From: a virus
Length of the DNA stretch: 23,700 nt
UHGV virus genome: UHGV-0302543
Reading direction: 5' to 3' (one strand)
Notes under the pieces: model-generated
The model's database searches: none
What the model saw: the letters and a program-made list of their open reading frames with translations, nothing else
What the model was told of the DNA's origin: nothing
In this document: positions 1 to 23,700 of the stretch, in pieces
How the letters are laid out: the number at the start of each line of letters is the position of its first letter
How positions within the stretch are numbered: the stretch's first letter is position 1
Made by a program: the position numbers and the translations under genes

Positions 1-136
1 TGGACAGCAACTCCGGCACCGTTTCCACATCCGCACCACCGGTGAGTCCCGTGCCGGTGACCGTGGCTGTCTGGTTGATGCCCGCCTGTGGTGTGATAAA
101 GGACAGGCGGGTTCCGGTCGGGGTATTTCCGGCGCG
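1..136 (-). CDS. baseplate J-like protein (Mu gp47-like), internal portion continuing beyond the window start
   Basis: Minus-strand frame reads RAGNTPTGTRLSFITPQAGINQTATVTGTGLTGGADVETVPELL, resembling the IPAGT region that follows the RKPA motif in baseplate J proteins; partial at window edge. Confidence 0.35.
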
Positions 137-142
137 CCCCGC

Positions 143-430
143 ACTTTCCCACTGGCGCAACTGATCACACAGACACAACAGGATATCAGCCAGCGCCTGC
201 CCGGTTCGCAGCCGGGCGTGAATGAAACCACCCTGAATGCCATTGCGTATGCACAGGCGGGGCTGTCAGCACAGGAGCATGAACATCTGGCCTGGATCTC
301 CCGGCAGATAATTCCGACAGAAGCTGATGAAGCCGAACTCCTGAAACACTGCGCATTCTGGGGTGTCATCCGTAAACCGGCTTCCCGCGCTGACGGACCG
401 GTACAACTGATGCTGACCACGGATGCAGGG
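143..430 (+). pseudogene. baseplate J-like (gp47-like) N-terminal region lying on the plus strand, opposite to all flanking tail genes; no canonical start
   Basis: Plus frame (track ORF 218..460 and upstream in-frame codons) reads TFPLAQLITQ...LPG...LNAIAYAQAGLSAQ...EADEAELLKHCAFWGVIRKPASRADGPVQLMLTTDAG, matching the baseplate J N-terminal signature; upstream in-frame codons contain no ATG/GTG/TTG. Confidence 0.45.
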
Positions 431-789
431 ATGCGATCATGCCCCACACGCATGGCATGACATACCACGGATGTGGCAGCACCGCTTTTATGCAGCCACG
501 CCAGCGCTTCATCAGCATAGGCCTGTGCACGGCTGACCACGGAGGACAGCGTCTTTTCACGGCTTAACAGCCAGAGACGGGAGCCAACGGGGCGCTCCCG
601 GAAACTGTCTCCCCACCATCCCCGCCTGTCACGAGTGCCGTCAGGGATTTCATCAGAATCCAGCGCCCGCCTGTCCGTAAACAGCGAAATCAGAACGGCC
701 GTCAGCAGACTGTCATCCGTCAGCAGGTCGGCACCGTTCAGTTGCAGCGAGCCGCACCCCTGATCCCATACAATTGCAATATCAGCCAT
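431..789 (-). CDS. Mu gp46-like baseplate protein; 3' end unresolved (no in-frame stop before the window start)
   Basis: ATG at 787-789 overlaps the gp45 stop (ATGGCTGA); translation MADIAIVWDQGCGSLQLNGADLLTDDSLLTAVLISLFTDRRALDSDEIPDGTRDRRGWWGDSF... is protein-like for about 120 codons, then degenerates into Cys/Arg-rich antisense-like sequence. Confidence 0.6.
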
Positions 790-1396
790 TCTCCGGTGCT
801 CCTGTCTTACTGCCTTTGCCGTTATCCTGATGCACATGACCGGAATACCGTATCCCTGCAATAACGGCATCCGACATTGTGAACAGTCCCTGAGATTTCC
901 CCGTACCATCAAGCGCGAAATTCCCCTTAACATGCAGGTTTTTATCCACCGTCACATTGCCCGTAAAGGTGGCTTCCGGCGTATCCACCCGCATCCCCTC
1001 GTCGGCGTAAATCTCCAGCATTTTGCATGTCACAATAATGCGACCATCCTTTGTTAACCGTATCCGGTGCCCCTCATGGTGATACACCCCCGTATCTCCG
1101 GCTTTGAGTCCGGTCGGACGGCTGCGCCGGTCTTCCACCACAAGCACCACAGTCTGATCCCGCTGTCCGCCCAGACAGGCAAAAAAGGTTTCTGCACCCG
1201 GCAGGGGAACGCTGATCTGCCCGTACTGCTGGGGGCGCTCCACATCATCAAAGGTTTCGCCGTCCATGCCGGTGAGCTGCACATTCTGCATTTTCAGTTC
1301 GTCATGTGTGCCGGTCAGAACGCCCCGGCCAAACAGCAGGCGAATACCGCGCGTTACCGGGGCAATCAGGCGGCTGAACACTTCATCATTCATCAA
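782..1396 (-). CDS. baseplate spike/assembly protein V (Mu gp45-like, gpV family)
   Basis: 204 aa; position between gp44 and gp46 homologs; gpV-like composition. Confidence 0.75.
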   Translation of the reverse strand: MMNDEVFSRLIAPVTRGIRLLFGRGVLTGTHDELKMQNVQLTGMDGETFDDVERPQQYGQISVPLPGAETFFACLGGQRDQTVVLVVEDRRSRPTGLKAGDTGVYHHEGHRIRLTKDGRIIVTCKMLEIYADEGMRVDTPEATFTGNVTVDKNLHVKGNFALDGTGKSQGLFTMSDAVIAGIRYSGHVHQDNGKGSKTGAPENG

Positions 1397-2510
1397 AGCT
1401 GATCCCCTGTTTTTTCATCTGCTGGCGAATAAAGGCATCAACATCGTCACCGGAACCACCCCGGCCCTTACTGTCCGGCTCTGCCGGAACGATAAAGCCG
1501 TCACGCGGTGCCAGTACCAGCCGGGTGACTTCCCCGTTCTGTTCATCCAGTAAAAACTCCACCTGACAGACCAGCAGTTCAGTCTGTTCTATACCGAAAC
1601 GCTGGGCCGAAACACCGGTCAGCAGATTGACATCCCATAACCGGCCATCATCCCGGAACCAGCCACGCACGGTGGCAGAAAACCGTTCTGAACGGGCAAT
1701 CGCACGGCGCATTTCACGCAGGGCACGCTGCCGTGCACCGGTGGTGTCTGTCTGTTGATCGGCGAGGATGATTTTCGGCCGGTAGCGGCCGATCTGCTCA
1801 TCACTGATGACGCCCACAGGTGCTGCCAGCCGGGCGGCGGACTCGCTGTCTCCCCGTTTGCCACCACCGCGCCCGTGTCCCCGGACACGGTATTCACTGT
1901 ATCGTCCTCGCCAGTCCGTGTTGTAATCGGCATCAAGCAGGTTATCTCCCAGCACCAGTCTGTCCGTCTGCTGGCTTCCTGCCTGGGTGAACACCAGATC
2001 GCCGTCAGCATTACTGGTCACCAGCACCCCGCGATGCCGGGCAGAACGGGTCAGCGCATCCGCCACGGTTTCTGAGTTTTCCAGCGTAAAAGAGCTGAAA
2101 GGGCGTGCAGCCGTGTCGTCGTTAACCTGCCAGCGCACAGCTATCCCGAAGGGCGCACATAAATCTGCGGCAATCTGTGCCAGCGTCCGGTTGCGCCACT
2201 GACTGCCGGGGTGGATGGCGGCACAGTCCACCAGATCGCCGGTTTTATCCCGGCCGCTGATGCTGATCTGATGACGGGTTGCACTGATCCGCTGACTGAC
2301 CTGATCCAGCCAGCCACTGATGACCGTCTGCCCGTTAATTCTGAGCGTCAGGGACTGACCGGTCCGCATGGCTGAGGGGATGCGCTCACCGGGCAGCATC
2401 AGCCCCAGTTCAAACGACCCGGCCAGATGCTCCAGCGAGCGACGGACGCTGACCGTCAGCCAGCCGGAAAAAATACTGCCACCGATATACAGTTCAATCC
2501 TGCTGCTCAC
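1386..2510 (-). CDS. baseplate hub protein (Mu gp44-like, P2 gpD-like)
   Basis: 374 aa, immediately downstream of the gp43 homolog; size and position match Mu gp44. Confidence 0.65.
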   Translation of the reverse strand: MSSRIELYIGGSIFSGWLTVSVRRSLEHLAGSFELGLMLPGERIPSAMRTGQSLTLRINGQTVISGWLDQVSQRISATRHQISISGRDKTGDLVDCAAIHPGSQWRNRTLAQIAADLCAPFGIAVRWQVNDDTAARPFSSFTLENSETVADALTRSARHRGVLVTSNADGDLVFTQAGSQQTDRLVLGDNLLDADYNTDWRGRYSEYRVRGHGRGGGKRGDSESAARLAAPVGVISDEQIGRYRPKIILADQQTDTTGARQRALREMRRAIARSERFSATVRGWFRDDGRLWDVNLLTGVSAQRFGIEQTELLVCQVEFLLDEQNGEVTRLVLAPRDGFIVPAEPDSKGRGGSGDDVDAFIRQQMKKQGISFDE

Positions 2511-3852
2511 TGATCACCTCCACGCTGCGGCCACCCGGAACAAAAACCGGATCGGGGATGTTGTTTCTGCGGACAAAATACTGCCAGCGGCGGCTGTTGC
2601 CGGTGGCACGGTACAGCGTGACCAGTGCCGGTTCGGTGGTTCGCACCATGACCTGAAAAGCACCGGGAAGATGAACACTCCGCGTGGTTAAATCTTCTGT
2701 CAGTGCAAGCCCTGCATCACGTAATGCAAGGGCGGTGCCGGTATGGCCCTGTGCGGACAGATCCAGTACCTGTTGTTCCATGGCATCACTCAAATCCCGG
2801 TTGATACGCTGCACATCGGCAGAACTTTCCAGCCAGGCCAGTCCACCCGCACGGTCAGTATCCTGAACGTGCGTTGTATTCTGCCGGATGACCTGATCCA
2901 GCAGTTTCCCGACCGTCTGCGCCTGCGACACCAGGGTTGCACTCTGCATGACGCTCCGCAGCAGACGGATATTTTTCTGTGCCGCAGGCGTCAGACCAAT
3001 CAGGCGCTGCGGATCATCCTGTTCGCTGAGGGTGTAACGCAGGGAAGAAAGTGTGCGGTACAGCTGCGGCATTGCCTGCTCTGTCATGCTGTCACGGTTT
3101 GTGGTCAGGCTGCCGGACGGCCTTCCTGTCTTCCCGGTCAGTGACAGGGAAGGATTGCCGGGCAGTCCGGTCAGCACAGCAAATATTCCGGCCAGAGATT
3201 CAGCCATGCGACGGGGCGCATTAATCAGGGCGGCGGCATTGCCTTTCAGGGCGGTAAAACTGGCCGTAAAGGCACTGACATCCTGCACAATCCCCATCCC
3301 TGAAACGGCATTCTCCAGCGCATCAATCTTATCGCTGATGGTGTCGGTCATGGCCTGTACATCATGCAGACCGTCTGAAATCACCGTCCAGCCGTCTGAA
3401 AGCGTGTTAAACAGCTGATTCATTGCTGAACCGCTTTTCTGCTCCAGCGCAGCTGCCGTATCTTCTGCCACCGAAGGGGCGGTATCGTCAATGGCGGGGA
3501 TCACGTTGATCGTGAACTCAACCGTTCCCTGCTCGCTGGCGTTATAACGGCTTTCAAAGCTGTTTATCAGCACGTTTAACGTGCCGTAATCCGGGTGCAT
3601 CAGTTCACCGGCACCGGGTGCACGCAGCGCATCACGCAGGCGGCTTCGCTGTGTCTGAAGATCGTCTCCGGTCACCAGAACCGTGAATGTGAACTCCGGG
3701 AGTTTTGGCCCCAGATCATCCGCACCGCCGCTTTCACGCAGTGGGTATTCACGGCGCACAATGTTACGTCCGCCCCGTTCCCGCTGCTCCTGATAAACCA
3801 GGAACGGTACGCCACGAAAGGAGCCACGCCCCGGCGTGTCAGTAGAGGCCAT
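2494..3852 (-). CDS. DNA circularization protein (Mu gp43 / P-like)
   Basis: 452 aa directly downstream of the tape measure gene; size, position and composition consistent with Mu gpP family. Confidence 0.65.
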   Translation of the reverse strand: MASTDTPGRGSFRGVPFLVYQEQRERGGRNIVRREYPLRESGGADDLGPKLPEFTFTVLVTGDDLQTQRSRLRDALRAPGAGELMHPDYGTLNVLINSFESRYNASEQGTVEFTINVIPAIDDTAPSVAEDTAAALEQKSGSAMNQLFNTLSDGWTVISDGLHDVQAMTDTISDKIDALENAVSGMGIVQDVSAFTASFTALKGNAAALINAPRRMAESLAGIFAVLTGLPGNPSLSLTGKTGRPSGSLTTNRDSMTEQAMPQLYRTLSSLRYTLSEQDDPQRLIGLTPAAQKNIRLLRSVMQSATLVSQAQTVGKLLDQVIRQNTTHVQDTDRAGGLAWLESSADVQRINRDLSDAMEQQVLDLSAQGHTGTALALRDAGLALTEDLTTRSVHLPGAFQVMVRTTEPALVTLYRATGNSRRWQYFVRRNNIPDPVFVPGGRSVEVISEQQD

Positions 3853-4642
3853 AGTTCCCTCCGTTCCAGACGTTCACATCCAGGCCATGCTGTGCGGTAT
3901 CATCCACATCAATACTGCGCGCCCGCCAGCCTTCAGGGGCCACAAGCTCTACCCGTGCGGCGGTTTTCGCGGTGGCCTGTCCGCCGTTTTCGTCACTGCT
4001 GCCACGCAGTTTCTGCCAGGCCTGCGTCAGCCAGCCCCCCAGATAATCACCGAGATAGCTGCCCACTGTGGAACCAATGGCAACCCCGACCGGACCGGCA
4101 GCCGCCCCCAGCGCGCCACCGGCGATACTTCCGGCAAGGGAACCCACGGCACCGGCTTTATCGGCTGCACTGGCGCTACTGTCCAGCAGTACAGGAGCCG
4201 CCATGGCACCGGCCCACAGGGCACCCCCACCCAGCCGACCGGCACCACGGAACAGCCCGGCAAAACGCCCCAGCCCCATGCGGTTTCCGGCCGCCGTTAC
4301 CAGACCACCGGCACGGCTCATCATACGACCGAAGAAGCCCTGTTTACCGGCGCTCTCCGCCAGCTGCTCACCGGCGGTCACGACGGTCGTGACACCCCGC
4401 CCGCGTCCGGGGCCGCGTTTTTTACGGCCGCGCACGGTTTTGCCGTCACCGCTGACCACCACATCCCCGCCGCCTGAGGCCAGGCCACCCGCAGGCCAGT
4501 TGGTGACCAGCACGGGCTGAACGGCAGCAGGATTTACCCCGGTAAGGAAATTCAGGAAGCGGCCAGCGCGTCCGGGCTGCGTTCCCGGCACAGTGGTCTG
4601 CGGTTTGCGGAAGGGCGACGTCAGCACGGAGGTCATCGCCAC
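3839..4642 (-). CDS. tail tape measure protein, C-terminal part (Gly-rich), separated from the N-terminal part by an inverted segment
   Basis: 267 aa; GTG start lies inside the left inverted-repeat copy; Gly/Ala-rich segment typical of tape measure C-termini. Confidence 0.7.
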   Translation of the reverse strand: MAMTSVLTSPFRKPQTTVPGTQPGRAGRFLNFLTGVNPAAVQPVLVTNWPAGGLASGGGDVVVSGDGKTVRGRKKRGPGRGRGVTTVVTAGEQLAESAGKQGFFGRMMSRAGGLVTAAGNRMGLGRFAGLFRGAGRLGGGALWAGAMAAPVLLDSSASAADKAGAVGSLAGSIAGGALGAAAGPVGVAIGSTVGSYLGDYLGGWLTQAWQKLRGSSDENGGQATAKTAARVELVAPEGWRARSIDVDDTAQHGLDVNVWNGGNYGLY

Positions 4643-4671
4643 AGTCTGAAAAAGAGCCTGAAAGGCTTCCT
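4625..4671. repeat. left repeat block in tape measure gene: 16-bp unit cacggaggtcatcgcc followed by 31-bp unit acagtctgaaaaagagcctgaaaggcttcct
   Basis: Exact reverse complements of both units occur at 4990..5036. Confidence 0.85.
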
Positions 4672-4989
4672 GGATTATGCTGATGCGGCACAGAAAAGCG
4701 GCTTACAGGATAAGCTGGCCACACAGACGGCCTCGGCCCTGAATCAGGGATTCGAGTATGCCAGAGACGCTGCAACCGGCTTTTACCGTGCCATTCAGAA
4801 AGTCAGGGAAACGCTTCAGGCACTGCGCGACGCCGGTTATGGCGATGCACTGGATCGTATTGGTCAGGGGGCGCAGACCGCCGCAAAATACCTGATGTAT
4901 ATGTATCTCGCCTCCCGCGCGCTGAAGGTGCTCAGGTTTGCGGGGGCGGGAGCATTACGTCTCGGCGCAACCCCCTTACGCTATAGTAT
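4672..4989 (+). other. inverted internal segment of the tape measure gene (coding sense on plus strand)
   Basis: Plus frame reads DYADAAQKSGLQDKLATQTASALNQGFEYARDAATGFYRAIQKVRETLQALRDAGYGDALDRIGQGAQTAAKYLMYMYLASRALKVLRFAGAGALRLGATPLRYS, helical and tape-measure-like, in frame with both flanking minus-strand parts once reverse-complemented. Confidence 0.75.
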
Positions 4990-5943
4990 GGCGATGACCT
5001 CCGTGAGGAAGCCTTTCAGGCTCTTTTTCAGACTGTCAAACGGTCCCTTTGCCATCACTTCACGGGCAAACTGATCCCAGACGTCGCCCATCATGGACGT
5101 CATTCCCGTCCAGGAATTCATGGCGTTTTTCTGGGCACCTTTTGCCTGTTCGGCCATCACCTGAAATAACAGGCGAATGCTGTCCGGCCCCAGTTTTCCT
5201 TTTTCGCCTTTCTCACGGATGAGCTTCTGGTTTACGCCCAGCTTATCGGCCAGTAACTGGTAAACGTTAATCCCGTATCCGGTCAGAATATTGGCGTCCG
5301 CTGCCTGGATACTCTGGCGGGCAAACATCTGTTTGAGTTGCAGGGACGCACCCTGTGCATCTGACAGTGACCAGCCGTGATAGCCGCCCTGATCCTGAAG
5401 CATGGTAATAAAGCGACGGGCTTCCCTGTCACTCATGCCAAACCCGCGACTGGAGGCGTATTCCTGCATAACCCCCGCCAGCCCCCAGGTGGTGTCTTTG
5501 GCGTTCTGTACTGCCCAGGCTTTCACTGCTTCCGTTTTTGCCTTATCGCCATGATTAATGGCGTTGAGACGCAGAATATAGTTCTCCATCTCTGCGGCCG
5601 GGCGGATAAAGGCTTTATTAAAACCGTAGACCGCAGCCCCTCCCGCCAGCATCCCGTAAAGGTTGCTTATCCGCCCGATGGTGCCGGTAATGCTGCCCTG
5701 CAGGCGGTCAAAATCTGACGTTACCGTGCGGATGCTGCCACGAACACCGGCAAGCGTTCGCTGCATACGGGAGCCGACAAGTTCTGTTTCCTGACCGGCC
5801 CGGCGGGCTGCATTTCCAAGACCACCCAGGCCTGTCCTGCCGGAACGGGAGAACGCCCCCAGCTCCTGTGACCACTGGCGGGATTTGGCGGAAATATTGC
5901 CGAGTAAATCGACAATCAGGGAGGCTTTCAGGTTTTTTGCCAT
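4981..5943 (-). CDS. tail tape measure protein, N-terminal part, truncated by TAG at 4981 just inside the inverted segment
   Basis: 320 aa, helical composition, immediately downstream of the chaperone gene. Confidence 0.7.
   Translation of the reverse strand: MAKNLKASLIVDLLGNISAKSRQWSQELGAFSRSGRTGLGGLGNAARRAGQETELVGSRMQRTLAGVRGSIRTVTSDFDRLQGSITGTIGRISNLYGMLAGGAAVYGFNKAFIRPAAEMENYILRLNAINHGDKAKTEAVKAWAVQNAKDTTWGLAGVMQEYASSRGFGMSDREARRFITMLQDQGGYHGWSLSDAQGASLQLKQMFARQSIQAADANILTGYGINVYQLLADKLGVNQKLIREKGEKGKLGPDSIRLLFQVMAEQAKGAQKNAMNSWTGMTSMMGDVWDQFAREVMAKGPFDSLKKSLKGFLTEVIAIL
4990..5036. repeat. right repeat block: ggcgatgacctccgtg followed by aggaagcctttcaggctctttttcagactgt
   Basis: Perfect reverse complements of the two left units, each inverted in place with order preserved. 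Confidence 0.85.
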
Positions 5944-6070
5944 GGGTTACTGCTTCGTTCTGAGAATTTTTTCGGTCTGTCGGCAGTGCCGGTAAAGCTG
6001 CGATAAGGGGAGGTTAAGCGCCCACTCCGGGCCGCTTTTTGTCACCATCCCCAGCACAATTGCGGCTTCT

Positions 6071-6547
6071 TCAATCTGATCCCGGCACTGCATCTGGTCG
6101 CCCCCGTTCAGCGACCAGCTTTCCTGCCATCGCGGAATCAAGCAGGCTTACCGCCGCCATCAGACGGGAGAGATCGCGCTCGCTGAGCTGTCCGATCTGA
6201 CGCGGAGATAATGGCCCCTCAATCTGGCCGACAGCGGCAATCTGACGGCGCAGCAGCGCAATGCCGCGCAGTGCCGGAGAGGCCACCAGAACCGGACCGT
6301 TTCGGGTTTCCATAAGACGCTCGGCCTCACTCTCCGCATCAATGCTGTCTTTCGCCGTCAGTTCGCGGAAGGTGACGCGGTATTCACGGGATTCACCGAA
6401 CGGCAGGCCGTCGAGCAGATCCACATAGCCGTTCACCAGCTGTTCAGCCAGCCCGGCGGTGCGGGGATCGCCGTCTTCAAGTGCATCCCGGATAGCCTCC
6501 ATCACGGCCTCGTCAGAAACCGCCGTTTTTTTCTTACGTGTGCTCAT
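6071..6547 (-). CDS. tail assembly chaperone (Mu gp41-like); overlapping ORF 5947..6141 may be a frameshift extension
   Basis: 158 aa between tube and tape measure genes; the overlapping ORF is in the +1 frame and ends 4 nt before the tape measure start; a G5 run (plus-strand C5 at about 6101-6105) lies in the overlap. Confidence 0.55.
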   Translation of the reverse strand: MSTRKKKTAVSDEAVMEAIRDALEDGDPRTAGLAEQLVNGYVDLLDGLPFGESREYRVTFRELTAKDSIDAESEAERLMETRNGPVLVASPALRGIALLRRQIAAVGQIEGPLSPRQIGQLSERDLSRLMAAVSLLDSAMAGKLVAERGRPDAVPGSD

Positions 6548-6561
6548 TACATTTTTCCTGA

Positions 6562-6927
6562 TTACTGGACACGGGTACTGGTGGCGCTGGCGAACTTCGC
6601 GGAGATATCACCGCCACCGTCAAGCGAGGCCGGTTCACTGCTCCAGGCCTTCGTCATCATGTGGACTTCACCGGTATCGGCCACAAACTCAATCGTGACC
6701 GCAGTCCAGGTGTTGATTTCATCGGCAGCCGGTGAACCTTCTCCGCCAGCCGGAAATTTACAGTCCAGCGTCGCCTCACGGGGTTTCTCGCGATAGCCAT
6801 AGACTTTCGCGCCTTTCACCACTTCACGCTCATAGCCGGACGGGGAGAACGTGGCCCCCTCAAGGGTGTCGTACTCCTGTCCGTTCACACGGATGGTGGC
6901 CGTGCCCTGATACTGTTTTCCGCTCAT
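6562..6927 (-). CDS. tail tube protein (Mu gp40 / M-like)
   Basis: 121 aa directly downstream of the sheath gene. Confidence 0.75.
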   Translation of the reverse strand: MSGKQYQGTATIRVNGQEYDTLEGATFSPSGYEREVVKGAKVYGYREKPREATLDCKFPAGGEGSPAADEINTWTAVTIEFVADTGEVHMMTKAWSSEPASLDGGGDISAKFASATSTRVQ

Positions 6928-6935
6928 GCCTTACC

Positions 6936-8438
6936 TCACAAAATGAAACGGATCTGTGCTGCCAGGAAGCGGAACTGGTTAACCAGATCCGGCGTGCATA
7001 ACACGTCAAGGCGGTTTCGATCTGACGTATTACGCTCCACAAGCAGATTCTTTTTAAACGTGTCCAGATTTTCGACCAGCCCGAGTTCCACCCACTCTTC
7101 ACCCAGCGAAATTAACTGAAGCTTCATGATCTCCGGCGTCACGATATTCTGACCGGCACGAACGGGCGTCCCGTCATCAGCCAGTTTATGGCGCGGAAAA
7201 CGTTGAGTGATGAAAGTGCGCAGGGAATAACGCAGATATGACAGGGTGTAGATGGTTTCCACATCCAGATAGCTGGGATCACTTTCGCCGTACACGTTCT
7301 GGCGATACATCGTCACCTGACGCTCAATCTGAACCATATCCCCGGCCGCCACACTGACCGTGGCAATCCCTCCCCACAGCAGACTGTTACGCTCTTCACG
7401 CGTCAGACGATCGGCCGGGGCCGGGGCCATGCGTGACGGAAGCGCCAGCGTCTGAAGCGGACGCGCAGGATCTGCTCCCAGAGAGGGTGCACAGGTGGCA
7501 CAGACCGCCGCTGCCCAGAGGTAATCCGGTTCAGGGGCTTTGGGAATGGATGTGCAGGTCGCCAGAAAATCATTGCGTTTTGCCCCGAATGCCTGCACCT
7601 CACCAAACGTGCCGGTATGTGCCAGCCACAGCACGCCGTCAGACATTTTGGCCGGTCCCCAGCGTTTCAGAAGTTCATCACTGATGATTTTCAGGTTTGC
7701 ATCGTCCTTGTAGGGCATGACAACATAGTTGTACTGGCGATCCCCCATTCCGGCCACACTTCGGGTGATATCGGGATTGCGGGCTCTTGAGGAGGGAAAG
7801 CCTGTCTGGGGCGTCAGCCCTGACGGCAGGGTTTCACCGTCGTGATAATTCAGGCGCAGATCGTGCACAGAGCATTCACCAATGAAGCGGGCGCTCACTC
7901 CCATACTTCCTTTCAGACCGCCTGCATTACTGCCATCAACAACCGCAGATACAGCTGTGAATGGCGCATCAGTATCCTTATTTATCAGGGCAACAAGCGC
8001 ATCAATGATAGCTTTTCCTTTTTGTCCGGCTTTTACGGGCAGCGCATAGCGTCGTCCACCAATATAGATGCAGAGCAAACCATCGGTCGCAGCCGTACCG
8101 GTAAGGTTAAAGGCGGCGGCATTTGCCCCGCCTGTTCCGGCCCCCTGCGCAATAGCATACAGTTCCGCATCAGGATTGATGGCAATAAATTCAGCCACCA
8201 TCAGAGCGATCATGGAGCCACGCCCCCAGAGCTCCACAGCCTGAGAGGCGCGAGTGATCCTGACCGGAACATCCAGCACACCGGTACCGTCCACAGCATT
8301 CTCTTTCATTCTCGCCTGACCAAACAGCAGCACACACTGACGCTGTGCCGGGGTGCCGGTGACCGCCATGGAGTTATTAAACTCAACCCCAATCAGCGGT
8401 ATACGGCGGTCATTACCGATCCCGTCAAAATTAATCAT
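6936..8438 (-). CDS. contractile tail sheath protein (Mu gp39 / L-like)
   Basis: 500 aa, sheath-like size and composition, upstream of the tube gene. Confidence 0.85.
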   Translation of the reverse strand: MINFDGIGNDRRIPLIGVEFNNSMAVTGTPAQRQCVLLFGQARMKENAVDGTGVLDVPVRITRASQAVELWGRGSMIALMVAEFIAINPDAELYAIAQGAGTGGANAAAFNLTGTAATDGLLCIYIGGRRYALPVKAGQKGKAIIDALVALINKDTDAPFTAVSAVVDGSNAGGLKGSMGVSARFIGECSVHDLRLNYHDGETLPSGLTPQTGFPSSRARNPDITRSVAGMGDRQYNYVVMPYKDDANLKIISDELLKRWGPAKMSDGVLWLAHTGTFGEVQAFGAKRNDFLATCTSIPKAPEPDYLWAAAVCATCAPSLGADPARPLQTLALPSRMAPAPADRLTREERNSLLWGGIATVSVAAGDMVQIERQVTMYRQNVYGESDPSYLDVETIYTLSYLRYSLRTFITQRFPRHKLADDGTPVRAGQNIVTPEIMKLQLISLGEEWVELGLVENLDTFKKNLLVERNTSDRNRLDVLCTPDLVNQFRFLAAQIRFIL

Positions 8439-8680
8439 TGCGGTTTCTCCTTATCGGATGCCGGTTGGGCGACCGGTTTTTCTGTCGCAGTCGTTGCATC
8501 CGCAGATACAGCCGGAGCCTCTTCAGCGGCTTTTTCAGCCTGAATGACATCGCCGTCATCAAGACGCCGACACCAGAACGGCGTGAAGGTTTTTTCCTCC
8601 CCCTCCTGTGCCAGCGGGCGCATTGTGTCGGGATCACGAATCAGGCGTCCCGGCGCGGGTTTGATAAAGATGGTTTTCAT
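8435..8680 (-). CDS. Mu gp38-like small protein (DUF2635-like)
   Basis: 81 aa starting MKTIFIKPAPGRLIRDPDT; GGAGGA RBS upstream; start overlaps the sheath start region. Confidence 0.55.
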   Translation of the reverse strand: MKTIFIKPAPGRLIRDPDTMRPLAQEGEEKTFTPFWCRRLDDGDVIQAEKAAEEAPAVSADATTATEKPVAQPASDKEKPQ

Positions 8681-8701
8681 TTACAGTTCCTCCGGCGGTT
8701 C

Positions 8702-8726
8702 GACCGCCGTTGTCGTGTTCCCCGGC
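8702..8726. repeat. left copy of a perfect 25-bp inverted repeat (gaccgccgttgtcgtgttccccggc)
   Basis: Exact reverse complement at about 9058..9082; coordinates +/-1. Confidence 0.85.
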
Positions 8727-9088
8727 TGGTCAGTCACTGGGTGTTCTACGTCATCGGCGACATGCTCAACGGGCGTGAGGCCAGCCGTCCCGGACTGTAT
8801 CAGATTGTGGCCCGGCTGATTGCCGTGCTTAACGGCTTCAGAACAGAAAAAACCTCACCGCTTTACTTTGAAAAGGCGGTCAACGGTTACACCGAAACCC
8901 AGGCGAACAGTGGGGCCGTGATGTATGCGCTTTATTTCTCCTGCGAGGAAATGATCGCGCCACTGACGGATATCAGCTCGCTGGACGACTTCCTGCGTCA
9001 TTACGAAACCTTTGTGGAGCCGCCCGGTACGCCGCCGTTTGAGGCACATATTGATTTGCCGGGGAACACGACAACGGCGGTCCGTTAA
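8727..9088 (+). pseudogene. body of the gp37-like head gene in inverted orientation (sense on plus strand)
   Basis: Plus frame reads VSHWVFYVIGDMLNGREASRPGLYQIVARLIAVLNGFRTEKTSPLYFEKAVNGYTETQANSGAVMYALYFSCEEMIAPLTDISSLDDFLRHYETFVEPPGTPPFEAHIDLPGNTTTAVR*; every flanking gene is minus-strand. Confidence 0.75.
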
Positions 9089-9209
9089 TCAGCATGGTGC
9101 GCAGTACGCTGTCGCTCCAGTCGCCGGGATGCGTGTCAACAGACACAAGTTCATTCCCGAAATACTCACGGATACGGGCGATGTATGCCTGTTCGGTTTC
9201 CGTAATCAT
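8973..9209 (-). pseudogene. gp37-like N-terminal fragment (first 42 codons plausible, then reads into the repeat and antisense of the inverted body)
   Basis: ATG overlaps the gp36 stop (ATATGA); MITETEQAYIARIREYFGNELVSVDTHPGDWSDSVLRTMLIN followed by low-complexity sequence and stop. Confidence 0.65.
9058..9082. repeat. right copy of the 25-bp inverted repeat (gccggggaacacgacaacggcggtc)
   Basis: Perfect reverse complement of 8702..8726. Confidence 0.85.
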
Positions 9210-9625
9210 ATGAAGCCCTTCTGGTTGCGCCCGAATACCGCCGCATCAGACTGAACCTGTGGTAAATCCCCGGATTCAGGGGCCGCACCGTTCGTATCCA
9301 CACCTACCGGCACATTGCCGTTCATGACATCTTTCAGCCAGGCCAGCGCTTCACGGTAACGGTCACGCGCCTGATCGGAGGCTCGCTGATCGCACAGGTA
9401 ATAAAAGGCAATCGCGCAACAGTGCTGAACAAGAACAGCCGGGATAACCTCCAGCGGCAGCGTGTAACGGGCGGACAGATAGCTGTCGATAAGGGCTGAC
9501 GCATCTGTCAGCGCCCGGTTCAGCTTGCGCGTGTCCAGCTCATCCGAACGGGGCACTGCCAGTAACGGCCTGAGCAAATCCTCGCGGTAACGCGCCCGCA
9601 TATCGCTTTCAGTGGCGTAATTCAT
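9206..9625 (-). CDS. Mu gp36-like protein (DUF1320-like)
   Basis: 139 aa starting MNYATESDMRARYREDLLRPLL; position between gp35-like and gp37-like genes. Confidence 0.6.
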   Translation of the reverse strand: MNYATESDMRARYREDLLRPLLAVPRSDELDTRKLNRALTDASALIDSYLSARYTLPLEVIPAVLVQHCCAIAFYYLCDQRASDQARDRYREALAWLKDVMNGNVPVGVDTNGAAPESGDLPQVQSDAAVFGRNQKGFI

Positions 9626-9993
9626 GCGCGGGCCTTTTTCGCCTGTTTCGCTTTGTTACCGGTCTTTTTCCGGGGAGCATCCTGTCCGGCTTCGGCTTCG
9701 GCTTCGGCTTCGGCTAAATCTGTACCGGCCACTGCATGAACCACACCCGCCACGCTCCCCGCATCATCAGCAGGCGTCTGTAGTATTCGCACAGTGAGGC
9801 ATGGCTCCGCCTCCAGTCGGGCAAGCTGCTCCGGGGTGACCTCAACCTGCTGACGTCCACGCGTGAACAGGAACCCCGCACGACGAAACGCCGAACGACT
9901 GCAACGCACTTCTGCCAGCACCGTGACAGAATTGTCACCACTGACCTGAAGACCTGAATCATCTGTTGCTGCCACAGTGTGATGTTCATTCAT
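9622..9993 (-). CDS. hypothetical head-region protein (Mu gp35 position) with AEAEAEAE repeat and Lys/Arg-rich C-terminal tail
   Basis: 123 aa; GGAGGG RBS upstream of the ATG; contains the hexanucleotide tandem repeat. Confidence 0.45.
   Translation of the reverse strand: MNEHHTVAATDDSGLQVSGDNSVTVLAEVRCSRSAFRRAGFLFTRGRQQVEVTPEQLARLEAEPCLTVRILQTPADDAGSVAGVVHAVAGTDLAEAEAEAEAGQDAPRKKTGNKAKQAKKARA
9688..9715. repeat. tandem hexanucleotide repeat (ggcttc), about 4.5 copies, inside the gp35-like CDS
   Basis: Read directly: ggcttcggcttcggcttcggcttcggct; encodes (AE)n on the minus strand. Confidence 0.85.
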
Positions 9994-10036
9994 ATTTGCC
10001 CTCCGCAGGGGCCGGGCCGTAAACCCGGCTCACCGT

Positions 10037-10984
10037 TTACAGATAATCCGCGACAACCAGCTCCAGCTTGCCCTTCATCTCGTTAGAGACGGTTGCGTTT
10101 CCGTCTGCGAACAGTTCACGCTCCAGCAGCTGCACCGCCTGTTTTTCCAGCGAGGTGGGGACAACAATATGGGTGGGTTTGATGCCGAGCTTGCGGCCAC
10201 CGTCAGCGGTAAATTCGCGCATGGCTGACCAGCCGTGCCACAGTGCATCCAGCGTCAGCGGTGACTGCATCATGTAGGCCATCTGCCAGAAGCCGTAGCC
10301 CACATTGCGACGGGCGGAAGCACCGAACACAAATTCGTTATCGGTGAATGCGCGACCTTCATCGACTTTGGTCTGGGCAACCAGTTCAGCCTTACGGCGA
10401 TCCTGATAAATCAGCGGTTTGATTGCGCGTGAACAGTCGAGCAGATACCAGGCAGGACCGCTGTAATCCGCCTGTGCACCGACAGAGCCGGTTTTTGCCA
10501 CAAACATATTGCTGACCATCTGCGCATCCCCGGAGCCATCCACTTTGGGGTAAACAGGATGTTCGGTATCAAAGAAGTTCTGGCCGTCATAGCAGGCCGC
10601 ATTAATCCCGTCACGAAGAGCAGCAAAGACCAGTTCATCCGGTTGTGCCGCAGCAGCGCGCCCCATCTCCTGGAACAACGGGGAATAAATACCGAGGTTA
10701 TCGTCTTCGAAGTCATCGCGGTTAATGGCGACGGTGCCTTCAAAGGTTTTGTTCACGATGGCATAGCCATAGGCCTTCATCTTCTCGATGACGCGGGAGC
10801 CGATCCACTCACGGAACTGCGGGAACTGCCCCAGCCAGCCGTAGGTGTTGGATTTCGAGGTGGAGGGCACGGTCATCGCAATTTTTTTGTACTGCGACGG
10901 GGCCATGGACACCCCGGCCTGAAAATCAGAACGGTAGCCCGTCATCAGGGCGGTGATCATCGCCGGTGTAATCGGGGTAGGCAT
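10037..10984 (-). CDS. major head (capsid) protein (Mu gp34 / T-like)
   Basis: 315 aa immediately downstream of the protease/scaffold gene. Confidence 0.8.
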   Translation of the reverse strand: MPTPITPAMITALMTGYRSDFQAGVSMAPSQYKKIAMTVPSTSKSNTYGWLGQFPQFREWIGSRVIEKMKAYGYAIVNKTFEGTVAINRDDFEDDNLGIYSPLFQEMGRAAAAQPDELVFAALRDGINAACYDGQNFFDTEHPVYPKVDGSGDAQMVSNMFVAKTGSVGAQADYSGPAWYLLDCSRAIKPLIYQDRRKAELVAQTKVDEGRAFTDNEFVFGASARRNVGYGFWQMAYMMQSPLTLDALWHGWSAMREFTADGGRKLGIKPTHIVVPTSLEKQAVQLLERELFADGNATVSNEMKGKLELVVADYL

Positions 10985-12108
10985 TATTGCATTTCCTCTT
11001 TCATTTTCAGGAATTCGGCTTCGGTTTTACCCAGAAGATGGGCGGCGGCGATATCTTCAGCCGACAGCGAGGCGGTGGCGGTCTTTTTATCCGGCACGGT
11101 CACGGTGTCGGTCTGAAGGCCGGTCAGGGCTGCAACCGGCTGTCGGGCGTCAAGCTGTGCAGAAAGTGCAGTAACACCAATCTGCCCACCCAGCTGTTCC
11201 AGATAGCCGCGTTCGCTTTTGAAGATGCGCCCTTCGGACTCGGCCTTGTCCAGCACCTGCTCCAGCGTGGTGCTGCCGTGCTGTGCTGACAGCGCAACGT
11301 ATTCGGTACGCAGGGCGTTATACGTTTCAATGGGCACATATTTCGTCAGATCAATACTGCCGCCAGCCGGTGTACCTTTTGCGGTTTCCAGCTCTGCCGA
11401 CAGACTGGCGACCTGTGTTTTCAGGTTGTCGTGTGCATCCGCACGGGTTTTGATCCCGGTGAGGGCAGACAGCGCCGCCGTGCCCAGCTCCGGCGTAAAT
11501 TCGTCACCGTCAGCCACGGTCAGACCGAGCGCCGTCAGCAACTGGCGTAATTGCTCATTCATGGAGGTATCCTTTAAAGGAGGGTTTAAGGCGTTATAAA
11601 GGTCATCCGCCGACAGCGCGGCGACAGGATTCATGCCGGTCAGACCGGGGTCACCGGTAATAGCCAGCATCCGAAGTTCGACAGGTTCGCCGGTGTTCTC
11701 GTCATAGCCAATCACCGGTGAAAACCAGGGGAATTCGTTATTACGCAGATGTTCAAGGGCCGGAGGGTTCCACTTCGGGCGCACCTCGAAGCCACGCTCT
11801 TCACTGAAGCGGAAGTTTTCCGGTGAAGCCGTCACAAAACCGGCAGCCGGTGCCTGATGCCCCTTAATCAGGGTCTGGTGGTTGTAGTCAATTTTTACCG
11901 GCTGATTGAGCGCCACAACCCGGGATACCATGCGCTCAACGGTCGCACGGTTAATCAGCCAGCCTTCAGCCGGTTTTTCCGGGCGACCGTCACGGGCCTT
12001 TACCCGACCGGCTGGCATGATCTGACACCAGTCACCGTCCCCGTCTGCGGACAGGCTGATGGCATTCAGAATGGCATAAGCAAGTTTGGGCGTGTTTTTC
12101 GTCTTCAT
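10984..12108 (-). CDS. head protease/scaffold protein (Mu gp32 / I-like)
   Basis: 374 aa; N-terminal protease-like region and C-terminal helical scaffold-like region. Confidence 0.75.
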   Translation of the reverse strand: MKTKNTPKLAYAILNAISLSADGDGDWCQIMPAGRVKARDGRPEKPAEGWLINRATVERMVSRVVALNQPVKIDYNHQTLIKGHQAPAAGFVTASPENFRFSEERGFEVRPKWNPPALEHLRNNEFPWFSPVIGYDENTGEPVELRMLAITGDPGLTGMNPVAALSADDLYNALNPPLKDTSMNEQLRQLLTALGLTVADGDEFTPELGTAALSALTGIKTRADAHDNLKTQVASLSAELETAKGTPAGGSIDLTKYVPIETYNALRTEYVALSAQHGSTTLEQVLDKAESEGRIFKSERGYLEQLGGQIGVTALSAQLDARQPVAALTGLQTDTVTVPDKKTATASLSAEDIAAAHLLGKTEAEFLKMKEEMQ

Positions 12109-12255
12109 TCCGGCAGCATAAGCCGGGAATTTTCAGGGCGGGTTTTGCGGGATTTCAGGAAGTGCTTTCAGGGGAAAAATACAAAGGCGCTTCACGCAGA
12201 TTTTAAAGCCCGTTAAATACAGGTTAGAAAATCACGACACGCGCCTGAAGGGGGT

Positions 12256-12278
12256 AAGGTAATGCATTTGCATACCTT
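12256..12278. promoter_or_regulatory. dyad-symmetric element aaggta-atgcatttgca-tacctt in the G-I intergenic region; candidate operator or late-promoter activator site
   Basis: 6-bp inverted arms around a palindromic core, in the 176-nt intergenic region upstream of gene I where a C/Mor-dependent late promoter is expected. Confidence 0.3.
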
Positions 12279-12284
12279 AAACAA

Positions 12285-12758
12285 TTAAGGCGTTTCTGTG
12301 GCCTTTTTAAAGCGTTTTCTGATTTCGTCCATGATCTCCTGTTCAGCCACCTCATCAAAGCCCATATACGGACGTGCGCCAATGGCTGCCAGTCCCGGTG
12401 GCATACCAGGCAGGCCACCCCACTGATGAATGGCTGCATAAGGTTCATTTGATCCAATCAGCGCCCAGGTATCGCCATAATCCGTGGTCAGGCGGCGGGC
12501 CAGATCGCCGTTCAGCGTCAGGATTTTGCCGGGCGTGTATCCCTTACGGGTACGCCACTTGCGGTAAGGATCTGACCAGTCATGCCAGCGTTCGCCGTCC
12601 GGCTCTTTTTCCTGTTCAAACGCCATTTCTGAGGATGACAGAAGGCTGGACGCCACACTGCGGGCCAGGTCTTTTCCGCCCCCCACAAACTGAAGCCGGG
12701 CAAACACCCGCTGGAGACGCGTAACGTCAACAACGACAGCGGCATCAATGGATGACAT
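12285..12758 (-). CDS. virion morphogenesis protein (Mu gp31 / G-like)
   Basis: 157 aa; GGAGG RBS; position between F and I homologs. Confidence 0.75.
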   Translation of the reverse strand: MSSIDAAVVVDVTRLQRVFARLQFVGGGKDLARSVASSLLSSSEMAFEQEKEPDGERWHDWSDPYRKWRTRKGYTPGKILTLNGDLARRLTTDYGDTWALIGSNEPYAAIHQWGGLPGMPPGLAAIGARPYMGFDEVAEQEIMDEIRKRFKKATETP

Positions 12759-12880
12759 ATTGCCTCCGTGAAACTACCTGGTTAAAATAAAAGCAGGTCG
12801 GTGTACTCTTAACTGGTAAAGCGGCGCCTGATGGTTTTTTCCTGAGGGATGTTTATGCGGGTTCGACCCCCGCCACCGAC
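12759..12880 (-). other. structured intergenic region between F and G (nested stem-loops followed by a T-run on the minus strand)
   Basis: 9-bp long-range complement aggtcggtg / caccgacct encloses the hairpin gcggg-ttcgacc-cccgc; minus strand continues CTGCTTTTATTTT. Confidence 0.3.
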
Positions 12881-14206
12881 CTACAATTCACCCTCCAGTA
12901 ATTCCAGCTTTCCACCGCGCAGATCATCAAGTAATGCCTCCTTTTTGACTCTGTAGGCATTAATCACCACATCCAGCTTATCCGGCTGACGTTTCACACT
13001 ATAAGGCGCATTGACGGCAATCTTTGCCGTTCCGTCACGGGTTTCAGTGATGTAAAGCAGATTCTGATGGACATGATCCCACAGCACGGCATCAGGCGCG
13101 GCCAGCATTGCCGGTAATCGCCCGAAATCCTCCGGCGTCAGGGCAATGCCGTCATTCTGATGTTTCACGCTGTCCGCATGGAGCACATTTTTACCGCTCA
13201 TCGCCAGCAGGCGGGCCGGTGGCGTTCCCGTCCGGCTTTCCACCGCCTGCGCAATACTTTCGGTCATAAAGCCCAGCGTGCGGATATCGTGACCACCTCG
13301 CCGGGTCTTCATGATGTTTTTTGCCCAGATGCGGAACGCCAGCTGCCGCTCCGGGCTGTTGTTCATCTCCTGAACCACCATTTCCCGTAACGCCGGGCTT
13401 TTCACCTCGATCAGTTTACGGATCAGCGCCTGGTCTGTGCCGAACGCCGCCGAACCGGGGTTATATGACCAGCCCACATCCGGTGTCATGGTTCTGGTGC
13501 CATCTGAATATGTGGTCACCGGCATTTCTCTGACTTCTCCGGTCTGCTTATCCACGCCAGCCTCAACATTGCGGGTGGAGAGATGATCCTGACCGGATGA
13601 AACGGATAACCCCATTGCATCCAGACGGGCCTGAGATAATGGCCGGACACGGCAGCGGCAGTTCCAGCCATTGGGCGGGTAGTGTGTATTCCAGAACGGA
13701 TCGTCATAGCGGAATACCAGCCCGTTAAAGGCGGAATGTGCCGGGCGGGTGCGGCTGTCCATCACCGCCACATACTGCCAGAACGGATGCGTGTCCGTGT
13801 TGTTCATCATCTGCGTGTAACGCCCGGCATTGTAAGCCACACGGGTGTTCACGTTGTAAATCAGCGCCAGACGGCGGGGACTGCCCAGCTGCACTTCTTC
13901 CGCGTTACCGGCACTGTCCACCACAATCTGTTTTCCCCACCATCCCAGCTTTTGCAGGCGGGGTGTCAGCGTGCGAATAAATGCTTTCTGTGAAATCCCC
14001 TCATCAACAGCACGCTGCACTTCCGCCTGTAGTGTGGTCAGTACGTCCAGGCGTGCCACTTTTGCCGCCGTGAATGAACGGGCATGAACATCCGCGTCTG
14101 TTTCGAACCAGTTCCAGCTGATATGCGCCCCTTTGGCGCGGAAGTATGCCACCGCCTCTTTTGAGGGAAGCGTGGCGGCATAACCCAGATCAATCCCCTG
14201 TGCCAT
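12881..14206 (-). CDS. head morphogenesis protein (Mu gp30 / F-like)
   Basis: 441 aa containing the F-family GWNCRCRV motif; directly downstream of the portal gene. Confidence 0.8.
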   Translation of the reverse strand: MAQGIDLGYAATLPSKEAVAYFRAKGAHISWNWFETDADVHARSFTAAKVARLDVLTTLQAEVQRAVDEGISQKAFIRTLTPRLQKLGWWGKQIVVDSAGNAEEVQLGSPRRLALIYNVNTRVAYNAGRYTQMMNNTDTHPFWQYVAVMDSRTRPAHSAFNGLVFRYDDPFWNTHYPPNGWNCRCRVRPLSQARLDAMGLSVSSGQDHLSTRNVEAGVDKQTGEVREMPVTTYSDGTRTMTPDVGWSYNPGSAAFGTDQALIRKLIEVKSPALREMVVQEMNNSPERQLAFRIWAKNIMKTRRGGHDIRTLGFMTESIAQAVESRTGTPPARLLAMSGKNVLHADSVKHQNDGIALTPEDFGRLPAMLAAPDAVLWDHVHQNLLYITETRDGTAKIAVNAPYSVKRQPDKLDVVINAYRVKKEALLDDLRGGKLELLEGEL

Positions 14207-15788
14207 CCAGCATCCCCTTCATTTCCGCAGCAAACATGGCATCACTGAGCAGCGTCATCAGGCGGGAATCATCCATTTCACGGTAAAGGGCGGGCAGGTC
14301 TGCCAGCGCATCCGCCAGCCCCCGCGTTCTGATGGCATCAATGACCGGCTCCAGTAGCGGGTCGATGGCCTCCTGTAACCGGCGGGCAGGCACCGCATCC
14401 CCCATGTCGTCCAGTTCATCACGGGGGCTGCTTTTCGCTTCCGGCACTCGGGCTGACAGCGCCGTCTGCTCTGTCTTTTCCTGTGTTTCCGGTGGTATTT
14501 CCCTGTCAGTCTGAGCCGGTTCATTGCCACTCTGACGGACACGGAAGATGGCTTCGCCGGGCGTGGGCTGCGGAATACCCGTCTGCTCACGTATCCAGGG
14601 ATCAGAAATATCCATCCCCGTACTGAGCTGCATCACCGCACTGGTGATTTTGGTGATATCCCCCGGTTCTTTTGTCTGGAAGCAGATACGTGGCAGACGG
14701 CGGATATCAATAGTGTGCGTGGTGTTCAGGGCGTACAGCGGATACACCAGATCGCGGTTCAGCGTGGCAGCCAGCTGACGTAAATCAGAATCCCTGATTT
14801 CCCGGCGCACCTCGTTATGCACTTCACCCAGCGAGCGCGCGCCTTTGTCTCCGGCTTCCGTGGTCAGCGTGCCGCCGAGGATAGCTTTGGAGATGGAACG
14901 CTCCCCCCACGAAATCATGGTTTCAAACGGATCGGCCTGACCGTTCGCTGCCGCCTGAAACTCCAGCGACATCCCGGCCGGGATGATCCCGCCTGTACGT
15001 CGCCCGATATCCATCACCGCCCGCATCAGGGCGCTTTTCTGCTCCGGTGTTGCCCCGGACGGGTATTTACCGACCTTCATCGGCAGGCCGTACACTTCCA
15101 GAAATTCAGCCAGATCGCGCACGGAATAGTTTTTGAAAATGAACGGCCAGATAAGCGTTCTGACAAGCCCCGTTGCGCCGCCGTAACCGGTGCGTGAACG
15201 TGACTGATGCACTATCCAGCCAAAGGGCTGAAACGCCACCCCGGCATGGCTGCCGTCACGCAGCCGCAGTTCGCTCAAATCATCCGGGTTAAGGCAGAAA
15301 TGCCCGCTGTCACGCCAGCGGATGGCGCGGATGATGTGCATTTTACCGAGCATCCCGTGCTCAATCTCCATACAGGAATAGCCCTTCAGGATGGCATCGG
15401 TAGCATCAAACAGCATGGCATCAAACCAGTCGGCGGAATGCAGATATTCGTCGAGCATTTCCGCGTCCTTTTTCTCATTCGCGCTGGCGTTCGGTGGCGG
15501 CTCAATGCTCCATGGCACGCCCTGAATGGCAAGACGTCGCTTGCCCAGCTCTGCAAAAAGGTGGGTGTCCTTTTCTTCAATGTCAGCCGCCAGATCGGAC
15601 TGGGCAATCAGATCGCCATGTTCAGCCCCGCGAAGGCACTGCGCCGCCCGGTTCGGGGTGATACCCGAGGCCGGATGTTCAATATAACGGCTGGCAATCT
15701 GCGGAATATCCAGCACGGCACTCTGCATCTCCGGGTCAAAGGAGAAAGGTTTTCCGTCAAGATCAATTATGCGTCCCACTACCAGCAC
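14190..15788 (-). CDS. portal protein (Mu gp29-like, DUF935 family)
   Basis: 532 aa immediately downstream of the large terminase with overlapping start. Confidence 0.8.
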   Translation of the reverse strand: MLVVGRIIDLDGKPFSFDPEMQSAVLDIPQIASRYIEHPASGITPNRAAQCLRGAEHGDLIAQSDLAADIEEKDTHLFAELGKRRLAIQGVPWSIEPPPNASANEKKDAEMLDEYLHSADWFDAMLFDATDAILKGYSCMEIEHGMLGKMHIIRAIRWRDSGHFCLNPDDLSELRLRDGSHAGVAFQPFGWIVHQSRSRTGYGGATGLVRTLIWPFIFKNYSVRDLAEFLEVYGLPMKVGKYPSGATPEQKSALMRAVMDIGRRTGGIIPAGMSLEFQAAANGQADPFETMISWGERSISKAILGGTLTTEAGDKGARSLGEVHNEVRREIRDSDLRQLAATLNRDLVYPLYALNTTHTIDIRRLPRICFQTKEPGDITKITSAVMQLSTGMDISDPWIREQTGIPQPTPGEAIFRVRQSGNEPAQTDREIPPETQEKTEQTALSARVPEAKSSPRDELDDMGDAVPARRLQEAIDPLLEPVIDAIRTRGLADALADLPALYREMDDSRLMTLLSDAMFAAEMKGMLDGTGD

Positions 15789-17443
15789 CCCCGATCAAAT
15801 TTATGATATGCCTCATCGTCATCACGATAACCGCCCTCCATGGCCCGCGACCGCTCCGGCAGCGCCTGACAGGCTGATTCATCCAGGATGAAACCCTCCA
15901 TGTATGACGCCCGGTTTGCCATACAGAGTGCCACGGCAAAATCACCATGGCGGCGGGCGTTCGCAGCCGTTGCGTTCTGGTCCTTCGTGCGCCCCTTGTC
16001 GATTTGCGGGATACCATTCACCACCTTCACATGGCGCAAATCATCAAGCGTGGTCTGATGGCGGGCGACGAGGATATTCTGATCTTCAAACTCGGCTTTC
16101 AGTTTTGGCATCCACTCGCCGTACCACTTCGGCGACAACATCACGCAGTCGATGATGTCCGGGCCAAAGGCCAGCAGCGCGGCTTCTGCCAGATAGCCGC
16201 CGTTACCGGTGGCGTCAAACGCTGCACCAACCAGGGCCGGAACGCGGGTCAGGATGTACATCATCACCTGCTCCTGCTGGGCATACGGCAAGTTGCGCAG
16301 CTCCACGCGAAACACCTCACGTTTTGCCAGGGATTCGGTGATTTCCAGCAGCACAAAGCAGGAGAGGTCACCGGTGCGGGCAAAGTCTTCCCCGAAGCTG
16401 AAGCGGGAACGGGGATTTAACGCCTCTAAAAGCGGTTTTAAATGTTCTTCACACCAGGTTAAAACTTCCGATTCACGCAGCCATGCGGCACGGCTGATGA
16501 AGTCGTCCGGGGCTTCAAACGTCAGAATCGGGATGTCGCGGATCATCGCCATTTCAATAAGTGCGTGAGGAATATAGGCACCGCCGGATTTTTTCGGGAT
16601 ACAGCCGTATTCCTCGTCGGCATCCTCACGGGTCGGGGCGTTTTTGTAGAGATCATCACGCCACTTCTGCTCGCTTTCCGGTGACCATTCGCGGCCGGTG
16701 ACATAACAGATACGACGGTACAGCCCGTCCGCAATGGCATCATCCAGGGTTATGCGGTGGACGCTGTAATCCTTGCGTCCCTCGCGGGCTTCCTGAATGT
16801 ACTGATTAAACAGATTATCGACGCCGTTATGCGTGGAGATAATACGCACGCGCGCGCCCCACATGGTAAGCGCCATTGCCGCCTTGAGAAGCTCATCCAG
16901 TGACTCGTGGAACGCGGCTTCATCAATCACCACATCTCCCTGAAGGCCGCGCAGGTTTGACGGACGGGAAGACAGTGCCTGAATTTTGAATCCACTGTTC
17001 GGAAAGCGGATCATGTAGGTCAGAATTTCTTCTTTTTTATCCCGATCCCAGAAGGTCTGCTCATACACATCAGCATCTGCCAGCTGGTTAAAGGCACGGG
17101 AGAACAGGGCGCAGGCAGAAATATATTCCAGCGCCATCTCCTGCTTTGACCCCACATAAAACACATTGCGGCCACCGCGCCGCTTCGGTTTTGCAGCGGT
17201 AATGACGTTACGCCCGGCTTCCGCCCAGGTAAGCCCGGTACGGCGGGATTTTTCCGCGATGCAGACCTCGCTTTCATCCTCAAACCAGCGGGCCTGATAA
17301 TCCAGAAATACCGGCATATCACCGGGCAAATCAAGGCTGTCCGGCACATCCACGCCCAGCAGGGCTTTTTCACCGGCCAGATCAATTTTGCGGGTGGAGA
17401 CGGTATTCGTCAGTAAGGGGGAGAGTTCTTCGGCGTTATTCAT
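15779..17443 (-). CDS. terminase large subunit (Mu gp28-like)
   Basis: 554 aa; Walker-B-like VVIDEAAF and nuclease-like C-terminal region. Confidence 0.85.
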   Translation of the reverse strand: MNNAEELSPLLTNTVSTRKIDLAGEKALLGVDVPDSLDLPGDMPVFLDYQARWFEDESEVCIAEKSRRTGLTWAEAGRNVITAAKPKRRGGRNVFYVGSKQEMALEYISACALFSRAFNQLADADVYEQTFWDRDKKEEILTYMIRFPNSGFKIQALSSRPSNLRGLQGDVVIDEAAFHESLDELLKAAMALTMWGARVRIISTHNGVDNLFNQYIQEAREGRKDYSVHRITLDDAIADGLYRRICYVTGREWSPESEQKWRDDLYKNAPTREDADEEYGCIPKKSGGAYIPHALIEMAMIRDIPILTFEAPDDFISRAAWLRESEVLTWCEEHLKPLLEALNPRSRFSFGEDFARTGDLSCFVLLEITESLAKREVFRVELRNLPYAQQEQVMMYILTRVPALVGAAFDATGNGGYLAEAALLAFGPDIIDCVMLSPKWYGEWMPKLKAEFEDQNILVARHQTTLDDLRHVKVVNGIPQIDKGRTKDQNATAANARRHGDFAVALCMANRASYMEGFILDESACQALPERSRAMEGGYRDDDEAYHKFDRGCW

Positions 17444-18024
17444 CAGACTTTACCCAACAGAATCCCCTTAATACGGGACTCAAGCTGTTCACTCATCCCG
17501 TCCACGCCGCGCAGCTCGTCGGTGACCGCGTTTGCCATCTCTTCAGCAAATGCGGCCCGGATTTCTTTTTCACGCTTAATGCTGCGCTCGGCGGCACTTT
17601 CCGCACGCTGTGCTGACAGGAGGATGTCTTTGATGAGGCGCATATCCACGTCGCTGTCGCTGTTCAGAGATTCGGTCGCGGCACGCAGGCGGCGGTACAT
17701 CAGGGCGCGGGACATTTCCAGAATCAGTGCAGTGGTTTCACCGGTTGGCTTGTCCCCCAGTTCGGCCATCATGGCTTTTGTCTGCTCGCGTAAATCACGC
17801 AGGTTACGGGCAATCAGCTCATTACGGGAGGCTTCCCGGCTGATGGCCGCCGGTGAAAGCTGCTGCTCTTCCGGCAGGCCCACCTCACGGATCAGACGGT
17901 TGATTTCCTCGCGGATCTGGACCTGCGTCAGACGTTTTTCACGCAGCATTTCCAGCAGCGGCTTACGGATGCTGTCGGGGAGCAAATCCACCTTGCGTAC
18001 ACGACCACGCGTCGGCTTGTCCAT
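17443..18024 (-). CDS. Mu gp27-like protein (DUF3486-like; putative terminase small subunit)
   Basis: 193 aa starting MDKPTRGRVRKVDLLPDSIRKPLLEML; AAGGGGG RBS; immediately upstream of the large terminase. Confidence 0.6.
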   Translation of the reverse strand: MDKPTRGRVRKVDLLPDSIRKPLLEMLREKRLTQVQIREEINRLIREVGLPEEQQLSPAAISREASRNELIARNLRDLREQTKAMMAELGDKPTGETTALILEMSRALMYRRLRAATESLNSDSDVDMRLIKDILLSAQRAESAAERSIKREKEIRAAFAEEMANAVTDELRGVDGMSEQLESRIKGILLGKV

Positions 18025-18026
18025 CG

Positions 18027-18317
18027 TTACCCCCTTGCGCGTGGTTTCTTCACACCCGGAACGCAGGCCCGGCCTTCCGCCACATCCTGCCCACGACCGG
18101 TCAGTTCCGCGATGAAATAACCGTTAATCAGAACGCGTTTGCGCACCAGTCCCTGCTCGGCAAGCCAGGCAATGTGGGTGTGAACGGTGTCGCGGGACAC
18201 GCGGTGGCCGTAATCATCCAGACAGTCCTGGAGCACGGATTCACCCAGTTCACCGTTGTAATCTGCCAGCGACCGCAGAATGACCAGACGCTGATCTTCA
18301 GTAATGAAATCACTCAT
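18027..18317 (-). CDS. hypothetical small protein, winged-helix-like (Mu gp26 position)
   Basis: 96 aa, ATG start, position only. Confidence 0.4.
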   Translation of the reverse strand: MSDFITEDQRLVILRSLADYNGELGESVLQDCLDDYGHRVSRDTVHTHIAWLAEQGLVRKRVLINGYFIAELTGRGQDVAEGRACVPGVKKPRARG

Positions 18318-18622
18318 TGCGTTTTTTTCCTTACAGCCTGCTCCAGCAGCAGTTCGTTCTGATAGGAGACAGAGCGGAGCGTGGCGTTCGTGGTTTTCAG
18401 TTCACCCCGCAGGGTCACGATTTCCACATTCAGACGGTTGACCTCGGCTTCTGTCGGCAGTGACGACAGGCGGGTTTCCACCTTCTCAACGCGGTCGGAG
18501 AGTTTTTCAAAGGCCTCGCGGGGGACAAACGTTTTGCGCATCAGCGCCATGAATATCCCGCCAGCGGTTGCCGTCGCCGAAAGGATCGGCACAACATAAT
18601 CTTTAACGATGCTGACCCACAT
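18314..18622 (-). CDS. Mu gp25-like membrane protein (DUF2730-like); candidate releasin for the SAR endolysin
   Basis: 102 aa; N-terminal hydrophobic helix VVPILSATATAGGIFMALM followed by a coiled-coil-like region; position in the lysis cassette. Confidence 0.5.
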   Translation of the reverse strand: MWVSIVKDYVVPILSATATAGGIFMALMRKTFVPREAFEKLSDRVEKVETRLSSLPTEAEVNRLNVEIVTLRGELKTTNATLRSVSYQNELLLEQAVRKKTQ

Positions 18623-18827
18623 GACGTGCCTCCATGATGTTCTGGCAGTTCACACAACGGATGGCATCCGGCACAGCAACAAGACGTGCGGCGGGGATCT
18701 CTCCGCCACAGTCTGCGCAGACACGTCTGCCCGGAGCATCCATTGCCCGGCGCTTACGTGTCAGCCGGTTACAAAGGGCGCGTTCTGATCCCCGCTCCAT
18801 CACAGCCTGAGCACGATCTGAATCATC
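18603..18827 (-). CDS. TraR/DksA-family C4 zinc-finger protein
   Basis: CADCGGEIPAARLVAVPDAIRCVNCQ C4 motif; start trimmed to the internal ATG preceded by AAGGAAAAAGG (track ORF began at an upstream TTG). Confidence 0.75.
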   Translation of the reverse strand, partial: DDSDRAQAVMERGSERALCNRLTRKRRAMDAPGRRVCADCGGEIPAARLVAVPDAIRCVNCQNIMEARHVGQHR

Positions 18828-18840
18828 CATACCTTTTTCC

Positions 18841-19212
18841 TTACTTCGTCTTTCCTGCCGGAACAGCAGGCGTTCCGGCCATATCAGTAAATTCATGTTG
18901 TCGCCGCGCCTCCAGACGACGAATACTGGCCTTGTCCACGTTGCAGTTCTTGATCACCGCCAGCAGTTGCAGGTTGTAAGTGACCGATGCCCCAAACGTG
19001 AACGGCTCCGGCGCAGGAGGCACCAGGCAGTCAGCCAGCCATTCAGCGGGGATCGGCACCGGCTTCACAGGCACGTATTTCACAGACGGCCCGGCGCACC
19101 CGATCAGCCACATCATCAGGAACAGGGGCAGAGGCCGCAGGCACTGCTGCCAGCGACCGGCGGACAACGCTCTGCTGCCCCTCGCTGTGCTGAATGTTCT
19201 GTTGTTTTTCAT
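18841..19212 (-). CDS. o-spanin (Rz1-like outer-membrane lipoprotein), overlapping the 3' end of the i-spanin gene in another frame
   Basis: Signal peptide with lipobox LIGC (…PLPLFLMMWLIGCAGPS…), Pro-rich mature region; start chosen at the internal Met of track ORF 18841..19323. Confidence 0.55.
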   Translation of the reverse strand: MKNNRTFSTARGSRALSAGRWQQCLRPLPLFLMMWLIGCAGPSVKYVPVKPVPIPAEWLADCLVPPAPEPFTFGASVTYNLQLLAVIKNCNVDKASIRRLEARRQHEFTDMAGTPAVPAGKTK

Positions 19213-19543
19213 TCGTGGCCGCCTCACTGATTTGTGAAATGAGTTGCAGGGTGCGTTGCTGGTTTGCCAGCACCAGACGGGCTTCGTCCCGTTCGCGCAC
19301 AAGCACATGATTATTGTCCTCAAGGCGCTGCGTCTTCTGGTGCATTCCCCATACCACGGCAGCCAGCACGCTCATCACCCCCAGCGCCGCCATACAGCCT
19401 CCGGCAATCAGGGCCGGTAAGGGATTATTCACCGCAGCCACAGCACACCCCGCAGCAGCACAACGGCACACAGCAGCGCAATCATGAGCGGTCGCCAGAA
19501 GCGGTTCAGACTTTCGGCAAATCGTAGCGACATAACCATTCAT
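19043..19543 (-). CDS. i-spanin (Rz-like); start codon uncertain
   Basis: Hydrophobic TM segment ALIAGGCMAALGVMSVLAAVVWG followed by a long coiled-coil-like periplasmic region with C-terminal cysteines; overlaps the endolysin 3' end. Confidence 0.55.
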   Translation of the reverse strand: MNGYVATICRKSEPLLATAHDCAAVCRCAAAGCAVAAVNNPLPALIAGGCMAALGVMSVLAAVVWGMHQKTQRLEDNNHVLVRERDEARLVLANQQRTLQLISQISEAATNEKQQNIQHSEGQQSVVRRSLAAVPAASAPVPDDVADRVRRAVCEIRACEAGADPR

Positions 19544-20006
19544 CCGCCGAACGGCGGGCCTCAAGACCGGGGAGTTTCACCCCCTTCGAATAAATCCAGC
19601 GGATGTACTGCTTACAGGACGCGGGCATCTGCCCGGCATTGATCAGGCGCAGAAGCGTGGAGTTGCGGAAGTTCGTTTCACCAGCCCAGAAGATCCACGA
19701 AGCCAGCGCCACCGTCTGACCACGGGTAAGCGGCACCTGAACACGCCGATCAATGGCCGCAAAGGCCCATTTCATGTCCTTTTCCAGTAGTTCCAGGCAT
19801 TCTTCATCCGTCAGGGTCATACCCGGTTTCACATCCGGGCCGGTATGGCCGTAACAGATGGTTGGTGTACCGGTGGGATCGATATACGTGGAGTTTTCTT
19901 TCCCTTCCCAGTAACCGGTGTAATGCGTGGTAATGGTGAACGTCCCGGCACCGGCCAGAACAAGGGCAATCAGCTTTTTACGCAGTGGTGCGGGGAGTTT
20001 TGGCAT
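19506..20006 (-). CDS. SAR endolysin (phage lysozyme with N-terminal signal-anchor-release domain, phage 21 R-like)
   Basis: N-terminal hydrophobic LIALVLAGAGTFTITT followed by the lysozyme core motifs EGKENSTYIDPTGTPTICYGHTG and TLLRLIN. Confidence 0.85.
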   Translation of the reverse strand: MPKLPAPLRKKLIALVLAGAGTFTITTHYTGYWEGKENSTYIDPTGTPTICYGHTGPDVKPGMTLTDEECLELLEKDMKWAFAAIDRRVQVPLTRGQTVALASWIFWAGETNFRNSTLLRLINAGQMPASCKQYIRWIYSKGVKLPGLEARRSADEWLCRYDLPKV

Positions 20007-20007
20007 T

Positions 20008-20045
20008 GTTACGCTGTCTCATGATGTTCTCTGAGTCAGCGTAAC
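20008..20045. promoter_or_regulatory. 9-bp inverted repeat gttacgctg / cagcgtaac with 20-nt spacer abutting the endolysin start codon
   Basis: Read directly in the 71-nt mor-lys intergenic region; the 3' arm (on the minus strand) ends 1 nt before the lys ATG. Confidence 0.35.
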
Positions 20046-20077
20046 GGTGAAGGAAAGGCGGCAGGCTTTGCGGAATA

Positions 20078-20500
20078 TCAGAAAAGTGGCGGTTGCGTTC
20101 TTGCCAGATGCAGACGGCGCTGTTCGCGTATGACGGTATAAATCTGGGTTTCTGACATCCTGTAATGGCGGCGCAGGGTTTCAATTTTTTCGCCCTGGCT
20201 CCAGCGGGAAAAAATCTCATTATTGCGCAGTTCGGTGAAAAGGGATTCACCGACCGGGAGATAATAACCACGCCCGCCCATGTACCCGGCCTGTGCGGCC
20301 GCAACTTTACGGGCAAGCATTCCTGCCTGAGCAGGTTCAATCCCCTGACGGTGCAGTTCAGCACTGATCACATCAACCAGGTCCCGCAGCGTGCCGGGCC
20401 AGTTCTTTTTCAGCTCATCATCAGGAATGTCATCCAGACGGTCAATCAGCGCGTGCAGCTGTTCGCTGTCACCAAACATGCTCATCTGTGTTTCAGCCAT
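20078..20500 (-). CDS. mor: Mor/C-family transcriptional activator of middle/late genes
   Basis: 140 aa; C-terminal HTH region TLRRHYRMSETQIYTVIREQ typical of the Mor family; located between gemA-like and lysis genes. Confidence 0.8.
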   Translation of the reverse strand: MAETQMSMFGDSEQLHALIDRLDDIPDDELKKNWPGTLRDLVDVISAELHRQGIEPAQAGMLARKVAAAQAGYMGGRGYYLPVGESLFTELRNNEIFSRWSQGEKIETLRRHYRMSETQIYTVIREQRRLHLARTQPPLF

Positions 20501-20527
20501 ACCCGCCTCCGGTCATCATTACACAGG

Positions 20528-20566
20528 GCAAGTTTAAAATAAAAATCCCGCGCTGTGGCGGGATTT
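20528..20566 (-). terminator. rho-independent terminator (minus strand) immediately upstream of mor; equivalent position to the Mu early terminator
   Basis: 9-bp stem aaatcccgc/gcgggattt with 6-nt loop; on the minus strand followed by TTTTTATTTTAAA. Confidence 0.6.
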
Positions 20567-20840
20567 AGAGGCGCTGTAAATCATAACCCGAAATGAGCTG
20601 TGTATTTATTGATCATTTTCCGGTGTAACTATATGATAAAGATCGTTTTTATTTTTAAAAATACAAACCCTGAAGGAGTTTTTCTTATCAAAAAGCTTGT
20701 GCATATTGCGGGTTATTGTTGTTTCATCAACATGAAAACCAATTATCCCAACTCTTAAAGCACACCAGGCTTGCTCCAGTGCAAAAACAAATAATTTCAG
20801 TCTGCCTGACAGCGTTCCACCGGAATAAAGGAAGATATCC

Positions 20841-21101
20841 ATGAAACAACCTCCATCTTTGCTTTTATCGTGCCCACCAGAACTGGCCCATGAACTCAAT
20901 GATCTGGCGAAAGAGTATAAACTTACAAATCATAATATAGAAGCAGCAACACTTAGTGCTGCCGGAAGCGATATTGTATTGATCGTTCTGGCCGCAGCTT
21001 CATGCGATGGGTTCTGGCAGGCATTAGCCAGTATGTTTCAGACGTGGTTACATCGTAAACCAACAAAACAAACACCCCCCGGAAAAGAAAGTTATTCGTA
21101 G
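20841..21101 (+). CDS. hypothetical protein of AT-rich moron, upstream part (ORF split at a C6 tract; +1 frame continues to the stop at 21262-21264)
   Basis: AAGGAAG RBS 7 nt upstream of the ATG; plus-strand orientation opposite to the phage genes; low-GC codon usage; the +1 frame reads ...VIRSVIVRSWEHYQETTKQTEFYNFDADELAKLIALYEKPDETIGCIIPSETEIQEK with no start codon of its own. Confidence 0.5.
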   Translation: MKQPPSLLLSCPPELAHELNDLAKEYKLTNHNIEAATLSAAGSDIVLIVLAAASCDGFWQALASMFQTWLHRKPTKQTPPGKESYS

Positions 21102-21249
21102 CGTCATTGTTCGTAGCTGGGAACACTATCAGGAGACAACTAAACAAACTGAATTTTATAACTTTGATGCTGATGAGCTGGCTAAATTGATAGCGTTATA
21201 TGAAAAACCAGATGAAACAATTGGTTGCATAATCCCGTCAGAAACGGAA

Positions 21250-21287
21250 ATTCAGGAAAAATAAAATCCCGCACTGTGGCGGGATTT
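21250..21287. terminator. second copy of the terminator hairpin (aaatcccgc-actgtg-gcgggattt), directly after the gemA-like stop on the minus strand and after the moron ORF on the plus strand
   Basis: Same stem as at 20543..20566 with one loop difference; A-run on one side and T-run on the other, so potentially bidirectional. Confidence 0.6.
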
Positions 21288-21290
21288 GGG

Positions 21291-21800
21291 TTAACAGGGG
21301 AATGATTTTTCATACAGCCTGCAAACGCGCTCATAACTCATCACTGCACGCTCCGACATATCCAGGGCTGCCAGCATTTTGCGGCGGTGCCAGCGTTTGA
21401 GACGCTCCAGCACATCAGAGGCCAGCTCGGGGTGTTGCTCCAGCCACTGCCAGTTAGCCACACCTTCGCCGCCGTTCTGCGTGGCCGTCTGCGATTTCAC
21501 CCAGCGGTTAAGGGCCGTTTCCGCACCATCAGAAATAAAGCCCTGCCGGTGCATCACTTTCCAGATGGCGCGAATTTTGGCGGTCACCGTACCCGGCTTT
21601 AAGGCCCGGTTAACCGGTTTCTGACGCACTTTAAAACCGCGTTTTTTGAAAACATCCAGTACGCGGGATAACTCATCCGGTGACATATCCCGGCAACTGG
21701 CTTTACCGGTGGCTGCCAGCAGTGCGGATGTATAGGTTTCATCATCCAGAGCAAGCTCGCGTTTTGCCACATGAATGGCAGATATCAGTTTTCCTCTCAT
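21291..21800 (-). CDS. gemA: GemA-like protein (Mu gp16 family)
   Basis: 169 aa starting MRGKLISAIHVAKRELALDDETYTSALLAATGKASCRDMSPDELSRVLDVFKKRGF, matching the conserved GemA/gp16 N-terminal pattern. Confidence 0.75.
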   Translation of the reverse strand: MRGKLISAIHVAKRELALDDETYTSALLAATGKASCRDMSPDELSRVLDVFKKRGFKVRQKPVNRALKPGTVTAKIRAIWKVMHRQGFISDGAETALNRWVKSQTATQNGGEGVANWQWLEQHPELASDVLERLKRWHRRKMLAALDMSERAVMSYERVCRLYEKSFPC

Positions 21801-22108
21801 ACCGTATTTACCTTTTTACGGACATGGAAAGCCTTTTCTGGCTCATTCCACCGGATATGATGCGTTGGCGGAATAATCATTATGTGCCAGCCATCTCTGG
21901 TTGTTATTCGGCAGAAAAACTCACCGCTGTATAACACAATGGCCTGCTGAATAAGCGCATCCGCAGCCAGCTCAAGCAGATATCTTTTATCAAAAAGGCT
22001 GATAATTTTCCGGCATAACCACCGGGTGATAACAAATGCGCCGAAAAACGATGTGATATATAAACACCAGAACAGCAGAGAAATATTGTCCGTTATTTGC
22101 TCATCCAT
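21797..22108 (-). CDS. hypothetical small membrane protein (early region)
   Basis: 103 aa with N-terminal hydrophobic helix LLFWCLYITSFFGAFVI; somewhat AT-rich. Confidence 0.4.
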   Translation of the reverse strand: MDEQITDNISLLFWCLYITSFFGAFVITRWLCRKIISLFDKRYLLELAADALIQQAIVLYSGEFFCRITTRDGWHIMIIPPTHHIRWNEPEKAFHVRKKVNTV

Positions 22109-22121
22109 TGTGTATCTCCCG

Positions 22122-22433
22122 TCATTCCGGTAAAGCTGAAATATGGCACCAGTGCGTCACCTGTCCGTCATCATCTTCAAGGCAGGCTCCGGTTTCTTCA
22201 TCAATAAAAAAGCCTTCATACCCCATATGGCCGATGCGCAGTTCCTGTTGGTCACCATACTGAACAATCAGCACGACAGCCTCCATATCAGGCGGAAATG
22301 CGTCATCCAGTGAATGCCAGGGATAACCGCGCAAATCCCCGAAATAAACACCGGTCAGCGTTCCGCCACAAACCGACATTCCGGCGGCACATACCAGAGG
22401 CTCGTCTGATTCAACAAATAATGTCGTTATCAT
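22122..22433 (-). CDS. hypothetical protein, DUF551-like C-terminus
   Basis: 103 aa; C-terminal GQVTHWCHISALPE resembles the DUF551 VTHW..LP motif. Confidence 0.4.
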   Translation of the reverse strand: MITTLFVESDEPLVCAAGMSVCGGTLTGVYFGDLRGYPWHSLDDAFPPDMEAVVLIVQYGDQQELRIGHMGYEGFFIDEETGACLEDDDGQVTHWCHISALPE

Positions 22434-22981
22434 GGCATTAACTCCCGTAATACAACATCTTCGGCAGTCCGGCGATGGTGATAAATAAAATTTACCGTAC
22501 TCTCGGATAATTCAAATTTCTCGCCTATTTCCCGGAAGGTAAGACGTCGTGGTGATTCAGCATCCCGTAATTCACGAATAAGACGAACATCATCATCAGA
22601 TATACGGGTGAAGGGCAGCAATTCTCCGTATTTTTTCATGCTTACGCCAATATATCGCGCCCGATTGTGGACAGAATCCCGGTCTCGCCCCAGATATTCT
22701 CCTATTTGCTTACCGGTCATCGTTCTGGCATTTTTTCGGATAAATTTATCTTCATCATGTTTAAATCTTGGACGTTTGCATTTGAGCAACTCCGGGTAAG
22801 TGCCGCGTAATAAAACAATCCGGTTATGTACACCCCAGAAACTTCTTTTTACCCTGACAGCAATATCCTTAACCGGGGTGGATGGATAAAGCGCAATCAG
22901 CAGTGCATCTTCTTCAGGTGTCCACGCACGGACATGAGCGGGTGCACGGCCTTTTCTCCCCATGGGTTGTAATTTCATCAT
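22430..22981 (-). CDS. hypothetical DNA-binding protein (SANT/Myb-like WTPEEDALL repeat and C-terminal HTH-like region)
   Basis: 183 aa; motifs WTPEEDALLIALYP and LTFREIGEKFELSESTV; stop/start overlap with neighbours. Confidence 0.4.
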   Translation of the reverse strand: MMKLQPMGRKGRAPAHVRAWTPEEDALLIALYPSTPVKDIAVRVKRSFWGVHNRIVLLRGTYPELLKCKRPRFKHDEDKFIRKNARTMTGKQIGEYLGRDRDSVHNRARYIGVSMKKYGELLPFTRISDDDVRLIRELRDAESPRRLTFREIGEKFELSESTVNFIYHHRRTAEDVVLRELMP

Positions 22982-22984
22982 GCA

Positions 22985-23500
22985 TCACCCCCTGACTCGC
23001 TTTTCGGCAGCATAAAACTCATCAGGCAGAATTTCGGTCATTCTCTGTTTTGCGGGTTTTACGCCGCACTGGAGATAAATCACATCGTCAACGCAGAACC
23101 ACTTCACGGGACCATGCAATATTGCTGAGAAGTCAATGCCCAGCCAGAACAACAGCGCATCGGTTCTGGCATACGTGACGGGCGAATATTCACGCCACAG
23201 ACTGTTAAGTTCGTCAGAGGCAACGCGCAGGGCTTTGGGAATACGTGATGTGCGCGGTGTGCAGCTCCAGCCATTCGACGCAGTCGGTTTTCGCCATAAG
23301 TCGCGATGAAAAGGATATTTGTCATCCATAAAGCGCAGCCCTTTAAAACAAAAGCCACTGATACCGGATACAAATACCGACCGGCACGCAACATTCAGCA
23401 CGGCCTCAAGGCGTTTTGCCTCATCCTTAACTTTCTGGCAGTCCTGCTGATATTTTTGCCACGCGGCCAGCGCGGAAGGGTTTGATGTTTTAAAGAACAT
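22985..23500 (-). CDS. hypothetical early-region protein
   Basis: 171 aa ORF with ATG start overlapping the stop of the upstream ORF (TAATG); no recognisable motif. Confidence 0.4.
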   Translation of the reverse strand: MFFKTSNPSALAAWQKYQQDCQKVKDEAKRLEAVLNVACRSVFVSGISGFCFKGLRFMDDKYPFHRDLWRKPTASNGWSCTPRTSRIPKALRVASDELNSLWREYSPVTYARTDALLFWLGIDFSAILHGPVKWFCVDDVIYLQCGVKPAKQRMTEILPDEFYAAEKRVRG

Positions 23501-23688
23501 TACGCCACCTCCGCAGATATCCCGGCAGGCGCGGCCGTCCGGTCAACAATCAGGTAACGCAGAACGCGCGAGGTGATATTCCAGCCGCTTAAACCGCAGA
23601 TAATGACACCCAGGCGTATGTCGATATACGCCATCACAAACTGGGGAACGCCTTCTTTCATGGCCTGCTCATCAACTTCAGCCACCAC
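23500..23688 (-). CDS. hypothetical small early-region protein
   Basis: 62 aa ORF, translationally coupled to the downstream gene; start assignment uncertain near the window edge. Confidence 0.3.
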   Translation of the reverse strand: MVAEVDEQAMKEGVPQFVMAYIDIRLGVIICGLSGWNITSRVLRYLIVDRTAAPAGISAEVA

Positions 23689-23700
23689 ATAAACGGTTTC

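What the first reader, a model, noticed from the sequence alone, without database searches (positions are those of the whole stretch)
1..789. Probable third inversion: gp47 N-terminal region reads on the plus strand and gp46 has no stop codon
gp46 starts normally (ATG overlapping the gp45 stop) and looks genuine for about 120 codons, but its frame then stays open with Cys/Arg-rich sequence all the way to position 1. Over the same DNA the plus strand reads a convincing baseplate J N-terminal region (TFPLAQLITQ...LPG...AIAYAQAGLSAQ...AFWGVIRKPASRADGPVQLMLTTDAG), and the downstream continuation of that protein (NTPTGTRLSFITPQAGINQTATVTGTG...) is back on the minus strand at 1-136. A segment of roughly 135-430 therefore appears inverted relative to both flanks. 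It is similar in size to the two repeat-bracketed inversions, but I could not find a perfect inverted repeat here; quasi-palindromes ggcgcgcc (about 131-138) and catgcc...ggcatg (about 438-459) lie at the inferred junctions. The gp46 3' end with its stop and the gp47 start codon are not cleanly recoverable.
Basis: partly seen in the sequence, partly recalled or inferred. Interest (0 to 1): 0.55.

Follow-up and report, generated by a model that had tools for sequence, protein, structure and literature searches.

The report
Broken baseplate genes: flipped 283-bp block
In an otherwise intact Mu-like prophage, a 283-base piece of the gp47 baseplate gene sits backwards with about 95 bases missing on each side, which destroys gp46 and gp47; it is a one-off scar or a sequence-assembly error, not a genetic switch.

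Summary
Near-identical intact relatives place the inverted block at window 150-432, which is gp47 codons 6-101 read on the plus strand. It lies between gp46 codon 119 (junction 432|433) and gp47 codon 134 (junction 149|150).

95 bp are absent on one side (gp46 codons 120-145, its stop, and the gp47 start). 99 bp are absent on the other (roughly gp47 codons 101-134). That is why no stop or start can be recovered and no bracketing repeat exists.

The same kind of lesion occurs twice more, in the tape measure gene and in gp37. All six junctions show 0-1 bp of apparent homology, as random pasting would give. Block ends overlap or fall short of the flanks by 17-99 bp.

None of 34 fetched relatives or 5426 complete E. 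coli genomes shares any of the three. No gix-like site lies at a breakpoint, so this is not invertase switching.

Origin is unresolved without reads. I put a reconstruction artefact at about 0.5 and an in-cell double strand switch or break-rejoin at about 0.4. Interest is low.

The parts
433..789 (-). gp46 (Mu-type baseplate wedge protein), codons 1-119 of 145. It is truncated exactly at a codon boundary by junction 432|433.
   Evidence: Identical to L005 gp46 residues 1-119. Pfam PF07409 GP46 115.7 bits, profile positions 1-84 of 101.
150..432 (+). Inverted block: gp47 (baseplate J) nt 17-302, i.e. most of codon 6 through codon 100 plus two bases of codon 101, reading on the opposite strand to all neighbouring genes. 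Base 149 could belong to the block or to the left flank.
   Evidence: Window 146-432 matches L005 11060-11346 on the opposite strand to the flanks, with 1 mismatch, which is the base at 148 outside the true block. tblastn finds gp47 residues 6-101 at 146-433 on the plus strand.
1..149 (-). gp47 from the third base of codon 134 onward. It runs off the window start, has no start codon and is out of frame with gp46.
   Evidence: 100% identical to L005 11446-11594. Pfam Baseplate_J 36.1 bits, profile positions 73-119. Frame analysis.
149..150 (.). Left junction. 99 bp of ancestral sequence (L005 11347-11445, about gp47 codons 101-134) are missing here. 1 bp (C149) is assignable to either side.
   Evidence: junction alignment.
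432..433 (.). Right junction. 95 bp of ancestral sequence (L005 10965-11059) are missing here: gp46 codons 120-145 with the stop, and the gp47 ATG with codons 1-5. 0 bp of shared sequence.
   Evidence: junction alignment.
782..1396 (-). gp45 (baseplate spike/assembly protein V), intact, 204 aa. It served as the anchor for finding relatives.
   Evidence: The exact protein is carried on 25 contigs that were read. The 10 places shown all have the normal 145-aa gp46 and 360-aa gp47.
4642..5005 (+). Second lesion of the same kind, in the tape measure gene. The inverted block is L005 6408-6772. Both of its ends are also retained in the flanks, which creates perfect inverted repeats 4625-4641/4989-5005 (17 nt) and 4641-4671/5006-5036 (31 nt).
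8727..9082 (+). Third lesion of the same kind, in gp37 (DUF1834). The inverted block is L005 2383-2742. A 25-nt inverted duplication is created at 8702-8726/9058-9082, and 45 bp are deleted at the other end.

Best explanation
SHOWN: The window carries a Mu-like transposable prophage whose genes read on the minus strand. Relative to intact copies that are 99.9-100% identical, a 283-bp block (gp47 codons 6-101) has been put back the wrong way round. 95 bp are lost on the gp46 side and 99 bp on the gp47 side.

Consequences read directly from the sequence: gp46 keeps 119 of 145 codons and then runs into antisense gp47 and out-of-frame gp47. gp47 has no start codon, lacks codons 1-5 and about 101-134, and has its N-terminal third on the wrong strand. 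Both baseplate genes are dead, so the element cannot build a baseplate.

The lesion is one of three of the same type and size (blocks of 283, 364 and 356 bp) within 9 kb of tail genes. All six joins use no homology. The block ends either overlap the flanks by 17-31 bp or fall 45-99 bp short of them.

INFERRED: This is a homology-independent, non-conservative, one-off block reversal, not a programmed inversion. Its most likely origin is non-biological: short pieces of about 300-365 bp (read, fragment or small-contig size) laid in the wrong orientation when the sequence was reconstructed by assembly or gap closure, or some other editing of the record. I put that at about 0.5. A real cellular event is the close second, at about 0.4 (first rival below).
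For: Structure: map the block, both junctions and both deletions against L001, L002 and L003-L012.

Not programmed:
- No gix-like sequence lies at any of the 12 ancestral breakpoints. The best match anywhere has 11 of 26 mismatches, and there is no shared motif.
- Bases are lost or gained at every junction.

Private to this sequence:
- 0 of 228 matching records in 5426 complete E. coli genomes cover the region in one place.
- The best whole-window hits reach only 96% coverage, which equals the window minus the three blocks.
- 34 fetched copies, about 0.6 Mb, contain no small inversion outside the bona fide G segment.
- Four of the six junction 30-mers were searched in public collections and none was found: J1L in IMG/VR, the GTDB representatives and the JGI metagenomes; J1R in IMG/VR only; J2R in IMG/VR and the metagenomes; J3L in IMG/VR and the GTDB representatives. 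The intact 30-mer is found 4 times in IMG/VR.
- The chimeric 320-aa tape-measure ORF is not on record among 153 billion gene positions.

Pointing to pasting rather than to the ordinary mutational spectrum:
- Apparent microhomology at the six junctions is 1, 0, 1, 0, 1, 0. Simulated random joins give a mean of 0.70, with P(0)=0.56 and P(1)=0.28.
- The blocks are 100% identical to relatives.
- The collinear 8 kb differs from L005 by only 2 substitutions and no indel, yet carries three complex rearrangements.
- All other prophage genes compared in the window match the relative's proteins full-length, apart from one accessory ORF with a homopolymer frameshift.
- Tail-gene lesions give the host no obvious selective benefit (inference).
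Against: - There are no runs of N and no collinear 'sloppy' joins elsewhere in the window, which a crude concatenation of contigs should also produce. 3 of 3 discontinuities are inversions.
- I cannot name the assembler or pipeline, and I have no reads or coverage.
- The geometry also fits a biological double strand switch exactly: forward to point 1, jump ahead to the other strand, copy back, jump ahead again.
- Absence of the junctions from public collections is weak evidence if the source record was simply withheld from those collections.
Confidence: 0.5

Rival explanations
1. A real in-cell rearrangement. During one abnormal replication or repair episode (stalled-fork or break-induced-type synthesis, or breakage and rejoining of a short excised piece), the nascent strand switched to the complementary strand about 335-405 nt ahead. 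It copied back 283-364 nt and then switched back ahead. This happened three times within 9 kb and left a recently inactivated, tail-less prophage.
For: - All three events fit the four-point local template-switch geometry (L005 coordinates): event 1 ...10964 | rc(11060-11346) | 11446...; event 2 ...6438 | rc(6408-6772) | 6756...; event 3 ...2337 | rc(2383-2742) | 2718....
- The inverted copy always comes from the same locus it replaces.
- Local template switches producing in-place inversions were first described in bacteria and span tens to hundreds of bp (PMC9435742).
- Event 2, with inverted duplication at both ends, is also what two staggered breaks with fill-in and flipped religation would give (inference).
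- The phage family is active: the same prophage sits at different chromosomal sites in different strains.
Against: - 0-1 bp of homology at all six switch points, indistinguishable from random, whereas polymerase re-priming normally needs some pairing.
- The blocks are at or above the upper end of described local template switches.
- Three rare events sit beside only 2 substitutions in 8 kb.
- There is no recurrence in 34 relatives or 5426 genomes.
- No selective reason to hit only tail genes.
Confidence: 0.4
2. Amplification chimera. The DNA was amplified by multiple displacement amplification, or a similar strand-displacing step, before sequencing. [quoted passage not shown]
For: More than 85% of MDA chimeras are inverted sequences with intervening deletions, and intramolecular local events are favoured (PMC1855051). 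That matches event 1 and one side of event 3.
Against: - Over 70% of MDA junctions show 2-21 nt of complementarity. Here 0 of 6 junctions have 2 nt or more.
- Each event needs two matched switches.
- Chimeras are normally outvoted in a consensus.
Confidence: 0.05
3. Programmed site-specific inversion: a Gin/Hin/Cin-type serine invertase, or another invertase, flips this block as a switch.
For: - Relatives encode a Gin-like recombinase and a genuine invertible G segment a few kb beyond the window start.
- Gin-type enzymes can use secondary sites. L013/L016 show such a case.
Against: - No inverted repeat brackets the block.
- No gix-like site at any breakpoint.
- 95 + 99 bp are lost, which conservative recombination cannot do.
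- The opposite orientation is the only one seen in all relatives.
- The result is two dead genes in either orientation.
Confidence: 0.02
4. No rearrangement: gp46 is genuinely a longer protein here, collinear through 1-430, and the plus-strand 'gp47' reading is a chance ORF.
For: The gp46 frame is open to position 1.
Against: - gp46 is 145 aa in the relatives fetched where that gene was called.
- Pfam GP46 covers only residues 28-113.
- The plus-strand DNA is 100% identical to gp47 of relatives.
- The open antisense frame is one of three; the other two carry stops.
Confidence: 0.01

Closest known systems
Bacteriophage Mu baseplate genes 46 and 47 (Pfam PF07409 GP46; PF04865/PF26078/PF26079 Baseplate_J), as in E. 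coli Mu-like prophages such as NZ_AP045179.1 3254321-3255840
   Same: Same gene order (gp43-gp44-gp45-gp46-gp47). gp45 is identical, gp46 codons 1-119 are identical, and the gp47 fragments are 100% identical at DNA level to L005.
   Different: The gp46 C-terminus and stop, the gp47 start and about gp47 codons 101-134 are missing. gp47 codons 6-101 are on the opposite strand.
[quoted passage not shown]
   Same: In-place inversion of a nearby stretch, with two reciprocal switches inside a few hundred bp and variable loss or duplication at the ends.
   Different: The blocks of 283-364 bp are at or above the upper end of the sizes described. There is no quasi-palindrome and no microhomology at any of the six switch points. 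Three events lie in 9 kb.
Gin/gix G-segment inversion of Mu and secondary-site ('quasi-site') inversions of Gin/Cin invertases
   Same: Both are DNA inversions inside a Mu-type tail gene region. Relatives carry the real switch, and L013/L016 carry one secondary-site inversion.
   Different: There is no gix-like site, no bracketing repeat, the event is non-conservative, and only a single orientation is seen among relatives.
Mis-oriented short contigs or gap fills, and amplification chimeras, in sequence reconstruction (e.g. MDA chimeras, Lasken and Stockwell 2007, PMC1855051)
   Same: Homology-free joins, block size near read or fragment length, ends that overlap or fall short of neighbours, several events in one record, and none in any other record.
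   Different: There are no Ns, no collinear bad joins and no read evidence available. MDA junctions usually show 2-21 nt of complementarity, which is absent here.

Membership tests
Phage GP46 (PF07409), Mu gp46 baseplate wedge protein | Significant match to the family profile | tested here: met
   115.7 bits against a cutoff of 28.6, residues 28-113. Residues 1-119 are identical to the gp46 of L005.
Phage GP46 (PF07409), Mu gp46 baseplate wedge protein | Complete protein (about 145 aa) ending in a stop that overlaps the gp47 ATG | tested here: not met
   Homology ends at codon 119. Profile positions 85-101 are unmatched. The stop and the overlap with gp47 are deleted.
Baseplate J / Mu gp47 (PF04865) | Match to the family profile | tested here: met
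   Window 2-148 minus strand: 36.1 bits, profile positions 73-119. The inverted block scores only 15.6 bits, below the cutoff of 21.1, at profile positions 3-32. DNA is 100% identical to annotated gp47 genes.
Baseplate J / Mu gp47 (PF04865) | One continuous ORF with a start codon on the strand of the operon | tested here: not met
   Codons 1-5 and about 101-134 are absent. Codons 6-101 are on the opposite strand.
Gin/Hin/Cin-type invertible DNA segment | Inverted repeats carrying about 26-bp gix/hix-type crossover sites at both borders | tested here: not met
   No inverted repeat brackets 150-432. The best gix match in window 1-9500 or in the ancestral region has 11 of 26 mismatches, and none lies at a breakpoint. 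The real gix sites of relatives score 3 and 6 mismatches. The Mu gix query sequence was taken from memory.
Gin/Hin/Cin-type invertible DNA segment | Conservative exchange: no bases gained or lost | tested here: not met
   95 and 99 bp are lost at the two junctions. The other two events gain 17-31 bp or lose 45 bp.
Gin/Hin/Cin-type invertible DNA segment | Both orientations present among copies or populations | tested here: not met
   Only the ancestral orientation is seen in the other copies. By contrast the true G segment is flipped in 6 of the 24 copies compared. Read-level heterogeneity could not be tested.
Local template-switch mutation (four-point model) | A reverse-complement copy of adjacent sequence replaces the local sequence, with two switches within hundreds of bp | tested here: met
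   Points 10964 / 11346 / 11060 / 11446 in L005 coordinates. The other two events are analogous. Definition taken from PMC9435742.
Local template-switch mutation (four-point model) | Pairing (microhomology or a quasi-palindrome) that lets the 3' end re-prime at the switch points | tested here: not met
   0-1 bp at all six junctions, equal to the random expectation.
Assembly or amplification artefact | Junctions unsupported by reads, or supported only by chimeric reads | not testable with these tools
   No reads or assembly metadata are available. Indirect evidence only: the lesions are private to this sequence, homology-free, and three occur in one record.
MDA chimera | 2-21 nt complementarity at most junctions (over 70%) | tested here: not met
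   0 of 6 junctions have 2 nt or more. Frequency taken from PMC1855051.

The most novel reading that the evidence does not exclude
The three lesions are real and arose in a single episode of low-fidelity, bubble-type (break-induced-like) replication through the tail region of a Mu-like prophage. In that episode the nascent strand repeatedly switched to the displaced complementary strand a few hundred nucleotides ahead and back again, without needing homology. This would be a small-scale bacterial or phage analogue of chromoanasynthesis. The uniform 280-365 bp scale would then report the size of the single-stranded bubble.
Probability: 0.1. Interest if true: 0.55.

Novelty: already known. Interest (0 to 1): 0.18.

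Why it matters
For annotation, gp46 and gp47 here should be called disrupted or pseudogenes. The 263+-codon open frame should not be called a long 'gp46', and the prophage should be scored as unable to make tails (gp46/47, tape measure and gp37 are all broken).

For interpretation, the perfect inverted repeats around the two sister inversions should not be read as invertase sites or a phase-variable switch. They are by-products of the rearrangement.

If reads prove the junctions real, three homology-free in-place inversions in 9 kb of an otherwise pristine prophage would be an unusual mutational signature in E. coli and worth a short note. If not, it is a flag on the quality of the source assembly.

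Tried and rejected
1. Looked for the source, or any second carrier, of the junctions. Four of the six junction 30-mers were scanned against IMG/VR, and subsets of them against the GTDB species representatives and the JGI metagenomes. The chimeric 320-aa tape-measure ORF was looked up. Contigs carrying the exact gp45, FluMu_N and gp36 alleles were fetched. Only intact arrangements were found, and the source was not identified.

2. Tested Gin/gix involvement by scoring the Mu gix sequence (from memory) against the window and the ancestral breakpoints. Rejected.

3. Looked for any shared motif at the 12 ancestral breakpoints by eye. None.

4. They are ancestral collinear sequence, so rejected.

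5. Asked whether small inversions are recurrent in this phage family. They are not, which argues against a phage-encoded or family-typical process.

6. Considered MDA chimeras. The geometry fits but the junction complementarity does not.

7. Considered a clean inversion planted in silico. A pure reverse-complement operation would not delete 95 + 99 bp or duplicate 17-31 bp, so a simple version is rejected. A more elaborate manipulation cannot be excluded.

8. Did not use structure prediction or the large protein searches. DNA identity of 99.7-100% to annotated genes made them unnecessary.

Full report
**What the window is.** The window is a Mu-like transposable prophage of E. coli, with its genes on the minus strand. 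It runs from inside gp47 (position 1) through gp46, gp45, gp44, gp43, tape measure, tube, sheath, head, lysis and middle genes. The best complete-genome relative is NZ_AP045179.1 (L002), at 99.0% identity over 96% of the window. Draft assemblies carrying the identical gp45 protein, for example L005 (GCA_025621545.1), are 99.9-100% identical over the first 9 kb. The same prophage sits next to different host genes in different strains, so the family is mobile.

**Checking the observation.** The minus-strand ORF starting at ATG 789 equals gp46 for exactly 119 codons (window 789-433). It then reads Cys/Arg-rich sequence with no stop down to position 1.
- The plus strand of 146-433 translates to gp47 residues 6-101.
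- The minus strand of 2-148 translates to gp47 residues 135-183.
- Pfam agrees. GP46 scores 115.7 bits but covers only profile positions 1-84 of 101. Baseplate_J matches positions 73-119 on the minus-strand piece, and positions 3-32 (sub-threshold) on the plus-strand piece.

**Exact anatomy.** Coordinates below are in L005, read in the gene direction.
- The window reads ...10964 | reverse complement of 11060-11346 | 11446....
- In window coordinates the junctions are 432|433 and 149|150.
- L005 10965-11059 (95 bp) is absent. It holds gp46 codons 120-145, the stop, the overlapping gp47 ATG and gp47 codons 1-5.
- L005 11347-11445 (99 bp) is also absent. It holds the last base of gp47 codon 101 through most of codon 134.
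- The net loss is 198 bp, so the gp46 and gp47 frames keep their ancestral offset and no in-frame fusion arises.
- Of the three antisense frames of the block, only the one entered from gp46 happens to be open. That is why the ORF looks endless.
- If the left flank is like L005, the chimeric ORF would end after 290 codons.
- The GGCGCGCC at 131-138 and the CATGCC...GGCATG at 438-459 are ordinary collinear gp47 and gp46 sequence, present unchanged in intact relatives. They lie 11 and 6 bp from the junctions and are not involved.

**The two sister lesions.** The same comparison resolves the other two inversions.
- In the tape measure gene the window reads ...6438 | rc(6408-6772) | 6756.... Here 31 and 17 bp are present twice in inverted orientation, which creates perfect inverted repeats 4641-4671/5006-5036 and 4625-4641/4989-5005.
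- In gp37 the window reads ...2337 | rc(2383-2742) | 2718.... Here 45 bp are lost and 25 bp are duplicated in inverted orientation (8702-8726/9058-9082).
- In intact relatives each of these 'repeat' sequences occurs once. The repeats are therefore products of the rearrangement, not substrates for it.
- Every other prophage gene compared in the window matches the relative's protein over its full length. The one exception is an accessory ORF with a homopolymer frameshift.

**What kind of process.**
- All six junctions have 0 or 1 bp that could belong to either side. Twenty thousand simulated random joins in the same sequence give a mean of 0.70 bp, with P(0)=0.56 and P(1)=0.28. No homology was used.
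- The blocks themselves are 100% identical to relatives.
- The block ends overlap the flanks by 17-31 bp or fall 45-99 bp short of them.
- No gix-like sequence and no common motif occurs at the 12 ancestral breakpoints. The genuine gix sites of relatives are recovered by the same scan.

Conservative site-specific inversion is therefore excluded. So is homologous or microhomology-guided exchange.

**How singular it is.**
- None of 228 matching records in 5426 complete E. coli genomes covers window 1-1400 in one place.
- The best whole-window coverage is 96%, which is the window minus the three blocks.
- The 34 fetched copies (about 0.6 Mb of aligned prophage) show strand flips only at the true G segment, plus one Gin secondary-site inversion.
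- Junction 30-mers are absent from IMG/VR, the GTDB representatives and the JGI metagenomes wherever they were scanned. Not every junction was scanned in every collection. The intact 30-mer is found four times in IMG/VR.
- The chimeric 320-aa tape-measure ORF is not on record.
- The collinear 8 kb differs from L005 by only 2 substitutions and no indel. Three complex rearrangements beside almost no point mutations is not the normal mutational spectrum.

**Origin.** Two readings remain.

*(a) Reconstruction artefact.* Pieces of read, fragment or small-contig size were laid in the wrong orientation, with ends that overlap or fall short of their neighbours.
- This explains the homology-free joins, the uniform size, the clustering in one record, the absence elsewhere and the lack of any divergence.
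- Against it, there are no Ns and no mis-joined collinear pieces, and I cannot name the pipeline.

*(b) A real double strand switch or break-and-rejoin.*
- The geometry matches the four-point local template-switch model, which was first described in bacteria and acts over tens to hundreds of bp (PMC9435742).
- Event 2 is also what staggered breaks with fill-in and flipped religation would give.
- Against it stand the complete lack of priming homology, block sizes at or above the upper end of those described, three events at once, no recurrence, and no selective rationale for hitting only tail genes.

MDA-type chimeras share the 'inverted with intervening deletion' form. However, over 70% of them show 2-21 nt of junction complementarity (PMC1855051), against 0 of 6 here.

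My estimates are about 0.5 for (a), about 0.4 for (b), and about 0.1 for the rest. Only reads or PCR can decide.

**Comparison with known things and novelty.** The genes are ordinary Mu-type gp46 and gp47, and they fail the 'complete ORF' test. The event works like a local template-switch or a mis-oriented insert. It is not a member of the Gin/gix class, because three defining features were tested and not met. Nothing here is a new kind of system.

**Verdict.** The refinements are the two flanking deletions, the exact junctions and the irrelevance of the palindromes. Interest is low (0.18). It would rise only if reads show that three homology-free in-place inversions really arose together in one prophage.

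Noticed in passing
L013 12925-12945 (also L016; 14 similar places not shown); compare L014 12890-12980 and L002 6377-6402: In a widespread set of assemblies the whole distal tail module (about 7.4 kb) is inverted. One end is at the right gix site and the other is inside the sheath gene. The join '...GAATATGGAGGT|TATCGATAAAGG' shares the GAGGT core with gix. This looks like a conservative Gin inversion at a secondary (quasi-gix) site that truncates the sheath gene.
   Followed up: partly
window 21070-21075 (plus-strand ORF about 20841-21261): A run of six C where all four complete E. coli genomes carrying this AT-rich accessory gene have five. This frameshifts a 140-aa hypothetical protein. It is either a sequencing-type homopolymer error or a private or phase-variable mutation.
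   Followed up: partly
window 18834: One extra T in a T-run in the spacer between the TraR-like gene and lysC, relative to L002.
   Followed up: no
window 9622-9993 (minus): The FluMu_N / HI1506-related head-region protein ends in an Ala-Glu repeat whose length varies among relatives: 123 to 141 aa across L003-L036.
   Followed up: no
L002 4960-6394 (outside the window, beyond its left end): The genuine invertible G segment has 179-nt inverted-repeat arms next to a serine recombinase gene. It is found in both orientations among relatives, flipped in L001, L004, L005, L007, L008 and L012.
   Followed up: yes
window 1-149 versus 150-4629: Mosaicism among relatives. The first 149 bp are only 87.8% identical to L001/L002 but 100% identical to L003-L012. 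The tape measure region 4929-5005 is also divergent from L002.
   Followed up: partly
window about 12797-12881 (equivalent of L002 20979-21063): RefSeq annotates a 'tRNA-OTHER' between the virion morphogenesis and head morphogenesis genes in L002. ARAGORN finds no tRNA anywhere in the window.
   Followed up: partly
L018 13928-14767 (CP075665.1) and L035 (UGCV01000008.1): Other copies show ordinary decay. L018 lacks most of the tape measure gene; only a 74-aa ORF remains. L035 has split or shortened MuF, tube and Gp41 ORFs suggestive of frameshifts.
   Followed up: no

Follow-up and report, generated by a model that had tools for sequence, protein, structure and literature searches.

Three inverted blocks in a Mu-like prophage sequence of Escherichia coli are probably errors of the sequence record

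The window, the whole stretch of 23,700 nt analysed here, is an ordinary Mu-like prophage of E. coli. Compared with near-identical relatives, it contains three reverse-complemented blocks, located at positions 149-432 (284 nt, site 1), 4641-5005 (365 nt, site 2), and 8726-9082 (357 nt, site 3), and their reversal holds relative to every relative compared. These three apparent inversions are probably errors made in building the sequence record and not events in the phage, and we infer a computational or manual cause.

The exact limits of the blocks were set by base-by-base extension against the reverse complement of the relative L010. The features of the three sites are as follows (window positions).

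1-149, minus strand: collinear block F0, with aa 135-183 of baseplate J (Mu gp47-like), cut off by the left window edge; 100% identical to L003-L013, and assigned by protein mapping
149-432, plus strand: inverted block I1 (284 nt), carrying aa 7-100 of baseplate J on the wrong strand; extension against relatives
433-789, minus strand: truncated GP46 gene, aa 1-119 of 145; protein mapping
3839-4641, minus strand: C-terminal part of the tape measure protein, aa 420-685, collinear; ORF list, mapping, and annotation of relatives
4625-4641, partner 4989-5005, no strand: 17-nt repeat arm a, which in the ancestor ends the left collinear block, copied inside I2; arm single-copy in relatives
4641-5005, plus strand: inverted block I2 (365 nt), carrying aa 304-424 of the tape measure protein on the wrong strand; extension against relatives
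5006-5036, partner 4641-4671, no strand: 31-nt repeat arm b, which in the ancestor begins the right collinear block, copied inside I2; repeat search
5006-5943, minus strand: N-terminal part of the tape measure protein, aa 1-313, collinear; mapping
8681-8726, minus strand: collinear end (last 46 nt) of the gene for Gp37 (DUF1834); extension and mapping
8702-8726, partner 9058-9082, no strand: 25-nt repeat arm c, inside the last 46 nt of the Gp37 gene; repeat search
8726-9082, plus strand: inverted block I3 (357 nt), carrying aa 62-180 of Gp37 on the wrong strand; extension against relatives
9083-9209, minus strand: N-terminal part of Gp37, aa 1-42, collinear; extension and mapping

The genes around the inverted blocks all lie on the minus strand, and the blocks code on the plus strand at all three sites, in agreement with the original prediction that each is oriented against its gene. 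The long collinear blocks differ from the near-identical relatives at 0-5 positions per block, and the sequence content of all three inverted blocks is 100% identical to the ancestor. The other ORFs of the window are all intact, and a tRNA scan and an Rfam scan of the window were both empty.

The anatomy is common to all three sites: an ancestral block of 284-365 nt, reverse-complemented and set in with blunt joints, whose ends do not match the gap that it fills. The results showed that the blocks overlap their neighbours by 17, 31, and 25 nt, which produces perfect inverted repeats, or leave 99, 98, and 56 nt of the gap uncovered, so that ancestral sequence is deleted. At site 1, ancestral sequence is missing at the left joint (99 nt) and at the right joint (98 nt), and the 3' end of GP46 and the start codon of baseplate J fall within the missing 98 nt; no inverted repeat flanks block I1 in the repeat search of the window or in the comparison with relatives. 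At site 2, the block overlaps both neighbours (17 and 31 nt in ancestral coordinates) and no ancestral sequence is lost; the tape measure ORF as found (4981-5943, 320 aa) terminates within I2. At site 3, a 25-nt overlap with the left neighbour is accompanied by the loss of 56 nt of the ancestor (Gp37 aa 43-61) at the right joint. The six joints share 1, 0, 1, 0, 1, and 0 nt, which is the chance level. This shared anatomy supports the earlier proposal that three events of the same size had one cause.

The net length relative to the ancestor is changed by -198 nt at site 1, +47 nt at site 2, and -32 nt at site 3, and therefore flipping the blocks back rebuilds none of the genes. It had been claimed that each gene is restored by flipping, which the sequence contradicts: flips simulated at each of the two repeat pairs of site 2 yielded at most fragments of 437 or 398 aa, compared to the 685-aa tape measure protein. 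The three blocks do lie in virion genes, as had been pointed out, but their confinement to such genes carries little weight because virion genes make up much of the window; by our own calculation, the probability that three randomly placed events would all be within the first 9.2 kb of the 23.7 kb is about 0.06.

For the perfect inverted repeats of 17, 25, and 31 nt, we estimate that such pairs are expected by chance about 6e-4, 9e-9, and 2e-12 times (10 kb, arms less than 1 kb apart). The arms are the duplicated ends of the blocks, each being single-copy in L001, L002, L010, and L021, and they are mutually unrelated, with a longest common word of 3-4 nt. Thus the earlier description of the repeats at the two well-defined sites as unrelated in sequence and as duplicates of local block termini was accurate (at most 4 nt shared), and so was the statement that the sites have no recombinase site in common. 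No gix-like site was found at the breakpoints, the best match in the window having 12 of 34 positions mismatched and lying at position 13366; Gin acting on pseudo-gix sites was rejected as a cause, since no breakpoint carries gix-like sequence. A quasi-palindrome or inverted repeat was not found in the ancestor at the block sites, and no restriction-site or transposase signature is evident in the junction sequences.

Among matching complete E. coli genomes, the inverted arrangement was found in 0 of 227 at site 1, 0 of 33 at site 2, and 0 of 229 at site 3, and none of 65 related loci has the inverted state at any of the three sites. Ten contigs that share with the window an identical DNA-circularisation protein match its flanks at 99.8-100% identity and are all collinear, with an intact 685-aa tape measure protein, 186-aa Gp37, 145-aa GP46, and 360-aa baseplate J. 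Essentially the same prophage is thus collinear in other assemblies, one part of the outcome that the original prediction had associated with misassembly. The 33-mer spanning a joint of site 2 had no match in GTDB representative genomes, IMG/VR, or JGI metagenomes, and exact look-up in a collection of 15 billion proteins returned neither the 320-aa truncated tape measure product nor the 78-aa Gp37 product. In the three nucleotide collections, the Gam gene, located just beyond the window, gave matches to other prophages only and to no identical or masked contig. A 267-aa ORF (3839-4642) did have a database match, which we discarded as a lead: it corresponds to two draft contigs with the ancestral sequence that end 3 nt from the breakpoint, and it arises through a junction-created GTG translated as Met. 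Given the many partial tape measure entries, a match of this kind by chance is plausible (about 0.2-0.3 by our own estimate).

Outside the blocks, the window is almost undiverged from its relatives. Compared with L021, it has 0 mismatches over positions 5841-8726, and over positions 9075-23700 it has 3 mismatches and one repeat-length indel, a 30-bp difference in the length of a microsatellite; no further inversions or scars of collinear joins were found in positions 9083-23700 in this comparison. Because of this near identity, three complex rearrangements would have had to occur in almost no evolutionary time. As a control, 65 related loci (633 kb aligned) were compared in the same way. Both states of the genuine G-segment inversion were recovered, and no further block lay on the opposite strand. 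If the pieces were assembly-graph nodes delimited by allele differences among co-resident Mu-like prophages, their breakpoints would be expected at boundaries of divergence. Among six alleles compared around the 12 ancestral breakpoints, such a boundary was found at the left side of site 2 alone, and the sequence at the other five breakpoints is conserved among these alleles. Two draft contigs, L013 and L014, stop 3 nt from that left breakpoint, where a divergent patch of the tape measure gene has its edge.

An error in building the record would account for these observations as follows. Three independent short pieces (284, 365, and 357 nt) of correct prophage sequence may have been put in the right position in the wrong orientation, their size fitting single reads, merged read pairs, tiny contigs, or gap-closing PCR reads. 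The pieces would have been butted onto the flanking contigs without alignment or trimming. Where a piece extended beyond the end of its neighbour, the untrimmed overlap would appear as a perfect inverted repeat (17, 31, and 25 nt), and where it was too short for the gap, ancestral bases would be missing (99, 98, and 56 nt). The arrangement is private to this record among the assemblies compared, the block lengths are narrowly distributed at the typical scale of reads or inserts (284-365 nt), and the blocks tile the ancestor as independent pieces would, overlapping or falling short with perfect content. Small contigs or gap-fill pieces placed in the wrong orientation have the same properties, namely private flips the size of reads or small contigs, blunt joints, overlaps or losses, and perfect content, and scaffolding is reported to yield small inversions where orientation information is weak (review PMC6550390). 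The blocks described here differ from them in that no Ns or gap markers stand at the joints. Several observations do not fit this reading easily. All the large blocks have one orientation and all three small ones are flipped, which has a probability of about 1/64 under random orientation; no correctly oriented join with an untrimmed overlap exists in the window; and the breakpoints mostly lie off the allele-divergence boundaries where a graph would fork, with the left side of site 2 as the exception. Since a De Bruijn assembler does not create new junction k-mers, such an error would have to lie in scaffolding, gap filling, or manual joining, and we know of no specific assembler or finishing step that yields exactly such blocks. 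Among the three candidate causes listed in the original prediction, an assembly or library artefact gives the best fit.

The other two candidates were a template-switch process and a programmed switch. Unprogrammed rearrangements that truly took place, very recently, in one prophage copy are unlikely. They could have arisen by a double switch of the FoSTeS/MMBIR type, in which the nascent strand jumps 332-384 nt ahead to the opposite template (384, 348, and 332 nt at the three sites), copies back 284-365 nt (284, 365, and 357 nt), and returns to the original strand, or by rejoining of a double-strand-break fragment in inverted orientation. The four-point geometry with two switches fits all three sites, duplications and deletions included, and to that extent the template-switch proposal holds. 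Template switching (quasi-palindrome, FoSTeS/MMBIR) and staggered breaks produce inversions with flanking inverted duplications or deletions, as in the L-a-b'-M'-a'-b-R structure of site 2, but they use microhomology or a fixed stagger, whereas the joints here share 0-1 nt and the overlaps and gaps range from -99 to +31 nt. Switching primed by annealing requires complementarity, and microhomology of 0-1 nt at six joints is at the chance level; to our knowledge, E. coli has no classical end-joining pathway. In favour of real events, the consensus is otherwise of high quality without indel noise, and the host can do without the virion genes of a prophage, so that damage to them would be tolerated. 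The ancestor, however, has no quasi-palindrome at the sites and its arms are single-copy, the three complex events would stand beside at most about 5 point differences from the relatives, and nothing comparable exists in 33-229 matching complete genomes or in 65 related loci. It is still harder to credit that homology-independent "inverted patch replacement", with patches of about 350 nt, occurred as a burst in a single Mu-like prophage, perhaps in connection with Mu-type replicative transposition or with uncoupled forks. Chimeras formed in vitro and captured by the assembler, either inverted chimeras of phi29 multiple displacement amplification (MDA) or fold-back and ligation chimeras of the library, are improbable. 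Of MDA chimeras, 85% are inverted, with nearby segments of one molecule favoured (PMC1855051), which resembles the junctions between nearby segments seen here, and the distances match the size of library fragments. MDA chimeras, however, are single junctions, whereas each site of the window has two matched junctions about 300-400 nt apart that return to register and would both have to win the consensus. At least 2 nt of complementarity is present at the junction in 93.5% of proximal inverted MDA chimeras (PMC1855051, Lasken and Stockwell 2007), compared to 0 of 6 joints here, and random ligation would link distant loci and not adjacent pieces in the correct order.

Programmed invertible elements, namely intragenic invertons or Gin-like or shufflon-like systems that toggle virion genes, are effectively excluded. 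Their appeal lies in the inverted repeats of 17-31 nt around about 330 nt, which resemble the calls of inverton finders (definition in bioRxiv 10.1101/2023.03.11.532203), and in the Gin-like invertase that the phage family encodes beside its G segment. Intragenic invertons likewise have a short inverted-repeat pair within coding sequence around a few hundred bases, but in them a recombinase does the flipping and the two repeats persist in either state (Chanin et al., bioRxiv 10.1101/2023.03.11.532203), whereas the repeats of the window occur only in the "flipped" record, being absent from every relative and from site 1 altogether, and flipping back regenerates no gene. The inversion of the Mu G segment by Gin, a serine invertase acting on gix sites, shares with the three blocks the phage family, DNA inversion in tail genes, and bracketing inverted repeats. 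In this family, the G segment is about 1.4 kb long, is bounded by 179-nt repeats with a gix-like core, is conserved in relatives, and is exchanged conservatively; the three blocks share neither this size nor the gix-bearing repeats, conservation, occurrence in both orientations, or conservative exchange. Their arms are related neither among themselves nor to the gix-like site of the family, the non-conservative exchange (-198, +47, and -32 nt) leaves the genes broken after a flip, and all other assemblies show one orientation, whereas the true G segment shows both. The programmed switch suggested in the original prediction is therefore rejected.

If the events were real, they would represent a clustered, homology-independent mutational signature not described for E. 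coli, and a burst in vivo would have knocked out the genes for the baseplate, tape measure, and Gp37 together. If, as we consider probable, they are artefacts of the record, perfect inverted repeats of 17-31 nt around about 330 nt inside genes are what finders of invertons and phase variation would flag. Three checks could separate such false calls from true switches: the presence of the repeats in relatives, the conservative nature of the exchange, and the occurrence of both orientations elsewhere. In that case, the tape measure, Gp37, GP46, and baseplate J "pseudogenes" of this record should not be counted as prophage decay.

The 23.7-kb window corresponds to the late region (virion and lysis genes) of a Mu-like prophage of E. 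coli; nearly all genes lie on the minus strand. Its gene order is collinear with that of annotated prophages of complete genomes, such as STEC2018-607 (L001), which runs through baseplate J/gp47, GP46, gp45, a baseplate protein, the DNA circularisation protein, tape measure, tail assembly, tube and sheath, and then DUF2635, Gp37/DUF1834, gp36, an HI1506-related gene, major head gpT, the protease and onward. Relatives much closer than L001 occur among contigs of draft and metagenome assemblies: in ten of these, the DNA-circularisation protein is identical, and identity to the collinear blocks of the window is 99.8-100%. The ENA scaffold L021 shows 0 mismatches over w5841-8726, and 3 mismatches plus one 30-bp indel over w9075-23700.

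BLAST searches against 24 relatives showed every time that three short blocks match the opposite strand and that the rest of the window is collinear. The block limits were set exactly by extending matches base by base along the reverse-complemented related locus L010; this bore out the three reverse-complemented segments of about 300-330 nt in the original prediction, and a repeat finder likewise recovered the perfect inverted repeats claimed at sites 2 and 3.

Blocks (extension against L010) and perfect inverted repeats (repeat finder) in the window
w1-149, collinear block F0
w149-432, plus strand, inverted block I1 (site 1), 284 nt, encodes baseplate J aa 7-100
w433-4641, collinear block F1
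w4641-5005, plus strand, inverted block I2 (site 2), 365 nt, encodes tape measure aa 304-424
w5006-8726, collinear block F2
w8726-9082, plus strand, inverted block I3 (site 3), 357 nt, encodes Gp37 aa 62-180
from w9083, collinear block F3
w4641-4671 and w5006-5036, 31-nt repeat, site 2
w4625-4641 and w4989-5005, 17-nt repeat, site 2
w8702-8726 and w9058-9082, 25-nt repeat, site 3

I1, I2 and I3 are each 100% identical to the ancestral sequence, that is, the collinear arrangement of relatives, and the remainder of the three proteins is encoded by the minus-strand flanks. At all three sites, the ends of the inverted block mismatch the ends of the gap that it fills. I2 overlaps its left flank by 17 nt and its right flank by 31 nt in ancestral positions, and because of this double overlap the repeats are not nested (a pairs with a', b' with b) in the structure L-a-b'-M'-a'-b-R; no ancestral sequence was lost there (net +47 nt). 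The 25-nt repeat at site 3 is the overlap between I3 and its left flank, and 56 nt of the ancestor are absent at the right joint (net -32 nt; 901 nt in the window versus 933 nt in comparisons with hundreds of complete genomes). I1 has no overlap with either flank; 99 and 98 nt of the ancestor are absent, including the GP46 3' end and the baseplate J start (net -198 nt; 720 nt versus 918 nt in the corresponding comparisons). The sequence common to both sides at the six joints is 1, 0, 1, 0, 1 and 0 nt, which is the chance level.

A programmed switch, one of the candidate causes originally suggested, is scarcely credible. The repeat arms are single-copy in relatives, and therefore the repeats are a product of the event and did not serve as its substrate. 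The arms have at most 4 nt in common with each other, in agreement with the earlier claim that sites 2 and 3 share no recombinase site, and they are unlike the crossover site of their own phage family, which we took from the G segment of L001, where the inverted repeats are 179 nt long (core AAACCTCGGTTTAC). The exchange was non-conservative at every site. Restoration of each gene by flipping did not hold up: simulated inversion at either site 2 repeat pair gave fragments of 437 or 398 aa compared to the 685-aa protein, and sequence was lost at sites 1 and 3, so no flip can restore them. The check proposed on other assemblies found the inverted state in 0 of the complete E. coli genomes matching sites 2, 3 and 1 (33, 229 and 227 genomes, respectively) and in none of 65 related loci (633 kb of aligned sequence); as a positive control, the 65-locus scan detected the real Gin-type G segment in both orientations and no other inversion. 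Intragenic invertons consist of an inverted-repeat pair and a recombinase (bioRxiv 10.1101/2023.03.11.532203); the three sites superficially resemble these and Mu G-segment inversion, but lack every defining feature testable here.

A real, recent, homology-independent rearrangement is unlikely. A two-step template switch reproduces the geometry (a jump of 332-384 nt ahead to the other strand, a copy-back of 284-365 nt and a return); however, template switches are primed by annealing, and none of the six joints shares at least 2 nt. Staggered-cut models cannot account for 17-, 31- and 25-nt overlaps combined with the loss of 56-99 nt, and the classical end-joining pathway is, to our knowledge, absent from E. 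coli. Given the near-identity to public relatives, three independent complex events would be needed in almost no time, and several megabases of related sequence of this prophage family contain no such event; a genuinely unusual mutational burst is quite improbable. The chance of in-vitro chimeras is slim: in phi29 MDA, the best-documented in-vitro case, 93.5% of proximal inverted chimeras have at least 2 nt of junction complementarity (PMC1855051), versus 0/6 joints here. In geometry, the three sites resemble the products of template switching and MDA, but their junction chemistry differs. Neither real mutation nor a polymerase artefact in vitro is as likely as the explanation that follows.

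With their perfect content and correct position, and with overlaps or shortfalls of arbitrary size at their neighbours, the blocks behave like independent sequence pieces. Such pieces may have been reads, merged read pairs, tiny contigs or gap-closing PCR reads, which would have been put in with the wrong orientation and then concatenated untrimmed. This is probably what happened, and among the causes originally suggested an assembly or library artefact fits best. The blunt joints and the size of 284-365 nt agree with independent pieces, and the sites match expectations for scaffolding or finishing orientation errors, small inversions being a recognised scaffolding error where orientation information is weak (PMC6550390). 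Such an origin also predicts that breakpoints fall at assembly-graph forks, which holds for the left breakpoint of site 2 alone; it lies at the border of a strongly divergent patch in the tape measure gene, and two unrelated draft contigs (L013/L014) end 3 nt away.

Further observations were made on this prophage and its relatives. The canonical Gin-type G segment lies just left of w1 (L001 12463-13897 and equivalents in L002-L012); it is about 1.4 kb long, carries tail-fibre and tail-fibre-assembly genes, adjoins a Resolvase/HTH_7 gene, and has 88%-complementary inverted repeats with the gix-like core; near-identical prophages carry it in one or the other orientation. The tape measure mosaic patch (w ~4630-4700 and ~4930-5005; aa ~400-420) has alleles ...LKVLRFAGAGALRLGATPLRYSMAMTSV... 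versus ...LKAVRAIGLGALRPGAALLGYGLSTAAV..., and several draft assemblies have contigs broken at its edges (partial proteins P0010-P0012). Within baseplate J, w1-149 is 87.8% identical to L001 and L002 and 100% to L003-L013, marking another recombination mosaic boundary; in the L001/L002 comparisons, the left joint of site 1 happens to fall at it. Around the N-terminal start of the phage protease gene and the adjacent spacer, w11564-11950 is a mosaic replacement that aligns to L002, L003 and L021 and not to L001 or L004. PGAP annotates a 'tRNA-OTHER' in complete-genome relatives (L001 28508-28595, w ~12760-12880) between virion-morphogenesis and head-morphogenesis genes; ARAGORN and Rfam at gathering thresholds gave no matches in the whole window. 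The HI1506-related/FluMu_N gene (9622-9993, minus strand) contains a perfect hexamer microsatellite, (CGGCTT)x4.8 at w9687-9715, read as (AAGCCG)n or Lys-Pro repeats. Its product ranges from 102 to 149 aa among otherwise near-identical prophages, and the 30-bp indel, the sole one in 14.6 kb compared with the closest relative, is placed here by gene lengths of 133 versus 123 aa, which suggests rapid evolution of the repeat length.

We classify the three inverted blocks as not a real biological feature. The genes of the window outside the three sites are all intact, with a handful of substitutions compared to the nearest public relatives.

Follow-up and report, generated by a model that had tools for sequence, protein, structure and literature searches.

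Several described systems produce, or appear to produce, inverted segments flanked by repeats. In the Gin/Hin/Cin switches, to which the G segment of phage Mu belongs, a segment is inverted between one simple inverted pair of crossover sites. Inversions that arise from staggered double-strand breaks and carry inverted duplications of the breakpoint sequence are established in Drosophila (PMC5080602, PMC3355041). The four-point "switch-and-return" model of template switching (Loytynoja and Goldman 2017, PMC5453318) includes an event of type 3-1-4-2, from which two inverted repeats enclosing an inverted spacer result. Finally, scaffolding is known to produce a class of errors in which contigs are joined in the wrong orientation (PMC4053845).

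Here, we describe an inverted block within the tape measure gene of a Mu-like Escherichia coli prophage, contained in a 23,700-nt stretch of a virus genome (UHGV-0302543; hereafter, the window, meaning the whole stretch analysed). An earlier account of this DNA, made from the letters without database searches (the sequence-only reading), had singled out the block and left three options for it, namely, a switch, a defective prophage or a chimeric assembly. The block, denoted E2, and two further inversions of its class, E1 and E3, were compared with related loci in complete bacterial genomes, draft assemblies and phage records. E2 is a fixed, non-reversible and non-functional scar or an assembly error, not a genetic switch; the first of the three options is thereby lost, and the defective prophage and the chimeric assembly remain standing.

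The interrupted tape measure gene and its repeats

The assignment of the gene, which agrees with the sequence-only reading, is supported by domain content and neighbourhood. Its product matches the Pfam profile PF20155 (TMP_3) with 65.5 bits, against a curated cut-off of 41, and the domain corresponds to residues 111-297, inside the N-terminal fragment described below. In all relatives, the gene lies between the gene for a Gp41_Mu chaperone and the genes for DNA_circ_N (DNA-circularization) and baseplate proteins, that is, among Mu-type neighbours.

In the window, no single uninterrupted open reading frame (ORF) covers this gene: it is divided into fragments of 320 amino acids (aa) and 267 codons, and the 106 codons between them lie on the other strand (Table 1). 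The N-terminal ORF finishes with "...KGFLTEVIAIL" at a TAG codon past the right repeat block. The C-terminal ORF, which includes a glycine-zipper-like region, has no native start signal, and a GTG supplied by the junction is its sole opening. Both of these ends had been recognised beforehand, as had the possibility of restoring an in-frame ORF, then put at about 700 aa, by reverse-complementing 4672-4989 and removing 47 bp. When this operation was carried out, the reconstructed junctions were in frame and a single ORF of 685 aa was obtained; its 2,058-nt gene matches the intact copy base for base in 7 of the 10 near-identical E. coli assemblies compared. Alignment to the relatives further indicated that the inverted peptide belongs to the protein in all of them.

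A repeat search of the window identified two exact inverted-repeat pairs at the ends of the block, one of 17 nt (P) and one of 31 nt (Q), which have base 4641 in common; this shared base represents 1 nt of junction microhomology. String comparison places the 16-nt unit delimited in the sequence-only reading, reverse-complemented, at 4990-5005 and the 31-nt unit, likewise reverse-complemented, at 5006-5036, with the left-to-right order of the units being identical in the left and right blocks (P-Q ... rcP-rcQ, un-nested). The two units, their reverse-complemented right copies and the preserved order had thus been read accurately in every particular, and comparison with relatives bore out the further proposal that an ancestral block was inverted in place with both of its termini duplicated. 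The E2 block, which encodes tape measure residues ~313-419 on what is now the wrong strand, stands in for 317 nt between the flanks and shares 17 bp with the left flank and 31 bp with the right one. Because it overlaps both flanks, there is an inverted duplicate at each end, and the unit order is the same at both ends. The chance expectation for inverted repeats of at least 16 nt within 600 nt in this window is ~0.003; exactly 3 were observed, all of them at inversion junctions.

Table 1. Features of the inversions and of the tape measure gene fragments in the window (ancestral coordinates are those of rc-L011, the reverse complement of the reference L011)
Feature	Size	Position	Strand	Description
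E1	284 nt	149..432	+	reverse complement of ancestral 7558-7841; left 99 bp lost, right 98 bp lost
C-terminal tape measure fragment	267 codons	3839..4642	-	opens at junction-made GTG
P, left copy	17 nt	4625..4641		native end of left flank; ancestral 12132-12148
Q, left copy	31 nt	4641..4671		inverted duplicate of native 5006-5036; first 31 nt of inverted block
E2, inverted block	365 nt	4641..5005	+	exact reverse complement of ancestral 12132-12496
N-terminal tape measure fragment	320 aa	4981..5943	-	313 native + 7 junction-derived residues (TEVIAIL), then TAG
P, right copy, reverse complement	17 nt	4989..5005		inverted duplicate closing inverted block
Q, right copy, reverse complement	31 nt	5006..5036		native start of right flank
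E3	357 nt	8726..9082	+	reverse complement of ancestral 16162-16518; left 25 bp duplicated, right 56 bp lost

Sister inversions and the related loci

Comparison of the whole window with relatives exposed E1 and E3, two further short inversions of the same class as E2, with all three events located within 9 kb; their anatomy was measured against a near-identical reference, rc-L011 (Table 1). E1 deletes the start and the N-terminus of baseplate J and leaves GP46 out of frame past residue 119. E3, in which the left duplication forms an inverted repeat (8702-8726/9058-9082), cuts Gp37 (DUF1834) down to 78 aa. Together, E1-E3 break four tail or baseplate genes: baseplate J, GP46, tape measure and Gp37. 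The remainder of the window (9083-23700) is colinear with the closest complete relative, JNEC-KY203, at 99.4% identity.

The uninverted form of the E2 region was found in 31 complete E. coli genomes and 2 phage records, which align in two colinear pieces at 83% query coverage and in which the region measures 2,154 bp, compared with 2,201 bp in the window. The 685-aa tape measure gene is intact in 10 of 10 assemblies that carry an identical neighbouring 452-aa protein, and the gene is uninverted in 10 more divergent loci as well. Across 24 related loci (87-100% identity), all three blocks are oriented, relative to their immediate flanks, opposite to the window, with the inverted form present in 0 of the 24. 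P and Q are single-copy coding sequence in every relative and are inverted-duplicated only in the window.

Searches with the junctions themselves gave a similar picture. A 30-mer across the E2 junction had 0 matches in IMG/VR, the GTDB species representatives and the JGI metagenomes, the junction was spanned by none of 5,426 complete E. coli genomes, and nine junction-specific ORF products had no exact match among ~15 billion proteins. The lone exact match among ten junction ORFs was the 267-aa fragment, which two contigs of the ancestral type carry as a partial protein at their ends. A private-SNP probe against IMG/VR and look-ups of three neighbouring proteins likewise yielded no second instance. 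In these comparisons, E1, E2 and E3 are all private to the present sequence. The first 13.8 kb of the window contain zero private substitutions, every base being found in at least one relative, and because three private rearrangements are set against this background, gradual decay of the prophage was rejected as an explanation.

Origin of the inversions

The copied fragments are 284-365 nt in length, and each is 100% identical to the reverse complement of adjacent sequence. The joins are blunt, with 1 nt of microhomology at all three left junctions and 0 nt at all three right junctions, a pattern with a chance probability of ~0.007-0.016 of occurring in all three events. Examination of the 12 breakpoints of E1-E3 yielded neither a common motif nor pre-existing inverted repeats; 8-nt inverted matches near E1 and E3 fall off the joins. 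Expressed in the four-point model, the orders of the switch points are 1-3-2-4 for E1, 3-1-4-2 for E2 and 3-1-2-4 for E3, and the jump distances are 383, 348 and 332 nt, with a range of up to 413 nt.

The origin that we favour, with a probability of roughly 0.55, is that short pieces were placed backwards when the record was built; we consider this more likely than a burst of real events. Three pieces of 284-365 bp, that is, of the size of a read or a small contig, would have been set in reverse among larger ones, with blunt joins. The inverted duplications (17, 31 and 25 bp) would be what is left of overlaps between a piece and its neighbour, and bases would be missing (99, 98 and 56 bp) wherever a piece was too short to reach its neighbour. 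A short overlapping piece pasted backwards between two larger pieces would also produce the geometry of E2, by a non-biological route. The mixture of overlap and loss at the ends, the blunt joins, the restriction to one record and the lack of point divergence are all consistent with such an error. So is the clustering of the events, as multi-copy Mu-like prophages break up draft assemblies in this very region: two independent public contigs end 3 nt from the E2 breakpoint, up to 8 copies of the region are present in some genomes, and many partial tape measure proteins are found on contigs of ~1 kb or less.

Other features of the window fit a construction error less well. The ends of the two public contigs are displaced from the E2 breakpoint by 3 nt, and this displacement counts against an artefact. 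The overlaps vary (17, 25 and 31 nt), whereas contigs from one de Bruijn graph assembler would share a constant k-1, and the window contains no N spacers. Stitched pieces in the correct orientation should leave same-orientation scars; therefore, the absence of same-orientation duplications or gap scars elsewhere in the window also speaks against stitching. The recurrent left-1/right-0 microhomology hints at a polar physical process, and we know of no specific assembler that yields such a pattern. Comparison of the breakpoints with the boundaries of prophage alleles, where contig ends would be predicted, is uninformative in either direction, given that divergent alleles mismatch every few bases. 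One particular assembly error, a de Bruijn graph mis-join at a shared k-mer, was rejected because the overlap at the junctions is just 0-1 nt.

The strongest competitor, although the less probable of the two, is a real burst in the cell, with template switches or break-rejoin events occurring during one disturbed episode of replication or repair. If template switching was responsible, a nascent strand would have jumped, three times in 9 kb, ~330-380 nt ahead to the complementary strand and come back after copying 284-365 nt in reverse; with E2 being an event of type 3-1-4-2, the interleaved order of its repeats would follow. If breaks were rejoined, three small fragments would have been excised and reinserted backwards after fill-in or resection; to our knowledge, E. 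coli lacks classical end-joining. By either route, the outcome would be a prophage unable to build tails.

The dimensions and the junctions of the events bear on this explanation in opposite directions. Typical template-switch events are expected to be much shorter than 284-365 nt, and fragments of this length look unusually long for short-range switching. Known template switching in E. coli relies on pre-existing quasi-palindromes or microhomology, and the junctions have 0-1 nt of microhomology with no nearby inverted repeat. On the scale expected for the model, these events do not show the short range, short fragment and base-pair priming of a template switch. Nevertheless, the events are regular in ways that favour a real process: each replaced span is a single, fully identical reverse-complement copy of adjacent sequence, the three jump distances are alike, the left-1/right-0 microhomology recurs, and point 4 never comes ahead of point 1 in E1-E3, as in all the event types observed in PMC5453318. 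The confinement of inverted duplications to the inverted arrangement is, moreover, the accepted signature of staggered breaks in Drosophila (PMC5080602). Two staggered breaks followed by fill-in, the mechanism advanced in the sequence-only reading, fit E2 and no other event, and staggered breaks alone cannot yield the losses of 56-99 bp at the ends of E1 and E3.

Junctions in a consensus assembly normally require read support, and zero private SNPs suit a single recent episode, but three rare events without point change, absent from more than 50 related sequences, have a very low prior. It seems unlikely that the flips are real and date from one catastrophic replication or repair episode in which homology-free strand switches over ~350 nt disabled the tail module in one step.

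The notion of a programmed invertible switch, in which a site-specific recombinase would use the inverted repeats to turn the tape measure gene or tail production on and off, is highly improbable, although the segment is flanked by inverted repeats and a resolvase-family invertase is encoded in relatives of the prophage. Simulated flips on the 31-nt pair and on the 16/17-nt pair gave products of 436 aa and 320 aa, respectively, so that either flip leaves a truncated gene; the intact 685 aa is attainable solely by a flip combined with the 47-bp deletion, and no single flip restores the frame. The genuine Gin-type invertible segment of the relatives is located just past the left end of the window, with 179-nt arms 1,077 nt apart and a resolvase-family gene adjoining. 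This segment provides a positive control, as it occurs in both orientations, 7:6 among 13 loci, in which E1-E3 are invariant; the alternative orientation with the E2 repeats was found nowhere in the genome, virus, metagenome and protein collections searched. The longest match between the E2 repeats and the 179-nt arms is 6-7 nt. The E2 repeats are, furthermore, duplicates of unique coding sequence, which is the mark of a scar and not of a recombination site, and the sister events E1 and E3 are without paired repeats.

The search for a recombinase elsewhere in the prophage, which the sequence-only reading had suggested, found no such gene in the window, which is colinear with a span free of recombinases in one relative (L003, 8001-31880). 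The Gin-type invertase gene of the relatives is ~3 kb outside the left end of the window, beside its own segment and repeats. Taken with the simulated flips, the lack of an inverted relative and the 7:6 control, this contradicts the switch option. Action of the invertase at cryptic sites was likewise rejected, given that it would leave no duplications or deletions and that the sites are unrelated.

Implications and comparison with known systems

Whichever origin applies, lesions of this kind have been described before. Should the sequence be correct, this copy of the prophage could not make tails, its tape measure gene and three other tail or baseplate genes being broken; should it be erroneous, the record calls for correction. 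Only real junctions would be of interest for bacterial mutagenesis, as a cluster of strand switches that span several hundred nucleotides and do not depend on homology. A more general lesson is that an inverted segment with odd repeats needs to be checked against close relatives over its whole neighbourhood, a step that here turned one curiosity into three events.

E2 resembles the Gin/Hin/Cin switches, and specifically the Mu G segment, in that inverted repeats enclose an inverted segment of a Mu-like prophage, the relatives of which encode an invertase of this type. Unlike these switches, with their simple pair of sites, E2 has two interleaved units. The genuine switch of the relatives gives intact genes in both states, has 179-nt arms and is divided 7:6 between its orientations; E2 has none of these properties.

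With the staggered-break inversions of Drosophila, E2 has in common inverted duplications that are confined to the inverted arrangement, every one of which derives from single-copy sequence at one ancestral breakpoint. The Drosophila inversions are of chromosomal size, and the organism has end-joining repair, whereas E2 is a 365-bp, intragenic inversion in E. coli. The staggered-break model describes E2 alone among the three events, bases being missing at both ends of E1 and at one end of E3.

The geometry of E2 is exactly that of the 3-1-4-2 event of the four-point template-switch model, and E1 and E3 match the types 1-3-2-4 and 3-1-2-4 (PMC5453318). What this model does not lead one to expect are fragments of 284-365 nt, joins with 0-1 nt of microhomology and a cluster of three events within 9 kb of prophage DNA in a bacterium. 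A real episode of this kind would be the small-scale equivalent, in bacteria, of chromoanasynthesis.

Misoriented contigs or gap-fill pieces (PMC4053845) would be expected to leave N spacers, a constant k-1 overlap or same-orientation stitch scars, and in this respect E1-E3 differ from such artefacts. They resemble them in that read- or insert-sized pieces are flipped between larger colinear blocks and joined bluntly, with leftover overlaps or missing bases, in one record and in a region that fragments in public draft assemblies.

Further short inversions, and contig ends near the tape measure breakpoint

Two further blocks of the window, E1 and E3, are likewise short inversions and share a class with E2, the inverted block that splits the tape measure gene; E1 disrupts GP46/baseplate J and E3 disrupts Gp37, the latter leaving an inverted repeat of 25 nt (Table). 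Near the left breakpoint of E2, two contigs from independent public drafts (L028 and L029) both terminate at the ancestral, uninverted sequence ...CATCGCCATAC, 3 nt past the breakpoint, and this end point marks the border of a variable patch dividing two tape measure allele families.

Table. Coordinates of features in the window and in related loci.
Feature	Location	Strand	Remark
E1	window 149-432		short inversion
E3	window 8726-9082		short inversion
Inverted repeat left by E3	window 8702-8726 / 9058-9082		25 nt
Draft contig L028	end equivalent to window 4644		Logan SRR24079804_42448
Draft contig L029	end equivalent to window 4644		GCA_043919935.1 DAZUGY010000446.1
64-codon ORF	window 5947-6141	minus
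Gp41_Mu tail assembly chaperone gene	window 6071-6547
FluMu_N/HI1506-related gene	window 9622-9993	minus
Perfect hexanucleotide repeat CGGCTT x4.8	window 9687-9715		within FluMu_N/HI1506-related gene
Phage_tail_S gene	window 12285-12758
MuF gene	window 12881-14206
G-segment-like invertible region	L004/L005 15656-17090		relatives; about 1.6-3 kb past the window's left end

Larger rearrangements among relatives

The G-segment-like region found in the relatives L004 and L005 is a real invertible segment of this prophage family: its inverted arms, 179 nt each, are spaced 1,077 nt apart, a gene for a resolvase-family invertase adjoins it, and both orientations occur among 13 assemblies (7:6). What flips with the segment is the tail-fibre assembly gene. 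In two other relatives, L014 (GCA_012704225.1) and L017 (Logan SRR22858708), the block that runs from Gp48 as far as the tape measure gene (about 13465-20372) lies on the opposite strand from the head genes, and both have a cut or altered sheath gene. This reversed block results either from a large inversion, from recombination of one prophage copy with another, or from a join made in assembly.

Local variation and gene annotation

Most of the substitutions private to the window, that is, absent from all compared relatives (27 of 33), fall in a dense patch at 22885-23156 that straddles the boundary between the Gp12-like gene and the one that follows it and looks like a mosaic allele unrepresented among the 23 compared loci; the IMG/VR contigs that carry a 44-mer from it have an overall identity of only 95-97%. 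The CGGCTT repeat, a break point in alignments to several relatives, looks like an in-frame tract of variable copy number, and the product of the gene that contains it ranges from 102 to 149 aa across near-identical relatives. Between the Phage_tail_S and MuF genes, at the spot equivalent to window about 12760-12880, RefSeq annotates a "tRNA-OTHER" in three relatives (L001, L002, and L003); ARAGORN detected no tRNA or tmRNA in the entire window.

The 64-codon ORF, annotated as a gene of its own in one relative (L010), is located downstream of the Gp41_Mu gene, overlapping its 3' end, and directly upstream of the tape measure gene. A short ORF that overlaps the 3' end of the chaperone gene and precedes the tape measure gene is the usual layout of chaperones produced by programmed frameshifting.

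Follow-up and report, generated by a model that had tools for sequence, protein, structure and literature searches.

Template switching at quasi-palindromes is reportedly a classic phenomenon in bacteria, described by Ripley and Lovett. In the four-point switch-and-return model (Loytynoja and Goldman 2017, PMC5453318), the product follows the ancestor up to point 1, continues as the reverse complement of the stretch from point 2 to point 3, and resumes at point 4; an inverted repeat arises where the stretch from 2 to 3 overlaps a flank. Work on E. coli has described paired inverted template switches, within-fork inversions, and cells with several unrelated rearrangements; a second inverted switch is needed there to regain a viable molecule, and the homology usually reported is 3–30 nt at paired inverted switches and 1–4 nt at simple deletions (PMC3161906).

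The locus described here lies in a 23.7-kb stretch of DNA (the window) that belongs to a Mu-like Escherichia coli prophage and covers its late (head, tail, and baseplate) region and some of its early region. It contains three small inverted blocks (events 1 to 3), the third of which splits the gene gp37. In the form of the product these events match the four-point model: there is an overlap repeat, an inverted spacer, and a loss or duplication of flanking sequence that follows from the order of the points, and one switch point of event 3 lies in a natural quasi-palindrome. However, 284–365 nt were copied back here, whereas the model was built for short-range events seen as local mutation clusters; moreover, no pre-existing near-perfect long inverted repeat guided the switch, and three events are clustered in 9 kb. 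FoSTeS-MMBIR and the paired inverted switches of E. coli (Lin et al. 2011, PMC3161906; Hastings et al. 2009, PMC2621351) likewise produce two novel inverted junctions per event and possibly several rearrangements per genome, and the human dupINVdup, delINVdel, and dupINVdel variants (Collins et al. 2017, PMC5338099) represent the same classes of inversions flanked by duplications or deletions. On the other hand, those events extend over kilobases to tens of kilobases and usually have 3–30 nt of homology, as opposed to 0.3 kb and 0–1 nt here, and they were selected via gene amplification, whereas the present events brought no selection, only loss of function.

Invertons (the Gin/G segment of Mu, Hin of Salmonella, the fim switch, and those of gut Bacteroides) have a similar appearance, namely an inverted repeat around a segment that is opposite in orientation to relatives, and the phage family in question does have a Gin-type system. 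A genuine inverton of the Mu G-segment type is found in relatives (positions 15656–17713 of locus L005), beyond the left end of the window and the baseplate genes: inverted arms of 179 nt (96% complementary) surround 1077 nt beside a 186-aa PF00239 invertase. It carries alternative tail-fibre and assembly genes, and the Caudo_TAP assembly gene is on opposite strands in different relatives. The arms of the gp37 repeat consist of gp37 coding sequence that is present in duplicate and are not the arms of this inverton. Unlike invertons, the gp37 locus has an unconserved repeat, has no functional alternative state, adjacent invertase, or promoter, and has lost sequence at one junction. Finally, inverted joins arise in vitro. 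MDA chimeras, first described in E. coli (Lasken and Stockwell 2007, PMC1855051), resemble the present events in that they are intramolecular inverted joins between nearby positions with intervening deletions; they differ in that they were described as one rearrangement junction and not as a switch out and back after ~0.3 kb. An MDA chimera is a rare molecule and would be expected not to win the consensus.

The split gp37 gene and its collinear ancestor

All genes of the window are on the minus strand, and their order agrees with that in annotated relatives: baseplate J, gp46, gp45, baseplate P, DNA circularization protein, tape measure, tail tube, sheath, DUF2635 (gp38), DUF1834 (gp37), gp36, HI1506-related protein, major head, protease, and onward. 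Between 8.4 and 9.7 kb, the order is sheath, gp38, gp37, gp36, gp35. The first-pass annotation referred to gp37 as a head gene, which is a loose label: the gene belongs to the Phage_Mu_Gp37 family and lies between gp36, a head-tail adaptor, and the gene for the tail sheath. The features of the region are listed by window position, with points numbered as in the four-point model:

8435–8680, minus strand: gp38 (DUF2635, 81 aa), the intact downstream neighbour
8681–8726, minus strand: orphan native 3′ end of gp37 (...PGNTTTAVEPPEEL), with the stop TAA at 8681–8683, abutting the gp38 start at 8680
8690–8697: one half, CTCCGGCG, of an ancestral 8-nt inverted repeat, still present; the other half, CGCCGGAG, was in the deleted segment, directly before return point 4
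8693–8709: natural quasi-palindrome CGGCGGT-TCG-ACCGCCG, which relatives share; its loop contains switch point 3 (8702)
8702–8726: left repeat arm r, the native copy; its minus strand encodes gp37 residues 173–180 (PGNTTTAV), continuous with the native gp37 3′ end
8726/8727: junction J1 (point 1 to point 2), ancestral 327 joined to the complement of 659/658, with one ambiguous shared base (C)
8727–9057, plus strand: inverted block with gp37 codons from about 62/63 to 172, readable on the plus strand only
8973–9209, minus strand: truncated product now encoded, 78 aa, made up of 42 gp37 residues and 36 out-of-context residues
9058–9082: right repeat arm r′, an extra inverted copy of r from the rearrangement; relatives have one copy only
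9082/9083: junction J2 (point 3 to point 4), blunt, the site of a 56–57-nt deletion (ancestral GGCGACCACGGGTACGGCCTTCACCGGCACCCAGCCAGGCAACGTAGATCGCCGGAG)
9083–9209, minus strand: native 5′ part of gp37, with 42 codons from the ATG at 9207–9209, covering positions 1–43 only of the Pfam PF08873 profile
9206–9625, minus strand: gp36 (head-tail adaptor family, 139 aa), the intact upstream neighbour

The inverted repeat is exactly as the first-pass annotation had claimed: GACCGCCGTTGTCGTGTTCCCCGGC at 8702–8726 recurs as its perfect reverse complement at 9058–9082, with 25 nt in each arm and 331 nt between the arms. A perfect inverted repeat of this length is far beyond chance in the window; apart from it, the only perfect inverted repeats of at least 16 nt in the whole 23.7 kb are a 31-nt and a 17-nt pair at 4625–5036. 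The annotation was also right that gp37 is split between strands. The 42 codons that begin with the minus-strand ATG are identical to residues 1–42 of an intact 186-aa relative, and the plus strand of 8727–9057 encodes residues from 62/63 to 172. Two further details of that description proved accurate: the gene ends on a TAA directly before gp38, and the quasi-palindrome at the junction is a natural one.

A megablast search with positions 8400–9700 against 5,426 complete E. coli genomes found this region in 230 records, and the present arrangement of gp37 is covered by none of them: each record yields two collinear flanks and a separate match on the opposite strand. A collinear PF08873 gene of 186/187 aa is also present in all 27 further loci that we retrieved from draft genomes and metagenomes. 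In strain CP55_Sichuan, the gene encodes an intact 186-aa "DUF1834 family protein" that matches PF08873. Throughout these relatives (~260: the 230 complete-genome records and the 27 fetched loci), the 25-mer is single copy and the gene is collinear. Thus, the repeat in the window is a by-product of the rearrangement.

Base-level comparison with a relative (ref) accounts for the whole region in three pieces: window 8400–8726, which includes the left arm, equals ref 1–327 (100% identity); window 8726–9082, which includes the inverted block, equals the reverse complement of ref 303–659 (100% identity); and window 9083–9700 corresponds to ref 716–1333 (98.7% identity). In other words, the window reads A-r-B′-r′-C with D deleted, and there are no extra bases at either junction. 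At the left junction, 25 nt (ref 303–327) are now present twice, in inverted orientation, and at the right junction 56–57 nt (ref 659/660–715, 19 codons) are missing, so that the residues APAIYVAWLGAGEGRTRGRL of the relative are replaced by a single V. In total length, 8400–9700 measures 1301 bp in the window against 1333 bp in the relative, a difference of 32 bp. The first-pass annotation had viewed the locus as the ancestral block inverted in place with one terminus duplicated; the inversion and the 25-nt duplication are correct, but this deletion was missed. The same deletion affects the reconstruction of about 170 aa that was offered there. It does give an open minus-strand frame, of 167 aa, which is open because the missing piece is a multiple of three under that bookkeeping; however, this is not the ancestral protein. 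The alignment to homologs that had been proposed as a check shows one collinear 186-aa gene in relatives, as was anticipated, yet this gene differs from the reconstruction by the 19 codons.

The present orientation encodes a product of 78 aa, and flipping the segment between the arms would yield 67 aa, as against 186 aa for intact gp37. Neither orientation encodes gp37, and re-inversion cannot restore the gene because 56–57 nt are missing. A simple inversion between the 25-nt arms was also considered as the ancestral arrangement and was rejected: it leads to the 67-aa frame, which does not match the relatives. The intact protein of the relative matches the Pfam model PF08873 (Phage_Mu_Gp37/DUF1834) with 60.9 bits over profile positions 1–136, whereas the 78-aa product covers positions 1–43 only and the plus-strand fragment alone has no match to this profile. 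Therefore, gp37 of the window is a disrupted pseudogene of the Phage_Mu_Gp37 (PF08873/DUF1834) family. As for the name of this family, PHROGs places the 186-aa gp37 of a relative (positions 3282–3842 of locus L001) in phrog_490, which is labelled 'portal protein'. This label is implausible for a protein of 186 aa when a separate 529-aa Portal_Mu gene exists, and the family is probably mislabelled.

Three rearrangements of one form

Whole-window alignment to the closest complete relative, JNEC-KY203 (NZ_AP045179.1; 99%), revealed three blocks on the opposite strand, each of which was resolved against near-identical collinear relatives:

149–432, event 1: 284-nt inverted block; 99 nt lost on the left and 98 nt lost on the right, so that baseplate J lacks its 5′ end and gp46 its 3′ end
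4641/2–5005 (span 4625–5036), event 2: 365-nt inverted block inside the tape-measure gene, with both ends duplicated
4625–4641 and 4989–5005, left duplication of event 2: 17-nt perfect inverted repeat
4641–4671 and 5006–5036, right duplication of event 2: 31-nt perfect inverted repeat
8726–9082, event 3 (gp37): 357-nt inverted block; 25-nt inverted duplication on the left and 56–57 nt lost on the right

The three events fall within 9 kb, about 4.1–4.5 kb apart. Event 1 has no repeats at all, and its gp46 fusion frame is still open where the window ends on the left; the tape-measure gene hit by event 2 is intact in relatives and encodes 685 aa. As read from the sequence, events 1 and 2 destroy baseplate J/gp46 and the tape measure, and the prophage is predicted to be unable to build tails or complete virions. 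The gp37 arrangement stands in the sequence as the annotation described it, but it is not alone: it is one of three equivalent rearrangements, and the other two had been missed. The question thereby shifts from a switch in gp37 to the origin of three scars.

Relatives of the window are collinear at all levels of similarity. The ten loci that share its exact 452-aa circularization protein are 99.7–100% identical to it in every segment without gaps; they are collinear and carry intact genes, and in each case the alignment with the window breaks at the same three places. The same collinearity is seen in a further 17 loci, some of which are just 86–98% identical, and in all contigs that carry the rarer intact proteins of the window (95–99.4% identical). 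Outside the three events, the window is 99.8–100% identical to relatives and free of indels. Compared with relatives, it has 0 gaps over 433–4641 and 5006–8726, and over the latter stretch 0 mismatches and 0 gaps relative to one locus (L012). Private point differences amount to roughly one in the same 11 kb that contains the three inversions.

All three events can be written in the same way: the ancestor from the left to point 1, the reverse complement of the stretch from point 2 to point 3, and the ancestor from point 4 to the right, with nothing else changed. The orders of the points are 1-3-2-4 in event 1, 3-1-4-2 in event 2, and 3-1-2-4 in event 3. All three are among the types observed in real genomes (PMC5453318), in which point 4 does not come before point 1. 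In event 3, the 25-nt repeat is present because the stretch from 2 to 3 overlaps the sequence to the left of point 1. The polarity is also identical in all three events. The numbers of bases shared at the six junctions are 1, 0, 1, 0, 1, and 0: each left junction shares one base (C, A, and C), and the right junctions are blunt. Random junctions would share ~0.67 bases on average, so the observed homology is no more than chance, and the microhomology of a few bases above chance that serves as the criterion for FoSTeS/MMBIR was not seen at these six junctions.

There are some hints that DNA structure played a part. Points 3 and 4 of events 1 and 3 are no more than 9 nt away from an ancestral 8-nt inverted repeat, a proximity that random point pairs reach in 4–5% of cases for each event (4% for event 3); nothing comparable was found for the other four point pairs. 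Together with the location of a switch point in the quasi-palindrome loop, these displaced 8-nt repeats weakly suggest, in a post-hoc comparison, a structure-dependent process. Inversion mediated by the ancestral repeat itself (CTCCGGCG/CGCCGGAG in event 3) was considered and rejected: the observed joints fall short of the predicted ones by 12 nt in event 3 and by 15 nt in event 1. At most, the 8-nt inverted repeat was a stalling or proximity cue.

Origin of the rearrangements

We interpret the split gp37 as a mutational scar and not a device, one of several switch-and-return template-switch scars that inactivated the prophage, and estimate the probability of this reading at about 0.45. While this stretch of the Mu-like prophage was being copied, the growing strand would have reached ancestral point 1 (window 8726), switched to the complementary strand ~330 nt further on (point 2), and copied backward for 357 nt, ending 25 nt behind the departure site, in the loop of the quasi-palindrome (point 3). 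It would then have returned to the original template 56–57 nt beyond point 2 (point 4). Overlap of the first and second copied pieces would leave the perfect 25-nt inverted repeat, and the skipped piece would be the deletion. Sequence comparison establishes the structure of the locus, its ancestral arrangement, the loss of function, and the fact that re-inversion cannot undo it; a polymerase switching templates in the cell is the producer that we infer. In favour of scars, three events share one grammar in 9 kb, and all of their orders have been seen in real genomes. Base-level quality is high, and there is no haplotype switch at the junctions; therefore, explanations by noisy assembly are weak. 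Three specific forms of such explanations were rejected. A chimera in which the junctions link two prophage haplotypes conflicts with the nearest variable site being 222 nt from J2 and with several relatives being identical on both sides; noisy long-read assembly conflicts with the lack of indels and the near lack of private differences; and fold-back reads conflict with the junctions, which are not palindromic.

On the other hand, junction homology is below that usual for template switching in E. coli (PMC3161906), and three complex inversions alongside about one private point difference in 11 kb are unlike gradual decay. To account for such a ratio of inversions to substitutions, an artefact or a single aberrant episode of replication would be required. 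The allele is also a singleton with zero divergence. The junction 30-mer is absent from the one-genome-per-species, viral, and metagenome collections, exact-product look-ups found neither the 78-aa product nor other plausible products among 15 billion proteins, and in every collection searched the allele is therefore a singleton. Neither the repeat arms nor the inverted blocks have diverged at all from relatives, and hence there is no sign of the allele ever having been inherited.

These last observations also speak for the main rival reading, an artefact of the record, which we regard as quite possible, although short of an even chance: the DNA of the organism would be collinear, and the flipped 0.3-kb blocks would come from in vitro amplification, from assembly or finishing, or from later editing of the sequence. 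Along the in vitro route, chimeras of strand-displacement amplification would be fixed by amplification from very little template, and MDA chimeras are indeed mostly inverted joins with intervening deletions inside one molecule (PMC1855051). However, more than 70% of MDA junctions are primed at 2–21 nt of complementarity (PMC1855051), compared with 0–1 nt here, and cultured E. coli is rarely amplified. Along the assembly or finishing route, small contigs or reads would be misoriented and joined with small overlaps or gaps, and 17–31-nt overlaps or 56–99-nt gaps around a flipped piece have the look of misoriented small contigs. An artefact in general is also suggested by the similar, fragment-like block lengths (284, 365, and 357 nt) and their spacing of ~4.1–4.5 kb in an otherwise near-perfect sequence; junction homology at chance level points the same way, as do the singleton allele and the zero divergence. 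Yet de Bruijn assemblers cannot invent junction k-mers, and overlaps of 17, 25, and 31 nt correspond to no fixed k−1. Nor do the collinear stretches (433–4641 and 5006–8726, 0 gaps) contain same-orientation joins with small duplications or gaps. Fold-back reads would give palindromic junctions, which these are not, and breakpoints lie near ancestral hairpin or inverted-repeat features in two of the three events, which an in-silico process would not produce. From sequence alone, scar and artefact are inseparable.

Breakage and rejoining in the cell would be another route to the same arrangement: two double-strand breaks ~0.3–0.45 kb apart, with the fragment re-ligated in reverse via RecBCD/LigA alternative end-joining, resection giving the deletions, and fill-in of long staggered ends giving the duplications. 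Blunt or 1-nt junctions suit end-joining better than they suit microhomology priming, and deletions adjoin junctions in events 1 and 3, but this route requires six breaks in 9 kb and, for three of the six junctions, fill-in of staggered ends of 17–31 nt, both ends of event 2 being duplicated. In addition, E. coli lacks Ku/LigD end-joining, and its alternative end-joining pathway is very inefficient. The E. coli study of template switching argues that end-joining is a poor explanation for multi-junction events (PMC3161906), and we consider this origin improbable. The functional intragenic inverton, the on/off switch suggested by the first-pass annotation, is more improbable still, to the point that we give it almost no credence. 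On this reading, recombination at the 25-nt repeats would flip the segment and so turn gp37, or expression of the downstream tail genes, on and off. A length of about 25 nt is close to the minimum for RecA-dependent exchange, so rare flipping is conceivable, and the perfect inverted repeat around a gene segment and the Gin-type invertase encoded by relatives agree with this idea. However, neither orientation gives gp37, as 56–57 nt are gone; the repeat is not conserved, being single copy in every relative, none of which is inverted; and the flipped form with both repeats is in no record. No promoter-like site was found in or near the block (promoter scan of 8400–9400), none of the window's genes was recognised as an invertase, the real invertible segment of the phage is outside the window, and sister event 1 has no repeats. 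Of the three readings that the annotation had offered, then, the inverton is set aside, while the inactivating template-switch scar and the assembly chimera are both retained.

If the scars are real, they might all stem from a single episode in which error-prone replication of the prophage region left 0.3-kb switch-and-return inversions ~4 kb apart. We regard this more specific proposal as rather unlikely; candidate episodes would be replication induced by a break or belonging to a restart, or Mu-type replicative transposition after which helper siblings packaged the defective genome. Were it true, the locus would be a small-scale bacterial counterpart of chromoanasynthesis, in which four-point template switches span hundreds of bases with almost no junction homology. 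Real scars would in any case offer a fully resolved natural example of a 0.3-kb switch-and-return with the ancestor known to the base, and three events in one prophage would represent three of the four observed point orders, which would be useful for studies of replication-based rearrangement and prophage decay. An artefact would mean only a quality flag on the source record. Thus, either the locus adds one more case to a class of rearrangement already known or the feature is not real, and in neither case is it a new regulatory switch. The locus further cautions that a flipped segment flanked by perfect inverted repeats is insufficient for calling an inverton.

Other features of the window

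RefSeq annotates a 'tRNA-OTHER' in JNEC-KY203 (positions 13979–14063 of locus L002, corresponding to window ~12760–12880) between the virion-morphogenesis gene and the MuF gene; ARAGORN found no tRNA anywhere in the window. Upstream of gp36, the HI1506-related gene contains a perfect tandem repeat, CGGCTT × 4.8, at 9687–9715, which encodes an Ala-Glu run. The product of this gene ranges from ~102 to 149 aa among relatives, which suggests variation in repeat number. Differences from the closest relatives are clustered at 17668–18096, in the gp27 gene and an adjoining small ORF. The exact gp27 variant of the window occurs in 16 contigs only, all of which belong to a more distant (~95.5% identical) Mu-like lineage, and the cluster looks like a recombination patch of the kind expected from ordinary phage mosaicism.

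Follow-up and report, generated by a model that had tools for sequence, protein, structure and literature searches.

As a low-GC stretch enclosed in a Mu-type gene order, the interval between mor and gemA in this viral DNA raises a simple question, namely what the additional sequence is and whether it belongs to the phage core or was brought in from elsewhere. The window, i.e., the whole stretch of 23,700 nucleotides of the virus genome UHGV-0302543 that was analysed, places 790 bp with a GC content of about 41% between the two genes. The explanation retained here, and held with good confidence, is that the interval quite probably represents a horizontally acquired accessory cassette, or moron, lodged in a recurrent slot at the gemA-mor terminator of enterobacterial Mu-like prophages, for which a role in lysogen conflict appears the most likely.

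The setting is that of a transposable prophage: the gene order around the cassette is of Mu type, the GemA and Mor families are both confirmed by Pfam (Table 1), for a genome encoding a 100% identical Mor protein, RefSeq applies the label “Mor transcription activator family protein”, and neighbouring loci encode Gam, a MuB-like ATPase, a Mu transposase, lysozyme, portal and gpT head genes. A first-pass annotation had described an AT-rich stretch between gemA and mor, and the interval is indeed the GC minimum of the whole 23.7-kb window, with values of 0.32-0.45 (in 200-nt windows), the flanks being at 0.55-0.60; taken as a whole, the cassette likewise deviates in base composition from the neighbouring genes (0.41 vs 0.55-0.60). 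The other elements reported by that annotation, namely the hairpins, the gene in opposite orientation and its own ribosome-binding site, lie where they had been placed, with a promoter-like block upstream of the gene and a hairpin downstream of it.

Table 1. Features of the mor-gemA interval and its boundary genes, numbered from the first letter of the window.
Feature	Position	Strand	Remarks
mor, Mor/C-family transcription activator, left boundary gene	20078..20500	-	Pfam PF08765 Mor, E 1e-30
Left terminator hairpin	20533..20566	-	Stem-loop 20543-20566, AAATCCCGCGCTGTGGCGGGATTT, loop base G; includes A-run (minus-strand T-tail)
Conserved promoter block	20594..20657	+	TTGATC (20609-20614), TATGAT (20632-20637), 17-nt spacer; two GATC sites
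Small ORF, 78 aa (MDIFLYSGG...)	20606..20842	-	GGAGG 7 nt upstream (complement of 20850-20854); RefSeq WP_024192020.1
Inferred leader of plus-strand mRNA, ~200 nt	20644..20840	+	Position follows from promoter block; wholly antisense to small ORF
Shine-Dalgarno-like AAGGAAG	20829..20835	+	Read from sequence; 5 nt before ATG at 20841
Plus-strand cargo ORF as read in window	20841..21101	+	86 aa: 80 native residues + GKESYS, truncated by frameshift
C6 run, 1-bp insertion site	21075..21080	+	Intact alleles: C5 or CCTCC
C-terminal 60 codons of intact protein (EKKVIRS...EIQEK)	21082..21264	+	Stop 21262-21264; out of frame in window
Right terminator hairpin	21257..21287	-	Stem-loop 21264-21287, AAATCCCGCACTGTGGCGGGATTT, loop base A; T-tail on minus strand
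gemA (gp16 family), right boundary gene	21291..21800	-	Pfam PF06252 GemA, E 6e-30

The two hairpins bracketing the island, noted at first pass as a near-identical pair with minus-strand T-runs, are 23/24 identical and form part of a direct repeat of 31 nt (90% identity); each has a 9-bp stem and a T-rich tail and is scored by a terminator scan as an intrinsic terminator of the minus strand (folding energy of -13.2 to -15.2 kcal/mol, z of -2.0 to -3.4). The left hairpin, positioned 40 nt past the stop of the small minus-strand ORF and 33 nt ahead of the mor start on the same strand, is identical to the lone hairpin of the empty sites described below, and the right hairpin begins at the stop codon of the plus-strand ORF, 3 nt from the gemA stop. 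Read in the plus direction, the right hairpin still folds (-14.3 kcal/mol) and the scan scores it on the minus strand only; because only TTT follows the stem in this direction, it would be a weak terminator for the cargo gene. The possibility that the hairpin is the end of a mobile element or a recombination site was rejected after a pattern scan of 185,579 species genomes, where the pattern was encountered once in a Mu-like prophage, at an empty site, and otherwise in six unrelated generic terminators with different loop bases. As a lesson for annotation, the repeated hairpin is an ordinary terminator and not a mobile-element end.

Comparison of the gemA-mor interval among related Mu-like prophages, as proposed by the first-pass annotation, found the island absent and a single hairpin present in many of them. 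In at least 24 of the 33 matching complete Escherichia coli genomes, the mor-gemA spacer measures 68-84 bp, compared with 789-791 bp in island carriers, and empty sites are also found in about 30 IMG/VR contigs and in Citrobacter braakii. The island itself is rare, being present, and identical, in 4/5426 complete E. coli genomes. Where the site is occupied by something else, the same junction harbours (i) a sister cassette, in E. coli M1/M3 and Salmonella prophages, (ii) two other plus-strand cargos encoding proteins with a signal peptide, in more distant Mu-like prophages (GemA 50-65% identical), or (iii) IS elements. The slot accommodates at least four unrelated cargo types, none of them with an assigned function. 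Cassette type is uncoupled from the gemA/mor background, the window-type cassette being found beside GemA proteins of 99% and of 88-90% identity, and a GemA of 99.4% identity being found beside a different cassette type. All fetched cassette loci are set between mor and gemA and none outside; tblastn left the plus-strand ORF unmatched in plasmid records and both ORFs unmatched in GenBank phages. Since relatives display either a single-hairpin spacer of 68-84 bp or a different cargo at the very same point, the moron reading is supported, and the interval does not behave as conserved core sequence.

Within the island, a sigma-70-like candidate (20609-20637) is the best promoter match with 9/12 consensus positions, although matches of this quality are no commoner in the region than in shuffled sequences (2 found, 2.3 expected). 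What singles it out is conservation: the block around it is the only island DNA matching the sister-cassette profile (nhmmer E 2.3e-7), and its pattern is limited to the cassette family within viral and metagenome collections. As such, the cassette appears to possess its own promoter, conserved between otherwise diverged cassettes. The promoter-like sequence announced ahead of the gene is thus present, but the best candidate lies about 200 nt upstream of the ATG. The predicted leader in between shows no unusual RNA structure (z -1.0) and gave sub-threshold noise only against Rfam; a riboswitch or structured-RNA reading was dropped because the fold is ordinary and the Rfam scores sub-threshold.

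In the window, the plus-strand gene is interrupted, and reading continues in the next frame past 21101 to 21264. Relative to four complete E. coli genomes, the extra C of the C6 run is the sole difference in 901 bp, and the intact protein counts 140 aa (WP_001536796.1), so that the first-pass estimate of about 137 aa for the frame-corrected protein fell short. The E. coli strains STEC2018-607 and CP55_Sichuan are examples of carriers of the intact cassette. The C6 frameshift does circulate as an allele. An identical 86-aa product occurs on 27 contigs, compared with 524 for the intact ORF, and the collection indexes it in 45 blocks; in six fetched loci and one metagenome contig, the cassette is identical to the frameshifted version of the window. 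Sequencing error was accordingly rejected as an explanation, the C6 allele recurring across independent assemblies and read sets, and so was phase variation at the C-run, as other intact alleles read CCTCC and all frameshifted copies share one identical cassette. Because the 1-bp insertion cuts the gene to 86 aa, the plus-strand protein would be shortened or inactive in the window; promoter, leader and small ORF are intact. Further damaged alleles carry an insertion of the IS5 family or a 25-aa in-frame deletion, and because the gene is repeatedly found damaged in these three ways, it is dispensable in at least some hosts. The plus-strand ORF is nonetheless conserved, with dN/dS of 0.16-0.31 (0.31 between alleles), and its product is acidic, with a net charge of -2 to -8.

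Of the alternatives, the one that survives best takes the island for a decaying remnant, in which the plus-strand gene is a pseudogene and the whole, devoid of current function, persists through slow erosion of the prophage. The frameshift costing the protein its C-terminal 60 residues, the other damaged alleles and the rarity of the cassette among complete E. coli genomes all fit such a view. It is unlikely, though, when considering that the C6 allele has gathered no further cassette mutations and yet resides on prophages with diverged flanks from many independent samples, that the retained 80 residues are the part aligning with the sister family, that the promoter and the small ORF remain intact, and that intact alleles are about 20 times as frequent as the frameshifted one.

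Regarding what the cargo encodes, both cassette proteins are orphans. Profiles from Pfam, NCBIfam, PHROGs, PADLOC and PDB returned nothing usable for either ORF of both cassette types: the best sub-threshold scores were E 0.035 for a PHROG and E 0.031, below the gathering score, for Pfam, PADLOC gave 0 matches, and the PDB profile searches were empty or gave E values no lower than 1. When 5.8 billion proteins were searched by profile, only the four clusters of the cassette itself were recovered; in these 5.8 billion clustered proteins and an exhaustive phmmer search of 1.84 billion representatives, the only matches were near-identical E. coli/Shigella proteins or the sister family, and a metagenome scan with the sister-family alignment gave no match. 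AlphaFold2 models were unusable, the window-type model, built from a single sequence, reaching a pLDDT of 47 and the sister-family model, built from 3 sequences, one of 44, and a Foldseek run on the low-confidence window-type model, without hit at E <= 0.001, was disregarded. The absence of a recognised motif remarked at first pass thus extends to family, defence, PDB profile and fold searches. Between the two cassette types, the plus-strand proteins are only 22-24% identical. Profile-profile alignment of the cassette proteins of the two types with hhalign gives a borderline E of 0.015-0.05; in a shuffle test of the plus-strand ORF, z reaches up to 6.25 and 0-2 of 2000 shuffles attain the score; the plus-strand ORFs of the two types are probably homologous, the support coming from the shuffle statistics.

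The small minus-strand ORF, which had gone unmentioned by the first-pass annotation, is arranged head-to-head with the plus-strand ORF, the start codons overlapping (CCATGA), and its frame alone remains open over the leader in each of the five cassette variants. It encodes a protein with a hydrophobic central stretch. Across cassettes, its length ranges between 63 and 78 aa and its Kyte-Doolittle hydropathy over 19 residues peaks at 1.5-1.9, the stretch itself including charged residues; its net charge goes from +2 in the window to +7 to +8 in the sister cassettes, where it is strongly basic. Judging from substitution patterns, its sister-cassette counterparts (E. coli M1/M3, Salmonella) are under strong purifying selection: for the ORF at the corresponding place in the M3 and Salmonella cassettes, dN/dS is 0.07-0.12 and substitutions are biased towards the third codon position (p 8e-4 to 4e-6). 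Coding evidence is weaker for the window type, with an ORF-length p of about 0.03 and 3/6 variable sites at codon position 3, and comparison did not demonstrate protein homology with the sister-cassette small ORFs. Ahead of the small ORF, the search for a minus-strand promoter found no good match, the best candidates reaching 8/12. All in all, the island probably holds a second, antisense-overlapped gene, putatively coding in the window type.

Under the accessory-cassette explanation, these parts would be assembled as follows. On the plus strand, the cassette consists of the conserved sigma-70-like promoter, about 200 nt of leader and the gene encoding the acidic orphan protein, followed by a second terminator hairpin. 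This plus-strand unit would be expressed while the prophage is repressed, with the orientation of the repressor-position gene and independently of the lytic cascade, the two terminators separating early transcription from cassette transcription. It is the orientation that points to such expression; as plus-strand protein genes, the annotated STEC2018-607 prophage has the repressor-position gene and the cargo gene only. Because the plus-strand mRNA would be complementary to the entire small ORF and the two ribosome-binding regions overlap within about 26 nt, each partner should be repressed when the other is expressed. Rather than serving phage development, the product would most likely act in conflicts of the lysogen or prophage, i.e., exclusion, defence or addiction, and the cargo is possibly a lysogen-expressed, conflict-type cassette, perhaps toxin/antisense-like.

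A more specific version of this explanation, and a doubtful one, would make the island a type I-like toxin/antitoxin or abortive-infection module, in which the small hydrophobic minus-strand protein is a membrane-active toxin, the plus-strand transcript, with a leader complementary to the whole toxin ORF and to its ribosome-binding site, the antisense antitoxin and the acidic protein a second partner. The layout of the small protein is fitting, a hydrophobic stretch of about 20 residues lying between a positively charged N-terminus and a charged tail, though its hydropathy is borderline for a membrane helix and charged residues sit in the putative helix. Its strong basic charge and purifying selection are properties of the sister cassettes; the window-type protein is barely basic and its homology to those better-supported ones is not demonstrable. 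The conserved promoter lies exactly at or just beyond the small-ORF stop, so the plus-strand RNA would cover the small ORF completely, and the overlapping start codons and the acidic plus-strand protein also speak for such a module; yet no convincing promoter emerged for the toxin, and a long protein-coding mRNA is an unusual form for a type I antitoxin. That the small ORF stays intact in an allele lacking the full-length plus-strand protein fits an antidote sufficing at the RNA level. No similarity was found to a known type I toxin or any other family: in Pfam and NCBIfam at E up to 10, the small protein matches no described type I toxin family (Hok, Ldr, Ibs, TisB, ShoB, Zor, DinQ, Fst, TxpA and others were considered).

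A bolder conjecture, decidedly unlikely as it stands, would see in the island an undescribed two-component conflict module, where a protein-coding mRNA doubles as the antisense antidote of a small membrane toxin encoded head-to-head with an overlapping start codon, the mor-gemA terminator being a dedicated docking site for modules of this kind in enterobacterial Mu-like phages. Were this true, the pair would form a bistable switch yielding either an acidic protein expressed in the lysogen or a basic protein from the lytic strand, with a part in prophage addiction, abortive infection or superinfection exclusion.

Returning to the origin of the island, the terminator was said by the first-pass annotation to have been duplicated around an insertion; the duplicate stands, whereas insertion and deletion between repeats look the same in any single genome. 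The island could then be ancestral and the “empty” sites derived from it, the flanking direct repeats of 24-31 bp allowing a precise deletion that leaves one hairpin, in a cassette family that is old, considering the divergence of its plus-strand proteins and neighbouring GemA proteins only 64-69% identical to that of the window. This is very unlikely in view of the low GC and opposite strand of the island, the unrelated cargos and IS elements at the same junction, the uncoupling of cassette type from gemA/mor phylogeny and the emptiness of most relatives in every sampled lineage except the 64%-GemA group; even if individual empty sites were deletions, the element would still be accessory. Equally improbable is a mainly regulatory insert, whose convergent promoter and second terminator would lower early read-through into mor, thereby delaying the lytic cascade and stabilising lysogeny, the ORFs being secondary: all relatives do have a strong minus-strand terminator directly upstream of mor, which the island doubles while adding a convergent promoter that is the most conserved part of the cassette, but purifying selection on both sister-cassette ORFs is unexplained by a pure spacer and the other cargos of the slot encode secreted proteins with short leaders.

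Accessory slots of temperate phages are a repeated source of defence, anti-defence and host-conversion genes, and one such slot can be defined in enterobacterial Mu-like prophages, namely the gemA-mor terminator. It yields a short list of small orphan genes as candidates for phage exclusion or toxicity, and the head-to-head, antisense-coupled gene pair would represent a compact regulatory design. For annotation, the plus-strand gene should be taken as a truly circulating frameshifted allele and the small ORF on the opposite strand is probably real.

Among known systems, Ibs/Sib in E. coli and TxpA/RatA in a Bacillus prophage exemplify type I toxin-antitoxin loci whose antisense RNAs overlap fully, prophages being a common location for such loci. 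The cassette is similar in that a small hydrophobic protein gene is predicted to be covered by an opposite-strand transcript, but differs in that the antisense transcript would be the leader of a protein-coding mRNA and in that its protein exceeds most type I toxins in length; Pfam and NCBIfam searches found no homology of the cassette to these loci. In the Pseudomonas transposable phage Fc02, the overlapping exclusion genes olg1/olg2 and gene 10 confer superinfection exclusion from both strands (PMC9936078). In Fc02, as predicted for the cassette, small genes expressed in the lysogen are antisense to a small lytic-strand gene, and both hosts are temperate phages of Mu type (PMC9936078). While the Fc02 genes adjoin the repressor and ner, the cassette lies between gemA and mor, sequence similarity between the two was not found, and exclusion is experimentally shown for the Fc02 genes but conjectural for the cassette.

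The moron concept (Juhala/Hendrix) comes from lambdoid phages and is summarised in PMC4378225. Like lambdoid morons, the cassette is a small unit that appears to have a promoter of its own and a downstream hairpin that may act as terminator, placed between genes adjacent in related phages, of deviating base composition and in an orientation suiting prophage expression. Unlike them, it resides in a Mu-like transposable prophage, sits on a pre-existing terminator that becomes duplicated, probably includes a second, antisense-overlapped ORF and has its promoter about 200 nt from the gene. Regions of genomic plasticity are described in Mu-like phages of Pseudomonas, where GemA and Mor correspond to the adjacent core ORFs 13 and 14 (PMC4378225). 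Similarly to the mor-gemA slot, these regions occupy a fixed place between core genes, hold zero to few variable, low-GC and mostly orphan ORFs and are without recognisable recombinase target (PMC4378225); what sets the mor-gemA slot apart is its definition by a conserved terminator hairpin, kept on both sides of the cargo.

The window corresponds to a Mu-like prophage read on the minus strand, in which mor and gemA are separated by 790 bp of low GC content (0.32–0.45 in 200-nt windows, against 0.55–0.60 on both sides), the lowest of the whole 23.7 kb. The two hairpins of this island both fall inside a 31-nt direct repeat, and both score as intrinsic terminators of the minus strand in a terminator scan, with folding energies of -13.2 to -15.2 kcal/mol. 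As such, the first-pass annotation, which had described an AT-rich island with two minus-strand terminator hairpins and an opposite ORF preceded by a ribosome-binding site, proved accurate in every particular upon Pfam, GC, repeat, terminator and ORF checks. Across 185,579 species genomes, the hairpin pattern was retrieved from one Mu-like prophage (Citrobacter braakii, at an empty site, i.e., the same genes with a short spacer and a single hairpin) and from six unrelated terminators whose loop bases differ; the mor-gemA hairpin is an ordinary terminator. A strong minus-strand intrinsic terminator immediately precedes mor in all relatives, as far out as a GemA identity of about 64% (window 20533-20566; e.g., 1594-1617 in L003, an empty-site locus), and the space between it and mor is too short for a promoter, the candidate routes for mor transcription being read-through or antitermination.

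Features of the mor-gemA region of the window
Feature	Coordinates	Strand	Sequence or basis
Mor	20078-20500	minus	Pfam
Left hairpin	20543-20566	minus (terminator)	AAATCCCGCGCTGTGGCGGGATTT
Small ORF	20606-20842	minus
Candidate promoter	20609-20637	plus	TTGATC-17-TATGAT
Plus ORF (cargo gene)	starts 20841	plus	AAGGAAG ahead of start
Right hairpin	21264-21287	minus (terminator)	AAATCCCGCACTGTGGCGGGATTT
GemA	21291-21800	minus	Pfam

When 20450-21350 was compared by megablast with 5,426 complete E. coli genomes, the mor/gemA junction was matched in 33, of which four contain the same island with a single-base difference from the window, two (strains M1 and M3) contain a different insert of 714 bp, and at least 24 of the remainder span the junction in 177–181 bp. 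When the three kinds of junction are read side by side, the empty site appears as a 70-bp spacer with one hairpin, and both the island and the M3-type insert start right after the hairpin and carry a second copy of it at their end. IMG/VR contigs provided about 30 empty sites of 68–84 bp, two instances of this island and two of the M3-type insert. Since empty, island and M3-type junctions are found in E. coli genomes and IMG/VR contigs alike, the mor-gemA interval is accessory and not core. The first-pass annotation had taken the island for a moron and called for this very comparison; with the island absent and a single hairpin present in relatives, its reading stands, and is completed here by the recurrence of the slot, the probable presence of two genes in the cassette and the truncation of the main gene in the window.

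The mor-gemA junction further reads as a general, recurrent cargo slot. Among Mu-like prophages with a GemA only about 64% identical, cargo occupies this junction in seven of nine loci, namely proteins of 106 and 143 aa, each with a signal peptide, as well as the M3-type cassette in a Salmonella version. Members of the 106-aa family also occur at the same junction in a phage whose GemA is 50% identical and whose terminator differs. At these cargo loci, the gemA-side hairpin is intact and the mor-side copy partial or degenerate. Cassette type is uncoupled from phage background, since the window-type cassette adjoins GemA of 99% and 88–90% identity and a different one adjoins a GemA of 99.4%.

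A motif, CCGAAATG (window 20588-20595; loci L047 and L049) or CCAAAATG (locus L055), recurs just within the left boundary of cargos that are otherwise unrelated, about 25–45 nt past the left hairpin remnant in these three loci, and may be a relic of a common ancestral junction. In locus L026, on the same contig as L090, an IS4-family element (445-aa transposase) sits in the gemA-mor hairpin loop with an 11-bp target duplication, CGCGCTGTGGC. Some relatives harbour a plus-strand DUF2513 gene just upstream of gemA, opposite to the phage genes (L003:2199-2609; L060:3945-4355), a position which is likely a second moron slot, empty in the window.

The intact plus-strand protein is 140 aa long and acidic (net charge -6), and its relatives among 5.8 billion clusters and 1.84 billion representatives are only near-identical E. 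coli/Shigella sequences. The protein of the sister cassettes, i.e., the M3 and Salmonella types (111–113 aa), forms its own small family, every member of which lies between mor and gemA. The two families are probably homologous and fast-evolving, as they align collinearly at 22–24% identity and score z up to 6.25 in shuffle tests (0–2 of 2000 shuffles as good), the hhalign comparison being borderline (E 0.015–0.028); the first three predicted helices stand at matching positions in AlphaFold models too poor for use (pLDDT 47 and 44). The plus ORF evolves under purifying selection (dN/dS 0.16–0.31). Family, defence-system and solved-structure searches returned no match for the cassette proteins, and going by these searches the island falls outside every described toxin, defence or anti-defence family.

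In the window, the plus ORF meets a stop after 86 codons, the next frame being open to 21264, and the run 21075-21080 has one C more than in the four full E. coli matches, their sole difference from the window. The 86-aa product has been recorded on 27 contigs and the intact protein on 524. A cassette identical to that of the window was found in six fetched loci (independent NCBI assemblies and read sets) and in one metagenome contig, with diverged flanks in two of them, and the frameshift is therefore a real inherited allele; this recurrence rules out a sequencing error, and a phase-variable tract is ruled out by other intact alleles reading CCTCC. The 80 residues left in the truncated product correspond to the part common to the sister family. 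Other damaged alleles include L069, where the 5' part of the cargo gene has given way to an IS5-family element (212-1385; DDE_Tnp_1/DUF772 transposase) and a 55-aa fusion ORF is left, and P0002 (115 aa; 667-bp ENA contig), which lacks 25 aa between two TKQT repeats through a clean in-frame deletion that brings its length near that of the sister family.

Elsewhere in the prophage, three segments of 284–365 bp (149-432, 4641-5005 and 8726-9082) run opposite to their counterparts in E. coli STEC2018-607 (L070), the prophage of which is near-identical, with collinear flanks; the latter two are bordered by a 16–31 nt stretch present twice, inverted, and 4641-5005 interrupts the tape-measure gene, leaving ORFs 3839-4642 and 4981-5943. 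Either local template-switch inversion or an assembly artefact could account for the three segments. In L070, RefSeq annotates a 'tRNA-OTHER' on the plus strand (13861-13948, about 12800-12880 in the window), flanked by the virion-morphogenesis and head-morphogenesis genes; ARAGORN found no tRNA in the whole window. As a truncated PilZ-domain gene located upstream of bcsB borders one end of that prophage (L070:32001-33104), the element appears inserted in the cellulose synthase gene bcsA.

Alignment of the window-, M3- and Salmonella-type islands reveals one well-conserved DNA block, TATTGATC..T......T.TAA....ATGATAA..ATC, which contains the island's sole plus-strand promoter-like site, about 200 nt ahead of the ATG of the plus ORF. 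A DNA profile of the three sister islands matches the window at 20594-20657 only (E 2.3e-7), and the block pattern has no occurrence elsewhere in viral and metagenome collections. The leader shows no unusual fold and no Rfam match. Two GATC (Dam) sites are present in the block, inside the -35 hexamer (20610-20613) and just after the -10 (20641-20644); Salmonella-type cassettes keep both and the M3 type the first only, and methylation-dependent control is possible.

On its minus strand, the leader holds a sole open frame in five of five cassette variants (78 aa in the window, 63–64 aa in the others), the start codon of which overlaps or abuts the ATG of the plus ORF. In sister cassettes, this small ORF is clearly coding and under purifying selection, judging from its dN/dS of 0.07–0.12 and its substitutions by codon position (7/3/19, 20/7/40 and 23/10/39; p 8e-4 to 4e-6). 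The window-type small ORF is probably real, with a weaker case: GGAGG lies 7 nt ahead of its start, RefSeq annotates it, its length has a p of about 0.03, and it matches the sister versions in position and hydropathy profile; third codon positions hold only three of its six variable sites, and its product has no demonstrable homology to the sister small proteins.

The annotated STEC2018-607 copy has just two protein genes on the plus strand, the cargo gene and the gene in repressor position, an orientation suggesting that the cassette would be transcribed from the repressed prophage. The two terminators would insulate it from early transcription. Since the predicted plus mRNA is complementary to the entire small ORF and the ribosome-binding regions of the two genes overlap within about 26 nt, these head-to-head genes may interfere mutually. 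As regards architecture and expression logic, a lysogen-expressed, conflict-type accessory cassette is quite likely. A specific toxin/antisense mechanism is rather improbable: the small hydrophobic protein (strongly basic in sister cassettes), acidic partner and antisense transcript resemble a toxin/antidote-like design, but no minus-strand promoter candidate for the small ORF scores better than 8/12.

For the island as a conflict-type accessory cassette, the closest parallel in function is offered by a pair of exclusion genes of the Pseudomonas transposable phage Fc02 that overlap in antisense, differ in location and share no sequence similarity with it (PMC9936078). While the hairpin makes a weak terminator when read in the direction of the cargo, the island agrees at the sequence level with the criteria defined for morons of lambdoid phages (quoted in PMC4378225), and is by these a genuine moron with orphan cargo.

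Follow-up and report, generated by a model that had tools for sequence, protein, structure and literature searches.

The open reading frame that is split by a run of six C in the 23,700-nucleotide stretch of DNA analysed here (the window) is very probably a genuine, heritable +1 frameshift allele of a 140-amino-acid ORFan cargo gene of an Escherichia coli Mu-like prophage, and not a regulated or reversible device. The window represents a Mu-like transposable prophage that is read on the minus strand, and prophages residing in E. coli chromosomes match it at 99-99.9% identity. The split reading frame is located between gemA and mor, on the strand opposite to both of them. The features of the region are collected in Table 1.

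Table 1. Features of the gemA-mor region; positions are those of the window unless a locus is named.
Feature	Position	Strand	Basis and remarks
Lysozyme gene	20006..19506	-	Mu-like gene order; head genes further left
Mor-family transcription activator gene	20078..20500	-	PF08765 Mor
Left boundary hairpin, AAATCCCGC-N6-GCGGGATTT	20543..20566	-	Form of an intrinsic terminator, followed by TTATTTT
Inserted cargo between the hairpin copies	20569..21263	+	AT-rich DNA, about 720 bp
Antisense 78-aa ORF (WP_024192020.1)	20606..20842	-	Annotated by PGAP; putative gene
Sigma-70 promoter-like site, TTGATC-N17-TATGAT	20609..20637	+	Match to consensus and conservation; about 200 nt 5' of the moron ATG
Shine-Dalgarno-like AAGGAAG	20828..20834	+	6 nt 5' of the ATG; evident from the sequence
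Truncated ORF of the C6 allele	20841..21101	+	Window sequence and ORF list; 86 aa
Direct repeats ACAAAACAAAC and ACTAAACAAAC	21062-21072; 21137-21147		Both encode TKQT; flank the C tract
C6 homopolymer, site of the frameshift	21075..21080	+	One C more than in the common C5 allele
3' part of the ancestral 140-aa ORF (residues 81-140 and TAA)	21082..21264	+	+1 frame; untranslated in the C6 allele
Right boundary hairpin, 9-bp stem	21264..21287	-	Directly past the stop codons of gemA (minus) and of the moron (plus)
GemA/gp16-family gene	21291..21800	-	PF06252 GemA; contains the linked SNP 21497
Boundary hairpin in other loci	L005 1545-1570 and 2190-2215; L035 and L036 about 2545-2570		
Contig ends at the tract	L031 5508; L032 4569; L033 2327		Three E. 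coli assemblies

The split reading frame and its relatives

Sequence and ORF list agree with the earlier note in that the reading frame starting with the ATG at 20841 ends shortly after the six-C run, the stop codon being situated 21 nt past it. The predicted 86-aa product consists of residues 1-80 of the intact protein and an out-of-frame tail, GKESYS, that is followed by TAG at 21099-21101. The +1 frame had been described as open up to a stop codon that abuts the terminator hairpin, and this proved to be correct: it is free of stops from about position 21027 to the TAA at 21262-21264, and the hairpin spans 21264-21287. The frame, for which no start codon of its own had been noted, has a TTG at 21187 as its only one. 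Two figures have to be corrected. Counted from EKK, the downstream frame comprises 60 and not 55 codons, and fusion of the two pieces by removal of one C yields an ORF of 140 and not of about 137 aa. In the C5 allele the tract is read as CCC CCG and encodes Pro79-Pro80. The segment for residues 81-140 (21082..21264) is identical to the C-terminal part of WP_001536796.1. The occurrence of a C6 homopolymer as such lies within chance, with four C6 runs seen in the window and about 12 expected from base composition. What is non-random is that the indel that separates the window from its intact relatives falls exactly in such a run.

Comparison of homologous ORFs for tract length and reading frame, which the earlier note had proposed as a check, revealed relatives with five C, an intact 140-aa ORF and a conserved downstream frame. 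DNA similarity or pattern searches yielded nine other copies of the locus, eight of which combine C5 with one uninterrupted ORF of 140 aa. In four complete E. coli genomes (one from Switzerland, two from China and one from Japan), the extra C is the sole difference over 471 nt (20830-21300), and each of the four carries one annotated 140-aa CDS, RefSeq WP_001536796.1, with the description hypothetical protein. An uninterrupted 140-aa CDS that extends over both pieces is found in loci L001-L004, L006, L007, L009 and L020-L029. A DNA pattern scan that permitted three to nine bases in the tract retrieved C5 from one IMG/VR viral contig and two metagenome contigs, and C6 from metagenome contig OGFJ01000435.1, in which 4.4 kb contain 30 SNPs relative to the window. 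Scans of genome-contig collections, conducted with the tract pattern and with gemA relatives, returned nothing usable.

A diverged allele is that of L030/P0003. It is 3% diverged, with 13 nucleotide differences (six synonymous and seven non-synonymous), and reads CCTCC at the tract in the same frame. The 140-aa frame is kept in spite of the interrupted run. Conservation therefore does not extend to the homopolymer, and the long frame represents the ancestral state. The coding status of the 3' part is supported by synonymous changes in L030 (codons 88 and 123).

By exact protein look-up, 27 contigs (45 index blocks) encode the 86-aa product, compared with 524 contigs (1046 index blocks) for the 140-aa product. 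The C6 allele makes up about 4-5% of public copies, and among more than 1000 occurrences about 95% have an intact long ORF. The protein look-up gave access to another ten C6 loci, each with at least six mismatches to the window, which brings the total to 12 copies, i.e. the window and 11 other non-identical loci. The closest relative of the window in this region, L015, is itself a C6 locus and shows six mismatches in 4487 nt and zero gaps. Four C6 prophages have a left end that could be reached, and these reside at four different chromosomal insertion sites. The phage bearing C6 has therefore been mobile and has lysogenised repeatedly, and it is not impaired by the truncation.

Origin and stability of the sixth C

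The earlier note had offered three explanations for the homopolymer at the frame junction, namely a sequencing error, a recent inactivating indel and a slippage switch. The first one would mean that the sixth C arose during sequencing or assembly of the source of the window and that the true state is C5. Such an error is very unlikely. The same C6 recurs in no fewer than 11 further non-identical assemblies (NCBI, ENA, JGI and Logan), among them the nearest relative L015, and it always occurs together with the same linked SNP state, which is found in the window as well. The one point in favor of an error is a private T5 versus T4 at position 18834 of the window, a difference typical of error-prone homopolymer calling. 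At this position, which belongs to a short spacer between lysC-like and traR/dksA-like genes, eight relatives including two C6 loci have T4, and no ORF is shifted by the additional T. Whether due to a private mutation or to a miscalled homopolymer, this difference leaves the argument for C6 unaffected.

The linked site just mentioned is position 21497 in gemA, 422 bp away from the tract. All 12 C6 copies have T here, while the C5 copies comprise five with T and 10-11 with G (Fisher p about 3e-4, with the C6 sample stemming from a protein look-up and being neither unbiased nor phylogenetically independent). The T at 21497 also occurs in prophages without the moron, and C6 is absent from the derived G clade that holds most of the C5 copies. 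Restriction of C6 to the T background is expected for one or a few origins and not for frequent recurrent slippage. The four-gamete condition is violated by the tract in combination with either of two SNPs, 21387 and 21482. This requires either recombination, a frequent process in such mosaic phages, or recurrent change, which could have occurred at the tract itself. With regard to a single versus a recurrent origin of C6, the flanking haplotypes contain too little variation near the tract and too much recombination for a firm tree.

A switch in the proper sense would be a slipped-strand contingency locus, at which C5 and C6 interconvert at high frequency and the cargo gene is turned ON and OFF within a lysogen population. 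The position of the frameshift exactly in a homopolymer, the natural occurrence of both C5 and C6, the homoplasy with nearby SNPs and the breakage of three assemblies at the tract would all fit such a device. The tract itself, however, does not exceed five or six residues, whereas phasome surveys apply a cut-off of at least seven to G/C tracts, and this cut-off includes tracts with a mutability below 1e-5 that are too stable for efficient switching (PMC6321876). Furthermore, no length other than C5 and C6 has been recorded. Exact look-up among about 15 billion proteins gave no match to the predicted products of C3, C4, C7, C8 and C9 alleles, and C6 on an allele of the diverged L030 type was not found in the same look-up either. 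C6 is limited to one SNP background, and the CCTCC of the diverged allele shows that the tract has not been maintained as a device. Thus, the proposed slippage switch is unsupported and we regard a contingency locus as very improbable.

The broken assemblies deserve a closer look in this context. Contigs from three independent E. coli assemblies break off within the tract or immediately past it (...CCCCC, ...CCCCCC and ...CCCCCGGA, respectively). This suggests that C5 and C6 coexist in those samples, be it via double lysogeny or via heterogeneity. The presence of two related prophages in one genome would be the likelier cause, because the broken contigs are short (2.3-5.5 kb) and their other ends also reside inside phage genes.

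A further explanation would be +1 ribosomal frameshifting on the C6 run, with tRNA-Pro slipping on CCC-C such that an 86-aa and a 140-aa protein are produced by design. A slip at the first CCC in ACA CCC(C) CCG GAA would indeed restore the exact wild-type sequence TPPEKK, and CC[C/U]-[C/U] belongs to the motifs on which ribosomes are known to slip, +1 errors reaching up to about 1% at codon 2, the most shift-prone position, and being far rarer elsewhere (PMC4519876). In our case the tract occupies codons 79-80 and is thus distant from that position. Programmed sites are conserved across homologues, whereas here about 95% of the copies are unshifted and the diverged allele lacks CCC-C altogether. 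The 0-frame codon past the run is an ordinary GGA, that is neither a stop nor a hungry or rare codon, and no Shine-Dalgarno-like stimulator is seen upstream when the sequence is read by eye. Frameshifting by design is extremely unlikely, and CCC-C slippage in the C6 allele would at most be a background leak and not recoding. A mixed form is conceivable in which the C5/C6 run acts as a low-rate reversible ON/OFF toggle of the prophage cargo gene, perhaps supplemented by a trickle of full-length protein via leaky +1 decoding of CCC-C. Such a toggle retains a slim chance because three assemblies break at the tract and because of the homoplasy with nearby SNPs.

We therefore return to an inactivating indel as the preferred reading. 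C5 relatives with an intact 140-aa ORF and a conserved downstream frame bear it out, though not the attribute recent, since C6 is present in at least 12 non-identical assemblies and at four insertion sites. The locus shows what characterizes a frameshift null allele at the sequence level: intact relatives, a single indel at the junction and a lesion that is reproduced in independent data. The hallmarks of a phase-variable locus, i.e. a sufficient tract length, a length spectrum independent of haplotype and tract conservation in the diverged allele, are lacking. In the course of events that we propose, the sixth C would have been added to the common five-C allele by replication slippage, on one or very few haplotype backgrounds. 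Translation of the C6 allele would run out of frame past residue 80 and terminate at 21099-21101, leaving a protein without the acidic C-terminal 60 residues, the function of which is probably lost. The allele would then have spread with the phage through new lysogenisation and recombination, alongside other, independently arisen null alleles of an accessory gene that is dispensable.

The C6 event is ordinary gene decay of an already catalogued kind, and both alleles are present in public databases as hypothetical proteins. For annotation this means that public 86-aa hypothetical protein records represent a truncated allele of WP_001536796.1 and that the locus should be treated as a frameshifted 140-aa gene.

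The cargo gene and its slot between gemA and mor

The genes that flank the split ORF are direct neighbors in relatives. In 25 of 28 IMG/VR loci, as well as in E. coli STEC299 and JKHS016, gemA and mor are separated by a spacer of just 68-70 bp that contains a single hairpin. In the window, the cargo has a GC content of 39%, whereas mor and gemA have 54% and the window as a whole 56%, and the GC3 of the cargo amounts to 0.33 as compared to 0.56. The T-run of both hairpin copies lies on the minus strand, opposite to the moron. E. coli M3 and one IMG/VR contig (L068) carry an unrelated 113-aa ORF in the same slot, in the same orientation and with the same hairpin junctions. The -35 and -10 hexamers of the M3 cassette are identical to those of the window, while the spacer between them has diverged. 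An IS4-like element is situated in the gemA-mor slot of L062.

The label moron that had been given to the split ORF is borne out by the adjacency of its flanking genes in relatives, the contrast in GC content and, as putative signals of its own, the promoter-like site, the Shine-Dalgarno sequence and the boundary hairpins. An insert between gemA and mor with its own predicted signals, together with an alternative cassette in the same slot, justifies the term. Judged by sequence, the gemA-mor junction looks like a site of cassette exchange at the hairpin. This architecture is more interesting than the frameshift, as a hairpin-bounded junction appears to take up alternative AT-rich cassettes with a common promoter. 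It also provides a defined spot in which to seek lysogenic-conversion or defence cargo in Mu-like prophages.

The 140-aa protein itself resembles nothing in the resources that we consulted. Pfam, PHROGs, PADLOC and NCBIfam gave sub-threshold noise only, and neither a PDB sequence search nor tblastn against 50,697 phage records returned a match. A word-indexed search (5.8 billion proteins) and an exhaustive HMMER search (1.84 billion representatives) both retrieved just the protein's own cluster and its fragments. On the nucleotide level, Rfam found nothing near any gathering score between 20400 and 21400. Single-sequence AlphaFold yields an all-helical model of low confidence (mean pLDDT 47). 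The protein features a hydrophobic stretch at about residues 35-66 (maximum of 1.85 in a 19-residue Kyte-Doolittle window) and an acidic C-terminal third. The hydrophobic part is kept in the 86-aa truncation and the acidic part is gone. Homology to the alternative cargo of M3 was considered and rejected (BLASTP E 0.03 over 24 residues, hhalign probability 1.8%), with the two proteins having in common only a central motif, A-x-LS ... W-x-A ... W-x-x-R.

Zero homologues outside its own cluster at 50% identity among the 1.84 billion representatives, the lack of any Pfam, PHROG, PADLOC, NCBIfam or PDB match and the poor AlphaFold model would be compatible with the 140-aa ORF not being a real gene, in which case the split would be inconsequential. 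The seven non-synonymous versus six synonymous differences between the alleles likewise point at mild constraint only. On the other hand, the ORF is preceded by a good Shine-Dalgarno sequence and by a promoter-like site that is conserved in the alternative cassette, and a terminator-like hairpin is present at its stop codon. It is intact not only in the large majority of occurrences but also in the 3%-diverged allele, and in other prophages the slot is occupied by a comparable cargo ORF that is laid out in the same way. A non-coding nature of the ORF thus has a small chance of being correct. By position and orientation, the 140-aa protein would most plausibly be the product of a prophage-expressed gene for lysogenic conversion, exclusion or defence.

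Several other lesions were noted in the cargo ORF. L038 and L040 carry nonsense mutations, G42 to TGA (window 20964 G>T) and W59 to TAG (window 21016 G>A), respectively. L037 contains an insertion of the IS5 family (212-1192), and in L039 the ORF is truncated at its 5' end. In L034, a low-coverage metagenome contig, a precise in-frame deletion of 75 nt (25 aa) between AAACAAAC repeats has removed the tract. The lesion pattern is that of a decaying dispensable accessory gene, with the homopolymer indel as the commonest lesion. The ORFan cargo gene is dispensable for the phage, given that several kinds of null alleles circulate and that C6 has reached new insertion sites.

The region upstream of the moron contains an antisense ORF of 78 aa, which is present on 352 contigs. 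A GGAGG motif is located 7 nt upstream of it, and the ATG codons of this ORF and of the moron overlap in a CATG palindrome. Compared with the diverged allele L030, the antisense ORF has four differences, three of which are synonymous. A 64-aa ORF is found in the equivalent back-to-back position of the M3 cassette, and no significant similarity was detected between the 78-aa and the 64-aa ORF. The 78-aa stretch may be either a gene or the 5' leader of the moron.

Two observations concern other parts of these prophages. A Kil-family gene of loci L010-L029, situated outside the window at about 15.0-15.7 kb in locus coordinates, encodes 208-210 aa in some cases and 75-84 aa in many, suggesting that this gene is often truncated in resident prophages. 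In L012, a C6 prophage, an IS (DDE_Tnp_1) at 17360-18328 replaces the transposase A gene of relatives, and this prophage copy is probably defective.

Comparison with known systems

Like phage morons, the cargo described here is an extra gene that is inserted between genes adjacent in relatives and oriented against the phage operon, and it comes with a Shine-Dalgarno sequence, a promoter-like site and a terminal hairpin. It differs from them in that a copy of the resident gemA terminator hairpin is found at either boundary. In addition, the slot harbors unrelated cargo with the same promoter hexamers at the same junctions in other prophages, pointing at cassette exchange.

SSR contingency genes are rare in E. 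coli. With those of Neisseria, Haemophilus and Campylobacter and with the poly-G tract of Klebsiella rmpA, the locus shares a G/C homopolymer in a coding region, the length of which sets the reading frame. In contrast to these systems, the tract has five or six residues instead of at least seven and exists in two lengths, it is not conserved in the diverged allele and its OFF length is confined to one haplotype background. As an SSR contingency locus of an E. coli prophage, a true switch would be unusual, and the evidence speaks against a switch.

Programmed +1 frameshifting of the prfB type and non-programmed slippage of tRNA-Pro on CCC-C are resembled insofar as the C6 allele contains CCC-C and a +1 slip would restore the wild-type sequence. 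Compared to prfB-type frameshifting, the arrangement is not conserved, there is neither a stimulatory stop or rare codon nor a visible upstream Shine-Dalgarno-like element, and the unshifted allele is the norm.

The closest correspondence is that with frameshift pseudogenes or null alleles. Here too, we find intact near-identical orthologues, one additional base in a homopolymer at the junction, stable inheritance and sibling null alleles. Nothing material sets the split ORF apart from this class, in which it is distinguished by the occurrence of C6 on several phage backbones and at several insertion sites and is thus not private to one strain.
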